DNA from: Amphiscolops sp. MND2022
Lineage: Eukaryota
Direction of reading: 5' to 3'
DNA: 64,000 nucleotides
Assembly (NCBI GenBank): GCA_964187785.1
Contig: OZ076409.1
Location: 22,880,001 to 22,944,000, forward strand
Shown here: one piece after another, positions 1-64,000 of the stretch
How the letters are laid out: each line of letters starts with the position of its first letter
Position numbering within the stretch: the first letter of the stretch is position 1
Program-made: the position numbers and the translations under genes
The notes under the pieces: model-generated
Told to the model about the DNA's origin: nothing
What the model saw: only the letters and a program-made list of their open reading frames with translations
Database searches by the model: none

Positions 1-195
1 AGGGGGACAACGTGTCTTTAGTGACTTTAGTCTCGTCCGGTTTTGTTTGTTGCGATCAAAAAAGGAAAAACCATCATAGTTCAGTTCCAAATAGTATAAT
101 TTGGCTCTGTAAAATTTTGTGAAGTTTTGGTAGACCTATTTTGGTCAGTTCGTTTGGATTGAAAAAAAAAAACAAAGTTACCATTATTGTCCCGT

Positions 196-1340
196 CCCGT
201 ACTGAGATCCCATCGCAGTTCATCGATGGCCATCGCAGTCCCATGGGGCCCATCGATGGCCATCAATGGTCCATCGATGGGCATCGATGAGGTTTTTCTA
301 ACGTTGATCCCATCGATGGGTCATCGATGGACCATCGATGACCCATCGATGGAAATCGAAATTTTCGATCACAAAAATTCGTTCGACTTGGCCGTGTTCA
401 AAATTTCAACAAAACTCTGGCCATTTAAGTTTTTCATTCAGTCTATTTAAACTTTGTTTGGGATTTCGAGGGTGCCCAAACATTTTATTCAGAAATGAAG
501 TTATACATAGTTATCCATATTATTTACCTTTGTGAAAAACCGGATTCTGTTGATTTTCCAAGAGAAAAACCCCAAATTTTTTGATACAAAAACGTATTTT
601 CAGAGTCAATTTTCTGCATATTTCAGATGTTTTCTTCTTACAAGCAGATGGTTTTCTCAGCAATGGAAGCTTGATTCCGTCGCATTTTCATGCGTATAAT
701 TGCAATTCTGCCAGGTTTTTTCTGATTTTCCAGATAAAACGTCCAAATTTTTTGATACAAAAACGTATTTTCAGAGTCAATTTTCTGCATATTTCAGATA
801 TGTTTTCTTCTTACAAGCAGATGGTTTTCTCAGCAATGGAAGCTTGATTCCGTCGCATTTTCATGCGTATAATTGCAATTCTGCCAGGTTTTTTTCTGAT
901 TTTCCAGATAAAACGTCCAAATTTTTTGATACAAAGACGTATTTTCAGAGTCAATTTTCTGCATATTTCAGATATGTTTTCTTCTTACAAGAGATGATTT
1001 TCTCAGCAATGGAAGCTTGATTCCGTCGCATTTTTATGCGAACAATTGCAATTTTGCCAGGTTTTTCAACTTTTTCAAACAATTCAAGGACAAGGCTCCG
1101 ATATAAGTGATTTTCAGGCTCGAGAAAGCTTGCTCAGGCTCAAAAGGAAATGAAAGTAGGTTAAAATTAGATATATTTAACCCAAAAATGCTCCACAACT
1201 GCCCCCATGCGCTGGGCGATAATTCAAATCCCATCGATGGCCATCGATGGTCCATCGATGCCCATCGGAAAAAGTTGCGATGGCCCATCGATGGGCTTCG
1301 ATGGGCCCATCGATGGGATTGAATGGAGTCTCAGTACGGG
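196..1340. mobile_element. Non-autonomous TIR DNA transposon (CCC...GGG ends, 2-bp TSD; CMC/EnSpm-like)
   Basis: Perfect 12-bp TIR CCCGTACTGAGA (196-207) / TCTCAGTACGGG (1329-1340). GT is duplicated on both flanks, as shown by the uninterrupted paralogous site. Arrays of the palindrome CCATCGATGG lie at both ends. Confidence 0.85.
551..1070. repeat. Tandem repeat, about 171-174-bp unit, about 3 copies, inside the MITE
   Basis: CCAAATTTTTTGATACAAA recurs at 572, 743 and 917 with near-identical downstream sequence. Confidence 0.92.
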
Positions 1341-3498
1341 GTTTTACTTCATGAAGCGCCGACTAAATAGACAGGCACTTCCATTTTTAAAAAAATCATT
1401 TCCCTTTGGTGGCGTGAAGCGGAATAGTGTCCAATTGAAACATTGGTTAAATTTGCATCAACATTATAGCATTTTTTATTACCGTTAAGATTTCCAATCC
1501 CATTAAAACCCATTGAAGTTTCGTGCGATGACAAAAAATTTCAGCTTGAATTTTCTCACTTTTCCACATTTGCATTTCAAACTTGTCTCAACGATGCCCT
1601 CGTGGGATGCAGCGACAACATGACCCCCAGACGATCGATCTGAATCAAAGTCCAGATGACAGAAAGTTGTTTACTAACAAACTTTATTGACTGTAACATC
1701 TATTTATGTTGTATTGCTACCATTGTTGAATATAGTTAGATACGGAGATAGTTGAACGTTATTAAATTCCATTTGAGTTTTCTTAACCGTAAGATCGCGG
1801 AAACTAATAGCCCTTATTTGTAAACATGTTCATTCGGGTCATGAAGTTTTTTAATCTCCAGTTTTTTTCCAATAGCGTTAAAAAGTAAAACTTCTAATGG
1901 CTGCTGCAGCAGTCTGTCTGGCTATACATGTACTCATGTATTCATTCTCCTAAATTTCCAGTACTAAGGACAATATGTTCGATTCTGCAAAAAGTTTGAA
2001 ACATTTGGTACAATCGGCTTTTCGACTAGAAACTTTTTGATGTTAGAATAAGCGGATCATGCAAAATAGTTTTTGCATCGCGTTTCATTATCTCTTACAA
2101 CTTCTTACAGGAAAAATAACATCTGCGACTCCATTTCTCTACTTGTTGAATTTCTTCATCGACTGAGGAAAATAACTTTGTTCTATTTTTCTGCTTTTTC
2201 GTGCAACAATATTGATTATTTGGTTTGGACCAGAAACTTCTAATATAAGAATGTCTGAAATCGAAAAAAAAACTATTTTGATAATTGCTCAGAGATGTTC
2301 GATCAATTTTTTGAAGTTTTCGATCACATTTAGGCCTCGAATGACTAAAAGCACATACGTTGATCGTAGAAAATTTATATCTGCTGAAATTGTGATGAAA
2401 ATAACTAACTTCAACTCAGAAAGAAGCATTTCGGATTTCGTTGGTTGTTCAGTTAAAAACGGAAAAAAGAAGGAAATATTCTCGAGATTTCGTAAGTAGA
2501 AAAGTCTTTAAAGTCTTCAAGTTTTCTTGATATCTCTCAACAAACCATCTGGATGACTTCTAGCTTTGAAAAATTATAACTAATATTCGAACACATGTAA
2601 AATGACAAAATATGTTGAAACGTGATCCTTAGTTGTAAAATTTCAAAACCACTGAAAATCATTTCGGCATTTATTGTCTTCATCAAATGATGGATGCATC
2701 TGCGGGAAAATGATTGTCGAATTGGGAAAATTAAACTTGCCTTGGTTCATGCTGCGATGCCAAGTTTTTATCCAGGAATTTTAAAGTTAATTCAAATTGA
2801 GTTATAATAATTAAAAGAAATAACATTTTTGTACTTACTCTGAGTGGTTGTCGGCCATGCGCGCAGGGTTAGTTTGACAAACGAGACAAGGGATAAAAAG
2901 TTGGCTGGGGAAGTTCCCGTCAAAATTGACGAGAAGTGGAGTTTAGGAGGACGAATTTGGTTTAGCCGATGTTAGCAGACCATTTTCAGGTGTTTTACGT
3001 CCTCATCGCCTCCAAATAATGTGAACAAAAAACGCTGCTTCGTGAAGGCAAATTGGACAGAATGAAAAGTGTTCACGCAATTTTCCCTCAACGCTCCTGC
3101 TTTGCGGCCATCTCTGATTGGCTGATTTATTCATTCCTGAAAAGGGAAATATTGGAAAATATAAGTTAGAAAAGATTGGCCAAGAAAGATGGAAAAGTTT
3201 GGGATTCCCAGGGGAAAAATTAATCGGACATTTCCTGAGGCATTTTAATCTAGTTCAGCAGTAACACTGACAATGAAGTAGAATTTGACAGAAAGGCAAC
3301 TTGGCTTAATTGACAGCTATCTTTTCTCTCTTTTTATAAAAACAAACGGACCATCAGGTAAATGCTTCTGACTAGATCACAAGGGGGTGCTAATGTCTTA
3401 AAATGCGGTTGGGGCTTTTTTGTGAAGAAATGCACGAAATTTTCAGAACTATTGCGTGTATTTCGAGAAATGAAAAATTGTGACTGAAACAGCAACAA

Positions 3499-4412
3499 CC
3501 CAGGTTTTCGATCTTTGCGAATCTGTGCAGATCTGCAGGATTTTTTCTGCAGGGTTCTGCAAAGATCGTTGCACTGAATCTTGAAGATCCATACAGATCT
3601 GCAAGATCTTTACAGAAGTGTGCAGATTTTCTTTAAAGATTTTTGCAGAAATATGTTTTTCTGCAGCTTCTAAGGAACCAATATACTGCATTTTTGGAAT
3701 TCTTCAACTACTTTAACGAGTATTTTAGCTGACCTAGGGTAAATCAGTTGAAACTCTTCATCACATCGCTCTAAATTTTTGAGAAGGAAAATTTGTCCCC
3801 ATCACTACAATTTTGCCTTCTGGGGAATATTCGGTATTGGTCATACACTTATTTATCTATTTCTCTATTTCACTAGAACTTTTCAGAAGTGGTTGTTCAA
3901 CTTTGAGAGGCTCGTCTGCCATATTGACTTCGTTTTGACAGATGAAATCTGACATGTGACAACCTTCTGGGTTGGTAGATGTGTTGATAAAGCGTTATTG
4001 TGGTAATTGTTCGGGAACATTGTTTGTTGGAATAAATTTAGTAATTGCTGGTAACTCGGAATACGTTAGAGTAATTTATTGGTCACTGTTTGGCTCTGTA
4101 AAGATCTGTAGAGATCTGTAATCTCTGAGGATTTCCACAGATTGCTAGTTCGTTGCGGCATATGTATCGTAATGCTGTAATCTGTACAGATCTGTACATA
4201 TTGCTACAGAAAAATGTTCCATCATTTTGACTTAAATGAGACTTCTTTCAAGATTTAAACATTTTTATTATACGTTTGACATCGCTGTGGGGTTTTTATT
4301 GTGTTTCTGAGAATGTCAGTTTTTTTCGAATCTGCACATATATGCAAAGATCTGCAAAAATTCTGCAGATCTGCACATATCTGCCAGGATCTGCAAAAAT
4401 TGAAAATCTGGG
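3499..4412. mobile_element. Non-autonomous TIR DNA transposon (CCC...GGG ends, 2-bp TSD AA)
   Basis: CCCAGGTTTTCGAT (from 3499) and ATTGAAAATCTGGG (to 4412) are inverted at 12/14 positions; AA on both flanks; subterminal GCAGATCTGC-type palindrome arrays. Confidence 0.8.
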
Positions 4413-5684
4413 AAGCCAACTTTCATTAATTCACAGGCGTGATGCAGTTTCGTTGACTGGGAATCACCGAATTGTTAGAAGTAAATTAACTAGTAGTTGT
4501 AAATTAACCAGTAAAATATCTAACAAAATTTTGTACCTTGAACTCAAAAAGTTTTTCATTCAACTAATCAAAATATACTGTATTTCTAATGGAAGCTGTT
4601 AAAAGTTGGTATAGTTCAAACGGTATCAGGTCAAAATCTCCTATGGTAAATCCTTCCTAAGAAAATTACTCCGAAACGAAAATATACTAGATTAAATTTT
4701 CTAAAGTAGGAGATCGTGATTAGACACGTTCACATACCGATAGTGTTCTCAATGCAAGAGCGAAGCAAAGCGGACTAACGTGCCACAACTGGTCCAGTGG
4801 CAGGTTTCGAGGAAGGCCGACATGGGGGGTACAAAATGCTCTTGAAGGAGGACGGCGAGTCATTCAACGAGTCATTCACCCAGTTCTTTGACTTTAATTT
4901 GAGCGATTTAACTTCAAAGATTTTAACTTAGGAAATTTTAATTTGTAACCAATTTAACTATCATGATTGAATATGCTGGGGGTGGAAATTTCGTCGCCAA
5001 AAATGTCGTCGTCAGAATATTCGTCGTATTGGTTAGAAGTAACTGCGTTTCATTTTAACACCAAAATAGAGTCAAAAAGTGAATTGCATTCAATCAACTC
5101 ATCAAGACGCTTATTGAGTTGTATATTCCCAGTCCTACCGGTAAAACTACTTACGGGAGATTCACGATACAATTTTAGCTTGTTTTAGGAATGAATTTTG
5201 CTTTTTTGCCAGACAATTATCAAAAATTCTGGTAATTTTTGCTTCAAATATCGAAGTAACTAACCTACCGCTCCAAATATGCTCTTGCGTGTTCACAACT
5301 AAAGGTGTGAAGGGAGGGAGAACAATTCGGCCAAATTCATGGACGACATGTAGTCTTCAACAATACTGTAATGCATGAACAAAATTGTGTACAAATAATA
5401 TTCCAAACAGGCCAAAGAAGGCCACGTCCAATTGCCTGTCCCGGCTGTCTTTTTTATTCAAGCTGCGAATGGTTTCATCCACACTGCACTCTAAGAGAGT
5501 ATTGCTTCATATTTAGGGTAGGATCGGTTGAAAATTCAGCGAAAAAAGCCCCAACTGGCTAAATACCATGATCAATTAATATACCACAGCACTAAGCCAT
5601 ACTCGGCCTTTGTTTGATTAGTACAAGCGCGTATATCAAATCAATTCTAAAATGAAGAGATCTGATTGGTTAATACTGATTTGG

Positions 5685-5760
5685 ACTTGTTGTCCGCAGT
5701 GCCAGGCAAGGAAATATTTGAACGCGTTTCCTTTGCCTGTACGCCTTGGTGTCCAATTTC
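5685..5760 (-). mobile_element. Fragment of an LTR related to element B (U3-like region); the relic probably extends further, possibly to about 5925
   Basis: The reverse complement AATTGGACACCAAGGCGTACAGGCAAAGGAAACGCGTTCAAATATTTCCTTGCCTG matches 54948-55003 almost exactly. Confidence 0.7.
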
Positions 5761-7004
5761 TATAATATTACACGTACAAAAGCAAGAAGTAGTCTAATTG
5801 TACACCAACATAATAACTATGAATTTAGCAACATAAACAAGATAACTGTGAGGTGTGTGAATGGAAAATATCCATTCAGTCCAGTGGAATTGTCCCAGGC
5901 AGGGCCAAATGGTAATTCTACGACACAGAGTACTGCGAGAAGAAGCTTCCTCATGTTGTTGGCTCCTGGTTAATTTGTTTCTTTAGTTCTGATCAGACTT
6001 CTCCTCAGTCGTTCGAGCCTTGGTGTTGGCGAGGTAAATTCAAAACTCGTTTCTAAGGTGCTTTTGACTACTTTTGTTTTAGAATTATTGAGTCATTTGT
6101 CTTTCAGTTTGTGTTTTGGACGTTGCCGCTTTGGTTTTATTTTTTCGTTGAATGATGCTCGCGGCTGCATGACGTTGTCAGGTAGCAATGTCATCTGGAG
6201 TAAGCGACCGTCCGCTCCTCTTAAGTTTTCCTCCCGTCTGAATTCTTGGTATCTTGATCTTACAATCAGTTTGCTGACTCGTTTTCAGTGTAAAATTTTG
6301 TTTGTATTTCTGGCTAGGTGTGATTTGTACCTGCAATTGCTGTTTGCGGTTTTGTATCGCATCCTCAATCGAACGTTTTTAAGATTGTTTTCGTTCGAGA
6401 AACAACTATGGAAAGTGGTTACTTATGTCAATTTTCACCTTCTCGTTGTTTGCATTACAAGCTGATACGTCTGGCCATTTCCATTATTACAGGAATATTA
6501 CAGTAGCTGTCTGATTTGGCTAAAAACAGAAGTTTGTGATAGATCCGTATCTATGCTCAAACTACTTTTCATCAACTACTCTTCGTTTTCTTCCGTAGCG
6601 TCGTTCGAAAGAACTTTCTTTCATTTTTGTGTTGACAGTTGTCTTCATTACCTTCAAAGATCAGTTAATTTTCACATCATGTGCAAAATAGTCTGCTCAG
6701 TTCGTTCGCATTAAAAATTTCAACGTATTCAGCGCCATTGTTGTTGCATCCAATCTAAGTCCATCAACTACAATTTTTTAGTTTTCTTGATTACCAACGG
6801 TATTTGAAAAAAGAGGCCGCTACGCACCGAGATATTTTCCGCCTTCAATTGAAAGTTGAAAACGAAACATTACGTCTTTCCTCGGAAAACGAAATTCTCT
6901 TCGCATATAACGTCAAAGTTCGGCCATAGCGTGCTGGGACAAATGGGAAAGCTGCTTGTTTGCGAACCTCAGCTTCCTCCTTAGTAAAACGTAAGTTCAA
7001 TTAT

Positions 7005-7899
7005 AAACAAGACGAGAACGTCTAAAGTCGGCGCCATATCTAAGGCTCAAAAAGCGCAAAAGACTTTTTTTGAAAAAAAAACTTAAAATTTTTTTTCGAA
7101 ATTTTATCGAATTTTTTTTTCGAAAAACCAAAAAAATGGACTGAGTGGCGCACCGGGGCCCGCTAGCGCGAGCCCCTGGCGCGCTAAAAGAGGGACACTT
7201 CCGAAATTGTCAACATTTTTGTTGCAGTTGAAGGAGGAACCCTTTGGAGAAAAAACAAATTTTCGAAAAAAAGTCTCACAATGCCGAAAAACTGAAAGGG
7301 GGGACCCTTTGGGATTTTTAAACACCCAATGTGTTGTAAAATATCAAAGAAATTGAAGGGGGACCCTTTGGAGAGAAAATAATTTTCGGAAAAAATCTCA
7401 CAGTGCCGAAAAAAACTGAAAGGAGGGACCTTTTGGGGTTTTTCACCATCCATTCAGTCGCAAAACATCAAAAAATTGAAGGGATGAAAATTTTTTATTT
7501 TCGAAAAAAAATCTCACAGTGCCGAAAAAAACTGAAAGGGGGGACCCTTTGGAATTTTCCAACATCCATTTTGTCGCAAAACAGCAAAAAATTGAAGGGG
7601 GACCCTTTGGAGACAAAAAAAATTTCGAAAAAAAGTCGCAGAGTGCCGAAAAAAACTCAAAGGGGGAACCCTATTGTCTCGTCAGGTTTTGTATCTTACG
7701 ATAAAAATGGAGTAACTGAAAGGGGGGACCCTTTGCACTATCTTAAATGCGCTCCCCGTTTGCCGATCCAGTACTTTAGTTTAGTACTTCTGTTCTGTAA
7801 AAAGTGTCCACTACGCATACATTCTGTTATCTGACGAAAAAAAAAACTAGCCACTGTAATAGTCGGGCTCATTTTCTTCTAAAATGCGCCGACTAAAAA
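7005..7899 (-). mobile_element. Helentron-associated (HINE/DINE-1-like) element
   Basis: Subterminal inverted repeat AGTCGGCGC (about 7027) / GCGCCGACT (about 7886), A-run end, internal AAAAAACTGAAAGGGGGGACCCTTTGG repeats shared with the other copies. Confidence 0.8.
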
Positions 7900-8154
7900 G
7901 GAGTAAAAAGTAGAGTTTTGGACAGATGCATTTCTTCCCCCTACACAAAAAATGTTGCGGGCGGAAAGTAATAATTCTTGAATTGCTCTCACGAATTCTA
8001 ATGGAGGTCCTACAAATTCGATTCTGTTGTTGATTATATCTTTATGATTGGCACTGACTGTTTCCAATTGGGATATAATGTTGACTAAGCATTGCGGTAT
8101 TAAGGTGATTTGTGATCTGCTGTCCAATTTGAAATTGAATTCGGACGTCGGTAC

Positions 8155-8514
8155 CTAGTTGTGTTGACTGACGTCCTGGTAGAACTCGTTTAATTCAATG
8201 GGTCTGGGCTCAAGAACTGTGTTCTCGACGTCTATTCTACTCGAACCGTAATTCGTGTTATTGGGCGTTCTATCAGTCAATGAATCTATTTTCGATGTCA
8301 AATTTTCTATCATCTTAAGGATTGTCTGCTGGCCAGTCTTAGTATCCTTAATTCTTTTACTTACTGACTTCTCAATTTTCTCCGAAAAATCTGCAAAATC
8401 TTTGTCGGAAATACTGGGGGCTTTTTCCGATCTCATACTCGAAGATTCAGGCTCACCTATCGACCTAGTAGGCGACTCTCGTCTGGCTTTCCTTTTGGAA
8501 CTTCGCTCAGGCAT
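8155..8514 (-). CDS. LTR-encoded N-terminal Gag segment of the solo LTR (truncated at the LTR boundary)
   Basis: MPERSSKRKARRESP basic start followed by a coiled-coil-like segment, the same layout as MGNKRSRRSRRLETPSP (A) and MPSTRRQKAKARRSRE (B). The frame stays open up to the terminal CA. Confidence 0.6.
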   Translation of the reverse strand: MPERSSKRKARRESPTRSIGEPESSSMRSEKAPSISDKDFADFSEKIEKSVSKRIKDTKTGQQTILKMIENLTSKIDSLTDRTPNNTNYGSSRIDVENTVLEPRPIELNEFYQDVSQHN

Positions 8515-10096
8515 CCTCTTTAAGTTAAGAATTTCGAAGGCTTCTTAAGAATAGTTAAGATTGGCTTGCTAACGAAGAAATTGCAGAGCGCAAAACTTTA
8601 ATTGTCGTTTAATTAGAAAGCAAATATTTTTCAACGAAAGGAAAATTTCAACTGAAATGGATTCCAAGTTTCAACATATTTGTATATTTCCTCTCGGAAA
8701 GGCGGGGAAAAACACAACTACATTTCACATTTTGTTCAGCCCGGCGTCTGTCCGAGGCAGGGAAACCGGAAGCTCAGTTCTGCTTTGTCGAACTCAGACC
8801 TTCAGTTTGTTCATGTTTTCCGAAGAAAACAAGCGTCCACTTCCTGTCTGAGTTGCGACTCCGCTTCCCTTCACCTCCAATTTCCCGCCCTTTCGAGAAG
8901 CCGAAGCTGAACTTGGCAATGGCAAACTTGATGAATCACCAAAAATGCTGCTGAATGAATGTAAGAATTGGAAAAGATGACAATCAATTTTTTTACAAAT
9001 TGTTTCCCAATTTATTAAAATAGCATCGATTTAGCCTTAAATTAACAAAATCACATTAGGAATCACAAATAAATGAGTAGAGACGCTCCTGCGGCGTTTA
9101 CGACGCTAATTTAGCAGAAATTACGAAGCCTTAGACCCAGGCCATAGTCCGGGACGTTTAGAGTTTACACAGGAGAAAAGGAACGATTATTAGAGACAAA
9201 TACTGTTAAAAGCATCATTTAGGGGGATGACTAGCATGGTTTGATAGCAACAGGTTCATGGAAAAGGAATGTACATGTCATTAACGCGTATAATATTATT
9301 TAACACCAACCTCAAGCCCAGGCCATCGTCCAGGCCTGTTTATTAACTAATCACGATATACATGTAAAAATCATTCTATGTAACATTTTAAGCAATGACA
9401 TTATTTATAATCACAGGTAATAAGCTGCAGGTTTATTTTTGAACGAAATTACATAGCAACATTAACATTTCTCGCTTTTATTGTTGACTCGATACATGTT
9501 TATTTTCAGGCCGCATCCCAGGCCGCTGTATATATTATTCCATGCATTTAGCACAAGATTTCAATTATTTGTACAAATACGCGCGTATCATCATTTGGCT
9601 ACTGCAAGGGGTATTAGAGTGCTTACATGTATTCATTAAATCGTTCATTAGACGTCGCGTTATGCTTAGCAGCGTGTTTTAATCTCAGGCCGCATGCCAG
9701 GCCGGCGCTTCGCGTACTGAATTTGAGGCCGGTCGCCAGGCCGCAGTTCCGCTATAGAATTGTTTGGCCGCTCGTTAGGCGTTATGATTCGCATAATATT
9801 AACTGCAGCACTATATTATTATTATTAACTGCACCGTAGCTCCGTTATGCTTTAAGTACGTATGTATATAAGTGTACATTATTATATAAACACTAATATG
9901 TATATATGTATATATTTATTTATTCAGTTATTTCCCACATTATATTATTTAGCGGCATTGTTTCAGGTTGTATGGATTAGACTCATTGTTTGTTAGTTAT
10001 TTGTTTTCGTTCTTTCCTTCGTCCTTTTTCTAATTCATTCTCTAAAGACTAGGTTAGATTTGCTGCAGAACTCACAGCTCAAGTGGGGCTGTGACA
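8160..10096 (-). mobile_element. Solo LTR (1937 bp) of a family related to elements A and B
   Basis: On the minus strand it runs TGTCACAG...CAACACA, with a 5-bp TSD CTAGT at 8155-8159 and 10097-10101. It contains a gag-leader-like ORF running to the LTR end and clustered CAGGCC motifs (about 9135-9780). Confidence 0.8.
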
Positions 10097-10756
10097 CTAG
10101 TGTTGTAGGATTCCTTCCTAATTTTGTTGTTGTTTTCGTTTTGATTTTTGTCGAAATCTTGAGGCTATTCTCCAACTGAAATGCAAGATGTATTGCAATC
10201 TTGTGGGTAATCTGCATAAAGTTTGGTAATGATCTTTCTTGTTGCAGTTTCCGGATTTGGCGGACTTTGCTAGGCAGTGATGTAGTCTCAATAAGTTTGT
10301 TGCTCCACTTTTGCCGCATAGGTTGTGTTTGTATTTGTTCGCGTGTATTCCCGTCTACCCTTTGCTCTGTGGTAACTGAGTTTTGCTGACCTTTTTCTCC
10401 TATTTTTCGAACGAATTTTTGCGAGGCCTCTTCTGTGCTCGTTTTCGCTCCTTCCGTGGTTTGAATTGTTTGAGTCATCAAGCTGCAGAGTTTTTTTATT
10501 CTGCTATGAAACCCGGAAGAATCAATAACGCAGGCTGCTGCTCGTGATGGCAATTTCTATCAGATACCAGCTGCAGGCGACGAGACCAACCCCGCACCAG
10601 GGTACTACCGATTTGAATCACAAAGACCTTCCGTCTATCCAACTACACTAAAATTAGGCCGTACCCCGAATGCGCCCTATTTTAAATGTGCGGACCTTCA
10701 GTCCGTACGGCGACAGCGAATCTTACGTTTTATTTGGAGCACTATGTGCTTCATTA

Positions 10757-11289
10757 TTTTTAGACGGCGCTTCATGAAGTGAAACGCGACTATTATAGTG
10801 GCTTTTCTTTTTTTTTTCAATCCACACGAACTGGCCAAAATAGTTGTTAAAAATTCTATAAATTATTATTGAACCAATATGCACCATTTGGCCTAGCGAA
10901 CTGAACCAAAAAGGTTTTTCCTGTTTTCCCGCGTAACATACCATACCGGACAAGACCCCTTTCAATTTTTTTCGGCACTGCGAGACATTTTTTCGAAAAA
11001 AAATTTCCCAAAGCGTCCCCCCTTCAATTTTTTTGCTGTTTTGCGACTGAATAGATGTTGAAAAATCCCAAAGGGTCCCCCCTTTCAGTTTTTTTTGGCA
11101 TTGTGAGACTTTTTTTCTTAATTTTTTTCTCTTTAGCGCGCCAGGGGCTCGCGCTAGCGGGCCCCGGCGCGCCACTCGGTCCATTTTTTGGCTTTTCGAT
11201 TTTCGAGTACCGTAAGTTGACACTTGGAAGTCCTTTTGCTATTTTTGAGCCTTGGATATGGCGCCGACTTGGGCCGGTCCCGGCTTGTT
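10757..11289 (+). mobile_element. Helentron-associated (HINE/DINE-1-like) element
   Basis: 5' T-run plus AGACGGCGC...GCGACT fold-back; 3' GCGCCGACT plus GCCG-GTCC-CGGC hairpin plus TTGTT. Confidence 0.8.
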
Positions 11290-11459
11290 AAACTGAACAC
11301 TTTGTTTTCCAAAAATATAGAAACTCTTGGTTCAACAGGTTTCAACTTCGGGTTTCTAAAACTGATAGTAACTGAAGAAAACCAAGTTTTCTGTTTTTCT
11401 TTTAGTACCCACAAATAGGCTCCTTTATCCATAATTTCAAATGACATCTGAAGCAATTA

Positions 11460-11641
11460 TAGTCGAACTTGGATAAAGGAAACACGGATATAAGAAACAT
11501 TTGAATATAAGAAACGTTTTCACTCCTCCATTTTTATGCCAGACAAAGTTTTTGTTAATGGAACAACTGGTGAAAGAAACTATGGATTAAAGAAACTCTC
11601 TTCTTACCGCCCTCAGGATTTATTTTCTTCAAGTTTGACTG
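11460..11641. mobile_element. Tc1/mariner-pogo-type MITE
   Basis: TA|TAGTCGAACTTGGA...TTCAAGTTTGACTG|TA imperfect TIRs with TA flanks; internal GGATATAAGAAAC-like repeats. Confidence 0.6.
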
Positions 11642-12508
11642 TATTTCACTCTCTATTTTGATAACGTCATTTACATTTCCACAAGTTTTACTAATTTGTT
11701 ACTTTTCTATTTTTCAATATTTCCTCCAAATTCTACCTGGAGGTGGGGTGGGGGTGTGGTTGAAAAATTCCCAGATGCTCAAATTGCCCAGTGATAGATC
11801 ACGTGGGGCTGTTGTTGGCTTCTCGAACTTGATTCCGGACGTGCGTTCTCTCCACGATCCTGGAAGATCACAAGTTCACATGTTGAATCGAAATGAAGAT
11901 AATGGAAAAAAGAACTGGTTCAATTCTCCTCAATTTCCTCTCACGCTCATAATAGTTTTTTTTTGTTTCGAAAATGTTCCATTAAAGTTCTGAAAATTAG
12001 ACATTGGTCTTCTTGCTGACTTTGATTGAAGTCATCGTTTGTTTTTCGACGTATTCCATTAAGTTTTCTAATTATCAATACGCATTAAACTTTTTGCTCT
12101 CTTAGCCTAAGATGATAGTTAAGAAGCGATTGAGTGGGAAAACGTTGTATCGTCTTATGAGCTTCATTTTGGGACGTTATAATTAATTTTCTCTACCGGC
12201 GACTATCACCGTCAACTTCCGTTTCTTGAAGAAAATCGAGAATTTTCTACGTCATTTCTCTGTAATATTTTCTCTTCTCTGCGTTATTAGATGACGGAAA
12301 GAAATGTTCACATGGCAGGCGAACGAAAAGAGGTCATTCACTTTCTATGTTTGTGAACTAGAGCCTGTCTGTTCCAGGCAATACTCTGTATTTTTGGGCC
12401 AGCAAAGTTGCCAAAACATCAAATGATTTTGGAATTATACGCGATCTGGAGACCAAAATTTACATTGTTCAAGACGTTCATTACTTTCAATAACTCATTT
12501 TTACTGTC

Positions 12509-13017
12509 TTTTTAGTCGGCGCTTCATGAAGTGAAACGCGACTATTATAGTGACTTTTTTTTAATCCACACGAACTGACCAAAATAGTTCTACCAAAAGT
12601 TCTTCACAATTTTATGGTCCCAAATTGACTCATTTGGTCTAGCGAACTGAACCAAAAAGGTCTATTCCTTTTTTTCCGCGTAACATACCATACCGGGAGA
12701 AACTGAAGGGTCCCCCTTTCAGTTTTTTCGGCACTGTGAGACTTTTTTCGGAACTTTTTTTCACCAAATTTTTTTCACCCTACAATTTTTCAATGTTTTG
12801 CAACAATGGATGTTAAAAAATGCAAAAGGATCCCCCTTTTAGCGCGCCAAGGGCCCGCGCTAGCGGGCACATGGCGCGCCAGCTCCGTCGTTTGGGTTTT
12901 TCGTGAGTTTGATACTCTTTTTGTTAGTTTGACTTTGAGTTTTTTTACACTTTCATGTCCTTTTGCTATTTTTGAGACTTAGATATGGCGCCGACTTATG
13001 CCGTTCCCGGCTTGTTT
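12509..13017 (+). mobile_element. Helentron-associated (HINE/DINE-1-like) element
   Basis: Starts TTTTTAGTCGGCGCTTCATGAAGTGAAACGCGACT; ends GCGCCGACTTATGCCGTTCCCGGCTTGTTT. Confidence 0.82.
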
Positions 13018-13109
13018 GAATTATTCTGGGCCTGATAAAATTTTGAAATGTTGTAGGTAGGTGTTGGAAGTAATCAAATGCCAAAGGTAAAATTTGAATT
13101 GTTCGATTA

Positions 13110-14245
13110 TGCAACGTGCAACTACAGTGCGAATAAGAAACGCGTTAAAACGATTTACTCCTGTAAATTATTTACTTATTTACGCGTTGTCCAATTCCAA
13201 TTCAATCAATCAGAATAGAGCTACTCTATACATTTCCTATTGCCAGATAGACTCAGTGTCAGTCACATCGCAGTTATAACATTTAAAATTTACCGTTAGT
13301 TAGAATATCATGTAATGTTGCAGCCAATCGGATTTGCATATAACATGTGATTATAGATTTATGCAAACCGATATAACTGGCGGTTTTATTATAGCGACAG
13401 TTCTTTGACGCTATTAATACTTCAGTTACGTAATAATGTCGTAAGTTTGGGTCAATATTTCAGTAAACCTAGGAGCAATTTTTAGCACTATCACAGGCAT
13501 AATTTTGTATGTCATCTTCAATTTATTATATATATCAGAAATCTGCGACCAGAAGGACAATCTGATTTGTGTCATACAATCTTACAACTACGAATTCATT
13601 TCTAACCGATTGAGATTATCATGTTCCTTTGATATTTTTTGATTTATAGATAGTTTCTCGATTGACTGTTGAAATTAATATGCTTTCTATACGAAAGCAA
13701 AAGGCAAAGGAAAAGCGCTTTAGTACAATCAGACGTGATATCTGACATGGAAAATGTAGACATGTTACTCGGAAACTATCCTCAGAAAAGATTAGAAAAC
13801 CAGCTAGAAGAAGACCTTGAGTCTGATGAGCTACACCAAGATGCCAATCTGAATGTTGAAGATGTTAGGTCATAACTGAACATCAATAGCAGGGACAACT
13901 GCGGAATGACAATTGAATTTGTTAGAATGATTAATAATGGAATTATCTCGCACGTGGGACGAAAATTAGATGAAATGAAAGCGAAACTTAATTCAAAACT
14001 AATGGTTGCTATAAACTCTGCAACCGTTTAACAAGTGCTTCCCACAATTCAAAATACAATCAGTATGCAGGGGAAAGGTAAAAATACCTCAGTGGACCAA
14101 ATGTAAAGTGAGCAAAAAAGGAGCCCCGAAGTTAGAAATTCCAGGAAAGTTTAGGGAAAATACCTTAAATCTGATCCAGACAATCAGAGCCAGCTCACTA
14201 GAGAAAGCTCAATAGATTCACAATTAAGTGATCTCGAATGCGACA
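13110..14245 (+). pseudogene. Decayed LTR relic related to element B, with remnant of the LTR-encoded Gag leader
   Basis: SDVISDMENVDMLLGN (ORF 13669-13875) resembles MDILSDYDNLDVMLGN of the element B Gag; 13125-13215 resembles element B LTR 54960-55050; probable end GCGACA at 14245. The 5' boundary is uncertain. Confidence 0.6.
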
Positions 14246-14569
14246 AACGAGTATAATTGATTTGCCTTCATTTAGTTCGGGTTGTTGTGTCTAGCGGTTT
14301 TTGTCATCTCCGTTACCGAAGCTTCGCTCAGTGCCCAAAGGAATATGTCCATGATCTGGAATTTCAGATCGTCCATGGATTCTTCGATGACTGTTTTGCT
14401 TATTGTTTTTTTATTGTGTTCAGGTCAATATCCTGTGTCACTTTGACATATTGTATGAATCGCCTCCACGTTTGTTTAGCTTCTTGAATGCCTCTTTGTC
14501 AAATATAGGTAGAGTTCTCATTTGATGGGTTTTTGTGTATTTTTCACCGGGATCGCCTCTGCTGTCTAC

Positions 14570-14571
<2 letters not shown>

Positions 14572-14605
<34 letters not shown>
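14572..14605. repeat. (CT)17 microsatellite
   Basis: Direct reading. Confidence 0.97.
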
Positions 14606-14608
<3 letters not shown>

Positions 14609-15389
14609 GTATTCGTTGTTGTGATTTTTTTAGGCTGACTGCTATGCCGTATCTCTTGAGAATGTAACAAAGATACGAGTAAAGTATCAATTCGGCTCAT
14701 GTATTTGTAACACAGTTTAGACAGGTACTTTCATGTCGGGCTATACAAAATGACATTTGTCTCAAACAACTTCAAGACAATCAGTATTTCGGCAAAAAAC
14801 AATTTTATAATTACATTTGTATTTAAATTTACTGACTGAAAAGGTTTGTTGTGAAAACTTGACCAATCATTTTCCGATCAGTTGTATAACAATGTTAGCT
14901 AAGCTCTAAAAGTGATCAAATTTGACAGCTGTGTCAATCAGGCATCATCTCAGAAAAGTAACCTACGTTAATGCGACCCAGGAGGAGCTGCAGTCCATTC
15001 ACCAGTTAATAACAGATAGGTCGAATTTTCATGTGATATTCAGGTAATTCAGTACTAAAACGTTGATAGCGCAATTCGAGTCTGTTTCTACAAAAGGAAT
15101 AATTTGTTAACGTCAAAAAATTGCTAACGCGGATATGAAGTTCAATAGAGTGATTAAAACGCAGACAAAGTAATCTTATCTCATCTCCTATTCATACTCA
15201 GTTGAACTGATATTTTGGTGATTTCATTTTGATGATATTTTGCGGAAAATATTTTTTCCAATTTTGTGCATTACTTTCGTATGCAAAAAAATCCACTTTA
15301 CACTCTCTAGAGTACATTTCAGCATTGCATGCTGTCATTCTTGAAATTGAAGATACTATGCAACTAAAGACGGCATACTATGCAACTAA

Positions 15390-15824
15390 AGAGCATCACA
15401 AGTTTGTTCTCAAAGAGTTACGCAAAAATATTTGTAATCGCAGTACAATTTCCTATCAAACTTTATGTCCTATCAAACAAAAAAATTATGAAAGATTCAT
15501 TTACAACTTGCTTTCTTGAAATAATGATAGGATGAGTTCTTTTAGTTGCAAAAAATGTTTTAGTTCGATTCTTCGAACATGCAAGAAAGTCACCAAAAAC
15601 GGGTTTACAGCAAAACGGCGGTTTTCAGGCACTTCAATGTTCTGCTTGTCTAAACTGTTGCAATTTCAAATCAAAAAGTCTCGGAAGACAATTGAATAGT
15701 TGTAACTGTTGTGGTATGTTGCGCAAATATATTGTTTTTCTCATGTGTTCAGTCTCTTTTTGGCAGCCTTCAGAGCATCACAAGTTTGTTCTCAAAGAGT
15801 TACGCAAAAATATTTGTAATCGCA
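15390..15824. repeat. Perfect 53-bp direct repeat pair (15390-15442 and 15772-15824)
   Basis: AGAGCATCACAAGTTTGTTCTCAAAGAGTTACGCAAAAATATTTGTAATCGCA occurs twice. Confidence 0.92.
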
Positions 15825-15944
15825 CATTTGAAATCCCAATTCGATCTCATCGCTTGTGATGAAACGTGATTCAAGCTCTGACAATGTCAAAAACGAACTG
15901 AATGGATAACAATGGAATGAATTGCAAAACACACAGATTTACAG

Positions 15945-16225
15945 GTCATGGTTTTCCATCCATAATTCATGAACTCGCCATGCCGAGAATCATTTCATGA
16001 TCATGGAAAGATATCCATGATTAATGGATGATCATGGATGAAAAGCCACGATGCCATTGATAATCATGGATGAAATTTCATGAGTTTATCCATCAAAACT
16101 TTCCACAGTTCTCATCATAGCCGTGATCATGGATGATTATCGAATGTGATGCCATGATAAAACCATTAAATCATGGATGAAAAGCCCAGAATGAGCCACG
16201 ATGGTCAAGGTTTTTTATCCGTTGG
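15945..16225. repeat. Cluster of CCATGATCATGG / CATGGATGA motifs, probably the subterminal array of a decayed TIR element
   Basis: Many variants of TCATGG/CCATGA within 280 bp; no clean termini found. Confidence 0.45.
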
Positions 16226-16408
16226 TTTTGTATCATTGTCACGACAAAAATTTTAAATATATTTCATATATCATTTGAACAATATTATTTCGGTTTCGAA
16301 CTCCGAACAAATCTGTTGAAGAAAATGGTTCAAAATAGCAACCACCTGTAAACATTGTTCATAGATAATATTACCGAAGTCCATTAAATTCTGCTATGTC
16401 TTCCTCGA

Positions 16409-16790
16409 TTTTTAGTCGCCGCTTTCCGAAGAAAAAACCGACTATAGCTGTGGCTTTTTTATAGACCGCGAACTGATAGATTTTATAAGCCTTCTATAAA
16501 CTTCTATACTCTCCAAATCCTCTTTCTATACTCGCTATATTCGAATACTTGACGTTATATGCGAAATGATTTGCGTTTTACCGAGGAGGATGCGGAGGTT
16601 CGAGCAAATTGTGCTATATCCGAATTCTAGACGTTACATCTGAAGTAAATTATTTTACTAAGGAGGAGGTTCGAAATAAGCGCTCCCATATGGCTGTCCG
16701 AATTTTTGCTACGCTATATCCGAATTTTTGACGTCATATCCGAAGTGGTAAATTCCATTTCACTATGGAGGAGGCGGAGGTTCTTATCAG
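16409..16790 (+). mobile_element. 5' part of a divergent HINE-like element with internal tandem repeats
   Basis: TTTTTAGTCGCCGCTTTCCGAAGAAAAAACCGACT start; repeated CTATATCCGAATT..TGACGTTATATCCGAAG..GGAGGAGG units at 16530-16790. Confidence 0.55.
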
Positions 16791-16988
16791 TTTGAATTTT
16801 CGTTTTTTTTTACAAAATCGAAAGAAAAGCACACTGCATTTGAATGTTTGACCTTAAAATCGAAGTAATTGATATTCTTGGTGAGTATAAAAACAAAAAA
16901 AACAATTTCAGGCATCCCTCTCAAATTTTTTCGGTACTGTAATTTCTGTACTGTGCGTTTTTTTTTATTTGAGCAAATCAACACAATA

Positions 16989-17314
16989 TTTTTAGTCGGC
17001 GTTTTCGAAGAAAATCCCGACTCTTAGAGTGGCTAGTTTTTTTTCGTCAGTTCAACGCGTAACGTGCATTAAGGCAATTATTGCACATTTACCAATTTTT
17101 ACCATATGTACTTAGTACTTCATTTTCAACGCATCCAAAGCGTCTAACATGAGATAAAAAGCGTCCCCCCTTTTACATTTTTCGGCACTATGCGACTTAC
17201 CGGAAATTTTTAGTTTTTTGAGAGCTTTTGTTGTCTCCAGTTGTAGAAAAAGTGGTTTTCGAGTCTTTTTGAGCCTTAGATATGGCGCCGACTTGGGCCG
17301 TTCCCGGCTTGTTT
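16989..17314 (+). mobile_element. Short Helentron-associated (HINE/DINE-1-like) element
   Basis: TTTTTAGTCGGCG start; GCGCCGACTTGGGCCGTTCCCGGCTTGTTT end. Confidence 0.8.
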
Positions 17315-18128
17315 ATTTTGAATCCTATTCAAAACATTTCCCATGCATGTTCCATTCACGATCATGGATTGTGAACGTGGAGGTAAAATGGTATTGCATG
17401 GAAACACACGGGATGTCATTGCGGGGTTATTCTGATTCACTTGTCTTGAAAGTATTCGCAAATGCCAAAACGGCAGTCTCGCGAATTTCTATTAACAACG
17501 TTCTTCGAAACTTCTATCGAAGTTATAGATAAAAATAATCTTTAGATAATTTGTAATAATCTCATCCAGATAATTCCATTTCGAACTCTTGAAAATTTGT
17601 CTTCCACTTTTTGTTCCAATGTTTGTCCTTAGAATTTTAAAACCGTTTGTTTTCAAAAATTTTGATCACAATAAAAAACCGTATAAAAAGTAGCTTATCA
17701 CAAATAGCCTATTCTTTTACATTACTTCGTAGTGCTCAGAAAAGTCTCAAAAAAGTTCCGCAAATTTCGACTGTAAGTTGATATCTGGCGGCGACTAAAC
17801 AGAGATTTATTACATCCAAGAAACTTCTAATTGATCCAAGAAAAAGCATTTAGTGGGAAATGCTTCAACCTACAGTTTTCGGAGACTAACCTGTAAGCAA
17901 CCAGTTAAGTATGGGTTATCAGTAAATAATATTAACTCGGCGCTCCATCAATGAAGTGGAAATTTCCTTAAGGCCATCGCTATCGTTCTCAGGGTTCCAG
18001 TTCTGTGTCTCAAACAAAACGTGAGTATTTTGTGAAATGAGTCATTCTAAATGGATCCTACGTGTACGTACAGGATCCTTTCTTTGCTTGAAGTCAGACA
18101 TTTATCGGTTGATTGAATTGCATCGATA

Positions 18129-18811
18129 CCCGTACTGGAAACCCACCGCAACCCACCGGTGGCCATAAGTTTCGATCAGAAGACGGTCATAAGTTTCGAT
18201 CCGTAATTCCACCGGTGGCCACCGGTGAAAGTTTTTTTTGAAAAATTCGAATAATTCAAATTTCAGTGCGTCAAATTTTGACGGTCATTCTTTTTTGGGT
18301 TTTAAGCATGTTTTTACTGTTATATTGTTACTTATTGATTTCTGAGGGTTACCTTGATGGCCCGGGTAGCATTAAGGACGCTTTTCGGCACCGCGTATCC
18401 TGCAGCCGCAAGATAGGTAGGATTTTCACTCACCTAAATTAATTGTTCCACCCAAAAACAATATTTTATAGGAGTATTATTTTCATAATTCATTGATTTT
18501 AGTGTATCCAAATATAGTGATGTGAATTGTATTCACTAATAGATTTGAATCCTATGATTTCCGCAAAATTTGCGCTCTTTTAAGGTCTTTTTGGCTGATA
18601 ATTCGTTAATTTTTGCTCTATAATTCTGTTAAACTTCTGCCGATTTTTGCTGGACCTGCATCATCCTTGTACCATCGGTAGAACAATCGGTGACCACCGG
18701 TGGAATCTCCGGTGGGCCACCGGTGGGACTATGAGTACCTGCACCGGCGGTACACCGGTGGTCACCCCAAAAACTGCGGATGCGTGGACTGCGGTTGATT
18801 TCCAACCCGGG
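18129..18811. mobile_element. Non-autonomous TIR DNA transposon (CCC...GGG ends, 2-bp TSD TA)
   Basis: CCCGTACTGGAAA / TTTCCAACCCGGG imperfect TIRs; TA on both flanks; subterminal CCACCGGTGG palindrome arrays at both ends. Confidence 0.78.
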
Positions 18812-19043
18812 TAGAACATGGGACCAATCAAAAAAGGTTCGAATATCTCACCGATACCCGCCAACTGAGTCCACTTAAACTGATAACGTTTAATGTCTCA
18901 AACGTGAAGTGTATTAAACATTCAACTGTTATCTGATATTGTCTTAACAAATGTTTTTTTTTCGCTGATTATATTTTTTTCTTTCAATTGTTTGCCTTTC
19001 AAAAAGTCCCCAAATGTTTTCTATATGTGCCTTTTCTCTACTA

Positions 19044-19137
19044 TAAGTGTATCATGCTGAGAAAGAACAATGTTCCTTATAGATGAAGATATCTTCATCA
19101 ATAAGGAACATTGTTCTTTCTCTGTATGACACACTTA
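19044..19137. repeat. 94-bp near-perfect palindrome with no spacer
   Basis: Centre GATGAAGAT|ATCTTCATC at 19090/19091; arms GAGAAAGAACAATGTTCCTTAT / ATAAGGAACATTGTTCTTTCTC. Confidence 0.92.
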
Positions 19138-22100
19138 CGGTAGTATATACTACCTAAAGTGAATTGAAAGAAAAGAGGAAAAGCAATATGCGGTGAAAAT
19201 GATAGTTTTTGAAAACTGGGGAAAACAACTGAAAGACGTCATACTTAGTTTTTTTTAATTTTTCTATAGTTTAGTTTTGACAGAATAGATGGTTGAAAAA
19301 ATTGAAATTTTGAAATTGAGAGATCAATTTTGTCAACTTCGTATGAACTTTGAGTGGTTTCTTTTGTTTTTGTTTGTGACGCACCAGTTTTTAAATGTCA
19401 GTTGCTCATATGTCAGTCGTTCAAATGTCAGTTTCCATATGTCGTTGACGTAATTTCCATCCAATAATAAACGCTTGGTAATTGGAATTTTTAATGCAAT
19501 TTTGTTTCTCAGCTTGCTTTTTGTAAACAAAAACACAGTAAACCAAAAATACAGGTACCAAAAGTATAGATAATTTAACGTGTTGGTAATTTTCCATTGC
19601 AAAAATGTGCTTAGCATGCGCAATGATTTGCATTCTATCATTTCCCGCCGTCACGTTTTAAGCATTATAATTGGTACTCAGTCTTGCGGTTTTACCATAA
19701 TTTTCTCACGTATATTTCCATCTTTTTTAAATCGATCTTATGACTTCTGAATGAGCTTCATTTTGAAGTTTAATTCTGAATACTACAAGCTTACCCCGAA
19801 AACTCATGATGAAGAACGGTCAACGTTCTTGAGCTTCACAAAAATTTTTTTTCAAGTTTCATTCCCCAACACTTCTTAAACAGGTGAACTTTTAAAAAAT
19901 ATTAAGCAATTTCTTTGTTGTATTGAGTTTGAACCGCACTGTAACATGTGTGTTTTATATTCTCTCGGTGATTAGGAGTTTTTCACAATGATTATGACGT
20001 ATTATTAATAGTATAAAGGTGATGATAGTTATTACGGATGCTGGTCCACATAACCTGATACTATATTCAGGACATCTATTCCTGGGTCAGGATCCCTGGT
20101 AGATGGCTAAGTTCTGGTAATTAGTTGCGGTCGAAAGAGAATGTAAAATGAATATTGATCACGTTGCAGAGTAATACAAAAGAATTACAAAAAGTTTCGG
20201 TGACAAAGTTCGATTATCGACTCAAAATGAAGCGAAATGAAGACTTTTGAGGCATTTTGTATTGATAAGAATACAAGACAATGGCTATCTTTTTGTATGA
20301 TAATGACGTCTTTACTTGAGCCTCATTTCACAATTATGCCCAAGACAGAAGGTCTACCTCCTGTACGAAAGTACCCGGCAGCAACTTTCGTGGTTTTCAG
20401 GGAAAACTTTCCCTCTTTTAAGTGCACCGAGACAGTAAACCTTTGTAACATCAACATTCAAACATAGACGTTTCAGAAGTAGAAGTGAGAGGTTAGAACC
20501 GAACTGCCAAAGTTTGAACGTCAAAAACATTTGCAAAAGGAACACGTACGAGCATTAAATTCACTTTTCGTAGCTGGCAGCATTGTGCACACTTGCCAAT
20601 CTTTTGTTGTTTTAAACGTGTTAACAACATCTTTCGATAGTCATTCGATGTTACGTAATCGAAACGGCCTAACAACGATGGCAGAACAACATCACATCAA
20701 CTGCTGAACAAAGTTACAACAGCAACAGCAAACAATGTTGGTCAAATTAGAATAACTTACTCCAAACAACATCTGTTTGCGTAGTACAATAATTTGTGAA
20801 AGGAAGCTATTTTTGAATCTGAGAAATCCTAGAAAAGTTTTCAATTACCATCTTTAGGAAATGCAAGGTTTAGGAAGCACAATGAATAAGACCCTCGCTA
20901 AACACCGGTATATTTTCGCCCTGTTCGCCTTCACCAACTGAGTCATAGCTATTTTGGGAGCTGAGAAAAGGATGTAAAGAATAAGATCTAAAATTTAGTG
21001 ACTTTACATTTCATTCCATTTAGATCTTATTTCCGTCCTGAAATTTTAGATCTTATTGCCTTTAGATCTTATACCCTTTTATGACTTTAGATATTATTCC
21101 CGCTGTATGCTATTTGAATTACTTGACTATTTTAGTTTCTAGTAACTATATAAATAGTCAAGTAATCAAAAGGTGGAGATTGTGGAGATTTGGCAAAATT
21201 TGGTAAAAAACGCGTCACAGATCATGATTTTCCTCCCCCATTTATAAAATGTGGGGTCGGAAAATAATAATATCCGTTGTTATTTCATTTTGAATTCAAG
21301 GAAGCGTAAGCAATTTTGCACCGAACTTTACGGAAACCGCGCTATTGGCCGACCGCTCAACTGGGCGACTAAGCAGTTAGCCGACCGGAACAAATATGGT
21401 TGGATATCAGTGAAAACAATCTAGATTTTTCGAATACTTCTCCTTTAAAAGGTTATTTAAAATAGAATGCTTCTGAATGAAGATCTGATTCACTTCCCGA
21501 TCTCTATTAAAATCGAACAATCCTTTTTCTGGATTTAAAAACACCATTTTAGGTATAATTCCACTGTTCTGAAAGTATTCAGTCAGCCAATTGCACCGTC
21601 GGCGGTGGAAAGCGCCATCGTCAATTGACCCAGTGAGGCGTTTGGGACTAAAATTGCACTCCCTATCTAACGATATCAAAAAAAGTTGGGGAAAAATTTT
21701 CCGAATTATTTCCGAATCAACTTTTGTTTAATAAAAGTCGCACAGTGCCCATAAACTTGAAGGGTGTAGACCTTAGGTTCGCTAAATGTTTTTTTTGCAA
21801 AATTTAAAGACGGACTCTTTGGCGAAATTAATATTCTTTTACTGGAAAGTCGCGCAGTGCCGTAAAAACATATTTTTTTTGAGCAGCGTGGGATTCGTCC
21901 ATCCTGTATTTCGCGCTCTACCCACACTCACTATGCACAGGCACTTGCGCTAACCATGAAGGGCAAGTGAAATGGTGGAGTAACAGGAGAAAATCGTCGA
22001 TTTATAGAATGTGTCAGAATGCATATCTTTTTAAAAGCCAATGCTATAGTCTGCGTTTTCCAGCAAGAATGGCTGATTTTTGCTACACCTGCTAGTTCAA

Positions 22101-23714
22101 AATGTTGGTATTCAAACAAATCAACTCGAGCAGCTCGTTTTTTTTGGAAAGCTGATCGGGAAAATGGTGTGACCTCTGATCTGTAAACATTCGAACTCGC
22201 TCAAACTATTGGACTGAACCAATTTGAGATGAATCGAATCAACAAAAACAACAAAAAACCGAAACTCCTGTATGACAAAAAAGTCATTGCCCATCTTCGG
22301 AAAGTGAATGAAAAAACTTCCGAACAAAAAGCAGCAACAAAAATGGTAACCAAGTGAAAGAATTCGGACTGAAAGGCACTACCTCGGGTGTTTCAAAAAA
22401 CATCTTTAGGTTTCTTGCCCTGCATAAAATTTTGGTGTCACAAAATGAAAATACAGGCGCTCGGTTGTCGGAAAAAGAAGCTAACTCGAACATTTTCAAG
22501 ATCTCACAATGAAAAACAAGCATCAGAGCTTGAAAGTAATTTTTCATTTTAAAAAACGCTAAAAATGGAACTTTTCAATATTAGAAAATGCGAAGATTCA
22601 TCTCCTGTAGAGTTTGCGTGTATATAGGAGACCTCGACAAATACAACTAATTGTGAAATAACAACCAGTCATCAAGAGGTGCAACGTCACTGCAGAAAAT
22701 TGTGCTATCATAATCGTTTACACAGAAGTTCAACTCTGGTTAAATACTATATCTCGCCTTGGGTTAGGGAACTAATTGGTGAAAAACAAATTCGAAAATA
22801 AAATACAAAAGCGAAAACAAATTCAAACCAGGAACCTTGAATTTCAATCATCCAAACAAGTACCAACAATATGAAAAAAGTCAAATTTTTCAGGAAGAAA
22901 AACAAAATCACATTGCGAATTGATGTCGTTTCATTTTCTCAAAACCATCCATTTCTTTAAAATTTCATTTCATTTCTTCAATTTAAAACGCTCGGAAAAA
23001 AAACAAAAAAGGGGACATTATTTGAAGCTTTTTTCCAAAGTGGGAGCGGATTCGCACAGGACCAAAAATTAGTTGAGGCTCAAAAAAACTTTTTCCCATC
23101 TAGAAACATCAAAACAATCGAAGTGACGACCCCCAGTGAAAAGCACAAAAAAATCGGAAAAAGTTGTACAGTGCCAAAAAAGCAGCGAAGTGGCGCATTT
23201 TCGTCTCATTCAGACTTAAGCATTACTCGAACAATTTTTTAAAATCAAAGCAGGCCTTTTGGCACACCTAGATGCACTTTCTTTTATAGGCTTACTTAAA
23301 AATAGTTCAGAGTGTTTTGGAAAGAAGATGAAGAAACTCGCCGAAAAACAAAATGGACGTTGAAATATAAATTAACTCCAGAAATTCTCCTTGAATTAAC
23401 GGACCGAAACTTTACTTTGGCAAAATGAACAAAAAAGAAAAGACAGTGAAGTGCAAGTGATGAAACAAATATGATGTGAGTAGTTTGATTTACAGTGCTT
23501 TCAAGGATGAAACGTGCTTCTGACAAAAATAGTGAACAATAGCAAATCATAGTGTGAATTTTGACAAATTTTTTATCGTAAAGGAACTTCTATCGTAAAC
23601 TATTTTGTTCGAGCGAGTACTTGAATAAATTCCCGTGGCTGTACGACATTGCCCTACTCACAGCAACATCCATTGTTGAACTTTTTCCATGTTCATTAAA
23701 GTTGCCAACTTTTA

Positions 23715-26700
23715 TGTGGTGACGTCATCGTCACTTATTGTTATTCGGTCAACAACTACCGTTTGCTACCGAAGAAGGTACTCTAATTTTATTGGTTCCG
23801 AAATTCGGTTACATAACACCGAAGAATGGAGACTTTGAATATGCGTTACCGAGGACTGGTGAAAGAACTCAGATAAATTCTTACATAATAGACTTGTACT
23901 TTAACTGGTGTTAAATGTTTTGAATACTACATACTGTTTTGTACGGATCAAATAAAAAGATAAGAAAGTGAAATCGAAAACCTGAATTGAACTGAGTCTA
24001 AAACAAATTCTTTTGATAACCACTACGCGACAAATGGTGTCCAGAACGCCGAAATTAAATTAAGTTTGACTGTTAATTGCGGAAGAAACAGCAGATTCTT
24101 ACTTCTATTTCATTTAAAACGAAAGGGAGAAGATCTTATTCAGTTAGTTTGGTGGAAATATTGAAATGCAAGCAACCGAGAAACAGAGACAAAAAAGCAA
24201 CTCAACCTGCACGAACCCAGAGCTGCTCTAGCATGGATAGATGCATTCAAAGCGCGATGACGGGTCGAAAAGAAAACAGATGTACTGGCAGCTGGAACAA
24301 CACCGGTCGATTTACAAGTAACAGATCAATTTCTTTTCCATTAAGCTTCCATTAAATTGAAACCCGATGCTAAACAATTGTTTGCGCGGCACGGAAGTTA
24401 CCGTTGCCACTTGAACGGAAAGTCAATAAAACCATTGACGAATTACTGTTGTTGGGAATTCTTGAACCAATTGAAGCCGATGGTGTTGATAATTGTTCTC
24501 CCGTTGTGTGGGTGAAAAAAGGTGATAAACTGCAAATGTGTGCTGGCTATGAAGTACAAGTAAATGACAAAACTATTACTGAAGCATTCCCCCTACTTTG
24601 TATAGAAACCATTTTCTCAAAAGTGTCATGCGCTAAATTTTTTGCGAAAATTGATTTATCTACAGCATATTGGCAAATTCCACTTGATGAAAAATCGGAA
24701 GAAGTATGTACACTGAATACAACTCGAGGCCTATTTCGAGTAACCCGGTTACAACAAGGACTGAAAAATGCAGCGGCTGTTTTCCAGCAAGCAATCGAGG
24801 AAGTGCTCAACGGACTGGATGGTTGCGTCGCATATCGAGATGATGTCCTGTTGTTCGGTGTAACCGAAGCCGAACTCCGGAAAAGATACAATGCGGTCAA
24901 AGAACGGCAGGCAGCAAAGAACTTCACCGTGAATGAAGACGAGTGCGTATCATTCTCGACAACGTTATCCTTCTTGGGCTATGAAGTAAGGATCATCAGA
25001 ATGTGTAAAGCCGGAACAGAAGCACGTTCAGTCACTTCTTCAATTGCAGCCACTGAAGGAAGTCAAAGAAGTTGAAGCTTTTATCGGACTTATCAATTAC
25101 TTTGGGCGAACGATTCCAGACTATGCCGCCAAGTCGAGATGTATCAATGATCTCCGGCAAAATGATAAACGTTTCAAGTGGACCGATGAATGTCAAAGAA
25201 AATTCCAGTCACTGGTCGTTGAGCTTACTAGTGAACCATTGGTACAACCGTACACATTGGACAACGAAGTAACTCTCACAACGGACGCATCCGAAAACAC
25301 CATTGGTGGTGTATTGACGCAGAATGATCACCCGGTTAATCTCATAACTTGACAACGGCAGAACAGAATTACAACAACATTGAACGGGAAGCGCTTGCTG
25401 TAGTGTTCGCAGTGACACGACTTCAACACTTTTTATTGGGGAGGAAGTTCACTCTGTGAACAGATCACAAGCCACTACGGTATATCTTCAATCCGAGCAA
25501 CCAGATACGGAAAGTTGTATCAGCGAGACTTGTGCGATGGGCAATAACTCTGATGGCGTATGACTATGATGTACAATACACTCCCGGTCAAGGTAGTGGC
25601 CATGCCGATGCGATGTCCCGCGTACGGTTCAAAAACGATGAAGACGACTCAGTTGCGGTAGCAATGGCTACATTCGAGAGACCCGTGAATAATGTCGAGA
25701 AGCTACGGGAAGAGAAGCAATCGAAAGAGTTCATGATGCGGGTGATGAAAAGAATCCGAACTGGCAATTGGAAAAACTGTACCAAAATTGAGAATTCTTT
25801 TATGAATGTTTCAAATGCTTTAACACTACAAAGTAATTTGATATATAATGGATCGAAAATTTTCATACCGATTACATTCCGAAAACAAGTGATTGAAAAA
25901 TTTCACGACGTCCATCAAGGAACGAAAGCTTTGAAAAAATTGGTGAAACATAATGCTTGGTGGCCATTTATGGGTAGCGATATCGAACAATTTGTTAAAA
26001 ATTGTGCCGAATGCAGCAAAAACCGACCACGACTGACTGATTCTACCGACAAATGGGAAGAATGCGCTCCACGGGAAAGACTACATATGGACTGGCTTTA
26101 TGAAGCAGAAGACGGTAACATTCTGATCATTGCCGATGCTGAGTCCGGTTGGTTGAAAACTTTCCCGTGCACGGACCGGTCAACGCGGAACGTGGTTAGA
26201 TGTCTCCGAACAATCTTTTCTCGGTTTGTAATACCATATACGGTTGTGTCCGATAACGGAAAGGAGTTTGTATCCAAAGACCTAAAAGACTGGTTGATAG
26301 CACAAGGATGCAAAAAGATTGACACGTATTTGTATTCACCGAGAAGCAATAGACTTGCCGAGAGGCAGTTCGAACTTCGAAAAGAAGCCCTAAACTTTAC
26401 AATAAAGACATTCGTTGCTCTTTGACTACTTACATTGATAAAATTTTGTTCAGTCACAGCAATTCTTCAGATACTTGAGGTGAATCTCCTGCCAAATTAA
26501 TGCTTGCAAGAAACTTGAGAGACCCTGCTGTTGGTTTTTTTAAGTTGGTGTAAAAGTGATGTTCAAACCCACTTCAAACCTTGAGCCGGAAGAATTCACT
26601 TACATTATCCGGAAAGGACGAAACACAGCTTGGCTTCATGACAACAACCGAACCAATATGGCAAGTGATGGACAAATCGCATCACTACCATCATCAGACG

Positions 26701-27207
26701 TAGTGAAAGTGGAACGTCAACCAAACATTGGACATGATGCTATTCAAGATCCAGTCACCCCGAAGACTAGTAACGCTGATAGCTTGAGTCCGGTGCTTGC
26801 CGAAGAAAATACCGCACTAACCAATGATAGACCGAAACGACTACGATCCCAAACCCAAAAGTATCAAGCAAGATTCACATGAGCTAACTGAAAGAGGGGA
26901 TGTGGTCACGTTATCGTCACTTATTGTTGTTCGGTCAACAACTACCGTTCGCTACCGAAGAAGGTACTCTAATTTTTTTCGTTCCGAGATTCGGTTACAT
27001 AACACCGAATAATGGAGACTTCACCGAGAACTGGTGAAAGAACTCAGATAAGCTCTTACATAATATACTTGTATTTTAACTGGTGCTAATTGTTTCGAAT
27101 ACTACATACTTTTTTGTACGGATCATATAAAAAGATAACAAATTGAAATCGAGAACCTAAATTGAACTGAGTTTAAAACAAATTCTTTTCATAACCACTT
27201 CACGACA
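23715..27207 (+). mobile_element. Decayed, gag-deleted Ty3/Gypsy LTR retrotransposon
   Basis: LTRs 23715-24032 and 26901-27207 (TGTGG...CGACA, visibly diverged), TSD TTTTA, PBS-like TGGTGTCCAGAAC at 24035, PPT AAAGAGGGGA at 26891-26900. Confidence 0.93.
24300..26882 (+). pseudogene. pol: pol pseudogene (RT-RNase H-integrase) with frameshifts and stops
   Basis: RT KIDLSTAYWQIPL and YRDD; RNase H TTDAS; integrase H-x2-H...C-x2-C, LHMD, VSDNG, AER motifs split over several ORFs. Confidence 0.92.
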
Positions 27208-28936
27208 TTTTATTATGTTTATCTAAAACTTTCTTGTGGATGTTGTATTCGGTTTTTATCAAGCTTGTCGAAAAAGAACATCCAAAATTTGGTGGCAAAC
27301 TAGAACTTTGAAGTTTTGCAGGTTTCGTTAGGGAACAGTTTATTTGAATGCAACTAAGGTGTTATCATTTTCACCGTCATTGTATTGCGAACTGACTTCA
27401 GTCACAATGTGTAGCTTCCAGCAAAAGGAGCATATATTAGAGCCGGAACAGGGCCAAGGTTACTTGGACAGGAGACATAAGTTTTTCTCTGGTTTACATA
27501 CTCCCCGGTCCGTAGTTTGTCGTCCTCAGCAAAGCAACCCAGAGTAGATGTCCATATTCTAGTTGTCGTCCAGTGATACTGCAGGAATCTAGAAGTTTTT
27601 ACCAGCCTACTCGGCTTTCCTAGGTTTTTTTCTAGATGTGAGTTATAGCAACATGACTCCAAAAAATTAAAAAATCTAGCATCATTTTGAAGGCGTCATG
27701 TTTGTTTGGGGGATTGATTCGGATGGCACTTTACTAATTAGTGAGGAAAATGTTCGCGATAAACTTTAAATTGCACTTTTTATGTGGTTAGCTTGGTACC
27801 AGTTTTAAACAGAAAGTGCAATTAGTTAGCACCGGTTTTTAGTTTGGCTTTGTTAACATGTGTTGTTTTGTCACCAAACTTGTGGACGTTACAATGCAAC
27901 CAATAAACTAGCGTCTTATTCAGCGTGACATTTGAGAAGCGGTGGTTACATCAGATGACTAATTGATATACAAGAGCTTGAGAACAACTTGATCGTGTCG
28001 TTAGCGAAAAGGGAAGTATTTTTGAATATTTTAAACGTAATAGTCTCAGCAGCAGCGTAATTTTGCTAGATTTAAATACCACATAAAGTTTACTGAATTT
28101 TCTACATTTTCTTTCAAGTTCGTATCATTCAATGTCTTGTCAGAAATAGAATGGGATTTCAACTGACCAGTGTCGAATTTCAGCATCTTTTGAAACGTAC
28201 AATCCTAACACTGTTTTCTGATAAATCTCATAAGGAATGACAAGCCGGGAAATACTAACGCGCTAAACTCTCCGTAAGAATGTCAGAAAAACAATAAAAA
28301 TTGCAGGCAAGTTTGAAGAAAATTCGAATGTCAAGAAATTGCAACAAGTGTAAATACACGTCAAGTGAAAATTTACTCCATGTTTTTCGTAATGTATATG
28401 AAATATAGACTTTACCATTGTAATGGTTTTGCGTCAGCCTTTTTCATTCGTTGCGTAGTGAGCAAAATAGCTCTACCAAAATCTCTAAAAGATAATTTTC
28501 GTAGGCGATGTGGGCGAAAAGTTGGAACACGAGCGCTATAGGCAGATGGAGATGATTTCGAACCTGGGCAAGACTATCTTTTTGGTGCAGGATGGTAATA
28601 TAGTAACGGCCATAGAACGGCCAAAGTCGGCGCTATATCTAAGGCTCAAAATTGTAAAAGGGGGACCCTTCGGGCTTTGTGAAACTCCAGCTGGTTGCAA
28701 AATATGGAAAAAAATTGAGGGGGAGCCCTTTGGGGACTTGAAAAAATTTCCCAAAAAAATTGAAAACTGAGATTTTTGAACAGTGTCACAGTGCCAAAAA
28801 AATGTAAAGGGGGGGCCCTTTGGGATTTTTTGACATCCATTGTGTTGCAAAATGTTGAAAAAAAGGAGGTTGACCCTTTGGAGCAATCCAAAAAGTTTTA
28901 AAAAAAGTCGCATAGTGCCGAAAAAATAGGGGCTGT

Positions 28937-30457
28937 TGTCGCGGCCACAGCGTTGCGATGGGTCCGGTGTGCACCAGTAAGAAAACAAACAACGCTTGTT
29001 AAAAACTTCCAAAACCCAAGGACTCATTTGCAAGTCATGTAGTTTGTTTGTTTTGTAAATATTTGTTGTAATCAGGGTCATTTAGTTGATTTATTTTGTA
29101 AAACTGATGTCTTAAAATGATTTGCCAAACCTTAAGAGGATTTAATGATGTTTTTAATTATTCCTGATGATCCTAATGCAGTGCTAATAGTTCATTTTAA
29201 TTAAGCAGTACCAATTGTATACGACATTGTGCGTTTTGAGTGCTAATGAGTATGCGGTACTATGCGCATATGCATCTTTCTGATTTTCATTATGCGTCAC
29301 TATGCGGTTTGAACAGTGACATTTACTCGACACTATGCATCTTTCTAACTTTCATTATACGTCACTATGCGGTTTGAACAGTGACATTTACTCGACACTA
29401 TGCATTTTTCATTATACGTCATCCTGCGGTCTGAGGAACAATGAGTGCTCGGTACTATACGTTTTTCGCTATGCTTGCTTTAATATGAAGGATTAACTTT
29501 GCATTTCCATATACAGTAGTATAAGTCCATGATATATCATTGTTTAACACCTTTCTAGGGTATTATAAACCTCGTTATCATTTCTGAATGTCATGGAAGG
29601 TAACTCATGAGATATAAATAGGATGACGACATTCTGACGAAGTGCTATTATTAGTTTTTCCTAAGAATGATGCTTGTAAAATTGCGTGTCATCTTTTGTA
29701 ATTTTGTACTTTCTTGGGGAAAAAGGAGCTAACACAACTGATATAACTTTCTTCAGAACCAGTTTGTTCTCTGATAACGATTACAATCTTTGTGCTACAT
29801 TTTGGGATCTTTGAACATTTCAAATTGATTTCCTTTGAATATTTGTCTTCAATTCAAATTCTTGACCCTGCAAAACAATCATTTTCTCTTGAGCGAAAAT
29901 GGGCAATAAGAGAAGTAGAAGGTCTAGAAGACTAGAAACTCCTTCCCCTAGCAGAGAAGAAGGTGTTGAAACTCCAAACCCAGGTAATATGACTTTAACT
30001 AATTCTAACTTAGTTGACCAAGAAAACTTAGGTCCCAATATCTTGGAGAATCAAATAACTGAACCCAGCGTAATTAGCAATGAAATACAAGTTTGGACAC
30101 AAGAAATGGAAAAGAGAAACAATGACAGAATAGAGAAGATGAGGGAGGAGATTCATAATAAATTCGATGCAATCTTAAGAGAAATCAAAACTAGTAAAAA
30201 TGCATCTACAATCACAAACCCAAGATCAGAATCTAATGAAACACAAAACAATCAGCCGTCGGGATCCAGAAATAGGTCTATAGGAGTTCGCGCATCAGAA
30301 AATGAAAACTCTGATTCTGAAAATGAAGATAATCATCCCATCAGAGCATCGAACATGCATGAATTAAGAGACCCAGCAAGACCCTTTTGCCAAAATAGAT
30401 TTGAACTAGATGAAACATTAGTTTCAAATGAAGACTCTGAGGAGGAGGATTATCACA
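28937..30457 (+). repeat. Element A 5' LTR
   Basis: TGTCGCGG...TATCACA; direct repeat of 43453-44973 with about five substitutions seen by eye. Candidate TATA box TATAAATA at 29613-29620; 57-65-bp tandem units at about 29270-29460. Confidence 0.97.
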
Positions 30458-31578
30458 TGGTGACAGGAGCTAACCGACAACTCCATAGACACAGTTCGCA
30501 AAACCCACAGTCTCTAAACGACACAACAGGATCCCACGCAGCCCAGAACACAACAACTTCATCTGCAACACCCCTTGACCCAGTCAATCAAATTGCCCTG
30601 GCAATAGAAAAATTAGCAAACAAAAATGAATCACAAACATTCTTTCACCCAAAAAACACACTCACATTTAATGGAAAAAATGAGAAAAATGAAAAATTTG
30701 AGTATTTTGAGGACTTGTTCCACACAACACTCAGAATGCAACCGAATCTTACAGAAGACATGAAAATCAATCATTTCCACGCCCACCTGAGAGGCCTGGC
30801 ACTGAAAACGTTCAAAAACATACAAAGAACGCCCACAACAACCTTAGAAGACATTCTCAAAGTTTTCCGACGAAAATACGTAAAACCGGAGTCCAGCGCA
30901 TCTGCCAAACACAGATTCAATAGACTCTTCTTTGACCCCGAAAATCAAAAACTCCCGGATTTCCTTGAAGAACTTGAGGAAAGCGCTGAAAAAGCGTTCG
31001 GGACTAATGCGCACCAAATGATAGAGAATTTACTCTACGCTAAAATGCCTCCCCACCTCAAAAAGTCCATTAATCAAGCATACCTTGAAAACGGCACATA
31101 CAGCCAAATTGTCAAACATCTCGAACGAGAGATGGAACTCAATGGATTGGAATCCGATGAATCGCTGGTCAAAACACAGATGACCGCAACTAAAAAAGAA
31201 CACAAAACAGACAACACTAACAAAAAACAAACAAACAAAACCAAATCACAAACGCCAAAATCAGTCCCAAACAAGACCCTCAAAGATGGCCAATGCCGTT
31301 ATTGTAAAGAAGAAGGCCATATGATGACTGATTGCCCCAAATTAGCCAAACGACGTAAACTTCAGGAAGATCCAGATGCAGACAAATGCGAAAATTGTAA
31401 CACCCCCGGACACACTGAAGAAAATTGCTACTTTGGCGAGAATATGGAAAATCGCCCACCCAAATGGAACCTCACAGACGCCCAGAAAAAAGTAATCGAA
31501 AATTACAAACAAGCCAAAAAACCCATTAAACCTAAAATGGAACAACTCCAACAATCCTCTTCGAAGGATTTAAACTAG
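29899..31578 (+). CDS. gag: Gag polyprotein (559 aa), first 186 codons inside the LTR
   Basis: Capsid-like region (TFNGKNEK...FEDLF) and two CCHC knuckles, CRYCKEEGHMMTDC and CENCNTPGHTEENC; homologous to 55760-57448. Confidence 0.93.
   Translation: MGNKRSRRSRRLETPSPSREEGVETPNPGNMTLTNSNLVDQENLGPNILENQITEPSVISNEIQVWTQEMEKRNNDRIEKMREEIHNKFDAILREIKTSKNASTITNPRSESNETQNNQPSGSRNRSIGVRASENENSDSENEDNHPIRASNMHELRDPARPFCQNRFELDETLVSNEDSEEEDYHMVTGANRQLHRHSSQNPQSLNDTTGSHAAQNTTTSSATPLDPVNQIALAIEKLANKNESQTFFHPKNTLTFNGKNEKNEKFEYFEDLFHTTLRMQPNLTEDMKINHFHAHLRGLALKTFKNIQRTPTTTLEDILKVFRRKYVKPESSASAKHRFNRLFFDPENQKLPDFLEELEESAEKAFGTNAHQMIENLLYAKMPPHLKKSINQAYLENGTYSQIVKHLEREMELNGLESDESLVKTQMTATKKEHKTDNTNKKQTNKTKSQTPKSVPNKTLKDGQCRYCKEEGHMMTDCPKLAKRRKLQEDPDADKCENCNTPGHTEENCYFGENMENRPPKWNLTDAQKKVIENYKQAKKPIKPKMEQLQQSSSKDLN
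30458..30472 (+). promoter_or_regulatory. Primer-binding site (probably tRNA-Leu type)
   Basis: TGGTGACAGGAGCTA directly abuts the LTR-terminal CA and is identical over 15 nt in element B (56310-56324). The tRNA identity is inferred from similarity to TGGTGTCAGGAG. Confidence 0.8.
31569..31575 (+). promoter_or_regulatory. -1 ribosomal frameshift slippery site U_UUA_AAC
   Basis: X_XXY_YYZ heptamer in gag phase immediately before the gag TAG; the -1 frame is open from here into pol. Confidence 0.85.
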
Positions 31579-34500
31579 AAACGCCACGCCTTAACAACAC
31601 AAACGCCGAAATAAAACCACAAGATGACTGTCAGCATCAAGTGGAAACAATAAATATTCAACTTAAACGACCGACTACCGAACCTGAACCTACTCCTCCA
31701 ACTCCTGTTCAATCTGAAACTCCCAGCACCTCTCCAGATCAATACTACGAACTCTTGAGAGATGCACCAGACAACTACTTCACAAAACAACAAACCCATC
31801 CTGAAATTGACCCAGACCTCAATATTCACCACGATTCACCTATTAAAAATCATGTCACTATCAAAACTTCTTGCAATGATCAAAAACAACCCCTTCTAAA
31901 TGAAGACCTAGCTGAACACCTACAATTTGACAAAGAACGCAACTTGTCATACCTACCAATTTCAACATCCTTGACATTGAAGCGCAAACGACATATGTAC
32001 TACATTCCAATGGACTTCCAAAACCTCACACTTGATGGTCTTATTGACACAGGAGCTCTCACAAGTGCAATCTCCGAACAAGACCTCAATAAAATCAAAT
32101 TGCTCGCAAACGATGCGATAAAAGAAACTGGTCCTCCACCAAACTTTCAAATTATGGTGGCAAATGGACAACTAGAAGTCCCCATTGGTACAGTATTACT
32201 AGAGTTCGAAGTCGCAGACTTCATGTTAAAGGAAAACTTCATCATCATGAAAACTCTACCAAACCCGCTCATCGGATTGTGTTTCCTTCGCCGAAACAAT
32301 GCAATTTTCGATGTCACACAAGGAATCTTAACCTTTCCTTACCTCTCAATGCAACTGAAACCCGATACCCAAACAGCAATACGGCAAGCAACACCATTGT
32401 TTGCAGAAAATACCTACACACTCAGGCCAGGCGAAACACTCGCTATAGCAAGCAAAATGCCTCACCTGATGGACCATAATGCAACTGGAATAGTCACTCC
32501 ATCACAACAATTTGAAAACCACGATAGTATTTTTATTACAGCATCACTTAGCACAGTTAATAATAATTCTATCGGCTACCAGATCATCAATTTTTCAGAA
32601 TTGCCATATACAATAACCACTGACACCCATTTAGCGGATTTCAAAATTCTGACCCCAGAACAAATCAAACACATCCAACCAGTAGACCCAGCAGTACTAT
32701 CGTTTATGATACAACATGAAGAAACCACCGAAGTCTACATCAACGAACTCCTCAAAGTACCACAACCAAATTCTGAACAAGAATCGTACTGGTTTCCTAC
32801 CCCAGACGACCCAGGCGATCCCGCAACATATACTCCAATACAACAACGTATATACAATGAACTTCTTGAGTTAAAAGAACTCGAAAAACTGAATCCACAT
32901 GATAATGAAACATCCAGGAAATCATTCCTCTCAAATTTCGACTGGACAGATACAACACTTAGTTCAGAAGAACGACAAGAGATTGAAGAGATTCTGGTCG
33001 AATTCCACGACATTTTCGCCAGACATCGCTTTGATATCGGTATAAACCGCGAATTCAAAGTCAAATTAACACCCAACGACGACAGACCAGCTTACAGCCA
33101 GAGTCTGCCAACTCCAATCAACCTCAAAGATGACATCACAGTAGAACTTGCGCTTCTACACAAGTACGGTATAATCACAACTCTACCGTTTTCCAAATAT
33201 GCAAGCCCGATTTTTGCACAACGCAAACCAAACGGGCGCCTTAGACTCCTAGTTGACCTCCGGAAAATCAATAATCTTATCACTGAAGATTACGCCAATA
33301 ATAACCACCCGGTAAGCACCCTATCTGACGCAGCCCAACACATGGCAGGAAAAAAGCTTTTCTGCAAACTGGATTGCTCCCAGGCTTACCACTGCCTCCA
33401 AATGGCCGACTACCAATCTATCCAAATGCTCGCGTTTAACTTTGCAAGCAGAACATTTGCTTATCGACGCCTTGCCCAGGGTCTCAGTCGATCTCTCTCC
33501 GCATTTTCCAGCTTCATGAGAGAATACCTAGACAGAGCAATTAAAGCAGATCAATGTGCCCAATATGTCGATGATATCGGCATAGCAGCAAACGACACAA
33601 AACAATTGTGTATAAACATCAAAACTGTTTTTGAATGCATCCGGAACGCCGGACTGAAACTCTCCATGTCGAAATGTCATTTCGGAGTCAAACAAGTCGA
33701 CTTTTTGGGACGCACAATCACACCAGATGGAGTTGCCCCTCAAGCCGACAAAGTGAAAGATTTTTTGGCAAAACTCAAATTCCCAAAATCAAAAAAGGCA
33801 CTTCAAAGGTATATCGGATTCTTGAATTATTACCGAAACTATATACCTCGCCTTTCAGAACGACTCACCCCGTTTTTCAAACTCCTCAAAGAAACCTCCA
33901 AATTTTATGTCCCTACAAACTTGGTCGAAGACTTTACAAACCTCAATCAATTTTTGGAAAATTCTTGCCAACTCGCGCTGAAACAACCCTTGAAAGACAA
34001 ACAACTCATAGTCATGTCCGATGCAAGCTTCACAGCTGCAGGATATGCCATCATGATTGAAGACGATCCCAACCAGAAGCTTCAATCCAAACGAAAAACC
34101 TACGCACCCATTGCGTTTGGATCAAAAACGTTCAATCCAACACAAACGAAAATGTCAATTTATGCAAAAGAATTCCTCTCAATATATTTTGCATTCGTAG
34201 AGTTTGGACACCTCATGTGGGGGAGTACCTTCCCTGTCATCGTGTTCACGGATAATCGGTCTGTAACCCGGTTTTTTCAAACGAAAATGATTCCTCCAGC
34301 GCTTTGGAATGCATGCGATTATGTACTACAATACAATTTTGTAATCGCCCATGTAGCTGGATCGATGAACACAGCCGCCGATTTCTTATCTAGAACCGAA
34401 AGTAACCCAACCGAAAAGCTCGAAATGACAATTCGCAACGATATTCACACAAAAGCAATTGAAGTGATTATACAATCAACTGGAATTGTCGAAGAAGAAC

Positions 34501-36464
34501 AAATTTACATCCTTCCTGATGAAGAAATCGATGAAAATCAACTATGGGAAGAAAAACAAAACACTCGCAATCAAGCACAAAACGAAACTCACAACGACCC
34601 AGAGAACGACGTCTCTGAATTACAGCAATTTCACAAACCCACATCCGGATTGATCTCCTGCTCCTCTGGACACTTCAAGGACAATGCGAGGATACGCCTT
34701 GAACAGAACAATGACATAGTCCTTCGAAACCTGAGAGCCAAAATAGAAGGCGAACCGTTTGATGAAAACGAATTAGCTTCCGATTTCAGATATCAACACT
34801 ACTTACAAAACATAACACGAATCGAGATTAAACACGAAGTTCTCACACGCAAATACTATACAGATACAGGAATGATCTCGCATTATCAAATCCTCTTACC
34901 AATCCAACTTCTTGAAGAACTACTTCAAGCCCTCCATGGACATAACTCAAACCATCCAGGAATTACCAAGATGATTCAAGAAACACGTCAAAAATATTAT
35001 TACCCATGTATGGCCAAATACATAAAGAAATGGGTCAGTAATTGTCAGATTTGTATACAAACAAAACGTATCAACAATGATCTCCTCAGAACCGAACTCC
35101 TTAATTGTCCCGAATGGGACCTTGGACCGGAAGACATCTTACAGATGGATATTTTGCCAAACCTCCCCCCAAGCGGAGGCTACGATCACATCATCACAGC
35201 AATAGATGTCTTCTCAAGGTATTTGTTTGCTTATCCTGTGACTCGAATTACCGCAACAGCAGTTTCAAAAGTCATAATGGATATCTTATGCAAACACACC
35301 TACCTTCCAACAACTATAATCACGGATCTAGGCACTCAATTCAACGCACAAGTCACTCATGAAATTGCGGCAGTGCTTGGAATCGAAATGAAACATGCCA
35401 CAATGAAACATGCACAAACCATAGGACTCTTAGAAAGAACCCATGCCTCAGTTAAAACACACCTAAAAGCCGCCACAGGCGAATTCAGGAACAACTGGCA
35501 CAAATATCTTCCTCTAGCAGTCCTTAATCATAACACAACATACCATGCATCACTCGGTTGTGAACCCTCACGAGTTTTCCATGGCCGCATACCACACAAT
35601 ATCCTTGACTACAAACTTGGATACAATCCAAATCCGAGGTATCAACCACAAACTGACATTGCAGAAGAAATTCAAAAGCGCATGAGAACACTTTTAGACC
35701 AAACCAAAAAGAATATCATGCAATCTTACCTAAAATACAAGGCCTACTACGATAGAAAAGCAAAAGCAGCCCAGTTGGAGACAACAGATTACTGCTATAT
35801 TCTTAATCCAAAAGCCGATACACAAGCAACGAAAATACCATTCCGAGAATTCAGATGGTGTGGACCTTATAAAGTTGAAAAAGTGCTCCCTAACAATAAC
35901 TACATTGTGAGGAGACTTGGCACAAATAAAACCCAACTACTACATCGGATTCGTTTGCGGAAATTCACACCGCAGGCCCCTTTAGCAGACATTTTTGTTC
36001 GCGAAACCGACTGGCAAAAAGATGATCAAATGACTATAGCAAATGATGATCTATATGCCCAATCATGGAACACGAATTTTGGAGCAAATCCATTTGATGA
36101 CATTCCCTCAGATGCAATACACAATACTGAGGATACCGAATATGTCCCAATTCAAATACCCGACAATAGCCGCCCACCCTCCCCAGTATCTTCAAAAAAT
36201 AGCGGGGGGAGCCCAGTGGATCAGACCACTGAACCAGATCAAAATCACGGAAATCATGCTGATGAAATCCCACAACAATCAAATGATGATAATACCCAAA
36301 AAACCCGAAAAGATGTAAATAACGCAACAAACAATGATAATCAAAAAACCCCAGAAAACTCCCAAAATACCCCATTGCAAGAAGAACCCATAAATACCCG
36401 TGGTGAAAAATACAACCTACGTCCTAACCCCAACCCAAATTACTCTGACACTTATAGATACTAA
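31569..36464 (+). CDS. pol: Pol polyprotein: aspartic protease, dUTPase-like segment, RT, RNase H, integrase (intact)
   Basis: LIDTGA; KLDCSQAY and YVDD; SDASF/KEF/TDN/AADFLSR; H-x5-H...CQIC, MDIL, TDLG, LER. Uninterrupted frame. Confidence 0.97.
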   Translation, partial: FKLETPRLNNTNAEIKPQDDCQHQVETINIQLKRPTTEPEPTPPTPVQSETPSTSPDQYYELLRDAPDNYFTKQQTHPEIDPDLNIHHDSPIKNHVTIKTSCNDQKQPLLNEDLAEHLQFDKERNLSYLPISTSLTLKRKRHMYYIPMDFQNLTLDGLIDTGALTSAISEQDLNKIKLLANDAIKETGPPPNFQIMVANGQLEVPIGTVLLEFEVADFMLKENFIIMKTLPNPLIGLCFLRRNNAIFDVTQGILTFPYLSMQLKPDTQTAIRQATPLFAENTYTLRPGETLAIASKMPHLMDHNATGIVTPSQQFENHDSIFITASLSTVNNNSIGYQIINFSELPYTITTDTHLADFKILTPEQIKHIQPVDPAVLSFMIQHEETTEVYINELLKVPQPNSEQESYWFPTPDDPGDPATYTPIQQRIYNELLELKELEKLNPHDNETSRKSFLSNFDWTDTTLSSEERQEIEEILVEFHDIFARHRFDIGINREFKVKLTPNDDRPAYSQSLPTPINLKDDITVELALLHKYGIITTLPFSKYASPIFAQRKPNGRLRLLVDLRKINNLITEDYANNNHPVSTLSDAAQHMAGKKLFCKLDCSQAYHCLQMADYQSIQMLAFNFASRTFAYRRLAQGLSRSLSAFSSFMREYLDRAIKADQCAQYVDDIGIAANDTKQLCINIKTVFECIRNAGLKLSMSKCHFGVKQVDFLGRTITPDGVAPQADKVKDFLAKLKFPKSKKALQRYIGFLNYYRNYIPRLSERLTPFFKLLKETSKFYVPTNLVEDFTNLNQFLENSCQLALKQPLKDKQLIVMSDASFTAAGYAIMIEDDPNQKLQSKRKTYAPIAFGSKTFNPTQTKMSIYAKEFLSIYFAFVEFGHLMWGSTFPVIVFTDNRSVTRFFQTKMIPPALWNACDYVLQYNFVIAHVAGSMNTAADFLSRTESNPTEKLEMTIRNDIHTKAIEVIIQSTGIVEEEQIYILPDEEIDENQLWEEKQNTRNQAQNETHNDPENDVSELQQFHKPTSGLISCSSGHFKDNARIRLEQNNDIVLRNLRAKIEGEPFDENELASDFRYQHYLQNITRIEIKHEVLTRKYYTDTGMISHYQILLPIQLLEELLQALHGHNSNHPGITKMIQETRQKYYYPCMAKYIKKWVSNCQICIQTKRINNDLLRTELLNCPEWDLGPEDILQMDILPNLPPSGGYDHIITAIDVFSRYLFAYPVTRITATAVSKVIMDILCKHTYLPTTIITDLGTQFNAQVTHEIAAVLGIEMKHATMKHAQTIGLLERTHASVKTHLKAATGEFRNNWHKYLPLAVLNHNTTYHASLGCEPSRVFHGRIPHNILDYKLGYNPNPRYQPQTDIAEEIQKRMRTLLDQTKKNIMQSYLKYKAYYDRKAKAAQLETTDYCYILNPKADTQATKIPFREFRWCGPYKVEKVLPNNNYIVRRLGTNKTQLLHRIRLRKFTPQAPLADIFVRETDWQKDDQMTIANDDLYAQSWNTNFGANPFDDIPSDAIHNTEDTEYVPIQIPDNSRPPSPVSSKNSGGSPVDQTTEPDQNHGNHADEIPQQSNDDNTQKTRKDVNNATNNDNQKTPENSQNTPLQEEPINTRGEKYNLRPNPNPNYSDTYRY

Positions 36465-36682
36465 AAACAACTGACAATCCCTGACTCATTACTAGTACTC
36501 AGAAAACAAATACAGAAGAAACTCTCTTTTTTATCCTTCCTTTTTCAAATCAGCACTACGAGTGCGTTTCTTCATCCTGTTCTCCGATTCCTTTAACAAA
36601 TAAATACACAGGATACAGAGTAACTCAACAATCAGAAAACTAAAAGAAGATTATAAATATAACAAGATAATGCAGACAACAG

Positions 36683-39600
36683 TCAGTTTTTCTTGCTTTT
36701 CGGAGCTTTAGCAACCACTCTCTTTGAAGTGCCCTCTTGGGTCGACTCTGAGCAACGACTAAGACTAACATTAAGTGTACCCAATGAAGGATCAGGGGAT
36801 GGGGAACTATGTACACTGCTGCGGCGACTCACACTTGGAGTTGTTGAAGTAGAGGAAACGGTAGTTTTCTCAGCACGTAGCACAGCTTGTCGGTAACCAG
36901 TTTCCAATTTACCTTGGAGAGAAGTTTTCCGGGCATTGCTTCCCTTCAGGAAATTCCAAACCGAGAACTTTTTGTCCAATAACAAATCAGTCCCACGTCC
37001 CAACAGGCGAAAAGCACGGCTGATCGCCTTGGAATTTCGAAATAAGCTGGAGACGTGTGGCACAGTCTGATATGCTACCTGAAGACTAAACACACAAGAT
37101 TCAAACGTATGTTTATCCGACTCAAGATCTGGCATAGGTACCTTGAATGATGGCGGTATTTCCACGAATGGAACTAAACAAAGACACGAATGTTTGAATA
37201 GTCGCATCAACTCGGGTCTACACTGGATTTCATAATGTTCAACGACAAACTGAATCCAATCATCATGCTCTGGTACGGGGCTTGTCCTCAGCTTGGTTAC
37301 GAAGGAACGATACTGGCTTATCTGCTTCACCTTGTCACTAGAAGAGAATAGTCCGGTAGAAACAAAATGTGAAGACAACTTTTCAATCGCATCAACATAC
37401 ACGTCTTCTGGGCTCTCGAGCATCACCGAGGAGTCAAAAGCAGAGAGTCCCCGCAACAACTTTGACTTTACAATCCCGTGACCCATCAACTGTTTGCAAT
37501 AAGCCTTGCAGAAACTCACTGACTGGTCAATAAAATTGCTTGGCCGAGGGAGTTTACTTGAATACACCAAACGGTGAAAATCCTCATTCAAGACGAAGTC
37601 GTCTGCTGTTTTAAACGGCAAATTAGTTGAATCCAGGTCCAAATTAAGATAAGAATCCCATTCCGAGATATTTCCCAAAATGCTGTCAGGAAGAATGTTC
37701 TGCATCTGACTGTAGATAAAAACCGCAAATTGGTTGTATATGCGGAACCCTCCATCAAGTCGTTTCTGTATGTCCGAAAACGCCGAAGTATCTAAAACAC
37801 ACAAAAATCATCTATTATAGAAACCACGCATGCCTTCATGAAGAAGAGAACTAATCACGCATAGTACACGCTTTTGATAAGCTTGATTAAACACATCATA
37901 TAGCTCAATGTATAAACACCAGGGCTATAGGGCTTTACGCGGTTCAGAGAACAATGAATACTCGACACTATGTTGAGTAGGAGATATTGACTATGCGGTC
38001 ACTATGCGGAACGAGTAGTAGTGATTATACGTCACTATGCGGAATCAGCAATGCAGCTGGATTTGGGAGTTCTGAGCAAATACGATTGGTCATACGCAAT
38101 TATGCGGATTGAGAACTGATGATTACTCGTGATTATTCAGAAGAAAACAAAAAGCACGTGTCACTTATGATGAGTTAAATGAATGACAATCCTGATGTTC
38201 GAAGTTTTGGAATGAGATGGTACTTATAGTACATTACTCCAAAAAGAGGAAAACAACGTAACAAAAGATGAAACCGCTGTTATAGTATAAAGATAAATTG
38301 ACTAACAATGGTCAAGGACACATCTGATAATGAACAGACGGGCCAGATAAGCTGTGTCTAGACGAAAACACTCGTCCAGCGTATTGGGCTGAAAGGGAAA
38401 AGATTAAGAAATGGATTCAGATTACAATGGAAGGAGCTGGGATAATAATACCTACCTCTCTCATATGGAATCGATAGATAGGAAGGCAGGCAACTTGTTC
38501 TAGGTGATCCTGCACGTGATTCCAGTTGTTGGAAAGCTGCTCAATCAAAGAAGAAGCTTCAGAAAGGGAATAGCTCAAGTTTGTCACACACTAAACAAAA
38601 TAGGGGAAGATGTGCAAAACATCACAATGGAAAAGAAAAAAACCAAAGTTGAAAACCTACTTTGTGCAGAAGGGGTAATTTCTCCAGCCAATCTCTGTCT
38701 AGCGCAGTCCGCAATTTCATCAGTAAATAATCCAAGATAGAACGAAAATCGTGTCGTTCTATGACCTGAGCGGTAGGGCCTGCTAATGTTCGCTCAAATT
38801 CGTTCGGTCCAAATGGGTTGACAGTCGAAGGGGGCTTTAATCCGGGCAAACAAGACGATAGACAATCATTTAATTTGTCACTGAATCCAATGAGGGATAC
38901 ACAATTTGGGAATGTTTCGAACAGACTGAGAAAGGAAGCCACGAGAGAAAGGACTTTCCTTGGTAATAACATTCCCCGAGGGGCGCCCCCTATGCACACT
39001 CGATACAGCACATTCTCGGCCCAAAAGCAAAGAATAACGTATGTGGCAACAGGAGTATGTTGTATGGCCAATGAATAGTACCCCGAAGAAGATATAGACC
39101 GTACACAATAGTCCATGAGTTCTCGGAACATGTAGACTATGATACCCTGCAAACAAAGAAAGTGTTAAGGTATTGGAAAATGGGGAAACCTTCAACTTAT
39201 AGTGTAACTTCAAGGTAATTGAAACTTTTAACGAAGGAGAAAGAATATGGTTAAATCATTGTGTGTTAAAAAATTCACAAAGAAACTTACGAAAAGACGT
39301 TCATTGCTCCAGTTCTGATACGATAGCCGATCACTTGCTGTAAGTCTGACCAACTCGTCATACATTCCGGTCAAACTGGCGACGTTACCTCCGTGCCTTA
39401 ACCCAAATTCCAGAATGTTTATCTGCGAGAATATCTTTTCAGTTGGGGTTGTGGAAGCACTAAAATCGGGTACTGAATCTTGTCCTACTAGAGGTCGGTA
39501 CGTATCCAATTGAGGAGGAATTGGGTAGGTGTCCTTCGCCTTCTTTTTGGCTTCCTGTAGTGAAATTCCAAGCAATTCATGTTCGTCTTTGTCGTAAAGG

Positions 39601-40994
39601 GGCATTCCTGGAATCTCCATGCGGATTCAGTGTTCCCTTACTAGGTGAGATTCGGACCTGTAATGGGATATCAGTTCCAGACTCCCACGACTCATCAACG
39701 ATAATTCAACACGGCACACCCTACACCACCACTTGTAAGGTGATAACTCTTGATCCAGTGGACCTGTGGCAGAGAATTTCAAAACTGGGTGTCTTTTAAA
39801 CATACTACCAGTTAAGGAGTATCTAGGGCGGCGTCGTTTCCCCCGTACTTCAGGGAGATTACGCTCTGAGTAAGTCGGCGCAGTTCTTGAAGTAGATTGG
39901 ACAAGTGCTTCTTCTTGGCTTGATGTAGTCAATAAAGCAGATTGCGGTACATCATCCACCAAAGTAAGTGCCATAGTGTCTCCACATCCAGTCTCTTCTC
40001 CGGTGATGAAGGCTTGTGGGATCCTCCCAAGGAAATTGTGGAGAAATAAGACCTCCTGTCGAGTTACACTAACATTGGGGAACTCTGATCTGGGAATGTT
40101 ACCCAAGCCTTCCGTGTCATGACCAATTGTTTGTCCTTGGTCATTAGCCGTGCTAAGAGAAACCGTGGTTTCGGGTATCTGCCCGGTAGTGAATCCTGTT
40201 GCACCATCCTCACTAGGAGTGACGTACTGTTCAAACTGAAGAGAATGTATTTGAGAATTACCCTGCGTGATGAAATCATCAAGTACCCCTTGAGGGAACG
40301 TCGTCATTGGCTCATTCATAGCTTTCGTTGGGGTAACGTTCACAAATGGCGGCGAATTACTTCGTGAAGCTAAATCCCCTTTTTGACTTGGGTTACCCTG
40401 GGAAGTAACTCCAGGAGGCTCTGTGGATGTATGTCCACTCGGTGGCTCACCTGCTACTTCTTCATTGATCTGCAAAGTTGGGGTATTGGGGGTATCCACT
40501 TCCTCTGTAGCCTTAGAAGTCTGTGGAGTCACAACGTTCAAAGATGTGTAGACTTTGGCAGGAGAGTTGTTTGAAGTGGTTTGGACGTTTTGGGACGATC
40601 CTTGTTCAACTGAAACAATTGATCTGTTGATTAACAAAAGAACAGATTTCACAAGCAATAACCGTTCTTAACTGCCTTGAACCGGACGCGGGGACAGGAA
40701 ATAAAATTGGAACGGAAGTTGTTTTAAAATTGGAAGCGGAAACGTTTCAAAAAATTTGAACTTGACAAAGATAATAATCTTGTCATTTTCTTTTTGCTAG
40801 CCTGGCCAGCTTTGCAAATCAACCAAATTCAAAACAAATCAAAATGAAACAGAATTAAAACGAAATACGTTGAACTTACGGGATGACGTCTCAGGCGGCG
40901 GATCACTGTGCCAGAAGTCGTCACGTTGCAGAGGATCATAACTCTTCCGGGATCTTCTTTTCCCTCCGGGGCTTCCCTCTTGTGGTGAATCCAT
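36683..40994 (-). CDS. Antisense six-exon gene, about 1081 aa, Zn finger plus hAT-transposase-like body; one in-frame TGA at 39627-39629
   Basis: Exons 40994-40880, 40609-39291, 39146-38661, 38590-38456, 38388-38307, 37791-36683. All five introns are GT..AG with pyrimidine tracts; phases 1,0,0,0,1 join in frame (3246 nt, 1082 codons). WWCRVC...LISHYRSESH motif. The last exons are homologous to element B. Confidence 0.82.
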
Positions 40995-42440
40995 TCTTTT
41001 TTACAGAACCAGGAAGTAATTCAGGAAAATTCTGATGCAAGCTCAGGGTATTTGTTCCAGAAGTGAACGAGGAGAAAATACAATAGATCAGAGTAAGGAA
41101 ATTGAAAACAGATAAAAGGGGAACTAAAGATGAAGAATCCAAGATTTGGAAGATTGTGTTTAATATACTAGAACTTTAACTGAACAGACTAAATGAACTG
41201 GTAAGAAACTTGAAGATTCAAAAGAAACAGTAAAAGGCGTGGCGTAACGTAAATGCAATAGACAAAGGCAAAAGAGCAAGTGAAACAATTGTGCGCAAAT
41301 ATGCGTAGAGAATACTGCAATATGATTGGCTGTTCAAATGTCAATTACGTCTGCCAGCGTAATTGATTGACTCATCTGACTTCTGCCAACAACGTTGGTA
41401 TACATATATGCTGAATGGAATGAATTAGAAAGCGAGAGTATGCGGCAGTATGCGGATCTACCACCAACGACCACTCGACAATATGCGTATTACTGATTTA
41501 AATTATGCGGCAGTATGCGGATCTACCAATGATGGATATACGGCAGTATGCGGATTGAGCATTGACGTATACTCGACATTTAGCGGTTTTCGCTGTATGC
41601 ACGACAGAGATGAATTAACACCGTAGACCAACAAGAATGAGCAAATGGAGTGATATTACGTAATGGAACTGAAGAAACTGTGTGTTTACCACAACTGAAA
41701 GTTGAGTGGCAATATTGATATACTGTATACGTGCTTAGTTACCCTCTTTAATGACGTTTAGCCTGTGATACCAATGCCCATTTGGAACCAATATGTATGT
41801 ATGTAATAATTTGAACTGTTGGCGTTTTCTGAAACCCATAAATCATTTACCAAGAGATACTGGAATTCACCCGGAACATTAATTAACTGTACTTGCATTT
41901 TAAATGCAGGACTAACATTATTGGGTGTCTTTCCTAATGATAAAATTCAACTCACTAACGGACCTTAGATTAGATTGGAACACGTTTATTAACATCCTTT
42001 TCCTTTTATAAAATAGTCATGTAAAATCAAATAAATTGATTCTGAATTACTTTATTGAATATTTTCATGAAAGTATTTTGTTTTCAGCATCCCTGATATC
42101 AAGTCAAATTTGTTTATGTACGATTTAAATACTGGTGGAAGGTTAAGAAGGGTGATGATAAAAGGAAATCAGTTGGAGTGCTAAACGTGTTACCTTTTAT
42201 GGAAGTTGTTTATGACCAATTGTAAAAGGAACTCGTGATATGAGTCTAGGTGGAAACCCCATGTAAGGGTGTTTAGGAACCTAAAATCATGACTCTCAAT
42301 TTTTCCGCGGGTTTTCCGCTGAAAACGAAAAGTGCGAGAAACTCCATCATCATATGGTCCATATTAAACTGTGATTCAGTTGCTTTCAATTTCGAACTCT
42401 ATTTCTGTTCATCTATAAATTTTCAACTAAAACCTGAAAA
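40995..42440. promoter_or_regulatory. Candidate internal bidirectional promoter region between the antisense gene and ORF X
   Basis: Non-coding interval between two divergent ATGs, with clustered TATGCGG / ACTCGACA motifs (41436-41590) also found in the LTR. Function is inferred. Confidence 0.5.
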
Positions 42441-43496
42441 ATGGACTCACTGCAATTTAATCTCGATGAGGATCTGGGCTACTCACCCATCTCCCCTGAC
42501 GTGATAGACATCTCCAGTGAATCTGGGGAAGAGTTCATTGTTGAACCTGGCAACATTGCCCAGCTAGACGAAAAGTTCAGGGTCAATACAATGGGATCAA
42601 ACATCATGACAGCTTTTGTGGGCTCTGCAACTGCTTCTTTGTTCCCCCCTTCAAACTACGTGGGACAACAAGAATCCATCAATACTGCAGGAACCCACAT
42701 CGAAAGGGAAATCATGGAGTTGATAGAGGAGGGCCCTTCCTCTTCTCCAGCATCTCCGCTGTCTTTCATCGATTCAGAATTCGAAGGACCGGGTACTTCT
42801 CCAGTAGCAATTGCCGCAGAACCCAGAGCACAGCTTAATAATTATGGTCGGCCAACTGCAGCAATACTGCCCACACCAAGGGTCCCATTGCAACCGCCAA
42901 ATGAAACTGTTAGACCAGTGCCGACTTACCCTTCAAACTATGTGCAGAATGTCCCTAATTCTCACCAAGCACAGACAGTGGACACAAGCACAGAAGGGGC
43001 TACTAACGTACCAACATATGAACTACAAGGAATTTATCCGCAAGCCGCATTCATCCCAGAAGAATTAACACACCCTGTTACGAATGACATTACACCAGTA
43101 GTGATACATCTGCCCCCTAGAAACATGGGAATTGTCCCCGCCAACTTCAATGGTCAATTCCACCAAGTAGTCCAAGCTGGATTTCCATTCAACATTCTAC
43201 ATAGTACTAACATCCTTATGATACCAGGCAATGAGAGACAAAATTTCAGATTGTTCCCAACAGTTATGCCAAACGTCTCCGGATATTGTGACTGGTGTGG
43301 CCGTACCTTTGATCAAGTCGCACTGGAAACATTGGGGGACTATCTTGGCGCTACCGCTTACAACGAGGAAACAGTCAGGGACCGTGGGGTGCGTTCTAGA
43401 GCCTTCATAGATGGTTTTGAAGCGGCGTTGTTTATCTTCAAAAATGCAGGTCTGTCGCGGCCACAGCGTTGCGATGGGTCCGGTGTGCACCAGTAA
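42441..43496 (+). CDS. ORF X, unknown accessory protein (351 aa), ends inside the 3' LTR
   Basis: ATG-initiated long ORF in AT-rich DNA: acidic/Ser N-terminus, Pro/Gln-rich middle, C-terminal CDWC...CDG region. No obvious signal peptide or TM helix. Confidence 0.75.
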   Translation: MDSLQFNLDEDLGYSPISPDVIDISSESGEEFIVEPGNIAQLDEKFRVNTMGSNIMTAFVGSATASLFPPSNYVGQQESINTAGTHIEREIMELIEEGPSSSPASPLSFIDSEFEGPGTSPVAIAAEPRAQLNNYGRPTAAILPTPRVPLQPPNETVRPVPTYPSNYVQNVPNSHQAQTVDTSTEGATNVPTYELQGIYPQAAFIPEELTHPVTNDITPVVIHLPPRNMGIVPANFNGQFHQVVQAGFPFNILHSTNILMIPGNERQNFRLFPTVMPNVSGYCDWCGRTFDQVALETLGDYLGATAYNEETVRDRGVRSRAFIDGFEAALFIFKNAGLSRPQRCDGSGVHQ

Positions 43497-44973
43497 GAAA
43501 ACAAACAACGCTTGTTAAAAACTTCCAAAACCCAAGGACTCATTTGCAAGTCATGTAGTTTGTTTGTTTTGTAAATATTTGTTGTAATCAGGGTCATTTA
43601 GTTGATTTATTTTGTAAAACTGATGTCTTAAAATGATTTGCCAAACCTTAAGAGGATTTAATGATGTTTTTAATTATTCCTGATGATCCTAATGCAGTGC
43701 TAATAGTTCATTTTAATTAAGCAGTACCAATTGTATACGACATTGTGCGTTTTGAGTGCTAATGAGTATGCGGTACTATGCGCATATGCATCTTTCTGAT
43801 TTTCATTATGCGTCACTATGCGGTTTGAACAGTGACATTTACTCGACACTATGCATCTTTCTAACTTTCATTATACGTCACTATGCGGTTTGAACAGTGA
43901 CATTTACTCGACACTATGCATTTTTCATTATACGTCATCCTGCGGTCTGAGGAACAATGAGTGCTCGGTACTATACGTTTTTCGCTATGCTTGCTTTAAT
44001 ATGAAGGATTAACTTTGCATTTCCATATACAGTAGTATAAGTCCATGATATATCATTGTTTAACACCTTTCTAGGGTATTATAAACCTCGTTATCATTTC
44101 TGAATGTCATGGAAGGTAACTCATGAGATATAAATAGGATGACGACATTCTGACGAAGTGCTATTATTAGTTTTTCCTAAGAATGATGCTTGTAAAATTG
44201 CGTGTCATCTTTTGTAATTTTGTACTTTCTTGGGGAAAAAGGAGCTAACACAACTGATATAACTTTCTTCAGAACCAGTTTGTTCTCTGATAACGATTAC
44301 AATTTTTGTGCTACATTTTGGGATCTTTGAACATTTCAAATTGATTTCCTTTGAATATTTGCCTTCAATTCAAATTCTTGACCCTGCAAAACAATCATTT
44401 TCTCTTGAGCGAAAATGGGCAATAAGAGAAGTAGAAGGTCTAGAAGACTAGAAACTCCTTCCCCTAGCAGAGAAGAAGGTGTTGAAACTCCAAACCCAGG
44501 TAATATGACTTTAACTAATTCTAACTTAGTTGACCAAGAAAACTTAGGTCCCAATATCTTGGAGAATCAAATAACTGAACCCAGCGTAATTAGCAATGAA
44601 ATACAAGTTTGGACACAAGAAATGGAAAAGAGAAACAATGACAGAATAGAGAAGATGAGGGAAGAGATTGATAATAAATTCGATGCAATCTTAAGAGAAA
44701 TCAAAACTAGTAAAAATGCATCTACAATCACAAACCCAAGATCAGAATCTAATGAAACACAAAACAATCAGCCGTCGGGATCCAGAAATAGGTCTATAGG
44801 AGTTCGCGCATCAGAAAATGAAAACTCTGATTCTGAAAATGAAGATAATCATCCCATCAGAGCATCGAACATGCATGAATTAAGAGACCCAGCAAGACCC
44901 TTTTGCCAAAATAGATTTGAACTAGATGAAACATTAGTTCCAAATGAAGACTCTGAGGAGGAGGATTATCACA
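43453..44973 (+). repeat. Element A 3' LTR (contains a second copy of the gag leader ORF 44415-44996)
   Basis: Direct repeat of 28937-30457, followed by TSD GCTGT. Confidence 0.97.
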
Positions 44974-47505
44974 GCTGTGGGGGATCCTTAGTGTGATTTC
45001 GAGGTTCTGGACGTCTGTTTTGTTTCTTGTTTTTTTCGTTTTGGACGCGCTTTTGAGGTTCGAGTTCGAAGTTGTTGAGGTTTGACGTTGTTGAACAAAT
45101 GAACAAAAAAGTGGACCTTACGCGTCTAAAAAATATAAAAAACTACCCACTGTAAGAGTCGGGTACATTTTCTACTAAAATGCGCCGACTAAAAAAGGGC
45201 ATTACATATCGAGATTGACTTCAAACGAGGACCAGTGTTTCGGATTTCAAAGTTTCCAAAACTATTTCCATACCACGTCTCCCTTCAAATGTTTTTGAGG
45301 CTCATACGCTGTCACTCTTTGTTCTTCCCTTGTTGAACATGCTTGAACTTTTTTCATGTACTTTAATGTTGCCAGCAACTTTTGTTATGATAATCTAAAT
45401 ATCTTACGGAAACTTTAATGCGTTAATATTTCCCTGTTGTCGCCAACTTTTATCAAGCTGCTTTAAAGAATCATCAAAGTTTTGGCGGCAATTTCAAGCT
45501 GTGAAGTTCTGCAAGTTCCAATATGCATCAGTTCTAATTTTAAATGCAGCTTAGACCTCAACAATTTTGCCGCCTTTTAAATGCAAATTAACTTCATTCA
45601 CAATGTAAACAGCAAACTAGCGTCATCTTCAGCGTCCTATTTGAGACGCGGTGATTGAATCAATAAAAAAAGGGATCACAACGTGATCGTGTCCGTAAAA
45701 GAAGGGGGAAATATTTTCAAATTTAATTGCAGTAATGGAAAATGCAGTGTAATTGTACAAGATTTACCACCGGAACCTTACTGAATTTTCTAGGTTTTAT
45801 AAAAAATTACCCTGCATGCAGGCCTGCAGCATGTAAATAGTTCCAGGAGTCTCAACTAGGGTTATATTTTCAAGTCGAAATATTTAGTCCTCATGCTACT
45901 GTTTTGAAGATGTAACTGAGAGATGCATTCATGCACCCTAATGCTAGCTTGTCAGCAATATCAATAGTACGTTATTTTCAGTGAAAGATAATCGGCAACA
46001 ATTTTTCGGGCATTAATCAATTTTTTTTCGTAATCACAAAAAAATAGAATCTTGTTTTTTATGATTCAAATTATTGGATTTTTAATTGCTAGATATTTTA
46101 GTTTATCGGCGACTCTTTTTTGACGCTCCGTGGAAAATTGGCGAATTCGCACTTCGTTGAACTGTGAAGCCATTGGTTACTTTGCGATAAGTTTTCCACC
46201 AGCAATTTCGAACCAATTTTGACCAAACACAACATTTATGAAAGGCATTATCAACGGCTTCATGATTCCACGCACGTTTTACGGTCTATCTCAGTTATGC
46301 AATCTACTGAGATAACTGACTTCATGTCAGCAATGAAAAGAAACGTAGTCAAGTAAAAATATGTTACGTTCTCAAAAACCCTACCAGCTTATTGAAATCG
46401 TAATGTCAAGATCGATGGTTAGACTTTGAACCATATTTCGATAGATCAATGTTGCATTTGCCGTACTTCAGATGTTGGATTTTTATTGAGTTCTGAAGAA
46501 TTCTGAAATTATCAAGTTAACTCAGCGTTTAGATTTTATTAATTATGAATAGGGATATGAAAAGTTCTTCACAATACAAAAGATAAAGTGAATACAATGA
46601 AGTAAAATCCGAAGTGCTATGGAACTATCAAAAATTTAAACCCTAATTCAGAATGCAAAGGTCATCTAAGGTGAACAGGTCCTTGTGCTTCAAGCCCCAA
46701 GAGGCCACAGAATTTCCATTTGAGTTTAAATCGAAAAAATATCTTGAAAAACTGCAAAGTGTATGAAGAGTGTATTTTCATGGCAGCAAAACGTGAAACG
46801 TGAAGACTTCTCAAGAATTAATTTTCTAAAGAAAGACTACATGAAATCAAAAGATAAATTCAACATTCAACGTGCTGACTTAGCGTTCGGATGGATTTCC
46901 TACATCAAGATGCCAGCAAAAATTTAGGGTTCTTCAAAAAGGCTACTGGAGAAAATTTTCATCGATCAAATGATTTTTTGTTGACTGGCTAGACTTTTTG
47001 TGGCACCGATACATTTCTTTACAGTTGAAAAATGTTAGCTGAACTAACAATAATTGTATGCAATAACCCATATTGTTTTCCAAAATCTGTGAAATTAGCA
47101 AACTTTTTCGGTTAATCAAAAAAATTAAACATGATTTAGCATTCTAAAGTCACCGAGAAACGCTTTTGCAAAACTCATTTACAAGCGAATTAAGAAATTC
47201 TTAGCCTAAACGACTCTGTCTGCTGAGAAGTTAGAGTGCACACAGACTCGAACAGTATGGTTGCTCTCATTGACGTGAAGTCAACATTTGATTCGGTAGA
47301 CCAAAGCTGGCTCCATGCAAAACTAAAGCGCTCCAAATTACTCGAATATGCAGAAAATTTGCTATCTTCGAGACTATCATTAAAATTCGTGTATCAGGTG
47401 CCAAAGGTCTCAATTGAAGCGAAATGAGTAAATTGTGTCCACGAGGATGAAATTTGGGACCATTTTTGTTTTTGATAATTACCGTCAATATTATGGTGAA
47501 TCAAT

Positions 47506-47598
47506 TATCGTCAATAAAAAGAACCTTACTTTATGGTTTAAACACAAATCAATTGCCTCGAAGCTGGCCATAAAGTAAGGTTCTTTTTATTGACGATA
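47506..47598. repeat. Perfect 31-bp inverted repeat with 31-bp spacer (miniature MITE-like hairpin)
   Basis: TATCGTCAATAAAAAGAACCTTACTTTATGG (47506-47536) / CCATAAAGTAAGGTTCTTTTTATTGACGATA (47568-47598). Confidence 0.9.
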
Positions 47599-47968
47599 CA
47601 GCACTTAAATTATCCACAAAACATAACAATGGTAAGCCTTCTGAGAAATTGAAATATTTTGTTGGGTGAGTTGAGTTGAAACTTTTAACGAAAGAAGCTA
47701 AATTCCATCTTTTGATTTGTTCCACACTTTTAGTAGTTTTTCTGCAAATTTTCAGCGACCGACACTTGTTAAGTTTTTAAATAACAAACTCAGTAATGAA
47801 TGAAAGCGTCGGCTAAAACATTATCGGTTGTAAGGTTCTCGAAACGATGCGAAAAATAAGGATGACAAAAAATTAACTCTTCTTCAGCCTCTTCTTCGTT
47901 TTTTCTCTGCTGTCGCATCCGATCTGTGTATCACCCTTCTCAAAATTTTCCATGGAAATAAATTATTA

Positions 47969-50900
47969 TGTGTAGAGGACATACGAACTTACTTAGACTG
48001 TAGAAACTAATTAGTTTGCTTCCCTATTTGTATATATTTATTTATTAATACTTGATTAAAGTACCAGCCCTGTCACATAAGCGCAGAAGAAGCTATACGC
48101 TTAGTGATACAAAAGAATAGTGAAAAACAGCTAAATTTTAAAACATTGAGTTTGAGTTCCTTCTCTTTACGAGTATATCAGGAATACAACATGGCGCAGT
48201 CAGAATAACGATCAAAGTTACAAAAGATCATTGCGAAAGCCTAATGGGCGACAACACAAACGCCACCCAAAGGAGGCACCAACATTACGTCGGTGGAATT
48301 ACAACTAAGTGAACAACTGCTACCAAACGACACGATGAACCGAACCGCAGAACGGAGAAGCACCCAGAAGCTTACCAATCCAACACTGGAAAAGAAAGGC
48401 TCCACCAATGTGGTAGTGGAAGTTTGTACAAAATATAAAAATGACAAAGGACCTAGACCTATCAACAAAGACAAACAATTAGGAAATACTGCCACAATTC
48501 CGTGATCAATTAGAAACAGAGATGAAAGACAATATTCTGTGGGCAATTGGACAGAATGCTATCACGGAACTGACCAAAACGGTTAGAGATAGAGTGAGAG
48601 AGCCGAGCTCACTACCGTTGTACAAATTACATACATCATTCCGACTACATTTCACACCGGAGAGAAACGTTCAACACAGTACAGCCGACTTTTCGACTTG
48701 AAACGGAAAGACGGAGAGTCCGCGGCAGACGTCCGGAAGTGGATATTGGAAGTAGATAAAAACTGCAAATTCGAGACAATAACCGCAGAAGAACTCTTGG
48801 CATCAATATTCCTATCCGTAATCGGCAAATCGATAGGAGACTACGACTAAAGAAAAAAATCAGAAAAAGTGACATGTCGGTGGAGGGAATTACCGAAGCA
48901 TTACATGAGTACATGTACGAAAAACAAAACGACTCACCAGAAACAATATGAGAAGAAAATCCGATATCTCAATAAAAGAAAGACCAGAAGCACCAAAAAC
49001 CAACGGATAAACCGGGTAATTTCAAGAAACCAGACTGCTATAGATCCGGAGCCTCCAACTGGTTACGAAATCATGAAGAATAAGCTAGGGGAAGGAATGT
49101 TCGCGAATTGTTGCAGAACAAACAAAAGAATAAACCGCATACAATAACAGGAAACAAGTAGTGCGGAAGAAGACTATTGGTCACCGTCACAACACAATCC
49201 ATTCCGAAAATCAGAAGATCCATTCAACACGCCCAATGAAGAAGGACGGTCCGGAATTCTTCACTCTCACCGACAGCGGATTACCGGTAATTTTGATACC
49301 GAATTCACGGTTTAACAAAATAACAACATTGAAGCCGCTTGAAACCGAACATAGAGATGTAAATGACAACGGGATGAGGTTCGAAGGAAAATCGCAAAAG
49401 TAGAAAAAGATGGGAAACAAAAAATGTTGAAAATCCTGATAACGATAAAAAAACCAACTCACTATTAGGCTTAGCTTAGACTGGATGGGAAAATTGGGAA
49501 TAACGCTGGGTACTGGTAAAACCGATCCACGAATAAATTACATAACTGAAGATCCGGACATAACAGTACTCAAAAAAAAGTTCAAAATGTTTTCGTTGGA
49601 AATCACACCGTAAAGGACTCGAAGTACAGATACCATTAAAAGAGGACGCAAGACTGATACAGCAAAAAGGAAGGCCAATACCAAATCACCTACAGCAATT
49701 GGTCGGAAAGAAAGTGACAAATTAATGAAACAAGGCCATATCGCGAAAACAAATAGCATTGATGAAATTTGCTTTGGTAGCACGGCCGTAATCAATGTTA
49801 AGAAGGACACGTCGAGAAAAACTACTCTGGTTTCGCGAAAGTTGAATGAAATCACCAAAATGAGAAAGGCACAAACGCCTTACAAGGAGGAATTTTTTTC
49901 CAGAATTTCCAGAACGATTGTGGAACAATCGGCAAATGAAATATGGATATCAAAGTTTGATTTGGACTACGCTTGCGGGCAACTACTATTGTCCAGGAAG
50001 CCTGAAAACTGTGCATATTTGCCGTAACCGGTGGACATTTTACAATTACTACCGTTTCCTGAAAAGATTTTACGGGTAGCGGATATTCCGACAATTTTTC
50101 AGGAGACAATCGACCAAACACTGGAGAACTTTCATCTGGCATGGTTGTATGACATAATCGTCGGAACAAAGGGCTCACAAAAACAACACAAAAAAGAGTT
50201 AGTAGACGTTTTAACCTGACTAGAAATAGCTGGATAGAGCCTCAGCGAAAACAAATCCGAATTTTTCAAAACAGAGATTGAATGGATTGGCCATAAACTA
50301 GACCAAAACGGAATCAGATCACTACAGGACAAGCTGATGGCAGTTAAAGATTTGAAACATCCCAATAACGAGAAAGAACTCAAATAGTTTCTGGGGGCCA
50401 TCCAATATCTGTACAATTAGATAAACAAACGGATAGTCTGAGACAACTTCTTAAAAAGATACCGAATGGTTATGTACAGAATAACACACGCAAGCGTTCG
50501 AAAATCTCAAACAAATGATCAAGGAGTACTCATGTGTCGTAACTACAACTCAGATTATCCAAAAGTTATAACAAACGACGTCAGCACTAAAGGCCTCGGT
50601 GCAACGCTTTGGAAAGAACAGCTGGACGGAAAGCTAGAATCAATCGGTTTTGCAAACCGATTTTGATCAGATACCAAGAAAATATGCAATAAACAAACTC
50701 GAATTGCTAGTCATTGTCTGGGGACTAGAACATTGTCGTTTAAACATTTACGGCAAACCGATAGAAATGCTCACGGATCATCACGCACAAGAACCACTGA
50801 TAAAACGAAACCGGTATAACAAAACGTATAGCGCACAGCTAACGAGTTGGCTGGACCGATTAGCACATTTCACCATTAATGTGAACCAGATCGCAGGCAA

Positions 50901-53900
50901 GCATCTAGCGCTCACGAATTACTTGAGAAGAAATCCGTCAGCACCGCTACAAACAGACGACGCGTACGACGAAGAATGCGTCATCATTAACACCTTACCG
51001 CATTACCGAAGTTCATTTCCAAACACGGTTGCCTTAGCAACCACGTCGACTAATCTGAATGAGGAACGAACGAATATGATGAACGCAAAATAAACAACGA
51101 ACCACGGCCACAACACGCGCGTGAACAAACCCCTATTGACTGCCTTAACAGAATAACATTCACACACAACTTGACAGTTGACAATCTTGCAGCCATAGAT
51201 TCATCAGCCGAAACTACACAATTGATCCAAAGATGGAAAAAGATCGTGAAACTCGGAATGTATCGCATTACCGGAGGAAAACGGAAGCAATGACACGTGC
51301 CAAAATTACGGAATGAAATGAGAGTAATCGAGGTGAGATTACAACAAATAATCCGGGGCCGTGAACGAGGAGACTTGAGGCAAAGAATTGGTCCTCAACA
51401 CAGCGGAGGCTTTCAAACCCAAACAAGACGGTCGGAGCAATTGACGGTAGACCCCTTCTGGGAAATGGACCGACCGTCACCGGCCCGACAACAAGACATG
51501 CCAGGACCGTCATCAGCCACAACGAGTCCAGAGCAGTACGCCCCAACGCCGATAGAAGAAGGCGAATTCAACACGCCCAATGAAGAAGGACGGTCCGGAA
51601 TTCTTCACTCTCACCGACAGCGGATTACCGGTAATTTTGATACCGAATTCACGGTTTAACAAAATAACAACATTGAAGCCGCTTGAAACCGAACATAGAG
51701 ATGTAAATGACAACGGGATGAGGTTCGAAGGAAAATCGCAAAAGTAGAAAAAGATGGGAAACAGAAAATGTTGAAAATCCTGATAACGACAAAAAAACCG
51801 ACTCACTTATAGGCTTAGCTTAGACTGGATGGGAAAATTGGGAATAACGCTGGGTACTGGTAAAACCGATCCACGAATAAATTACATAACTGAAGATCCG
51901 GACATAACAGTACTCAAAAAAAAGTTCAAAATGTTTTCGTTGGAAATCACACCGTAAAGGACTCGAAGTACAGATACCATTGAAAGAGGACGCAAGACTG
52001 ATACAGCAAAAAGGAAGGCCAATACCAAATCACCTACAGCAATTGGTCGGAAAGAAAGTGACAAATTAATGAAACAAGGCCATATCGCGAAAACAAATAG
52101 CATTGATGAAATTTGCTTTGGTAGCACGGCCGTAATCAATGTTAAGAAGGACACGTCGAGAAAAACTACTCTGGTTTCGCGAAAGTTGAATGAAATCACC
52201 AAAATGAGAAAGGCACAAACGCCTTACAAGGAGGAATTTTTTTCCAGAATTTCCAGAACGATTGTGGAACAATCGGCAAATGAAATATGGATATCAAAGT
52301 TTGATTTGGACTACGCTTGCGGGCAACTACTATTGTCCAGGAAGCCTGAAAACTGTGCATATTTGCCGTAACCGGTGGACATTTTACAATTACTACCGTT
52401 TCCTGAAAAGATTTTACGGGTAGCGGATATTCCGACAATTTTTCAGGAGACAATCGACCAAACACTGGAGAACTTTCATCTGGCATGGTTGTATGACATA
52501 ATCGTCGGAACAAAGGGCTCACAAAAACAACACAAAAAAGAGTTAGTAGACGTTTTAACCTGACTAGAAATAGCTGGATAGAGCCTCAGCGAAAACAAAT
52601 CCGAATTTTTCAAAACAGAGATTGAATGGATTGGCCATAAACTAGACCAAAACGGAATCAGATCACTACAGGACAAGCTGATGGCAGTTAAAGATTTGAA
52701 ACATCCCAATAACGAGAAAGAACTCAAATAGTTTCTGGGGGCCATCCAATATCTGTACAATTAGATAAACAAACGGATAGTCTGAGACAACTTCTTAAAA
52801 AGATACCGAATGGTTATGTACAGAATAACACACGCAAGCGTTCGAAAATCTCAAACAAATGATCAAGGAGTACTCATGTGTCGTAACTACAACTCAGATT
52901 ATCCAAAAGTTATAACAAACGACGTCAGCACTAAAGGCCTCGGTGCAACGCTTTGGAAAGAACAGCTGGACGGAAAGCTAGAATCAATCGGTTTTGCAAA
53001 CCGATTTTGATCAGATACCAAGAAAATATGCAATAAACAAACTCGAATTGCTAGTCATTGTCTGGGGACTAGAACATTGTCGTTTAAACATTTACGGCAA
53101 ACCGATAGAAATGCTCACGGATCATCACGCACAAGAACCACTGATAAAACGAAACCGGTATAACAAAACGTATAGCGCACAGCTAACGAGTTGGCTGGAC
53201 CGATTAGCACATTTCACCATTAATGTGAACCAGATCGCAGGCAAGCATCTAGCGCTCACGAATTACTTGAGAAGAAATCCGTCAGCACCGCTACAAACAG
53301 ACGACGCGTACGACGAAGAATGCGTCATCATTAACACCTTACCGCATTACCGAAGTTCATTTCCAAACACGGTTGCCTTAGCAACCACGTCGACTAATCT
53401 GAATGAGGAACGAACGAATATGATGAACGCAAAATAAACAACGAACCACGGCCACAACACGCGCGTGAACAAACCCCTATTGACTGCCTTAACAGAATAA
53501 CATTCACACACAACTTGACAGTTGACAATCTTGCAGCCATAGATTCATCAGCCGAAACTACACAATTGATCCAAAGATGGAAAAAGATCGTGAAACTCGG
53601 AATGTATCGCATTACCGGAGGAAAACGGAAGCAATGACACGTGCCAAAATTACGGAATGAAATGAGAGTAATCGAGGTGAGATTACAACAAATAATCCGG
53701 GGCCGTGAACGAGGAGACTTGAGGCAAAGAATTGGTCCTCAACACAGCGGAGGCTTTCAAACCCAAACAAGACGGTCGGAGCAATTGACGGTAGACCCCT
53801 TCTGGGAAATGGACCGACCGTCACCGGCCCGACAACAAGACATGCCAGGACCGTCATCAGCCACAACGAGTCCAGAGCAGTACGCCCCAACGCCGATAGA

Positions 53901-54749
53901 AGAAGGCGAATTCAACACGCCCAATGAAGAAGGACGGTCCGGAATTCTTCACTCTCACCGACAGCGGATTACCGGTAATTTTGATACCGAATTCACGGTT
54001 TAACAAAATAACAACATTGAAGCCGCTTGAAACCGAACATAGAGATGTAAATGACAACGGGATGAGGTTCGAAGGAAAATCGCAAAAGTAGAAAAAGATG
54101 GGAAACAGAAAATGTTGAAAATCCTGATAACGACAAAAAAACCGACTCACTTATAGGCTTAGCTTAGACTGGATGGGAAAATTGGGAATAACGCTGGGTA
54201 CTGGTAAAACCGATCCACGAATAAATTACATAACTGAAGATCCGGACATAACAGTACTCAAAAAAAAGTTCAAAATGTTTTCATTGGAAATCACACCGTA
54301 AAGGACTCGAAGTAGAGATACCATTGAAAGAGGACGCAAGACTGATACAGCAAAAAGGAAGGCCAATACCAATTCACCTACAGCAATTGGTCGGAAAGAA
54401 AGTGACAAATTAATGAAACAAGGCCATATCGCGAAAACAAATAGCATTCATGAAATTTGCTTTGGTAGCACGGCCGTAATCAATGTTAAGAAGGACACGT
54501 CGAGAAAAACTACTCTGGTTTCGCGATTACCGCATTACCGAAGTTCATTTCCAAACACGGTTGCCTTAGCAACCACGTCGACTAATCTGAATGCGGAACG
54601 AACGAATATGATGAACGCAAAACAAACAACGAACCACGGCCACAACACGCGCGTGAACAAACCCCTATTAACCGCATTAACAGAATAACATTCACACACA
54701 TCTTTTCAAATTCACAAATTCCAAAAAGCACCAAACTTATAATGGATTG
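47969..54749 (+). mobile_element. Decayed Ty3/Gypsy element with short 5' LTR (about 47969-48191), interrupted at 54750 by element B
   Basis: TG...CAACA followed by PBS-like TGGCGCAGTC at 48192; RT remnants (SKFDLDYA, WLYDII) and RNase H remnants (NDVSTKGLGATL, ELLVIVWGLEH, LTDH) broken by stops and frameshifts. Confidence 0.8.
49222..54700 (+). repeat. Tandem amplification, 2344-bp unit: 49222-51565, 51566-53909, and an internally deleted third copy from 53910
   Basis: Identical ORFs offset by 2344. The junction GAAGAAGGCGA|ATTCAACACG occurs twice. The third copy lacks about 1156 bp after 54526. Confidence 0.95.
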
Positions 54750-56309
54750 TGTCCCAGGCGTCCGCCTGTGATGGCAACACATACTCAATCTGCCATAGCT
54801 ACAAGAAAGCAGAACCCTTCACCCTTCCATTAAATTAGAAAACTTACAAGGAAAACTATTATTGTTGCTCTAAAAAGTCATGTAAAACTCTATATATTTC
54901 ATTTTGTGCAAGTTATATTATGTAATTCTATGCATTAATACGAGTTAATTGGACACCAAGGCGTACAGGTAAAGGAAACGCGTTCAAATGTTTTCTTGCC
55001 TGTCGCCTTGGTCCGCAAGTCCGACTAACTCGTCATCCAATCATAGCGCAGTGTTATGTAACCTTTACTCGTGCTGGCTTAATAGAATTAAAAGACTAGA
55101 CGGCTATATGCCGCCTGCTAATAAAGCGCTGGGCTGTACCAGTCTATTGGACACTGAGTCCGCGCTTTAATTGAGAGTGCTATTCTATCTAGCAGTACTG
55201 GTTATGTAATAATTAATCTTTTGATAGCTAATAAAAGGCGCTATTAGTCCTCAAAGGACTGATTTAATATTTTAGACTTAGTTTGATGGTGTTGCTTTAT
55301 ATGTAATTTGCGCGATATATTTAGAATATATGTAAAATTACCATCTATACATGTAATAAGCATTTCATACATGTAATATGTATTTCATACATGTAGCACG
55401 TTGATTAGTATGCATGTAAGCAGTTACTTGTCCTAACGGACTCATGGTCCCACCGCCATATTTGCCGCCAAGAGGGACCTTTGATCTACATGATGTAATG
55501 TTGACGTTGCCTGCTATTTATAGATTGTAGCTATATTTAGAAAGCCTTTAAGGCTATTTTTAGATTATGACCACCATTTTATTGAGTGTCATGCAAATTC
55601 AAATATATATAACCGGGACTGGTGGGCTCGGGGACAGAATTAACCTGATGATACTTTGATGTGTTACTGTTGCGAATTGTTTATTAAAACTACCCGTTCA
55701 TTTTCACTTTGCAAGCCCAAGATATTAATTTAAATTCTTGCCTCTTGCAATAATCTCTTATGCCTTCCACTAGACGACAGAAAGCCAAAGCTAGGAGATC
55801 TAGAGAAATGGACATACTGTCCGACTATGATAACCTAGATGTGATGCTGGGAAATGAAAATAACAATCCCATTGAAAGAGAGCTAGCTGAAGCAATAGAT
55901 CAGTCATCGGCCCACGGGGACGGTGATACGAACGTGTACCATGAAAATGAGTTTAGAGGTTACTTACATGAAAATGAACCTTTGAGACAAAACGAAGTCA
56001 GGCAATCCTTTGAAGCCTTTTCAAGTGAGTTTAATCTTAGATTGTCTCAAGAAATGGAATCTATGATGTCAATAATGCATAGCCAAATAAATAGGGCTAT
56101 ATCGACAGCTATAGCTGAAAGAGTTATTCCAGAAATCCAGAATATTGCAAACTCGATGTCCTCTATGGGACACAGGGACACTGAGGCCAGTTCGTCTCCA
56201 AATAGTCAGGAGAACAGGGAAAGCGCACCCGGGCCTAAAATAAAAATTGCAAAGAAAGATTCAAGATCTGTAGGAGATTTAAGAGATACCATGGGTCATG
56301 GTTCTTACA
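54750..56309 (+). repeat. Element B 5' LTR (inferred, about 1560 bp)
   Basis: Ends TTACA before the PBS. The start TGTCCCAGGCGTCCGCCTGTGATGGC parallels TGTCGCGGCCACAGCGTTGCGATGGG of A. The partner LTR is outside the window. Confidence 0.7.
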
Positions 56310-57448
56310 TGGTGACAGGAGCTACCGACACCCAACCGCAAATTCCCGAATTTCTGACCGGACGAATCCACTCAATCCCGAACCTAGAGAGACAACAATC
56401 TACCCACAATATCTCTCTGGACACGACTCTGCCAGCCCCGGCCCCAGAGGCTCCTGAACCTCCTCAGGACCCGTTTAATAGATTAGCCGACGTATTGGTC
56501 AATTTGCAAAACAAACCGCAATCTATGACCATCAGACCCGTACAAACAACCCCGATGACATTTGATGGGAAAAGTGAGAAATTTGAGCTCTTTGAGGACT
56601 TGTTCCATACGATGATCAAAATGCAGCCCACAATGACAGAACAAATGAAAATTAATCACTTTCATTCTTTGCTACGAAAGGGAGCATTACAGACATTCAG
56701 GAACATAAACTCAATCAACCGTCAAACTCTCGAGGACGTACTGGTCATATTCCGGAGGAAATATGTCAAACCGGAATCACAAGCAACGGCAAAGCATAAA
56801 TGGCACCGATTGACCTTCGATCCAAGTACAATGAAACTACCAGACTTCTTGGAAGAACTGAACCAAGGTGCAGAAAAAGCATTTGGGGAAAACGCTAAAA
56901 GCATGATTGACAGCTTGTTATACGCGAAATTACCCCCAAAACTGAAACGATCTGTCAACATGGCCCGTCTGGAGAACGGCACGTATGAAGAAATAGTCGC
57001 TCATCTTGAAAGAGAACTGGAACTCAATGCATTAGAAGAGTCAGATGATCTGCCAATGGCCACTATGGCCTCGGCGTCCACGAGCCATAACAATTTACTG
57101 TCCAATGGCATCAACACAAATAAAGACGCCCAATGCTCATACTGCAAGGCGACGGGTCACTATTACAAAAGCTGCCCGAAACTCAAGAAGAAAAAGGAAA
57201 CGGAGGACAAAGACGGTAAAAAACCTCAGCGTCCAACTTACCCACTGTGTGACACATGTGGCAAAAAGAACCATCCAACCGAAAGGTGCTGGCAAGGCGC
57301 TGGCGCCCACCTGCGACCTAAAAGGATGCAGACAGAACAAAATGACCGAAATGCTATAGACTCCGAAGGAAAGCCTAAAAAAGCAAATGACTCAGAAACG
57401 GCTACTTCAAGCCAATCCAATACTAAAAAATCTGATTCAAAAAACTAA
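55760..57448 (+). CDS. gag: Gag polyprotein (562 aa), starting inside the LTR
   Basis: Homologous to the element A Gag; CSYCKATGHYYKSC and CDTCGKKNHPTERC knuckles; ends at slippery A_AAA_AAC (57439-57445) plus TAA. Confidence 0.93.
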   Translation: MPSTRRQKAKARRSREMDILSDYDNLDVMLGNENNNPIERELAEAIDQSSAHGDGDTNVYHENEFRGYLHENEPLRQNEVRQSFEAFSSEFNLRLSQEMESMMSIMHSQINRAISTAIAERVIPEIQNIANSMSSMGHRDTEASSSPNSQENRESAPGPKIKIAKKDSRSVGDLRDTMGHGSYMVTGATDTQPQIPEFLTGRIHSIPNLERQQSTHNISLDTTLPAPAPEAPEPPQDPFNRLADVLVNLQNKPQSMTIRPVQTTPMTFDGKSEKFELFEDLFHTMIKMQPTMTEQMKINHFHSLLRKGALQTFRNINSINRQTLEDVLVIFRRKYVKPESQATAKHKWHRLTFDPSTMKLPDFLEELNQGAEKAFGENAKSMIDSLLYAKLPPKLKRSVNMARLENGTYEEIVAHLERELELNALEESDDLPMATMASASTSHNNLLSNGINTNKDAQCSYCKATGHYYKSCPKLKKKKETEDKDGKKPQRPTYPLCDTCGKKNHPTERCWQGAGAHLRPKRMQTEQNDRNAIDSEGKPKKANDSETATSSQSNTKKSDSKN

Positions 57449-60400
57449 TTTTGCCACGACTCCAAATACATGACTACATGTCGGTTCGACAATATGTCAT
57501 TTCAGATCCTCCAATAATCAAATACAGCCAAACAATCAAGGATACAAAAGGAATGCCCACTGTTGTCTGGCAGCAACAAATGGAAAAAGCCTGTATCCGA
57601 ACTTATAAAATAGTATATAATGATCGCCCAGACCGATTTTACGAAATAGACTATACCAAAGACTTTGAGACTCAATTCCGTCCCTTACCCCTGATCGAAG
57701 ATTATCACCCTCAATACCTCGATCCTGATTACGGCAAAGACCCGTATTGGGACGACGAACTCTACGACAGACAAAAACTCCAGTTTAGACAAGACGAATA
57801 TCCACCAACGGACGATGAGGATGATCCCCCGATAGTGGACAACAAACTATCCAGAGCCCTCATTGAACTTTGGCAGCCAAATTCCGAAGCACTTTTAGAA
57901 GAAATAGAGGAAACTCAAGAACAAGAAGACTTTCAAGGCCCCGATAGCCTTTTAGACGAAACAGCCTTCTTGCACATTTTAGTGGAAAAACAAGGAGAAC
58001 CGTCATACGTTCCCCTTTCCACCAACCTTGGCCTCAAAATCAAAAGGAGGATGCTATATTTCCCAATGGACTTTGGAGAACTAACATTAGATGGTCTCAT
58101 AGACACTGGGGCCCACTCCAGTGCGATACCAGAAGCTGACCTTAGGAAAATACGGCTACTTGCACCCCAATCAATAGTGAAAGAGGGTCCTGCCCCGTCA
58201 TTCCAAATTATGGTCCAATGTGATGGAACCTATCCTCAACCCCGAGGATACAACGATTCCCCCAAATGGACGCACAATCATCCCTATCCAATCTCAAATT
58301 TATGCAGAAAACGCTGTCACTGGAATCTTACAACCCAGTGACCTTCTAAATGAAGAAAATGATATAACATTTTGTGCCGCCATAGTCACATTGGACGAAG
58401 GGACTACGAGGATCCATGTCAACAACTTCACAGATCAGCCCTTTAAACTCAAAAAAGGGATGCACATAGCGAATTTCTCTGTGATGACTCCAGAGCAAAT
58501 GAAGCACGTTAGGCCAATAGACCCAGTGTCCACTTGGCACCTACTCAATGAAAATGAAGAAGACGCTATTTATTATATCAGCAGTCTTCTCAAAGCCAAC
58601 AGGAACAATGACCAATATGAACAATACTGGTTTCCAACACCCGAAAACCCAGGGGACGAAGAGTCCCATACTCCAATACAAAAGAGAATTCTTAGAGAAT
58701 TACGAAACCTGCAAGAAGCAGAAAAACTCAACCCACAAGACAATGAAGAATCTCGACAAAAATTCCTCAGTAACTTTGACTGGAAGGACTCAATGCTACA
58801 ACAGCATGAAATCAAACAGATAGAAGCGCTATTAGTCGAATTTCACGACATATTTGCCCGTCATAGGTTTGACATCGGTATGAATGAGGAGTTCACGGTC
58901 AAATTGACCCCGAAGGACGACTCTCCTGCCTACAGCCAGAGCTTACCAACTCCGGTCAATTTAAAAGAGGACATACTGGTCGAATTAGCGTCACTACACA
59001 AATATGGAATTATAACAACATTACCATTCTCAAAGTACGCTAGCCCTATCTTTGCACAAAAGAAGCCTAATGGGAAACTACGACTACTGGTAGACCTCAG
59101 GAAGATCAACAATCTTATTTCTGATGATTATATCAACAACAACCATCCAGTCAGCACCTTAACGGACGCTGCTCAACATATGGCCGGAAAGAAACTTTTC
59201 TGTAAACTTGACTGTTCGCAAGCGTACCACTGCCTTCAAATGGCGGACCAACGGTCTATAGAGATGTTGGCCTTCAACTTTGCCAGCCGAACGTTCGCAT
59301 ATCGAAGATTGGCCCAAGGTCTCAGCAGAGCCTTATCGGCATTCTCCAGTTTTATGAGAGAATATTTGGACCGTGTCATCAAAGCCGATCAATGTGCCCA
59401 ATACGTGGACGATATTGGCATTGCAGCCAACGACGCGGAGCATCTCATTAAAAATCTCAGAGCAACTTTCGAATGCATCCGAGAGGCTGGATTGAAATTA
59501 ACGATGCATAAATGCCACTTTGGAGCAACTGAGATTGACTTCTTAGGAAGGACAATCACCCCTGAGGGTGTCAAGCCCCAGAAGGAACGAGTCACACAAT
59601 TCCTAGAAAAAACGAAATTCCCAAAATCCAAAAAAGCCTTACAACGTTACCTCGGATTCCTCAATTATTATAGAAACTACATACCGAGATTATCAGAAAA
59701 ATTAGTCCCTTTCTTTCAACTATTAAAGAAAGACGAAAAGGTCTTAGTCACAACGGAACTGATCGAACAATTCAACGAGATCAATAGAGATTTGGACAGA
59801 TGCACCCAGCTAGCCCTTAGGCAGCCCTTGCCAAATCGACAGCTAGTCCTGATGACAGATGCTAGCTTTACAGCAGCCGGATATGCTATACTTACTGAAG
59901 ATGATCCAAATCAGAAATTTACCTCAACCAAGAAATCCTATGCGCCTATTGCATATGGTTCAAAAACTTTTACTCCTTCACAACTTAAAATGTCAATTTA
60001 TGCGAAGGAATTCTTAGCCATCTATTACGCCTTCAAAGAATTTGGACATATATTCTGGGGCACACCTAAGCCGGTGATTATCCTCACAGATAACAAATCG
60101 GTCACAAGGTTCTTCCAGACTAAAATAATACCGCCGCCATTATGGAACGCGTGTGACTTTGTCATTCAGTTCAATTTCACTATAGCGCACATTCCAGGCA
60201 AAAACAACACAGCGGCGGACTACCTGTCCCGCATGGAAATGGACCCCACTGAAAAGTTAGTCCTAAAAATCCGAGCGGACGTTGAAACCCAACCCATTGA
60301 AGTCAATGTCCAATCAGCCGGCGTGTCTGAAGAAGAACAAGTGTTCTTTACCGAAGAAGACAATGAAACAGAAGAACAAATTTGGGAAAGGAAAAGACAA

Positions 60401-62377
60401 TCAAAAGCAGGACTCAAGGTCGACGAGACCGTCATCCAAATAGATACTATATCTGAAAATGTAGTGGATGAAATTACCAATTTCACCCAGAAACTACGTA
60501 GAACCAACCAAATACTACTAGAACAATCCAAAGATCCGATTTTGCTTCATTTAAAAGCAAAAATTCAAAATGAAGAATACTCTGAGGAAATCCTTCAGCA
60601 GGACAGCCGGTATAAACATTATTTAAATAATTTAGACCGTATAGTCCTCAAGGACGAAATAGTGACCCGACAGTATTACGACGAAACGGGACAAATCAAA
60701 TACCACCAAATCTTACTACCAAAGCACCTGTTGAAAGAACTACTGCAAGCAATACATGGCACGGCACATCGACATCCTGGCATCTCTAAAATGCTGCAAG
60801 AGATCCGCCAAAAATATTACTACCCTGGCATAGCAAAATACGTTAAAAAATGGGTAGAGGGATGCGAAACGTGCGCTAGAGACAAAAGAGTCCCAAATAA
60901 TACAATTACACCAGAATTGTTGAACTTGCCCGAATGGGACCTTGGTCCAGAAGATGCCATGCAGATAGACTTATTACCAAACTTACCGACTAGTGGCGGA
61001 TACCAGACGGTGATGACAGCTATAGATGTATTCTCAAGGTACTTATTCGCCTACCCGCTAATTGAGGCAACAGCCACGAATGTAGCCAAGGTGATAATTG
61101 ATATCATGACGAAACATTCATATTTACCAACAACTCTCATCACAGACAAAGGGTCCGCATTTACATCGACCATCATAGCTGAGATAACTCAAATTTTGGG
61201 TATAACACTCAAATGTGCTACTACAAAGCACCCGCAAACAATTGGCAAACTCGAAAGGACGCATGCCTCACTCAAAACAAATTTGAAAATGGCCTCAGGG
61301 GAATATCGACGCCAATGGCATAAATATTTACCATTAGCAGTACTCAACTACAATACCACATACCACTCTAGTATTGGATGTGAACCGAGTAAAGTCTTCC
61401 ATGGCCGGATTCCCTATAACGTCCTAGACCACAAATTGGGAAATAACCCCAATAAAAATTTTTTGCCAACTACAGAATTTGCGGAGGAAGTACAGCAGAG
61501 GACACAAATCCTCATAGATCAAACGAAAAAGAACATCATGCAGTCTTATTTGAAATATAAGGACTATTACGACCGAAAGGCAAAGGCTGCCCCGCTTAAA
61601 GAAAAGGACTATTGTTTTGTTCTACAACCTAAAGCGGACAGTCAAGCATCAAAAATTCCATTCAAGGAATACAGGTGGATTGGACCATTCGTCATTCAAA
61701 AAGTACTGTCCAACGACAATTATATTGTCCGTCGTCTAAATACAAATAAAACTCAAATACTTCATCGCATTAGACTAAAGAAATTCGTCCCGAATGCCCC
61801 TTTAGAGGACAAATACGATGGAGAAAAACTACAACCCGACAATGAGATAGTAATCCCGCAAGACGATTTGTACACTATCTCATGGGAAGTAGACTTTGAG
61901 TACGACTTATTTGAACCGAGGAAGGAAAATTGGACAGACGTGGCCACACGCCGGCCGACGGACGCCGAGTCCACTAATACGGACAATGACGTTACCGACG
62001 AGGAAAGCACTATCAATGAAAGCTGCAGCGAGCGCACGACAAGAAATTACGTCACCGAGAACGAACGCGTCAGCAATGAAAGTTACAATGAGCGTACGAC
62101 AGAATATGACGTTACCGAGGACGAAATATCCCCGAGAGAGAACAATAGCAGTGACGAACCGTCCCCCCCGACTCAAACGTCACAGCGCACTGAGAATGAA
62201 AATGACGTCACTAATGATTTACAAGATACGGAAAACGTTTCAAACAAAGGCGCAGATATTACCGTGCCCGGAATATCAAAAAATGGAAATTCAAATGAAA
62301 ATTCGAGCCCTAGAGGAGGGAAATACAATCTTCGACCTAACCCTACCCCCAACTTTACTGATGAATACAGATACTAG
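57439..62377 (+). pseudogene. pol: pol, disrupted by a frameshifting deletion in the protease near 58214; RT, RNase H and integrase frame intact
   Basis: LIDTGA...FQIMV jumps to SNVMEP in another frame; about 70-75 codons present in element A are missing. YVDD, TDASF and integrase motifs are intact in 58220-62377. Confidence 0.9.
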
Positions 62378-62613
62378 TCAGAAAACTTGAATTACCAGTC
62401 CCTTTACTTCACTTCCAGCCCTTGAGGACTTTTATTTTTTACTTGGGACTACTCTGACTGATTTTTCTTATCGATTACTGGAACTAATTATATACGAAAA
62501 GAGAGACTCAGTGGCGAATAATACAAAGCCACACAAACAGGCAACAAAGAAGAAATAAATATAAAGCAATTTACAACAAGTACAGTCTAGAAACAAATGT
62601 ACTCTTTGTACAT

Positions 62614-64000
62614 TTAAGATTTAGAAGTTCCAGGAGCGTTTGCATCACTGGACTTTGCGGCTTCAGTCTCACCAGCTGCCCGAAAGCCAACTTTCTTGCC
62701 TTTACCAGGGGACAGCTTACGTTGTTTCCCCCCTTCTTTGGACGAGGAATTGGAAGCGGACTCGATGTCAGGACGGACACTCTTGCCCAGAGCCTTGTAG
62801 ACTGCAATTAAAGTTTTATGCAAATTAGCCTTGCCGAAACTGTCTACGTGTGACCAAGGGTCTCCTGGGACGTTGCCAATACTGAATCGGAACTCCAGAT
62901 CTTTGAAGGTGCCCAGGGAAGCTTCTGTAGTGCACACAGCCACTGAATTAGCCACATTAGCTAGGTAAGACTGTGCAGGCATGATGACATCGAAAAGTCT
63001 ACTTCGGGGATCATTACAGTCAACTCCAGAGAATTTGATGGCTGGAAGCTCTGGCAACTTAGAAGTCAGGCACAGACAACTCAACTGGAAGATGTAGAAC
63101 AGATGTTTCCGCAACTTCAATTCAGGCATACCAATCAGAAAGGCTACCATGTCGGTGAAGACCTCTGGGGTATCCTTGACTCCAGAGTTGGCTTGGCGGA
63201 AGAACTCCACGAAATCGATGTACTCGTCTCGGGCATCAGTCTCTGGGGAATTCTCTAACCAGCCTCGCAAACTAAAGGATCTGTACAGAGCGGAGAAACA
63301 GTATGTGGCTTGCTCAAGCGGCAGACTCAGGAGGGCTACTGGATCGAAACTGCCCAGACCTCTTACGATACCGGCATTCAAGCTAATGTCGGCCAGGAAG
63401 ACTTTCAAAAGGTGGACGAGGTAACCTCGGGCCTTGGTGGCGAAATCGTCCCGAAGGGCCTCAGCTGCTGTCTCCGTCTCTTCAGGCGTCAGTTGCTTCT
63501 CGCTATAAATTCTCCTGACGCGAGCATGGCATGCGGCATCCAAATTTTCTTTGAGCTTCAAGCGACTCAAGAAATCTCGATTAGACAGTTGTCGCCAATT
63601 CTGTCCTTGCAAATCTCCCAGCGACTTCCAGTCCAGAATATCAGGCACGTGTCTGGGAAGTAGTGCTCGACCTGCCAACTTGCGAATGAAAGTATGGAAC
63701 TCTCGGAAGGTGTAGAAGCCACTATCCCTTCGTTGCGCAAACTGACTCTCGAAGCTCTTGGTGTCTGGAAAACAAAACATTACCATCCTGAAGGGTCTTT
63801 ATGAAACCATTAGACCTAGCATGTCAATCTACTATATCTAGCATGAGCCTCAAATAGTGGTAAGACAAACTGGGACCATGAGGTCCGTAGACAAGAGAAA
63901 AACAATATACTAACAATCGCGGACAATTCGTGCGAAGAACTCCAGCTTGATGGTGAAGAAATCATCAGCTATGATTTCCCACTCGAGGCTTTGGGGCTTG
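62614..64000 (-). CDS. Last two exons of the antisense gene of element B (64000 or beyond to 63915, and 63764-62614)
   Basis: RGLGSFD and FQLSCLCL match RGLSAFD and FKHSCLCL of A. Intron 63914-63765 is GTTAGT...TTTTCCAG, phase 1, at the same position as intron 5 of A. Confidence 0.85.

Follow-up and report, generated by a model that had tools for sequence, protein, structure and literature searches.

We describe a Ty3/gypsy retrotransposon whose gag frame opens deep inside its own long terminal repeat (LTR) and runs through the LTR end and the primer-binding site (PBS) into the capsid; as far as can be judged from sequence, this frame very probably yields one long Gag protein. The element, here called A, lies in a 64,000-nucleotide stretch of DNA from Amphiscolops sp. 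MND2022 (contig OZ076409.1), referred to below as the window and used for all position numbers, together with a second element of similar layout, B. The LTR-encoded part of Gag, 186 codons in A and 183 in B, is termed the leader.

Results

Element A and its gag frame

Element A is a young Ty3/gypsy element of 16,037 bp (28937–44973). It is flanked by a perfect 5-bp target-site duplication, GCTGT, at 28932–28936 and again at 44974–44978 (no strand assigned). Its 5′ LTR (28937–30457, plus strand, 1,521 bp, TGT...ACA) and 3′ LTR (43453–44973, plus strand) are 99.67% identical in an LTR-to-LTR comparison, with 5 mismatches; A thus has the two direct LTRs with TG...CA ends and the duplication in the 4–6 bp range that mark gypsy elements. 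The pol frame (31536–36464, plus strand) overlaps the end of gag and carries protease, RT, RNase H, and integrase in that order, as does pol of B (Pfam; the protease match lies under the curated cutoff), and the Ty1/copia order, with integrase upstream of RT, was not found by Pfam in either element. Within Gag, Pfam reports zf-CCHC (E 1e-5), corresponding to two CCHC-type knuckles, and capsid matches to Ty3_capsid (E 0.004) and Retrotrans_gag (E 0.009), both under the curated cutoff; the AlphaFold2 model of Gag contains a helical region of capsid size.

The gag ORF of A occupies 29899–31578 and encodes 559 amino acids, with an in-frame stop three codons before its start. Its first 186 codons (29899–30456, plus strand) and one further base lie inside the LTR, and the identification of this leader draws on the ORF, its relatives, and AlphaFold2. 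The last LTR base and the first two PBS bases together form an in-frame ATG (30457–30459, plus strand) that encodes Met187, as placed by the LTR boundary and the frame. From there the rest of gag (30457–31578, plus strand) encodes a linker, the capsid, and the two CCHC-type knuckles recognized by Pfam. The PBS core of 12 nt (30458–30469, plus strand), classed as tRNA-Leu-like by tRNA-end comparison, begins with TGG at the LTR end and is read as M-V-T-G-A, giving A the junction peptide YH-MVTGA. It matches each of three tRNA-Leu 3′ ends at 10 of 12 positions, these ends being those of other animals, which may differ from the tRNA of the host (PMC13524379 supplement).

Element B repeats this arrangement. 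Its gag spans 55760–57448, with a leader ORF of 183 codons (55760–56308, plus strand), a junction ATG at 56309–56311, the junction peptide SY-MVTGA, and, from 56310, the same PBS core as in A; the 3′ LTR of B falls outside the window, and its LTR end was placed from two relatives, P0452 and P0454, that diverge right after SY. These coordinates bear out the preliminary description of this DNA, which had gag opening deep in the LTR (186 codons in A and about 183 in B), an in-frame ATG arising at the junction, and a PBS encoding MVTGA in both elements. The leader frame stays open in only 1 of 20,000 base shuffles, and the other five frames across the leader contain 6–31 stops in A and 7–25 in B. 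The leader ORF recurs in the 3′ LTR of A (44415–44996, plus strand), where 186 codons without a stop are followed by 7 codons of flanking sequence. About a third of each LTR is likely protein-coding.

Other features of the two elements

All five differences between the LTRs of A fall within the last 670 of the 1,521 bases (29788–30424), and three of them lie in the leader, one silent and two residue-changing. The U3 of A contains a 65-bp tandem repeat (29269–29410), a 68% alike copy of which is found internally at 41482–41558. No clear purine run precedes the 3′ LTR at 43400–43452, a stretch that lies within a sense ORF of 351 aa (42441–43496, plus strand) lacking a Pfam match. The last 14 or so codons and the stop of this ORF are inside the 3′ LTR, and thus both LTR junctions of element A lie inside reading frames. 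An env-type ORF was not recognized by Pfam among the four extra ORFs of A and the one of B that were scanned.

Antisense ORFs occur at 36683–40667 and 62614–63786 (both minus strand) and may be exons of one antisense gene. For a 340-aa antisense ORF, element B contains a homolog (26% over 116 aa, E 7e-9); the antisense ORFs scanned gave no Pfam match, and their ESM Atlas matches were all below 0.9 (best 0.87, a lead only). A dUTPase-like stretch lies between protease and RT, at 58223–58500 in B (Pfam E 3e-5) and at about 32370–32650 in A, where Pfam lists none. The protease-containing frame of B (57478–58341) is separate from its RT-integrase frame (58223–62377), and A has one pol frame. A decayed gypsy-like element elsewhere in the window carries a tandem 2,344-bp unit (49213–54526), present as two full copies and part of another that are 97–99.7% alike.

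Predicted structure of the leader

The leader of A combines a basic tip (residues 1–19), a predicted helix (residues 56–103), and acidic linkers predicted to be disordered. AlphaFold2, run on a 40-sequence alignment, returned a mean pLDDT of 53 and a pTM of 0.23. The sole confident part of the leader is a predicted 48-residue amphipathic helix (residues 56–103; 30064–30207, plus strand), with pLDDT 79–92 over residues 61–100 and conservative replacements; confidence is low in the rest of the leader and at the junction. Its hydrophobic spacing makes a coiled coil the likely form of this helix, in agreement with the basic start and coiled-coil-like segment noticed earlier. Foldseek, run with the low-confidence model of whole Gag, gave no match at E 0.001, a PDB sequence search returned only zinc knuckles at good E-values, and the best ESM Atlas score for the leader was 0.76, a lead only.

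Transcription and processing signals

A motif scan identified a candidate TATA box at 29613 and an initiator-like TTAGT at 29651 (29613–29655, plus strand), the latter 38 nt from the TATA and somewhat far; the TATA candidate at 29613–29620 put forward in the preliminary description is therefore present as a motif. In B, a TATA-like TATATATAA is found at 55604. An ORF scan of A found an upstream ORF of 21 codons (29667–29732, plus strand), located after the candidate TATA and ahead of the gag ATG; with its counterpart of 24 codons in B, such uORFs start 54–57 nt after the TATA. Start context is strong at 29899 in A and weak at the first ATG of B. Together, the uORFs and the weak ATG context of B argue against simple scanning and would allow for splicing or reinitiation.

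An unlikely alternative, for which the sequence nonetheless offers candidate signals, is that the leader is translated not on genomic RNA but on a distinct pool of spliced or trans-spliced RNA. The T-rich stretch before the ATG (29687–29836; 62 of 150 bases T) would then be an intron or outron whose removal takes away the uORF, and pyrimidine runs terminating in AG do occur, one at about 29757 and another immediately ahead of the ATG. Both elements have uORFs, but short uORFs often permit reinitiation, and B lacks a comparable acceptor beside its ATG. A precedent is BARE, for which separate RNA pools are reported in the available part of one account (PMC3735527). A separate pool is compatible with translation of one long Gag and departs from that explanation on the template only.

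The sole AATAAA in the LTR of A (30157–30162, plus strand, motif scan) is a candidate poly(A) signal and lies within codons 86–88 of the leader. Of 72 full-length relatives, 66 have NK and 5 have SK at the residues that it encodes. If this hexamer is the poly(A) signal, the leader would span R and U5, the 5′ copy would need suppression, and transcripts ending in the 3′ LTR would be without a stop.

The junction ATG

It was also proposed in the preliminary description that two Gag isoforms might be made, with the LTR ATG and the junction ATG as their respective starts. A short capsid-only Gag, made beside the long one and regulating assembly as Ty1 p22 does, would fit the near invariance of Met187, its position about 40 residues before the capsid, and the G at +4, and a shortened Gag translated from an internal transcript is described for Ty1 in the accessible portions of two reports (PMC4974528, PMC9283973). 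However, an ATG is automatic wherever a CA end meets TGG, and we rejected the invariance of Met187 as start-codon evidence for this reason. A stop inside the PBS closes one of the other two frames, leaving only two frames ever available, and the base at −3 of the junction is C. Furthermore, leaky scanning in its plain form is excluded by the ATGs that intervene between the two starts (14 in A, 17 in B), and an internal promoter, a splice, or an IRES would be required. With its ATG forced and this many ATGs intervening, the two-isoform proposal was not upheld, and we consider a regulatory short Gag improbable.

Frame retention and selection

Relatives were studied as predicted proteins, not as DNA. 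Related DNA loci were not found in metagenome, viral, or prokaryote collections, and one low-share sequencing run (X1) yielded 25 short contigs, mostly less than 90% alike. A leader-anchored search, which selects for intact leaders, listed 120 of 125 relatives at 40–100% identity to the leader, with MVTG in 116 of the 120. A capsid-only search is independent of the leader; among its best 120 of 3,003 matches (lengths 205–653), a list that favours young copies, a full leader was present in 90 of 119 non-self matches. Breaks in these best 120 of 3,003 affected 29/119 on the N side (226 codons), an upper bound given that gene callers may choose a later start, versus 33/119 on the C side (139 codons). 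N-side and C-side breaks co-occurred (odds ratio 3.5, p 0.008), the pattern that post-insertion decay would produce. The leader decays no faster than the nucleocapsid end of Gag. Frame conservation across copies, named in advance as a check on the coding claim, thus came out in its favour, with breaks no commoner in the leader than at the Gag C-terminus.

Nineteen representatives below 85% leader identity showed a mean identity of 63% in the leader versus 92% in the capsid; by block, leader identity was 85% at residues 1–19, 71% at residues 56–100, 48–63% elsewhere, and 95% at the junction. Leaders of relatives are 174–193 codons long, with 15 distinct in-frame gap placements. Under a neutral model at 59–69% identity, a non-coding copy would stay open in 3–13% of cases, counting substitutions alone. 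BLOSUM62 scores of replacements were −0.01 in the leader and +0.64 in helix residues 56–100, versus −0.38 to −0.53 in the neutral model, for 18 of the 19 representatives (P0140 left out). This is a test of selection at the protein level, not dN/dS, and its pairs are related, non-independent, and drawn from open frames. Read in this way, the comparison indicates that purifying selection acts on the leader as coding sequence throughout the lineage, and the retained frame and conservative replacements across relatives support the original claim that the LTR part of gag is coding.

Breadth across families

At least 10 divergent families carry leaders of 114–223 residues. Eleven further proteins, with 31–71% post-junction identity to A, have complete leaders in this range (114–223 residues), with 4–8 K/R in the first 20 residues and a negative net charge, and there are two more families besides; in the four families with the shortest leaders, the LTR end is placed by the motif alone. 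A profile search of 50%-identity representatives returned mostly fragments among its best 150 of 2,182 matches. From these best 150, 146 were new, 113 without the junction and 33 with it; of the junction-bearing set, 22 have at least 30 residues upstream, 2 have fewer, and 9 have the junction at the record start (one of them a mis-hit). Five looked-up records with the junction at their start each form a cluster of one member, and records of this kind may be decayed copies or may stem from a leaderless family. BLAST detected no similarity between the leader groups (A-like, B-like, and shorter types), the leaders of A and B included, and we infer a common origin of these two leaders from layout only. 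The relatives returned by these searches included no named element. Across the proteins compared, the gag-in-LTR layout is lineage-wide.

These data bear on whether the leader is instead a non-coding or relic stretch of the LTR that is open by chance, with Gag starting at the junction. Most of the leader is predicted to be disordered, and it diverges faster than the capsid, both of which would suit a relic. Yet the frame is kept far above the neutral expectation and the replacements are conservative, Met1 and the basic tip are conserved (the 85% block at residues 1–19), and long leaders recur in at least 10 divergent families. Frame retention, replacement pattern, and spread over families have already largely refuted a chance origin of the frame, which we regard as highly implausible.

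The LTR end in relatives

A search with the leader only (186 residues) found 316 short proteins at E 0.001 or better. Among the best 120 of these 316, 79 pass into unrelated tails right after YH, 26 show an MVTG-type continuation, and 15 end earlier. The tails are short, with a median of 18 residues in an earlier parse of 77 tails that included some mis-parsed rows. In 78 of the 79, the tail begins with T, N, S, I, K, R, or M, residues for which an A-first codon is possible (binomial p about 1e-30 versus codon counts), and the LTR end is thus fixed at that base family-wide. By this reading of the protein records, the leader-only ORFs with unrelated tails represent 3′ or solo LTRs whose frame continues into the adjacent DNA. 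The same break point is seen in the cluster of B and in two other clusters, and this divergence of ORFs at the LTR end agrees with the earlier view that the LTR end and PBS are read within gag. Among 463 proteins, the residue before MVT was H in 186, D in 18, Y in 14, and N in 2, accounting for 220 of 220; these are exactly the residues of NAC codons, consistent with an ACA LTR end.

Five proteins (P0028, P0091, P0141, P0150, and P0463) have MVTGVG or MVTEVG in place of MVTGA, in most cases followed by unrelated sequence. They likely represent a PBS recopied from the tRNA-Leu primer in plus-strand synthesis, in some cases integrated with the LTR end; the sequence behind the MVTGVG reading is what we take to be that of the tRNA-Leu T stem. 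Tandem in-frame repeats of the LTR-end-plus-PBS motif were observed in P0266, P0270, P0277, P0279, P0285, and P0316, members of divergent families. These six cases were read by eye; an automated pattern was too loose, with many DVTIH false matches.

The view that the repeat arose by segmental duplication or misassembly and takes in part of gag, the true LTR being shorter, has in its favour the length of the LTR and the want of a clear polypurine tract before the 3′ copy, but it is refuted to the point of being negligible by the TGT...ACA ends, the perfect 5-bp duplication, the directly adjoining PBS, and the break of 78 of 79 independent leader-only ORFs at one base.

Discussion

We propose that transcripts begin close to the TATA at 29613, upstream of 29899, which would place the leader in R-U5. 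The leader would take over the role that an N-terminal coiled coil ahead of the capsid has in Cer1 and other gypsy Gags; it may act in assembly, and its basic tip may contact RNA, membrane, or import factors. A disordered, tolerant linker would accommodate both the integrase end and the primer site. Because the linker is predicted to be disordered, the forced residues H/D/Y/N-M-V-T-G should cost the protein little, and because it is tolerant, constraint on the junction would come mostly from the nucleic-acid side, with Met187 as a by-product. With regard to origin, we speculate that, most likely, an already existing Gag received the LTR end and primer site in its linker as these shifted downstream, rather than gag having grown upstream. 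Tandem junction motifs in six proteins suggest, again speculatively, that the end-plus-primer cassette may duplicate in the linker, offering a route for such a boundary shift.

The rule given in the preliminary description, that gag starts after the PBS and R-U5 is non-coding, is overstated, with Ty1 as an exception in which GAG is described as starting upstream of the PBS (PMC5454406, in part). In the available text on Ty1 RNA, the 5′ UTR occupies nt 1–53 and the PBS, at nt 95–104, lies within GAG (PMC5454406, PMC4974528). As in that account of Ty1, the gag frame of A opens ahead of the PBS, continues past the LTR end and across the PBS, and includes residues encoded by a short PBS. The two differ in extent: about 13 codons lie in the Ty1 LTR as described there versus 183–186 here, making the LTR part about 14 times longer in our elements. 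They also differ in content, since the accessible sections of these two papers describe no folded domain in the LTR part of Ty1, whereas the leader has a predicted helix. Ty1 is moreover a copia element primed by initiator tRNA-Met, whereas A is a gypsy element with a tRNA-Leu-like site.

A second point of comparison is Cer1, a Ty3/gypsy element of C. elegans. The portion of its description available to us reports a predicted long coiled coil before the capsid, in place of a matrix domain, and an LTR of 491–492 bp followed by a 5′ UTR extending beyond nt 1175 (PMC10309623). By that description, the Cer1 coiled coil is encoded outside the LTR, whereas the leader helix of A is encoded inside it, and the likeness is one of domain type. 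No gypsy element with a long coding R-U5 came up by title or abstract start in a literature search that covered older and subscription literature and Repbase reports thinly. The length of the leader, its predicted domain, and the stop-less ORF in every 3′ or solo LTR thus appear new, and a prior description is possible.

A bolder reading, which we hold to be doubtful, is that each LTR is a self-contained gene with its own promoter, ATG, and stop-less coiled-coil ORF of 186 codons, so that hundreds of 3′ and solo LTRs would make capsid-less leaders with random host tails. If this were true, leader proteins would co-assemble with full Gag and limit copy number, in a mirror image of Ty1 p22; each insertion would seed chimeric host proteins; and the AATAAA in the helix codons would be a switch for making leader products. 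In the parts of the reports at hand, Ty1 p22 is described as a shortened Gag, missing the N-terminus and expressed from an internal promoter, through which the element regulates itself (PMC4974528, PMC9283973). Relative to p22 as described there, the anatomy of A offers the opposite piece as a candidate product, a leader without capsid from 3′ or solo LTRs.

In sum, and returning to a single long Gag read from the LTR ATG, an LTR can hold a selected domain of almost 200 codons and yet serve as integrase end and primer site, and a coding LTR of this kind likely doubles as promoter and poly(A) unit. Annotation that seeks gag only between the LTRs would shorten these proteins by a third. Each 3′ or solo LTR leaves an ORF running into host DNA, and the lineage bears on two questions: whether animal gypsy elements encode control of their own copy number, and whether LTRs act as starting points for new genes.

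Follow-up and report, generated by a model that had tools for sequence, protein, structure and literature searches.

The window analyzed here, a stretch of 64,000 nucleotides of Amphiscolops sp. MND2022 DNA (contig OZ076409.1, positions 22,880,001 to 22,944,000), contains a Ty3/Gypsy LTR retrotransposon that carries a six-exon gene between the end of pol (36464) and the start of the 3' LTR (43453), in the orientation opposite to gag-pol. The carrier is a young and abundant element of an animal. Its extent was set too small in the initial annotation; the element measures 16,037 bp, its LTRs are 1521 bp in length, have TG..CA ends and are 99.67% alike, and a 5-bp target duplication, GCTGT, is present on both sides. 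The first letters behind the 5' LTR are TGG, in the position of a primer-binding site. The element is arranged as follows:

28937-30457, plus strand: 5' LTR of 1521 bp, preceded by GCTGT; gag begins inside it (first 559 nt), and a TATGCGG array lies at 29251-29372
29899-31578, plus strand: gag, starting with MGNK.. within the LTR and encoding a CCHC zinc knuckle (Pfam zf-CCHC)
31536-36464, plus strand: pol, with protease, RT, RNase H and integrase in Ty3/Gypsy order
36683-40994, minus strand: antisense gene
41439-41553, plus strand: TATGCGG array in the spacer before ORF3, upstream of the antisense ATG by some 450-550 nt; candidate promoter/enhancer region
42438-43496, plus strand: ORF3 ('orfX'), 352 codons from stop to stop, extending 44 nt into the 3' LTR
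43453-44973, plus strand: 3' LTR, followed by GCTGT

Pfam recognizes RVT_1 (residues 563-728), RT_RNaseH (821-930), Integrase_H2C2 (1122-1177) and rve (1198-1288) in the pol product. ORF3 is without a Pfam family match and is kept in 13 of 16 diverged copies. A scan of the whole element against Rfam returns no match at E ≤ 1. Exon 1 of the antisense gene is separated from ORF3 by a spacer of 1.4 kb, and about 220 nt lie between the antisense stop and the stop of pol.

In the window copy, the antisense gene runs on the minus strand from an ATG at 40994 to a stop at 36685-36683. It is composed of six exons and five introns:

40880-40994, minus strand: exon 1, with the ATG at 40994 and a conserved GKRR..YDP..R[DE]DFW..PE motif
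40610-40879, minus strand: intron 1, 270 nt
39291-40609, minus strand: exon 2, 1319 nt, encoding a weakly conserved Ser/Thr/Pro-rich N-terminal part and then an invariant CxxC..H..H motif
39147-39290, minus strand: intron 2, 144 nt
38661-39146, minus strand: exon 3, 162 codons, predicted RNase H-like core
38591-38660, minus strand: intron 3, 70 nt
38456-38590, minus strand: exon 4, 135 nt
38389-38455, minus strand: intron 4, 67 nt
38307-38388, minus strand: exon 5, 82 nt
37792-38306, minus strand: intron 5, 515 nt, GTTAGT..AG, phase 1, with a TATGCGG array inside
36683-37791, minus strand: exon 6, 368 codons and the stop, predicted helical C-terminal part

These coordinates agree throughout with the six exons and five introns first proposed for the locus. 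All five introns are GT..AG, and the joined exons form a single frame of 3246 nt, corresponding to 1081 codons and a stop. Such a six-exon structure is far beyond chance. The proposal of an open frame of about 1081 amino acids holds for the joining of the exons in one frame, but it overlooked an in-frame TGA at codon 366 in exon 2 (39629-39627), the one interruption of the frame from end to end in the window copy. Selenocysteine was considered for this codon and rejected, because an ordinary sense codon is found at the site in 19/19 other near copies.

Of the same 19 near copies, thirteen are without any stop in the spliced frame, three have one stop and the remaining three have a frameshift or an insertion. 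All 95 of their introns begin with GT and end with AG. Every exon keeps its length in 16/19; intron lengths vary, with intron 5 ranging from 515 to 646 nt across copies, and indels are almost exclusively intronic. In 12 diverged copies, 113/120 splice dinucleotides are canonical, and introns 2-4 are 34-62% alike as compared with 56-80% for the exons. Two of the diverged copies have an open frame, and in one of these GG replaces the intron 4 donor. Splice sites and exon sizes are maintained in families at 62-71% protein identity. Furthermore, the antisense gene is present in all 19 near copies and all 16 diverged loci fetched, and pol adjoins it in opposite orientation in each of those 16 loci. 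Recent transduction of a host gene was also considered and is rejected, since the gene is found in all families examined.

Substitution patterns reveal strong purifying selection on the spliced frame. Between families, pN is 0.17-0.24 and pS 0.75-0.84, with silent sites saturated. Within the family, dN/dS is 0.11-0.17 and the p-distances at codon positions 1, 2 and 3 are 0.015, 0.011 and 0.034. The predicted frame has a pN/pS ratio of 0.12-0.26. Four other frames reach 1 or more, and the antiparallel one, with which it has wobble positions in common, gives 0.21-0.37. The initial annotation had read the locus as a dedicated accessory gene, and this frame-specific selection between and within families supports it, as do the conserved splice sites and the selection on exons beside the lower likeness of introns 2-4. 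Judged from these comparisons, the antisense gene is very probably a genuine, selected accessory gene of the Gypsy element. Selection on the spliced minus-strand frame would also imply a spliced minus-strand mRNA. One could suppose that an antisense transcript matters only as RNA, as dsRNA or as a precursor of small RNAs, and that its frame is incidental; retrotransposons with non-coding antisense transcripts do exist, micropia being one (cited in PMC7264820). Frame-specific purifying selection over 1081 codons, the fixed exon lengths with indels confined to introns, and the open frame retained by many families make this highly improbable.

A second Gypsy element near the end of the window carries a homologous antisense gene, the remainder of which lies beyond the window:

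55754-62377, plus strand: gag/pol of a distant Gypsy element
62614-63996, minus strand: last two antisense exons, 63996-63915 and 63764-62614, separated by a GTTAGT..AG intron of 150 nt

Its penultimate exon is the same 82-nt exon 5, and the intron after it is likewise in phase 1 and interrupts a Tyr codon. The exon 6 products of the two window elements are only 23% identical; the splice sites and exon size are common to both.

Homologues are numerous. A comparison of the exon 6 protein with the genome yields 6749 first-look candidates, and 15 of the 111 candidates scored (62-100% identical) contain stops. Against 1.84 billion representatives, the same protein retrieves 204 homologous ORFs at E ≤ 0.001. 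Among the best 150 of these, none is longer than approximately 420 aa, consistent with exon-sized pieces; the database matches to exons 3 and 6 are all unnamed exon-sized ORFs. No longer proteins homologous to exon 6 were found, which is weak evidence by the tool's own rating, and metagenome scans with two single proteins gave no match. From the open sister copies, the selection in families saturated at silent sites and the second element, we conclude that a large and abundant clade of animal Ty3/Gypsy elements has carried this accessory gene for a long time.

The fold was predicted from single exons, each modeled alone. The exon 3 model (pLDDT 76.8) consists of a helix, three strands, a helix, a strand, a helix and a strand, which is the RNase H-like order, and its structural matches are RNase H-like folds. 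Foldseek identifies the Hermes transposase as the top match (4d1q_G, E 3.1e-3, prob 0.98) and lists five further Hermes chains (8sjd_D, 8sjd_A, 2bw3_A, 6dwz_A and 8edg_A). The exon 6 model has no Foldseek match at E ≤ 0.001; its best fold match is the helical region spanning residues 368-609 of the Hermes hAT transposase. For two exons modeled independently of each other, Hermes ranks first in structure. Dimer_Tnp_hAT and FAM200-GTF2IRD2-like clusters are suggested for exon 6 by its protein-language features (0.90-0.92). Finally, the CxxC..H..H motif lies ahead of the core and is invariant in four families; the Pfam C2H2 hint is weak (E 0.17), and the motif may resemble BED fingers.

The predicted order of zinc finger, RNase H-like core and helical C-terminal part is that of hAT transposases such as Hermes and of their domesticated zinc-finger derivatives, the ZBED and FAM200/GTF2IRD2-like proteins. 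The product has no detectable sequence similarity to them and lacks the first catalytic Asp, and the gene is without convincing inverted repeats. With E allowed to rise to 10, Pfam still detects no family for any antisense exon, and no TRP28/PF04195, while profile searches of PDB sequences with exons 3 and 6 return chance-level rows only and no transposase. The gene also differs from hAT elements and their domesticated derivatives in its location inside a retrotransposon, rather than in a DNA transposon or at a host locus. On the strength of the models, derivation of the protein from a hAT-like transposase appears likely. The N-terminal third of the 1081-residue product is variable and probably disordered.

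The first catalytic position was set from the strands of the model and the Hermes alignment ranges, not by residue-by-residue superposition, and falls at the end of strand 1. Among 48 homologues, this position is Gln in 33, Glu in 7 and Asp in none; after strand 4, an acidic residue is found as Asp in 29 and as Glu in 14. Because the first catalytic Asp is replaced, mostly by Gln and in some cases by Glu, the modeled protein most likely binds DNA rather than cutting it. A nuclease or transposase that has stayed active, cutting or joining DNA on behalf of the element, would be in keeping with the RNase H-like core, the acidic residue after strand 4 and the seven strand-1 Glu residues. It is nonetheless improbable, given that in these homologues strand 1 ends mostly in Gln and never in Asp, and that the element encodes its own integrase.

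The hAT-like fold could also be explained by a hAT DNA transposon, or the relic of one, that is nested in the Gypsy element or hitch-hikes with it without serving it, and transposon nesting is common. No convincing pair of terminal inverted repeats was found around the antisense gene, however. The sole inverted pair that flanks the whole gene (36478-36496 / 43363-43381; 19 nt, 79% complementary) is no better than other pairs. The gene has the same place, orientation and neighbors in 16/16 diverged copies and again in the very distant second element, purifying selection has acted in element lineages whose silent sites are saturated, and not one of the 48 homologues retains the first catalytic Asp. 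A nested transposon is accordingly rejected as the main reading on the fixed place and the missing inverted repeats, and we consider it improbable.

The element has a further peculiarity in the heptamer TATGCGG, which occurs 16 times on its plus strand versus 0.58 expected, and once on the plus strand outside the element. The occurrences are grouped into conserved arrays: one in the LTR, one within intron 5 (37992-38107, plus strand) and one upstream of exon 1. The same three clusters are present in 12/12 diverged copies, in which 152 heptamers are on the plus strand as compared with 5 on the minus strand over 120 kb. Host factors may bind these arrays, or the arrays may act in RNA.

We propose that the antisense gene would be read from its own minus-strand mRNA, which would probably start in the spacer that separates exon 1 from the sense ORF3 and probably end in the short interval between the antisense stop and the pol stop. 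By established logic, the five introns would go unrecognized in the sense genomic RNA and survive reverse transcription because of their antisense placement. The variable N-terminal third of the product would be followed by the CxxC..H..H zinc finger, the RNase H-like core and the helical C-terminal part. The protein would act in trans on the DNA of the element itself, recognizing the TATGCGG arrays in the U3 of the LTR, upstream of exon 1 and in intron 5, and this recognition would control sense transcription, antisense transcription or both. Comparable binding of short subterminal repeats is a property of hAT transposases, and retroviral accessory proteins regulate their LTRs. That the protein is a regulator binding the arrays is a tentative suggestion, in which we connect protein and arrays purely by inference.

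Another role for the protein is somewhat unlikely and would begin from the same evidence for a real, selected gene: it may serve a different step, such as chromatin-targeted integration, nuclear import of the pre-integration complex or protection from silencing, with the arrays bound by host factors or acting in RNA. The conserved basic GKRR of exon 1 could be a nuclear signal, the one-way orientation of the arrays would suit an RNA signal as well, and such roles are listed as open for plant antisense ORFs in a passage of PMC7264820. No observation favors any single one of them, and the arrays are located where enhancers and promoters are expected, in the U3 of the LTR and upstream of the antisense ATG. 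Overall, an accessory gene with a probably disarmed hAT-like product, tentatively a regulator acting through the TATGCGG arrays, is the best explanation, and one we consider moderately probable. More speculatively, a large and old animal Ty3/Gypsy clade may have permanently recruited a hAT-type transposase gene, with the disarmed protein as its own factor for TATGCGG in the LTR and internal promoters.

Retrotransposons are usually thought to require only gag and pol, and complex retroviruses are typically set apart by their accessory genes; those of retrotransposons have so far come mainly from plants and fungi. Plant and fungal Ty3/Gypsy elements are described with accessory genes that lie antisense in the interval from pol to the 3' LTR, the plant examples being maize Grande gene23, for which a promoter of its own is stated, rice RIRE2, Silene Retand, which has a TRP28 domain, and Phaseolus PvRetro13 (PMC7264820, PMC11963269). 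The novelty suggested in the initial annotation is narrowed by these precedents and holds in part, as the literature searches found no animal Gypsy element with such an antisense gene. As far as those descriptions go, the plant ORFs and the Amphiscolops gene share their place in the interval that runs from pol to the 3' LTR, an opposite orientation, presence in most copies and a suspected DNA-binding or regulatory role. The plant genes are described as ORFs, and the word 'intron' is absent from both papers (PMC7264820, PMC11963269), whereas the Amphiscolops gene has six exons and 1081 codons. Moreover, the plant ORFs belong to plant hosts and have no Pfam sequence family in common with the Amphiscolops gene, for which a hAT-transposase-like fold is predicted.

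The brtn gene of Boty-like elements was reportedly treated by Zhao et al. in Virology in 2011. It is mentioned in passing as an antisense gene of these Ty3/Gypsy elements in Botrytis (PMC8365987, PMC7264820). From these mentions, brtn resembles the Amphiscolops gene in being antisense and inside a Gypsy element, behind pol; its host is a fungus, while the gene described here has an animal host, in whose DNA wnt genes are found, and a transposase-like predicted protein with no homology to brtn shown. REM1 of Chlamydomonas, an LTR retrotransposon, is also said (Perez-Alegre et al., 2005) to carry a reverse-oriented extra gene, as the Amphiscolops element does, although in a green alga and with other protein domains. 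Among complex retroviruses, HTLV-1 has the spliced antisense gene HBZ, which encodes a small bZIP protein and is transcribed from the 3' LTR. Like the Amphiscolops gene as predicted, HBZ is a spliced protein-coding gene on the antisense strand of a reverse-transcribing element, and it has a regulatory role of the kind proposed here; it is mentioned in PMC7264820 and PMC11963269. Unlike HBZ, the Amphiscolops gene is large, has five introns and an unrelated predicted fold, and lies 2.4 kb inward of the 3' LTR.

With thousands of copies in many families of one animal genome, these elements are a well-powered natural system, in which diverged yet intact genes are plentiful, candidate binding sites are conserved and the protein can be tested. 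Were the product a disarmed hAT transposase reading the arrays of the element, it would demonstrate that a retrotransposon can domesticate a DNA-transposon protein for its own regulation, and that a whole protein family is overlooked by gene finders that mask repeats. Should the clade have recruited the transposase gene permanently, this would be a stable merger of two mobile-element classes, and together with ORF3 and a structured sense RNA in intron 1 the elements would be 'complex retrotransposons', comparable to HTLV and HIV. We note that intron 1 is more conserved than the flanking exons and that, as plus-strand RNA, it is predicted to form hairpins with compensatory changes.

The antisense gene (36683-40994, minus strand) sits between pol and the 3' LTR of a Ty3/Gypsy element, referred to here as the carrier. 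The features discussed are as follows.

Features of the carrier and of the second Gypsy element
28937-44973: complete LTR retrotransposon (carrier), 16,037 bp
29251-29372, repeated at 43767-43888, plus strand: TATGCGG cluster in the U3 region of the LTR
37992-38107, plus strand: TATGCGG cluster in intron 5 of the antisense gene
41439-41553, plus strand: TATGCGG cluster in the spacer, 450-550 nt upstream of the antisense ATG
42438-43496, plus strand: ORF3, 352 codons, its last 44 nt within the 3' LTR; fourth gene of the carrier
55754-62377: gag and pol of the second Gypsy element, with a dUTPase in pol

The two LTRs of the carrier are 1521 bp each and share 99.67% identity, which indicates a young insertion; a gapless repeat search recovers just 300 bp of the pair. 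The LTR ends are TG..CA, GCTGT flanks the carrier on both sides, and TGG directly follows the 5' LTR. The gag gene contains a CCHC knuckle, and the domains of pol (protease, RT, RNase H, integrase) follow the Ty3/Gypsy order. The gag start (MGNK..) lies at 29899, within the 5' LTR, which thus holds the first 559 nt of the gene (29899-30457). About 186 gag codons are repeated in the 3' LTR (ORF 44409-44996), and this LTR-borne portion is kept as protein between families at 54-78% identity. Genes of the wnt family, which are peculiar to animals, occur in the 1.07-Gb genome and identify the host as an animal.

The initial annotation joined minus-strand ORFs into a single frame of about 1081 residues. 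The six exons and five GT..AG introns (270, 144, 70, 67 and 515 nt) are confirmed and yield 3246 nt in one frame, but an in-frame TGA at codon 366 (39629-39627) of the window copy had been overlooked. It splits this copy into two abutting same-frame entries on the ORF list. All 19 aligned near copies carry a sense codon at that position. The proposed structure therefore holds except for the overlooked stop, and the window copy, judged against its relatives, is a recently disrupted representative of a gene family that is intact.

Splice sites, on whose conservation the proposal of a gene depended, are kept across copies. Near copies at 95-100% identity are numerous in the genome, and those aligned show GT..AG in 95/95 introns. 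Exon lengths are constant in 16/19, and intron lengths vary (190-270 nt for intron 1, 547-646 nt for intron 5). Thirteen of the 19 contain no stop, three contain one, and three have a frameshift or insertion. The 16 diverged copies, from other families of the same genome, are 67-79% identical in DNA, and the spliced translation of a sister copy aligns to them exon by exon. In the alignment of 12 of them, 113/120 splice dinucleotides are canonical (the exceptions being donors GA, GC and GG and acceptors AA, AA, GG and CG), and exons 1, 4 and 5 are near-constant in length. In two of the 12 the frame is open over 1079 codons, although one of the two has GG as the intron 4 donor.

The exons evolve as coding sequence. 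Between families, non-synonymous divergence is 0.17-0.24 per site, against a saturated synonymous divergence of 0.75-0.84. Within the family, exon dN/dS, which the annotation had proposed to set against intron divergence, is 0.11-0.17, and third codon positions are three times as variable as second positions. Between diverged families, introns 2, 3 and 4 are 34-62% alike, about the aligner's level for unrelated DNA, vs 56-80% for exons. As a control, the same alignments were read in each of the six frames: the predicted frame has a ratio of 0.12-0.26, four frames reach 1 or more, and the single antiparallel frame with shared wobble positions shows 0.21-0.37, in line with expectation. This pattern marks a protein-coding gene that has been under selection along active-element lineages. 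Since the frame exists only after minus-strand splicing, a spliced antisense mRNA is implied. Frame-specific selection and the structure conserved across copies support the interpretation of a dedicated accessory gene.

The gene also has a fixed place. In 16/16 diverged loci the end of pol adjoins it in opposite orientation; on its other side stands the sense ORF3, conserved in 13/16, then an LTR with the gag start in 12. No convincing inverted repeats flank the gene. The second, distant element (55754-64000; gag with DUF1759, pol with dUTPase, RT, RNase H and integrase) has a minus-strand ORF behind pol that encodes a protein with 23% identity to the exon 6 product (pair E 1e-11). Upstream of this ORF lies an 82-nt exon, equal in length to exon 5 of the carrier, and the GTTAGT..AG intron between them (150 nt, phase 1) interrupts a Tyr codon at precisely the position seen in the carrier. 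The spliced translation is open and aligns from residue 1 of exon 5; only the last two exons of this second gene fall within the window. A genome search with the exon 6 protein gave 6749 first-look candidates. Of 111 scored (62-100% identical), 15 contain stops, and nearly all matches start at exon residue 1 or 2. Given the 16 loci, the matching gene of the second element and the genome-wide exon 6 matches, the antisense gene has, by sequence comparison, long been a constant component of a large element clade. Broken retroelement pieces (RT, RNase H and integrase fragments) lie at 24374-26425 and 49614-53437; the pair 49614-51093 and 51958-53437, with equal ORF sizes, resembles a 2.3-kb tandem duplication.

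The protein comprises a poorly conserved, Ser/Thr/Pro-rich N-terminal third, an invariant segment bearing the zinc-finger motif CxxC..H..H, and a body of some 700 residues that is well conserved. None of the exons has a match in Pfam. Among 1.84 billion representatives, exon 6 has 204 relatives at E <= 0.001, the best 150 all of about 420 residues or fewer; word-indexed searches found 87 relatives for exon 6 and 89 for exon 3, every one from an ENA assembly and one of them in MGnify too. The database relatives of both exons are unnamed, exon-sized ORFs, and the search yielded no longer proteins homologous to exon 6. The exon 3 model (47 homologues, pLDDT 76.8) predicts a helix, three strands, helix, strand, helix and strand, an order that is RNase H-like. 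Foldseek places Hermes hAT transposase first for this model (4d1q_G, E 3.1e-3, prob 0.98) and lists five further Hermes chains. The exon 6 model (51 homologues, pLDDT 74.9, residues 10-205 above 85) is all helical and has no Foldseek match; independently, its language-model features point to clusters in which 60-72% of members carry Dimer_Tnp_hAT, and to FAM200-GTF2IRD2-like ones, at 0.90-0.92, a weak range. These lines are each modest, yet concordant, and the protein probably descends from a hAT-type transposase. The first catalytic Asp of such enzymes sits at the end of strand 1. At this position, placed from the model and alignment ranges only, 48 homologues show Gln in 33, Glu in 7 and Asp in none, from which we infer a DNA binder rather than a cutter.

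Potential binding sites are present in the carrier. The LTR tandem repeat and the conserved part of intron 5 have the motif TATGCGG in common, which occurs on the plus strand 16 times inside the carrier (0.58 expected) and once outside. Spacing within arrays is mostly 10, 22, 33 or 65 nt. The same three clusters recur on the same strand in 12/12 diverged copies (152 plus-strand vs 5 minus-strand sites in 120 kb) and persist despite silent-site saturation between families. The sense strand of the second element (55754-64000) has none. Binding to arrayed short subterminal repeats is a property of hAT transposases, and the element's own protein would thus be a natural candidate reader of the TATGCGG clusters; equally possible is that a host factor reads them or that they act at the RNA level.

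HBZ of HTLV-1 is a retroviral analogue of the antisense gene. Antisense accessory genes in Gypsy elements as such are already known. In plants, Ty3/Gypsy elements with an antisense ORF in the interval from pol to the 3' LTR include Grande (gene23, which has a promoter of its own), RIRE2, Retand (with a TRP28 domain) and PvRetro13 (PMC7264820, PMC11963269); Boty of Botrytis also has an antisense ORF (PMC7264820, PMC8365987). The word "intron" is absent from PMC7264820 and PMC11963269. The annotation's remark that it knew of no animal Gypsy counterpart holds in part: full-text searches of mostly open-access literature turned up neither an animal Gypsy element with such a gene nor a retrotransposon with a hAT-like gene, but the plant cases lie at the same place. 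The apparent novelty lies in the host being an animal, in the large size of the gene and its six exons with deeply conserved intron positions, and in a predicted transposase-like protein with matching repeat arrays.

ORF3 matches no Pfam family. Between diverged families its pN is 0.34-0.45 vs a pS of 0.76-0.82, and its N- and C-terminal blocks, including a CxxC motif, are strongly conserved. In two diverged copies, L036 and L021, both far from other families, ORF3 differs by pN 0.085 and pS 0.16; these families may have recombined, if their antisense genes differ more than ORF3.

Between families, intron 1 (40610-40879) retains 64-79% identity and so exceeds exons 1 and 2. As plus-strand RNA it folds at -36.95 kcal/mol with 54 pairs; the minus strand folds more poorly (-23.53 kcal/mol, 40 pairs). 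Compensatory changes occur in 14/54 pairs vs 7.3 +/- 2.0 in shuffles (1/500 reach 14) and 2-5 with partners slid. Rfam contains nothing resembling the structure. The better plus-strand fold and the excess of compensatory pairs suggest that intron 1 of the antisense gene harbours a structured signal belonging to the sense genomic RNA. The intron may act as a cis signal for this RNA or as an internal promoter. The intron also contains the palindromes GAAACGTTTC and AGCTGGCCAGGCT, together with CTTCCG motifs.

Follow-up and report, generated by a model that had tools for sequence, protein, structure and literature searches.

Plant Gypsy elements of the Tat, Retand and Grande types are known to carry antisense open reading frames (ORFs) in the stretch from pol to the 3′ LTR, and the available part of the report describing these ORFs leaves both their origin and their role open (PMC7264820). 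In the available portions of three further sources, such ORFs contain TRP28 or PMD domains, and their PMDs are related to ones borne by Mutator elements (PMC11963269, PMC4408406, PMC9289625). According to the accessible sections of PMC5735166, VANC of the VANDAL transposons targets motif arrays in introns, intergenic DNA and terminal non-coding DNA. A 2026 preprint shows, in its accessible text, that transposases act as activators of their own copies and that one of them gave rise to TnpA of Spm (10.64898/2026.08.24.746577); neither 'retrotransposon' nor 'LTR' appears in its main text. LTR elements of rotifers capture env, GDSL and DEDDy ORFs (PMC5408684, available part). A whole inactive hAT-type transposase carried as cargo by an LTR element was not reported in the literature searched; subscription papers, Repbase reports and supplements lay outside that search and may annotate such elements.

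The gene described here lies within a 64,000-nucleotide stretch of DNA, referred to as the window, from a genome of 1.07 Gb in 1929 contigs. It shares with the plant ORFs, as the available part of PMC7264820 presents them, a position between pol and the 3′ LTR, antisense orientation, conservation and nearby tandem repeats. The plant ORFs are small accessory domains, whereas the present gene encodes a whole, intron-bearing transposase from the hAT side with a recognisable catalytic fold, apparently in an animal genome. Nuclear location and an own promoter are described for the plant ORFs in the accessible text of PMC7264820, PMC11963269 and PMC4408406; the counterparts here are predicted. Motif arrays in the non-coding DNA of the element are a feature in common with VANC and TnpA, for which the available sources establish a DNA-binding factor that is only predicted here; as those sources describe them, each acts for DNA transposons of the class it belongs to, whereas the antisense protein sits in an LTR element. 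Host-domesticated hAT proteins (ZBED5, FAM200, GTF2IRD2, ZMYM1-like; Kat1) likewise show a hAT scaffold put to a new job. Those proteins, however, come from fixed genes that the host recruited, whereas the antisense gene was recruited by another mobile element and occurs in hundreds of mobile copies.

The carrier is a young, 16-kb Ty3/gypsy LTR retrotransposon at 28937-44973. Its LTRs (1521 bp each) differ by 5 mismatches, corresponding to 99.7% identity, and the 5-bp TSD GCTGT is present on both sides. The gag and pol frames are both open, with pol in the order PR-RT-RH-IN. Roughly 7 kb of additional DNA separates pol from the 3′ LTR; the antisense gene and a sense frame, ORF-S, lie there. 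The element is laid out as follows.

28932..28936, no strand: left TSD GCTGT, 5 bp.
28937..30457, + strand: 5′ LTR, 1521 bp, TG...CA, gag start inside.
29251..29372, + strand: three TATGCGG in a 65/33-bp tandem array of the 5′ LTR.
29893..31578, + strand: gag frame, with zf-CCHC and a weak Ty3 capsid match.
31536..36464, + strand: pol frame, 1642 aa, protease-RT-RNase H-integrase.
40995..42437, no strand: non-coding region between the antisense gene and the divergent ORF-S; five TATGCGG at 41439-41553.
42438..43496, + strand: ORF-S, conserved sense ORF, 352 aa, stop inside the 3′ LTR.
43453..44973, + strand: 3′ LTR, with three TATGCGG at 43767-43888.
44974..44978, no strand: right TSD GCTGT, 5 bp.

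The gag frame begins about 560 bp inside the LTR and crosses the primer-binding site at 30458 (29893-30470); the 3′ LTR hence holds a 5′ fragment of gag (44409-44973), and the second family described below is arranged likewise. No clear polypurine tract was found at 43431-43452 before the 3′ LTR, where ORF-S spans the junction, and an Rfam scan across the whole element returned no match. On the plus strand, AATAAA at 36599-36604, just past pol, might mark the end of the gag-pol mRNA ahead of the antisense gene; the minus strand holds neither AATAAA nor ATTAAA within 36300-36700. ORF-S has an acidic N-terminus and a C-terminal CxxC region. It occurs in both families (second-family copy L102:5235-6239), divergent from the antisense gene, and its CxxC region is common to the two (E 4e-10). 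It has no Pfam or PDB match, and at its place all 40 fetched copies have a long frame, on the strand opposite the antisense gene.

Several other repeats occupy the window. A 2344-bp unit is repeated about three times at 49213-54704 (97-100% identical), and a decayed RT-integrase remnant of another LTR element lies at 24374-26425 between repeats at ~23714-24032 and 26900-27207. A dispersed family with 116-124-bp subrepeats in both orientations (7005-7723, 10757-13017, 16409-17316, 28722-28912) is MITE- or Helitron-like by look, and the 28937-44973 element inserted beside one of its copies.

The antisense gene (40994-36683, minus strand) comprises six exons and 1081 codons. An earlier note had placed it at 36683..39760; its start lies beyond that range, at 40994.

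40880..40994, − strand: exon 1, 115 nt; ATG kept in 41/41 modelled copies.
39291..40609, − strand: exon 2, 1319 nt; fast-evolving low-complexity N-terminal region.
39822-39839, − strand: KRRRPR nuclear signal, exon 2.
39645-39731, − strand: C2H2 finger, exon 2.
39627-39629, − strand: in-frame stop at codon 366, exon 2, window copy.
38661..39146, − strand: exon 3, 486 nt; RNase H-fold strands b1-b4.
38456..38590, − strand: exon 4, 135 nt.
38307..38388, − strand: exon 5, 82 nt.
37792..38306, − strand: intron 5, 515 bp, phase 1; four TATGCGG on the + strand at 37992-38107.
36683..37791, − strand: exon 6; end of the helical insertion domain, C-terminal hAT-type region, basic tail.

A single gene model fits all 41 copies (the window copy and 40 fetched ones). 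Of 205 splice junctions, 197 are GT-AG, 2 are GC-AG and 6 have an altered site. Exon 3 measures 486 nt in 36 of the 41, and exons 4 and 5 measure 135 and 82 nt in every one. Models are open from end to end in 25 of the 41, three of these with an altered splice site, in a sample that was picked mostly for the absence of stops in the last exon and so leans toward intact copies. The window copy is itself broken by its in-frame stop. Subfamily proteins are 55-72% identical to that of L031 and retain splice sites, phases and exon lengths. Unsaturated dN/dS values, from 6 pairs in which most values are saturated at synonymous sites, are 0.03-0.07 for exons 3-6, 0.13-0.14 for the tail and 0.21-0.29 for the N-terminal 290 residues. 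Because the junctions are so consistently GT-AG and core dN/dS is 0.03-0.07, the arrangement is not due to chance. The antisense gene is real, conserved and spliced. Three other accounts of the locus were rejected: frameshifted decay in place of splicing, because the breaks sit at the same GT-AG sites across all subfamilies; an env-like role, given the antisense orientation, nuclear signals and RNase H fold; and a passive nested insertion, given absent TIRs and low dN/dS. Two non-coding blocks, 40700-40820 (with a 23-bp GGAA-rich tandem repeat) and 41300-41600, are more conserved across subfamilies than their surroundings and are possible promoter elements.

The peptides from which the earlier note had argued for a captured transposase all lie on the minus strand in the order it gave, spread over three frames that the conserved GT-AG introns reconcile.

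39054-39080, − strand: YYSLAIQHT.
39021-39041, − strand: YVILCFW.
38877-38906, − strand: NCVSLIGFSD.
38501-38548, − strand: LIEQLSNNWNHVQDHL.
38308-38346, − strand: LARLFIIRCVLDH, separated by an intron from TSAFSDIQ at 37766-37789.
37433-37456, − strand: LRGLSAFD.
37247-37258, − strand: WIQF.
37169-37219, − strand: RPELM..CLCLVP.

The antisense gene is very probably of hAT-type origin. Inspection of AlphaFold models reveals an RNase H-fold domain in exon 3, followed by a large helical insertion and then a C-terminal hAT segment. Hermes transposase ranks first among 48,161 chains for exon 3 (Z 6.3) and again for exon 6 (Z 5.1); both scores are modest, and the two matches fall in the correct gene order. 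Foldseek searches with exon 6 against PDB and viral models gave no match at E 0.001. A sequence bridge is provided by a group of DDE transposases (loci L161-L280, with relatives at 24 places in the same genome) with intact catalytic motifs (FDESLN / MDGPNVN / CGLH / HRWLE / ERGFS), mostly in one long ORF and with similar finger spacing. The family profile aligns with this closest sequence relative over 514 columns from the finger onward (E 2e-10, ~14% identity), and the intact group in turn matches hAT profiles. The CxxC...H...H finger is invariant and aligned with that of the intact group; it has no zf-BED match, and a reversed control scored equally with the finger piece alone. Language-model neighbours of the protein in the Atlas are hAT-derived families of the ZBED5, FAM200, GTF2IRD2, ZMYM1-like and Kat1 types. 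Fold searches, profile bridge and language-model neighbours thus agree with the earlier proposal that a class I element captured a class II hAT transposase.

The homology is remote, since neither Pfam nor direct comparison with Tip- and Ac-type profiles gives a match. No hAT family came up when every exon and 47 distant relatives were scanned against Pfam. The zf-BED and Dimer_Tnp_hAT matches that the earlier note had looked to as a check did not appear (PF05699 in 0/15 members and 0/47 distant relatives), and in the intact group PF05699 or any hAT family was found in 0/8. With hhalign, the Tip-type (108 sequences) and Ac-type (15) profiles gave no signal against the family; the two match one another at E 4.5e-19. 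PDB sequence searches with four family profiles yielded nothing significant, and a DUF4371 search of the own genome was without match, as was its control. In the exon-6 tree, 33 family rows and 13 intact-transposase rows are split by one long branch. Around the gene, a search for TIRs and an 8-bp TSD turned up just scattered low-complexity 9-mers between its two flanks in the window, and 34 short loci of the intact group (3 of them non-members) held no TSD-flanked pair. Compared with Hermes (PDB 8edg), the antisense protein runs through the same succession of finger, RNase H strands b1-b4, helical insertion and C-terminal segment, but lacks the DDE residues and CxxH and carries ~290 extra low-complexity N-terminal residues; its gene, without the TIRs or 8-bp TSD of Hermes and hAT elements, is moved by reverse transcription in an LTR element. 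The protein is therefore a descendant, not a member, of the active hAT transposases.

Activity of hAT transposases requires a DDE triad and CxxH, according to the available part of PMC4763223. The corresponding positions in the window copy are occupied as follows.

39060-39062, − strand: Gln at the first-Asp position, exon 3.
38886-38888, − strand: Gly at the probable second-Asp position, exon 3.
38688-38690, − strand: Trp of the RW-equivalent, retained, exon 3.
About 37154-37156, − strand: Pro at the Glu-equivalent position, exon 6.

Gln29, the residue that closes strand b1 in exon 3, stands opposite the Asp of FDESLN in the alignment. Across 122 rows, many of which may stem from the same or a near genome and are hence non-independent, the first-Asp column reads Q 85, E 12 and D 2, the likeliest second-Asp column (after strand b4) reads G 60, D 33 and N 22 with DG in 1 row, and CxxH is found in none, versus 41/44 rows of the intact group. 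Where the intact group has ERGF, the aligned family sequence is PPxF, and an ERxF-like motif survives in 1/84 rows (P0136). The intact group, whose rows were selected for the second Asp, keeps the first Asp in 38/44 and the Glu in 13/15 rows reaching that position. The family as a whole has thus lost the first Asp, CxxH and the Glu of ERxFS and does not conserve the second Asp, the canonical positions being gone in both families. These residue counts bear out the replacement of the first Asp by Gln and the absence of ERxFS read earlier from one copy, and they support the proposal that the captured transposase is dead: in all likelihood it is catalytically inactive.

A second, distinct Ty3/gypsy family in the same window has the same layout.

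55754..62377, + strand: gag-pol of the second family.
62614..63798, − strand: frame with the last exon of its homologous antisense gene, 24% identical.

This last exon matches the first-family gene at 24% identity (E 7e-13) and has 133 scored genome matches at 89-100%; core identity between the families is also 24%. Second-family exons of 486 + 217 nt (217 = 135+82) with phases 0, 0, 1, as in the first family, were found in 3/3 copies fully modelled; in a fourth, L110, the expected donor is absent. When 1.84 billion cluster representatives were searched with a profile, 462 relatives emerged. None of the 10 looked up has an informative name, and because one of them reaches at best 49% identity to anything scored in the genome that holds the window, the family is probably present in other genomes too, as judged from these database matches. 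A P0136 query was not found in the own genome at E 1e-25, a JGI metagenome scan with exon 3 gave no relative, and longer annotated full-length relatives were sought without success, which is weak evidence. At least 76 of 140 exon-6 matches have an integrase within 3 kb, among the 150 integrase matches listed (at least 94% identity), and in 76/76 the two are on opposite strands.

TATGCGG occurs 20 times in the window versus 3.1 expected, although the motif was picked post hoc and another factor may bind it. Three lie in each LTR, 4 in intron 5 and 5 upstream of the antisense gene; these fifteen are all on a single strand. TATGCGG is the top 7-mer of intron 5 plus upstream DNA in 14/15 copies. 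The second family has no TATGCGG in intron or upstream DNA; there, ATGTAAT is repeated in the LTR in 2/3 fetched copies and in the window. CpG transitions affect 0/17 motif columns versus 11/79 other non-coding CpG columns, a test too small to carry weight, and we do not claim demethylation because the DNA flanking the motifs shows no CpG depletion.

Sequence comparisons indicate that the antisense gene moves among elements as a cassette. In the pairs L031/L062, L043/L069 and L045/L065, ORF-S is 95-98% identical and the antisense protein 54-56%, and trees of the two conflict at starred branches. In L062, identity jumps from ~70% to >90% near window position 41.7-42 kb, a recombination breakpoint, in a comparison that leaves out rows L022, L024, L025 and L030. 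Among the integrase matches listed, identity is 94-100% for the integrases and 63-100% for the exon-6 sequences that accompany them. This contrast fits diversified accessory modules; slow integrase evolution alone could explain it.

To account for these observations, we propose that an ancestral Ty3/gypsy element acquired a hAT-type transposase gene head-to-head with pol. The introns would have survived retrotransposition because the genomic RNA of the element, which is reverse-transcribed, has the opposite polarity and escapes splicing in that region, as expected from the mechanism of splicing. Cutting chemistry would have been lost, with the nuclear signal, C2H2 finger and entire transposase scaffold kept under strong selection, leaving an accessory gene of the element. 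The protein, presumably made from its own antisense promoter, would enter the nucleus, bind as an oligomer to the short repeats of the LTRs, intron 5 and the DNA upstream of its own gene (TATGCGG in the first family), and keep the element transcribed or shield it from silencing. A fast-evolving N-terminus, the KRRRPR signal, an invariant finger and a retained scaffold would be in keeping with an oligomeric nuclear protein that binds DNA and bears an effector tail. The regulatory, targeting or anti-silencing role suggested by the earlier note is likewise a hypothesis. An element-regulating, DNA-binding role is slightly favoured; self-regulation through the repeats themselves may be put at about even odds, with activation about twice as probable as repression. 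For the whole account, in which the captured transposase serves as a self-encoded regulator at repeats, we estimate a probability of roughly 0.5.

Competing accounts differ on what the protein is and on what it does. Chance resemblance of a host zinc-finger gene, or of a protein from another DDE superfamily, to hAT is the least probable, since each of two separate models has Hermes as its top match among 48,161 chains, with these hits in gene order, the 514-column match extends from the finger onward, and the distant relative P0136 retains an ERxF relic at the predicted place. Hardly more probable is an enzyme with a rebuilt active site that nicks or processes DNA through other acidic residues. 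Exon 3 hardly varies at E130-R131-H132-D133 and D139 and retains the RW-equivalent Trp, but the invariant ERHD block aligns with the RRED helix of the intact group rather than with the strand ends that carry catalytic Asp, and both families lack the canonical positions.

Among roles for an inactive protein, it may bind element DNA or chromatin and steer or import the pre-integration complex, in the manner of chromodomains or retroviral accessory proteins. Retention of the scaffold beyond the finger, basic nuclear signals at both ends and TATGCGG motifs in the LTRs, which are the cDNA ends, would all be in keeping with such a helper. The motifs form further clusters a long way from these ends, both inside intron 5 and upstream of the antisense gene, and the pairing of near-identical integrases with exon-6 sequences as little as 63% identical, among the matches listed, suggests no tight protein-protein fit, which makes this role unlikely. 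A brake on its own element that limits host damage, or a dominant-negative poison of competing DNA transposons, appears a little less likely again. The available part of PMC7264820 allows antisense genes of retroelements to regulate in either direction, relatives of the intact group inhabit the same genome (24 matches), and cassette shuffling is compatible with competition among elements; against this, ~14% identity makes mixed oligomers with the intact group improbable, and young open copies are abundant.

A self-encoded regulator at the repeats remains our preferred reading, and its broadest form is tentative: an entire class II transposase may have been domesticated by a class I element, in a single ancient event, to serve as that element's sequence-specific transcriptional activator or anti-silencer, and diversified, interchangeable cassettes that recombine onto near-identical gag-pol backbones and recognise LTR and intron repeats might help explain the abundance of the element in a gigabase genome. 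What is unusual here is a whole enzyme scaffold crossing from class II to class I; accessory antisense ORFs in Gypsy elements were already known. Domestication of transposases is normally the work of hosts, and here it was apparently carried out by another transposon across the class I/class II divide, with the captured gene held under selection through deep divergence. Such spliced antisense cargo escapes repeat annotation based on ORFs and Pfam. Unlike the Gypsy antisense ORFs, which have no clear origin or function in the accessible part of PMC7264820, this gene can be traced to an origin and comes with a candidate target motif. The claim that transposases are ready-made sequence-specific regulators, as put forward in the available text of 10.64898/2026.08.24.746577, thereby becomes testable in a retrotransposon.

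Follow-up and report, generated by a model that had tools for sequence, protein, structure and literature searches.

A conserved accessory gene overlapping the 3' LTR of a Ty3/gypsy retrotransposon from Amphiscolops sp., and its possible regulatory function

In the 64,000 nucleotides of Amphiscolops sp. MND2022 analysed here (contig OZ076409.1 of assembly GCA_964187785.1, positions 22,880,001 to 22,944,000 of the forward strand, referred to as the window), a 16-kb Ty3/gypsy LTR retrotransposon, element A, carries a real accessory gene, ORF X, whose length and conservation go far beyond chance and whose tail, judged from the codons kept among its relatives, crosses the start of the 3' LTR in a fixed register. 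As a tentative reading, which we hold to be somewhat short of probable, we propose that ORF X could be expressed separately and, as a SUMO-binding dimer, activate transcription or relieve silencing at clusters of the motif TATGCGG, probably via an antisense protein; that it is expressed, binds SUMO, has this partner and works in this direction is what we infer from sequence, structure models and analogy. Control of the type proposed for ORF X is otherwise known mainly from complex retroviruses, and the gene may bear on how animal retrotransposons counter host silencing. The Gag and the flanking repeats are reminiscent of acoel worms. LTR elements are plentiful in acoel genomes (PMC9911081).

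Element A and the family of ORF X

Element A has LTRs with TG...CA ends, a target duplication and a primer-binding site (PBS), and is laid out as follows.

28937-30457 (+): 5' LTR, 1521 bp, containing the first ~186 gag codons
29899-31578 (+): gag, with a zinc knuckle and a weak Ty3 capsid match
30458-30473 (+): PBS, directly 3' of the LTR and within gag
31536-36464 (+): pol, with protease, RT, RNase H and integrase in Ty3/gypsy order
42441-43496 (+): ORF X, accessory gene of 351 aa, with its last 13 codons and stop within the 3' LTR
43453-44973 (+): 3' LTR, 1521 bp, followed by the target duplication GCTGT

By self-comparison, the two LTRs differ at 5 positions over 1521 bp (99.7% identity), the target-site duplication is the 5-bp GCTGT, and element A was inserted recently. 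In both element A and a second element of the window, element B, the PBS abuts the CA of the LTR without a spacer and lies within gag, with its start placed alike in element B (56310); the window contains no tRNA gene. The start of gag lies within the LTR in all three long LTRs (29899-30457, 55766-56309 and, on the minus strand, 8514-8160), covering about 120-186 codons. Ty1 gag likewise begins within the LTR, on a smaller scale. Among solved structures, the RT region of element A (33036-34400) is matched best by foamy-virus RT with 113.5 bits, which outscores the next match, Ty3 RT, with 96.6 bits.

A preliminary description of this DNA, made from its letters, had reported a 351-aa frame that crosses the LTR start at 43453 and stops 44 nt inside. 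Re-derivation of the coordinates agrees with it, placing the ATG at 42441 and the end of the stop codon at 43496. That the frame is a real gene with relatives could be substantiated by searching 1.84 billion proteins with its last 98 aa. This recovered 115 representatives, at identities as low as ~31%, one of them false (P0227, an unrelated repeat protein, which was removed). The full-length search returned 96 clusters at E<=1e-3 with 39-100% local identity, all unnamed and reaching up to 51 members; 50 of the 96 are at least 330 aa long, and together they represent 823 member sequences, fragments included. We regard ORF X as being under selection because 96 clusters (823 sequences) were recovered, 50 of them at this length. 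No match was found in Pfam or among PDB sequences, the Atlas gave no usable match, and the viral contigs searched held no relative. The sole metagenome match (L001) was discarded as a 22-residue chance match on a bacterial contig. Many members of the most distant clusters (P0207, P0237 and P0246) lie on contigs of ~0.8-1.8 kb, barely longer than the ORF, and could be mRNA-derived. In the literature searched, which lay mostly outside subscription journals and Repbase-type entries, we found no description of element A or ORF X.

Composition, motifs and predicted fold of the ORF X protein

The acidic N-terminus and the Cys-bearing C-terminal domain noted in the preliminary description were both recovered, from composition and from the conserved Cys: residues 1-130 contain 22 D/E versus 4 K/R, and residues 131-270 are Pro-rich. 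Three regions of the protein stand out.

42501-42533 (+): SUMO-interacting-type motif VIDISSESGEE (aa 21-31), with a near-invariant Ser-Pro just before it
42696-42785 (+): conserved, short, putative amphipathic acidic helix (aa 86-95) and hydrophobic-acidic SFIDSEFE (aa 108-115), from column counts, the helix from a low-confidence model
43287-43472 (+): C-terminal domain with CxxC, two helices and a third Cys, predicted to homodimerise via helix 2

SUMO-interacting motifs (SIMs) are defined by a hydrophobic core with an acidic/Ser stretch and are carried by many viral proteins (PMC12751080). VIDISSESGEE satisfies this definition, its V/I/L core leading into acidic and Ser residues, and is patchy in distant members. 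A SIM-type motif was detected in 44 of the 49 members covering the region, versus a mean of 3.5 and a maximum of 9 in shuffled sequences, and is also present in the distant relatives P0367, P0231, P0259, P0232 and P0254, whose N-termini otherwise align poorly; a similar motif was judged by eye to be present in P0391-P0393. A strict pattern matches 8 of 37 distant members and 5 of 26 below 50% identity, where shuffling reaches a maximum of 6-7, and it also matches 26 of 101 proteins of the antisense family described below. A relaxed pattern, which was composed post hoc once the sequences were known, matches 43 of 50 full-length members versus 1/101 antisense-family proteins, and 6 of the 37 distant members versus a shuffle mean of 0.1. 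It should be noted that many of these 37 are fragments, and that 14 of them form a single cluster, P0246, that has neither SIM nor CxxC. SIMs are loose motifs; by its sequence, the N-terminal motif of ORF X, newly recognised here, fits a conserved SUMO-interacting type. The residues of the acidic helix at aa 86-95 and of SFIDSEFE make both of them candidates for activation or for binding a partner. Modelled at full length, the protein comes out unstructured (pLDDT 41.8), though the short motifs are strongly kept.

Structure prediction of the C-terminal 86 aa yielded a model of CxxC and two helices with a mean pLDDT of 80.8. Modelled as two copies with zinc, the domain reached a dimer score of 0.55 versus 0.02 for the best control, with contact agreement of at least 62% and pLDDT of at least 60. 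In calibration, the dimer mark was reached by 21/30 microbial and 17/29 eukaryotic true pairs and by none of the single chains (0/23 and 0/30); this calibration is small and ligand-free, and only 1/7 eukaryotic pairs without an older solved relative passed. The modelled interface runs along A321, G325 and A329 of helix 2, which are among the best-kept residues, and a homodimer of the CxxC helical hairpin is the state predicted by the models. Fold searches with the C-terminal model returned nothing significant in Foldseek (best E 3.3 in the PDB and 0.68 among viral structures) and generic hairpins in VIA (best Z 5.8). The domain is not basic overall, with 10 acidic and 8 basic residues, and a basic nuclear-localisation signal was found in 1 of 50 members; both results count against the regulator proposed below. 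A RING domain, as in the SUMO-targeted ubiquitin ligases RNF4 and ICP0, was considered and excluded, the family having just three conserved Cys and a helical hairpin model.

Coding sequence at the LTR edge and the polypurine tract

The edge of the LTR was followed in 146 relatives that span the C-terminal domain, taken from 203 examined. Residues at the edge are well kept, with G337 in 111/135, L/V/M338 in 121/135 and S339 in 106/134, and G-[L/V/M]-S corresponds to codons able to spell the TG-TC of the LTR start. The features that bear on this overlap and on priming are the following.

8160-10096 (-): solo LTR of a third family, 1937 bp, with target duplication ACTAG
43440-43452 (+): candidate degenerate polypurine tract (PPT) AAAAATGCAGG plus a 2-nt spacer, within K-N-A-G-L codons
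54752-54835 (+): first 28 codons of the element B 5' LTR, C-terminal tail of an ORF X homologue

Read as codons, the LTRs begin SRPQRCDG in element A, SQASACDG in element B (54750) and SQPHLSCEFC in the solo LTR, and the preliminary description had taken this likeness to suggest that the U3 overlap is conserved. This stands for the lineages of elements A and B: the first 28 codons of the element B LTR, which likewise starts TGTC, are 18/28 identical to the C-terminus of relative P0259 (pairwise E 1e-11). Of 288 family proteins, 7 match LTR B in frame, starting at base 3 in six cases and at base 6 in the other. A further match to LTR B, the eighth, lies on the opposite strand at a different place. 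For the solo LTR the claim did not hold up, as 0/288 family proteins match it and its Cys lies one codon later. Frame-shifted relatives were also compared with LTR A past the ORF X stop, and none of the 288 match there. The ORF X of element B itself would fall past the end of the window; the position at the 3' LTR is direct in element A only and indirect for B and P0393, and the PPT and LTR position of the relatives is read from their protein tails. P0393 is an ORF X relative fused in frame to a sequence that resembles the N-terminus of Gag (33% to Gag B over 51 aa, with E 3e-5), a pattern that a deletion within a 3' LTR would be expected to leave.

The LTR of element A is overlapped by coding sequence at both ends, with the tail of ORF X at the U3 end and the head of gag at the U5 end, so that the attachment site and the PPT lie within codons. 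The overlap may be a form of genome economy, in which the TG-TC end of the LTR and a degenerate PPT would be written into the G-[L/V/M]-S codons. Genes overlapping U3 are known in retroviruses; bel2 of foamy viruses overlaps U3, and HIV nef and MMTV sag are frames that span the PPT or U3 and carry cis-signals within their codons. Nef and Sag differ from ORF X in being unrelated proteins, and their carriers are retroviruses with env.

The 16 nt preceding the 3' LTR of element A are TTCAAAAATGCAGGTC, and GAAAGAGGGGA precedes the 3' LTR of a small element, both as quoted in the preliminary description. Its statement that element A lacks a canonical PPT is correct in that an uninterrupted purine run abutting the 3' LTR is absent; the non-canonical priming suggested with it was overstated, as the tract AAAAATGCAGG (43440-43450) contains 9/11 purines and ends in GG 2 nt ahead of the TG of the LTR, and PPTs share no consensus and may contain pyrimidines (PMC3185511). 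From its sequence we read AAAAATGCAGG as a degenerate PPT that occupies the usual position under coding constraint and is weak as a tract. Plus-strand priming away from the LTR edge, or by a mechanism that does without a PPT, appears unlikely to us. In its favour, two pyrimidines interrupt the tract, a better purine run occurs within the last 350 nt, at 43233, and 11-mers as purine-rich make up 4.3% of those in the ORF and 6.4% of those in the window; among the 26 relatives without K334, moreover, four have P-P-G-V or S-P-G-V codons, which permit just a short run of ~5 purines. Against it, the GG end lies exactly at the edge, G337 is kept as given above, and the element copies precisely, with clean TG...CA ends and a target duplication. 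A codon test, for which 104 of the 146 rows were retained for their in-frame tail, adds that residue 335 allows a codon with purines at its first two positions in 76 of the 78 A-type relatives, a weak and non-specific result because other polar positions behave alike.

Motif clusters, the antisense gene and the possible function of ORF X

Between pol and ORF X, element A contains antisense frames and non-coding motif clusters, one of which recurs in the LTRs.

29251-29397 (+): U3 motif cluster, 3 TATGCGG and 2 ACTCGACA, repeated at 43767-43913 in the 3' LTR
36683-37807 (-): antisense 374-codon frame, 102 related clusters, with a lead to the hAT-transposase C-terminal region
37960-38107 (+): internal non-coding cluster, 4 TATGCGG, same motifs as U3
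38622-40667 (-): antisense frames with a C2H2-like zinc finger (Pfam match below cut-off) and GT-AG splice-like signals
41439-41578 (+): internal non-coding cluster, 5 TATGCGG, between the antisense gene and ORF X

Element A contains 14 copies of TATGCGG, where 0.81 would be expected, and the remaining 47 kb contain 3; 12 of the copies in element A fall in three same-strand non-coding clusters, one in U3 and two internal, whose TATGCGG copies span 37992-38107 and 41439-41553. It is the only 7-mer with at least three copies in all three non-coding regions, and 0/2000 control triples share any such 7-mer; the counts within a single cluster are inflated by local duplication. Frequently the motif forms a 10-nt-spaced direct repeat, with ACTCGACA alongside. 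The solo LTR has a repeated U3 motif of its own, GGCCTG, which is present nine times there and absent from LTRs A and B. By sequence and by analogy, the TATGCGG clusters, newly recognised here, look like foamy-virus response elements, and the cluster at 41439-41578 is a candidate bidirectional internal promoter or enhancer; the clusters could also be host-factor sites or relics of a U3 duplication.

A counterpart of the antisense 374-codon frame is present in element B (62614-63798, minus strand, 24%). From these sequences, the antisense gene is likely a captured DNA-transposase derivative in both elements, and the zinc-finger frames are broken by an in-frame stop (39627-39629) in the element A copy. 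Neither ORF X nor the antisense gene matches a Pfam family at cut-off. The antisense regions (36683-40667 and 62614-63798, both minus strand) appear to be multi-exon, and the Atlas places part of them near hAT dimerisation/FAM200 clusters (0.91, a lead only). A linkage proxy built on matching contig sizes of ORF X and antisense relatives (9/95 against 102) was set aside as uninformative because contigs reach up to 1 Mb.

We propose a model in which an internal promoter near 41.4-42.4 kb would give rise to a short ORF X mRNA that terminates within the 3' LTR. Through dimerisation of its C-terminal hairpin, the protein would display two disordered acidic arms bearing the SUMO-interacting-type and activator-like motifs. 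The dimer would be guided to the TATGCGG clusters, both the one in U3 and the two internal ones; the antisense zinc-finger/hAT-like protein is the most likely guide, and targeting by ORF X alone is less likely. At the clusters the dimer would counter SUMO-dependent silencing or recruit co-activators, which would constitute a feed-forward loop in the style of foamy-virus Tas. The preliminary description had suggested that ORF X could be a transactivator, an idea to which the conserved SIM-type motif, the predicted dimer and the response-element-like motif present both in U3 and in internal non-coding sequence lend indirect support. SUMO-dependent silencing is a plausible target because SUMO is required in flies for piRNA-guided silencing (10.1101/533091). 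In its fullest form, which we regard as doubtful, an animal gypsy lineage would have independently evolved a circuit in the style of complex retroviruses, with a hAT-derived antisense zinc-finger protein reading family-specific arrays in U3 and internal regions and a dimeric SUMO-binding ORF X overriding SUMO-dependent silencing; if true, animals would have a sequence-specific anti-silencing system encoded by a retrotransposon. The ORF X family offers handles in a mutable SIM-type motif, a small dimer domain without recognised fold and candidate response elements that differ between families.

Other functions of ORF X have to be weighed against the proposed targeted regulator. It could be a general counter-defence decoy that sequesters SUMO or SUMOylated silencing factors of the piRNA/SetDB1 type and is not targeted to motif clusters, which we consider unlikely: the conserved SIM-type motif and the predicted dimer would provide multivalency, ORF X presents no evident DNA-binding surface and viral SIM proteins are described as working in this way (PMC12751080), and a decoy would leave the element-specific motif clusters unexplained, although the antisense protein alone could own them. 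A role as replication cofactor, active in the trafficking of particles, in entry into the nucleus or in anchoring the integration complex on SUMOylated chromatin, rather than as a transcription regulator, would draw on the conserved short linear motifs of the disordered arm (YGRPTAAILPTPR, PTYP and, in 25/66 members, P[TS]A[PA]) and on the nuclear-import role suggested for plant accessory ORFs (PMC7264820). It seems distinctly unlikely, as no exact late-domain motif is conserved in ORF X and as the acidic, activator-like composition and the shared cis-motifs suit transcription better.

The sign of the effect cannot be read from sequence, and SIMs are, in the literature searched, equally typical of corepressors and viral antagonists, so that ORF X might also be a negative regulator that controls copy number, its SIM recruiting SUMO-dependent repressors of the host in the manner of Daxx-like corepressors. 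We take this to be improbable, since 99.7% identity of the LTRs and clusters reaching 51 members point to recent activity and great abundance of the family, which suit a pro-transposition role somewhat better. By its place on the sense strand between pol and the 3' LTR, which is that of env, and by its conserved cysteines, ORF X could finally be read as a divergent Env or small cell-fusion protein. The preliminary description had judged that it does not look like Env, and we can support this judgement, as ORF X is not an Env because none of 66 members has a membrane-length hydrophobic stretch: a hydropathy scan found no 19-residue segment at or above 1.6 (0/66; maximum 1.50, ORF X 1.14). Furin sites are present in 2/66 members and an N-terminal Gly2 in 0/50, and the N-terminus is acidic, which leaves an Env reading with hardly any probability.

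Comparison with known systems places tas/bel2 of foamy viruses among those nearest to the proposed regulator. ORF X shares with it the location, as an accessory gene that follows pol/env and precedes a long 3' LTR, and would share the acidic type of regulator. Foamy-virus Tas response elements are found both at the internal promoter and in U3 (PMC3798896), and element A likewise has related elements at internal sites and in U3, here as a matter of sequence layout alone. In contrast to foamy viruses, element A is an env-less Ty3/gypsy element with a zinc-knuckle Gag, ORF X carries a SIM-type motif, and the element has an apparently spliced second gene on its antisense strand. ORF X gave no Pfam, PDB-sequence or fold match to foamy Tas/Bel, Nef or other retroviral accessory proteins. 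The VANC proteins of Arabidopsis VANDAL DNA transposons bind arrays of a motif in one orientation in non-coding transposon DNA in a family-specific manner (PMC5735166), and a short family-specific, non-coding motif arrayed in one orientation is also seen here (TATGCGG in LTR A, GGCCTG in the solo LTR); unlike ORF X, VANC is a plant DNA-transposon protein that acts on DNA methylation, and no homology between the two was found.

Extra ORFs are common in LTR retrotransposons, with functions mostly not established (PMC7264820), and extra sense and antisense ORFs, mostly without function, are well known in plant and rotifer elements (PMC7264820, PMC11963269, PMC5408684). Gypsy elements described in PMC11963269 and PMC7264820 share with element A the kilobases of sequence after pol, antisense ORFs with their own promoter, repeats and a suspected regulatory role, to which element A adds a sense gene overlapping the LTR. 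For animals, non-Env ORF3s are reported in bdelloid LTR retrotransposons along with extra 3' ORFs in gypsy-like elements (PMC5408684), and an internal promoter in the Tor elements of Oikopleura (PMC4402516). These bdelloid and Tor ORFs differ from ORF X in encoding enzymes, membrane proteins or Env, and none of those described is a SIM-bearing regulator. In the literature searched, we found no precedent for a SIM-type protein with a predicted dimer domain that occurs together with a transposase-like antisense gene, probably captured, and with family-specific cis-arrays common to U3 and internal regions.

Two further observations concern the remainder of the window. Element B contains, at 58181-58500 between protease and RT, a dUTPase-like domain (Pfam above cut-off), and the same position in element A gives no match. 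At 49222-54526, a 2344-bp unit with fragmented retroelement-like frames is repeated ~2.3 times at 98-99.7% identity.

Follow-up and report, generated by a model that had tools for sequence, protein, structure and literature searches.

An intron-containing antisense gene, probably derived from a hAT transposase, in an abundant Gypsy retrotransposon family of Amphiscolops

Introduction

Plant and fungal Gypsy elements are known that carry an antisense gene between pol and the 3′ LTR (PMC7264820, PMC11963269, PMC8365987), examples being gene23 of maize Grande, TRP28/Transposase_28 of Retand, RIRE2 of rice, and brtn of Botrytis Boty (PMC7264820, PMC11963269). The Grande gene is described as having its own promoter and a nuclear product for which a regulatory role was proposed, and the Retand domain bears the name of a transposase (PMC7264820, PMC11963269); TRP28 is reported there from flowering plants only (PMC11963269). 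The plant and fungal ORFs are presented as lacking similarity to other transposable elements (TEs) and as being of unknown origin (PMC7264820), and where such extra antisense ORFs of LTR retrotransposons come from and what they do are both treated as open questions (PMC7264820, PMC11963269). Giant and modular animal elements are described with other extra genes (PMC6431247, PMC5408684), and the LTR elements of bdelloid rotifers with modular extra ORFs and with a dUTPase between protease and reverse transcriptase (RT), a position called rare among retrotransposons (PMC5408684). The targets of VANC proteins are described as carrying a dense short motif, in one orientation, in introns, intergenic DNA, and terminal non-coding DNA (PMC5735166, PMC6719617), and TE-encoded counter-silencing is said to be documented mainly in plants (PMC6719617).

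Here, we compare these systems with a Gypsy family from Amphiscolops sp. MND2022. The analysis started from a window of 64,000 nucleotides (contig OZ076409.1, positions 22,880,001 to 22,944,000, forward strand). Positions are those of the window, except where they are given in L013, a stretch reaching beyond it, to whose positions 62000 is added to obtain window numbering.

Results

Both Gypsy elements of the window, A and B, lie on the forward strand and are recent insertions. Element B (15,382 bp) is bounded by LTRs of 1560 bp that differ by 1 mismatch, the 5′ LTR at 54750 to 56309 (TG...CA, taking in the first ∼183 gag codons) with the target site duplication (TSD) GATTG just upstream and the 3′ LTR at L013:6572-8131 with GATTG following. 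Element A (28937 to 44973; 16,037 bp) has LTRs of 1521 bp with 5 mismatches and the TSD GCTGT. Direct TG...CA LTRs with a short TSD in both elements, as well as the Pfam domain order gag, PR-RT-RH-IN, are those of Ty3/Gypsy. A PBS-like TGG tract is present in A and B (in B, the PBS-like TGGTGACAGGAGCT abuts the 5′ LTR within the gag ORF), and a clear purine tract (PPT) is seen in B, a weak one in A. In element B, gag spans 55754 to 57448, and pol (57436 to 62377) encodes protease, a dUTPase-like domain, RT, RNase H, and integrase; this pol consists of two frames, with the break placed in the protease region by comparison with the single frame of 1642 amino acids (aa) in A. Both copies are damaged, B by this split and A by a stop in antisense exon 1.

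The LTRs reach ∼183 codons into gag (55754 to 56309, 29893 to 30457, and L013:7576-8131), so the PBS-like tract falls inside the gag frame and a truncated gag ends each 3′ LTR. The dUTPase-like domain of element B is found between protease and RT (58241 to 58490; Pfam E 3e-5). A second accessory ORF, ORF X, lies on the sense strand and has a conserved CxxC...helical C terminus. It occupies L013:5542-6660 in B and 42438 to 43496 in A (352 aa, its C terminus homologous to that of B), terminates inside the LTR in both elements, was detected in 37 of the 40 further copies described below, and matches no Pfam family. Elsewhere in the window, a shorter LTR-type element at 23714 to 27207 has direct repeats 90 to 93% identical around RT and integrase frames, and tandem 2344-bp repeats with an RNase H fragment (49213 to 54704) adjoin element B on its upstream side. 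Copies spaced ∼14 kb apart at C9:14566428-14623317, C11:38662439-38692071, and C5:3368640-3398013 of this genome (G000) suggest tandem element arrays with common LTRs.

Between pol and the 3′ LTR, element B carries on the reverse strand a gene of four exons and ∼1,209 codons. Exon 1 (L013:2771-4546; 592 aa) encodes a low-complexity region, a basic cluster, and a C2H2 finger. It is followed by an intron of 85 nt, exon 2 (L013:2200-2685; 162 aa, with a predicted RNase H-like fold), an intron of 68 nt, exon 3 (217 nt, L013:1915-2131, with 63915 to 64000 inside the window), an intron of 150 nt at site I4 (63765 to 63914; phase 1, GTTAGT...CCAG), and a helical, stop-free last exon (62614 to 63764; 1151 nt, 382 aa). 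The gene of element A (36683 to 40667, reverse strand) has exons at 40667 (open frame) to 39291, 39146 to 38661, 38590 to 38456, 38388 to 38307, and 37791 to 36683, the last also stop-free (1109 nt), with I4 at 37792 to 38306 (515 nt, GTTAGT...TTAG).

A preliminary description of the window, made from its letters, had noted that a phase-1 intron with donor GTTAGT splits a tyrosine codon T|AY in both elements, at lengths of 150 and 515 nt. This is exact: B reads IVRD-Y-TKSF across T|AC (donor GCGATT|GTTAGT, acceptor ...TTCCAG|AC), and A reads LDH-Y-TSAF across T|AT. The description was also right that the stop-free last exons exceed 1.1 kb and lie tail-to-tail with pol, from whose stops they end about 220 to 240 nt away. 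The upstream exons, the CxxC...H...H finger, the ORF X homologue, the 3′ LTR, and the TSD GATTG that it predicted past the window are all present in L013. The alignment of the two last exons, which it had set as a check, is significant (E 7e-13; 24% identity over 250 columns), and with Pol 58% identical between A and B, the gene is indeed more diverged than Pol, as claimed.

All three introns of B match introns of A in position and phase, and exon 3 of B corresponds to the 135-nt and 82-nt exons of A fused, with intron I3 precisely absent. Across 42 elements, junctions extrapolated from the exon alignments have GT/AG at 312 of 319 ends, compared with 140 of 1908 (7%) and 23 of 1920 (1%) for controls offset by 1 to 6 nt. 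Where I4 is present, the codon is split T|AY in 39 of 40 elements and the donor is GT in 40 of 40 (GTTAGT in 27 of 40). The length of I4 ranges from 65 to 755 nt, and exon 2 measures 486 nt in 36 of 41 elements. I3 is precisely missing in the family of B (6 elements, exons fused in frame), and I4 is precisely missing in L040 (C4:57555810-57565809), again with an in-frame fusion, which makes a second independent intron loss. The splice sites are predicted from sequence, and these precise losses indirectly support their use and suggest that a spliced antisense copy recombined back into the element. The in-frame stop of A (39627 to 39629) is private, with 14 of 14 other A-clade copies reading through. 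We regard the existence of the antisense gene as virtually certain. Copies related to L040, with 405-aa frames, may have the same I4 loss, and a short frame with a basic cluster and a GTAAGT donor at 40880 to 41000 (reverse strand), read by eye, is a possible extra upstream exon in A.

To sample the family, we fetched 40 further copies from own-genome searches, chosen for diversity and favouring stop-free last exons. The searches scored at least 133 copies of the gene near B and at least 133 near A, with 133 scored copies at 89 to 100% identity. RT is found on the strand opposite the gene, at the distance expected, in 37 of the 40 fetched copies (one partial); as these copies were picked by their antisense gene, the figure describes them and not pol copies in general. 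The counts bear out the view that the gene is no one-off capture, and its presence in clades with RT-integrase only 64% identical bears out that it is old. Its position opposite RT in most fetched copies agrees with the class of antisense additional ORFs (aORFs) between pol and the 3′ LTR. Seventeen of the 42 elements have a single-frame RT-integrase segment together with all exon pieces open, and 14 failed the filter for all exons open. The LTR family carrying the gene is abundant and recently active. No longer, full-length relatives were found at E ≤ 0.01 among 7998 candidates, which is weak evidence, and metagenome scans returned no locus for divergent relatives. With the query used, nothing close to P0167 or P0168 was found in this genome at E ≤ 1e-70 and 1e-60, respectively, which hints at other host species.

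The protein is predicted to have the domain order C2H2 finger, RNase H-like exon 2, and helical exon 4. The finger residues C42, C45, H62, and H68 are invariant in 29 of 29 sequences. Pfam C2H2 models match the finger below threshold only, and its Atlas neighbors include clusters with zf-BED (10% of members) and zf-C2H2_12 (76 to 82%), at an Atlas recognition of 2168, below the mark of 2300. Within superclades, no other part is as conserved as the finger, which differs from one superclade to another. For the exon 2 model (pLDDT 67), the top matches are RNase H-like folds, with Hermes first in Foldseek (E 0.003); by Z, Hermes ranks 37th, behind kinases and other RNase H-like folds and tied with many, and in another structure comparison it is outside the top 50. 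The exon is predicted to have an RNase H-like fold. The model of the last exon of B (pLDDT ∼67) aligns with Hermes residues 360 to 606 at a middling fold score; Foldseek with the exon 4 model gave no match, and Atlas gave no usable match for exon 4. The three segments independently lean toward hAT, in collinear order.

No catalytic triad was recognized: no core column has D or E at ≥70%, and among 27 sequences the strand-1 end is Q in 11, E in 10, and A in 6, and the strand-4 end is G in 22, N in 3, and D in 2, in a register set by comparing secondary structure and the hAT ORFs found in this genome. Neither a CxxH nor a TRW motif is conserved. At the sequence level, exons 2 and 4 have no Pfam match (including Dimer_Tnp_hAT and DUF4371), and PDB searches gave nothing under E 0.3. 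Comparisons by hhalign with two hAT alignments, made from the genome's own hATs and 53 database hATs of the DUF4371/Dimer_Tnp_hAT type, reached E 0.045 to 0.5, which is not significant beside reversed controls at 0.15 to 0.57; the best exon 4 profile alignment is collinear with hAT, also without significance. HMM searches across 577 ORFs at hAT loci of this genome were likewise not significant, and since searches of the genome for PF14291 and PF18658 gave no match, no donor was found there. Several intronless hAT ORFs (L070 to L075; 496 to 697 aa) with DDE-type, CxxH-type, and TRW motifs occur in the genome, none of them close to the antisense gene. We consider it likely that the antisense protein is a catalytically dead derivative of a hAT transposase, an origin absent from the preliminary description.

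For four unsaturated pairs (two of which use element B), dN/dS over the aligned core, which leaves out the low-complexity N terminus, is 0.046 to 0.073 for the antisense gene (upper bootstrap bound 0.11) and 0.015 to 0.086 for pol. The antisense value is at most 3 to 4 times that of pol and in one pair is lower. These values uphold the earlier claim that the gene is selected; for the aligned core, they reject positive selection. Over the A split, identity is 21.5% in the antisense core and 63.9% in pol (66 pairs), so the core changes faster than pol over long times, yet under purifying selection. The pol and antisense trees, whose congruence had been proposed as a check, agree in setting clade A apart from the remaining elements, but their full topologies do not: each alignment rejects the topology of the other (AU p 1.9e-5 and 7e-15). 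In L020/L025, pol is 99%, the LTR 98%, and the antisense protein 73% identical, with corresponding values of 99, 93, and 50% in L044/L051 and 98, 95, and 71% in L050/L051. The converse is seen in L020/L021 (pol 99%, antisense 98%, LTR 71%). In sliding windows, identity drops from ∼98% to ∼60% at the end of pol and, in L044/L050/L051, returns to 92 to 96% at ORF X. These steps indicate that pol, the antisense cassette, and the LTR reassort as modules by recombination within a clade. Antisense synonymous sites are saturated where pol dS is ≤0.11, so much of the divergence among elements with near-identical pol reflects age and exchange of old cassettes rather than accelerated amino-acid change. 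The earlier suggestion of a fast-evolving gene that fits host conflict therefore mostly fails.

A k-mer scan yielded the motif TATRCG, picked after the data were seen, which in clade A is ∼10-fold enriched and >90% on one strand in the LTR, the antisense introns, and the intergenic gap. It is enriched neither in clade-A pol nor in 21 non-A elements. In element A, one array lies inside antisense intron I4 (37992 to 38106, forward strand) and others, on the same strand, at 29218 to 29461 (5′ LTR), 41300 to 41731 (intergenic), and 43734 to 43977 (3′ LTR). It is exactly in clade A that I4 is several times longer. In the B family, CATGTA is repeated in the LTR only (26 vs 2.9, taken over the LTRs of five elements), and the gap holds about two copies of CGTGGC; element B has no multi-compartment arrays. 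TATACGTCA resembles a host bZIP site, and the motif arrays could be host factor sites. Strict coinheritance of cassette and LTR is rejected, given cassettes 50 to 73% identical on LTRs 93 to 98% identical, which also speaks against a one-to-one fit of the lock-and-key kind. CpG is not depleted in the flanking DNA (CpG o/e 1.03), weakening a version of the regulation based on DNA methylation.

Discussion

The antisense ORFs of plant and fungal Gypsy elements, among them the spliced brtn of Botrytis Boty, share with this family a conserved antisense gene in the interval between pol and the 3′ LTR; here, the gene in addition keeps introns at four conserved sites, has a predicted architecture like that of an entire hAT protein, is accompanied by a sense ORF X, and is swapped as a cassette. 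In this predicted architecture, the protein resembles hAT proteins (Hermes; ZBED, FAM200, and GTF2IRD2 types), with a putative finger, RNase H-like core, helical insertion, and C-terminal region following one another as they do there, but it lacks conserved DDE, CxxH, and TRW and has a long low-complexity N terminus. Unlike in hAT-derived host proteins, the co-opter is a retrotransposon. With HTLV-1 HBZ and HTLV-2 APH-2, nuclear antisense regulators, the family shares an accessory gene in the 3′ part; the proteins are unrelated. The ORF3s described for bdelloid elements are esterases, exonucleases, or env-like and also unrelated (PMC5408684). As with VANC of VANDAL, a TE accessory gene is accompanied, in clade A, by a motif layout like that of VANC21 targets (PMC5735166). 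Same-orientation, family-specific arrays in non-coding DNA were found in clade A only, the element is of Class I, and its flanks show no CpG depletion; the likeness to VANC lies in motif layout, with binding and demethylation suggested by analogy. Searches of the open-access literature brought up no report of a Gypsy element with a spliced antisense hAT-derived gene.

These features can be joined into a proposed mechanism. An intron-bearing hAT-type gene would have entered the interval between pol and the 3′ LTR in reverse orientation, which would keep its introns in the genomic RNA, unseen by the spliceosome, and so explain their survival through reverse transcription. A promoter of its own, situated in the gap ahead of ORF X, probably drives transcription of the gene, whose RNA would then be spliced, and the precise intron losses suggest that a spliced copy occasionally recombined back. 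Catalysis appears to have been lost along with conserved acidic residues, with the zinc finger, a basic NLS-like cluster, and the predicted fold kept. The protein would then bind same-strand motif arrays in the non-coding DNA of the element, TATRCG in clade A and, as candidates, CATGTA/CGTGGC in the clade of B, while pol, cassette, and LTR are reassorted by within-clade recombination. The chances appear even that the protein is a nuclear, sequence-specific DNA-binding trans-regulator of its own element; its sign (activator or anti-silencer) and a link to silencing are predicted by analogy. More tentatively, and with the odds against it, the retrotransposon may have domesticated a DNA transposase to make a factor that recognizes the element's sequence and activates it or counters its silencing. 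This would be a counterpart of VANC of animal type and in a Class I element; dead-hAT cassettes would be swapped allele-like between near-identical Gypsy chassis, and target-motif arrays would expand even within the gene's intron.

The same gene, of the same origin, might instead restrain the element, as an HBZ-like repressor or by copy-number control, or antisense RNA might share this job. We hold this to be unlikely: the anatomy and the DNA-binding inference would be identical, and convergent transcription toward pol could form double-stranded RNA, a possibility raised in PMC7264820, but young and very numerous insertions (1 and 5 LTR mismatches; 133 scored copies at 89 to 100%) suit a promoting role equally well or better, and a dN/dS of ∼0.05 means that the protein matters, too, and not RNA alone. 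Similarly doubtful is a protein that serves integration (tethering, nuclear import, or target-site choice) or acts as a scaffold, with the arrays being sites of host transcription factors. A transposase-derived scaffold with a basic cluster would suit this, cassettes function beside different LTRs, and dispersed arrays are missing from element B; however, the expansion of the clade-A intron with same-strand motifs would be left unexplained, and the gene swaps freely against integrase.

The version of the preliminary description, in which the gene evolves fast and its product opposes a host defence protein in an arms race, we consider quite unlikely. The low identity across the A split relative to pol and the coexistence of many old cassette types on chassis that are nearly identical, a possible sign of frequency-dependent selection, speak for it, but the low dN/dS of the aligned core and the saturated synonymous sites on similar pol point to age and exchange. 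That the gene is real but goes back to some other DDE transposase, or to a host gene that was captured and encodes an RNase H-like fold, is improbable: the hAT link is not significant at the sequence level and many RNase H-like folds tie with Hermes, but three collinear segments independently lean toward hAT. A neutral passenger (a decaying nested insertion) or chance splice signals, to which broken individual copies such as A with its stop and the 14 of 42 failing the exon filter might seem to point, are refuted by the conservation of junctions and exon lengths and by strong purifying selection that persists over saturated divergence.

With the probable hAT derivation, this family offers a concrete origin for an antisense ORF, in which a Class I element would have co-opted an enzyme of Class II. 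It also provides a named candidate binding motif, natural chimeras in which pol, cassette, and LTR are separated from one another, and introns that were lost precisely. As a highly amplified family in a 1-Gb intron-bearing genome, it is a testable case that would widen the concept of counter-silencing.
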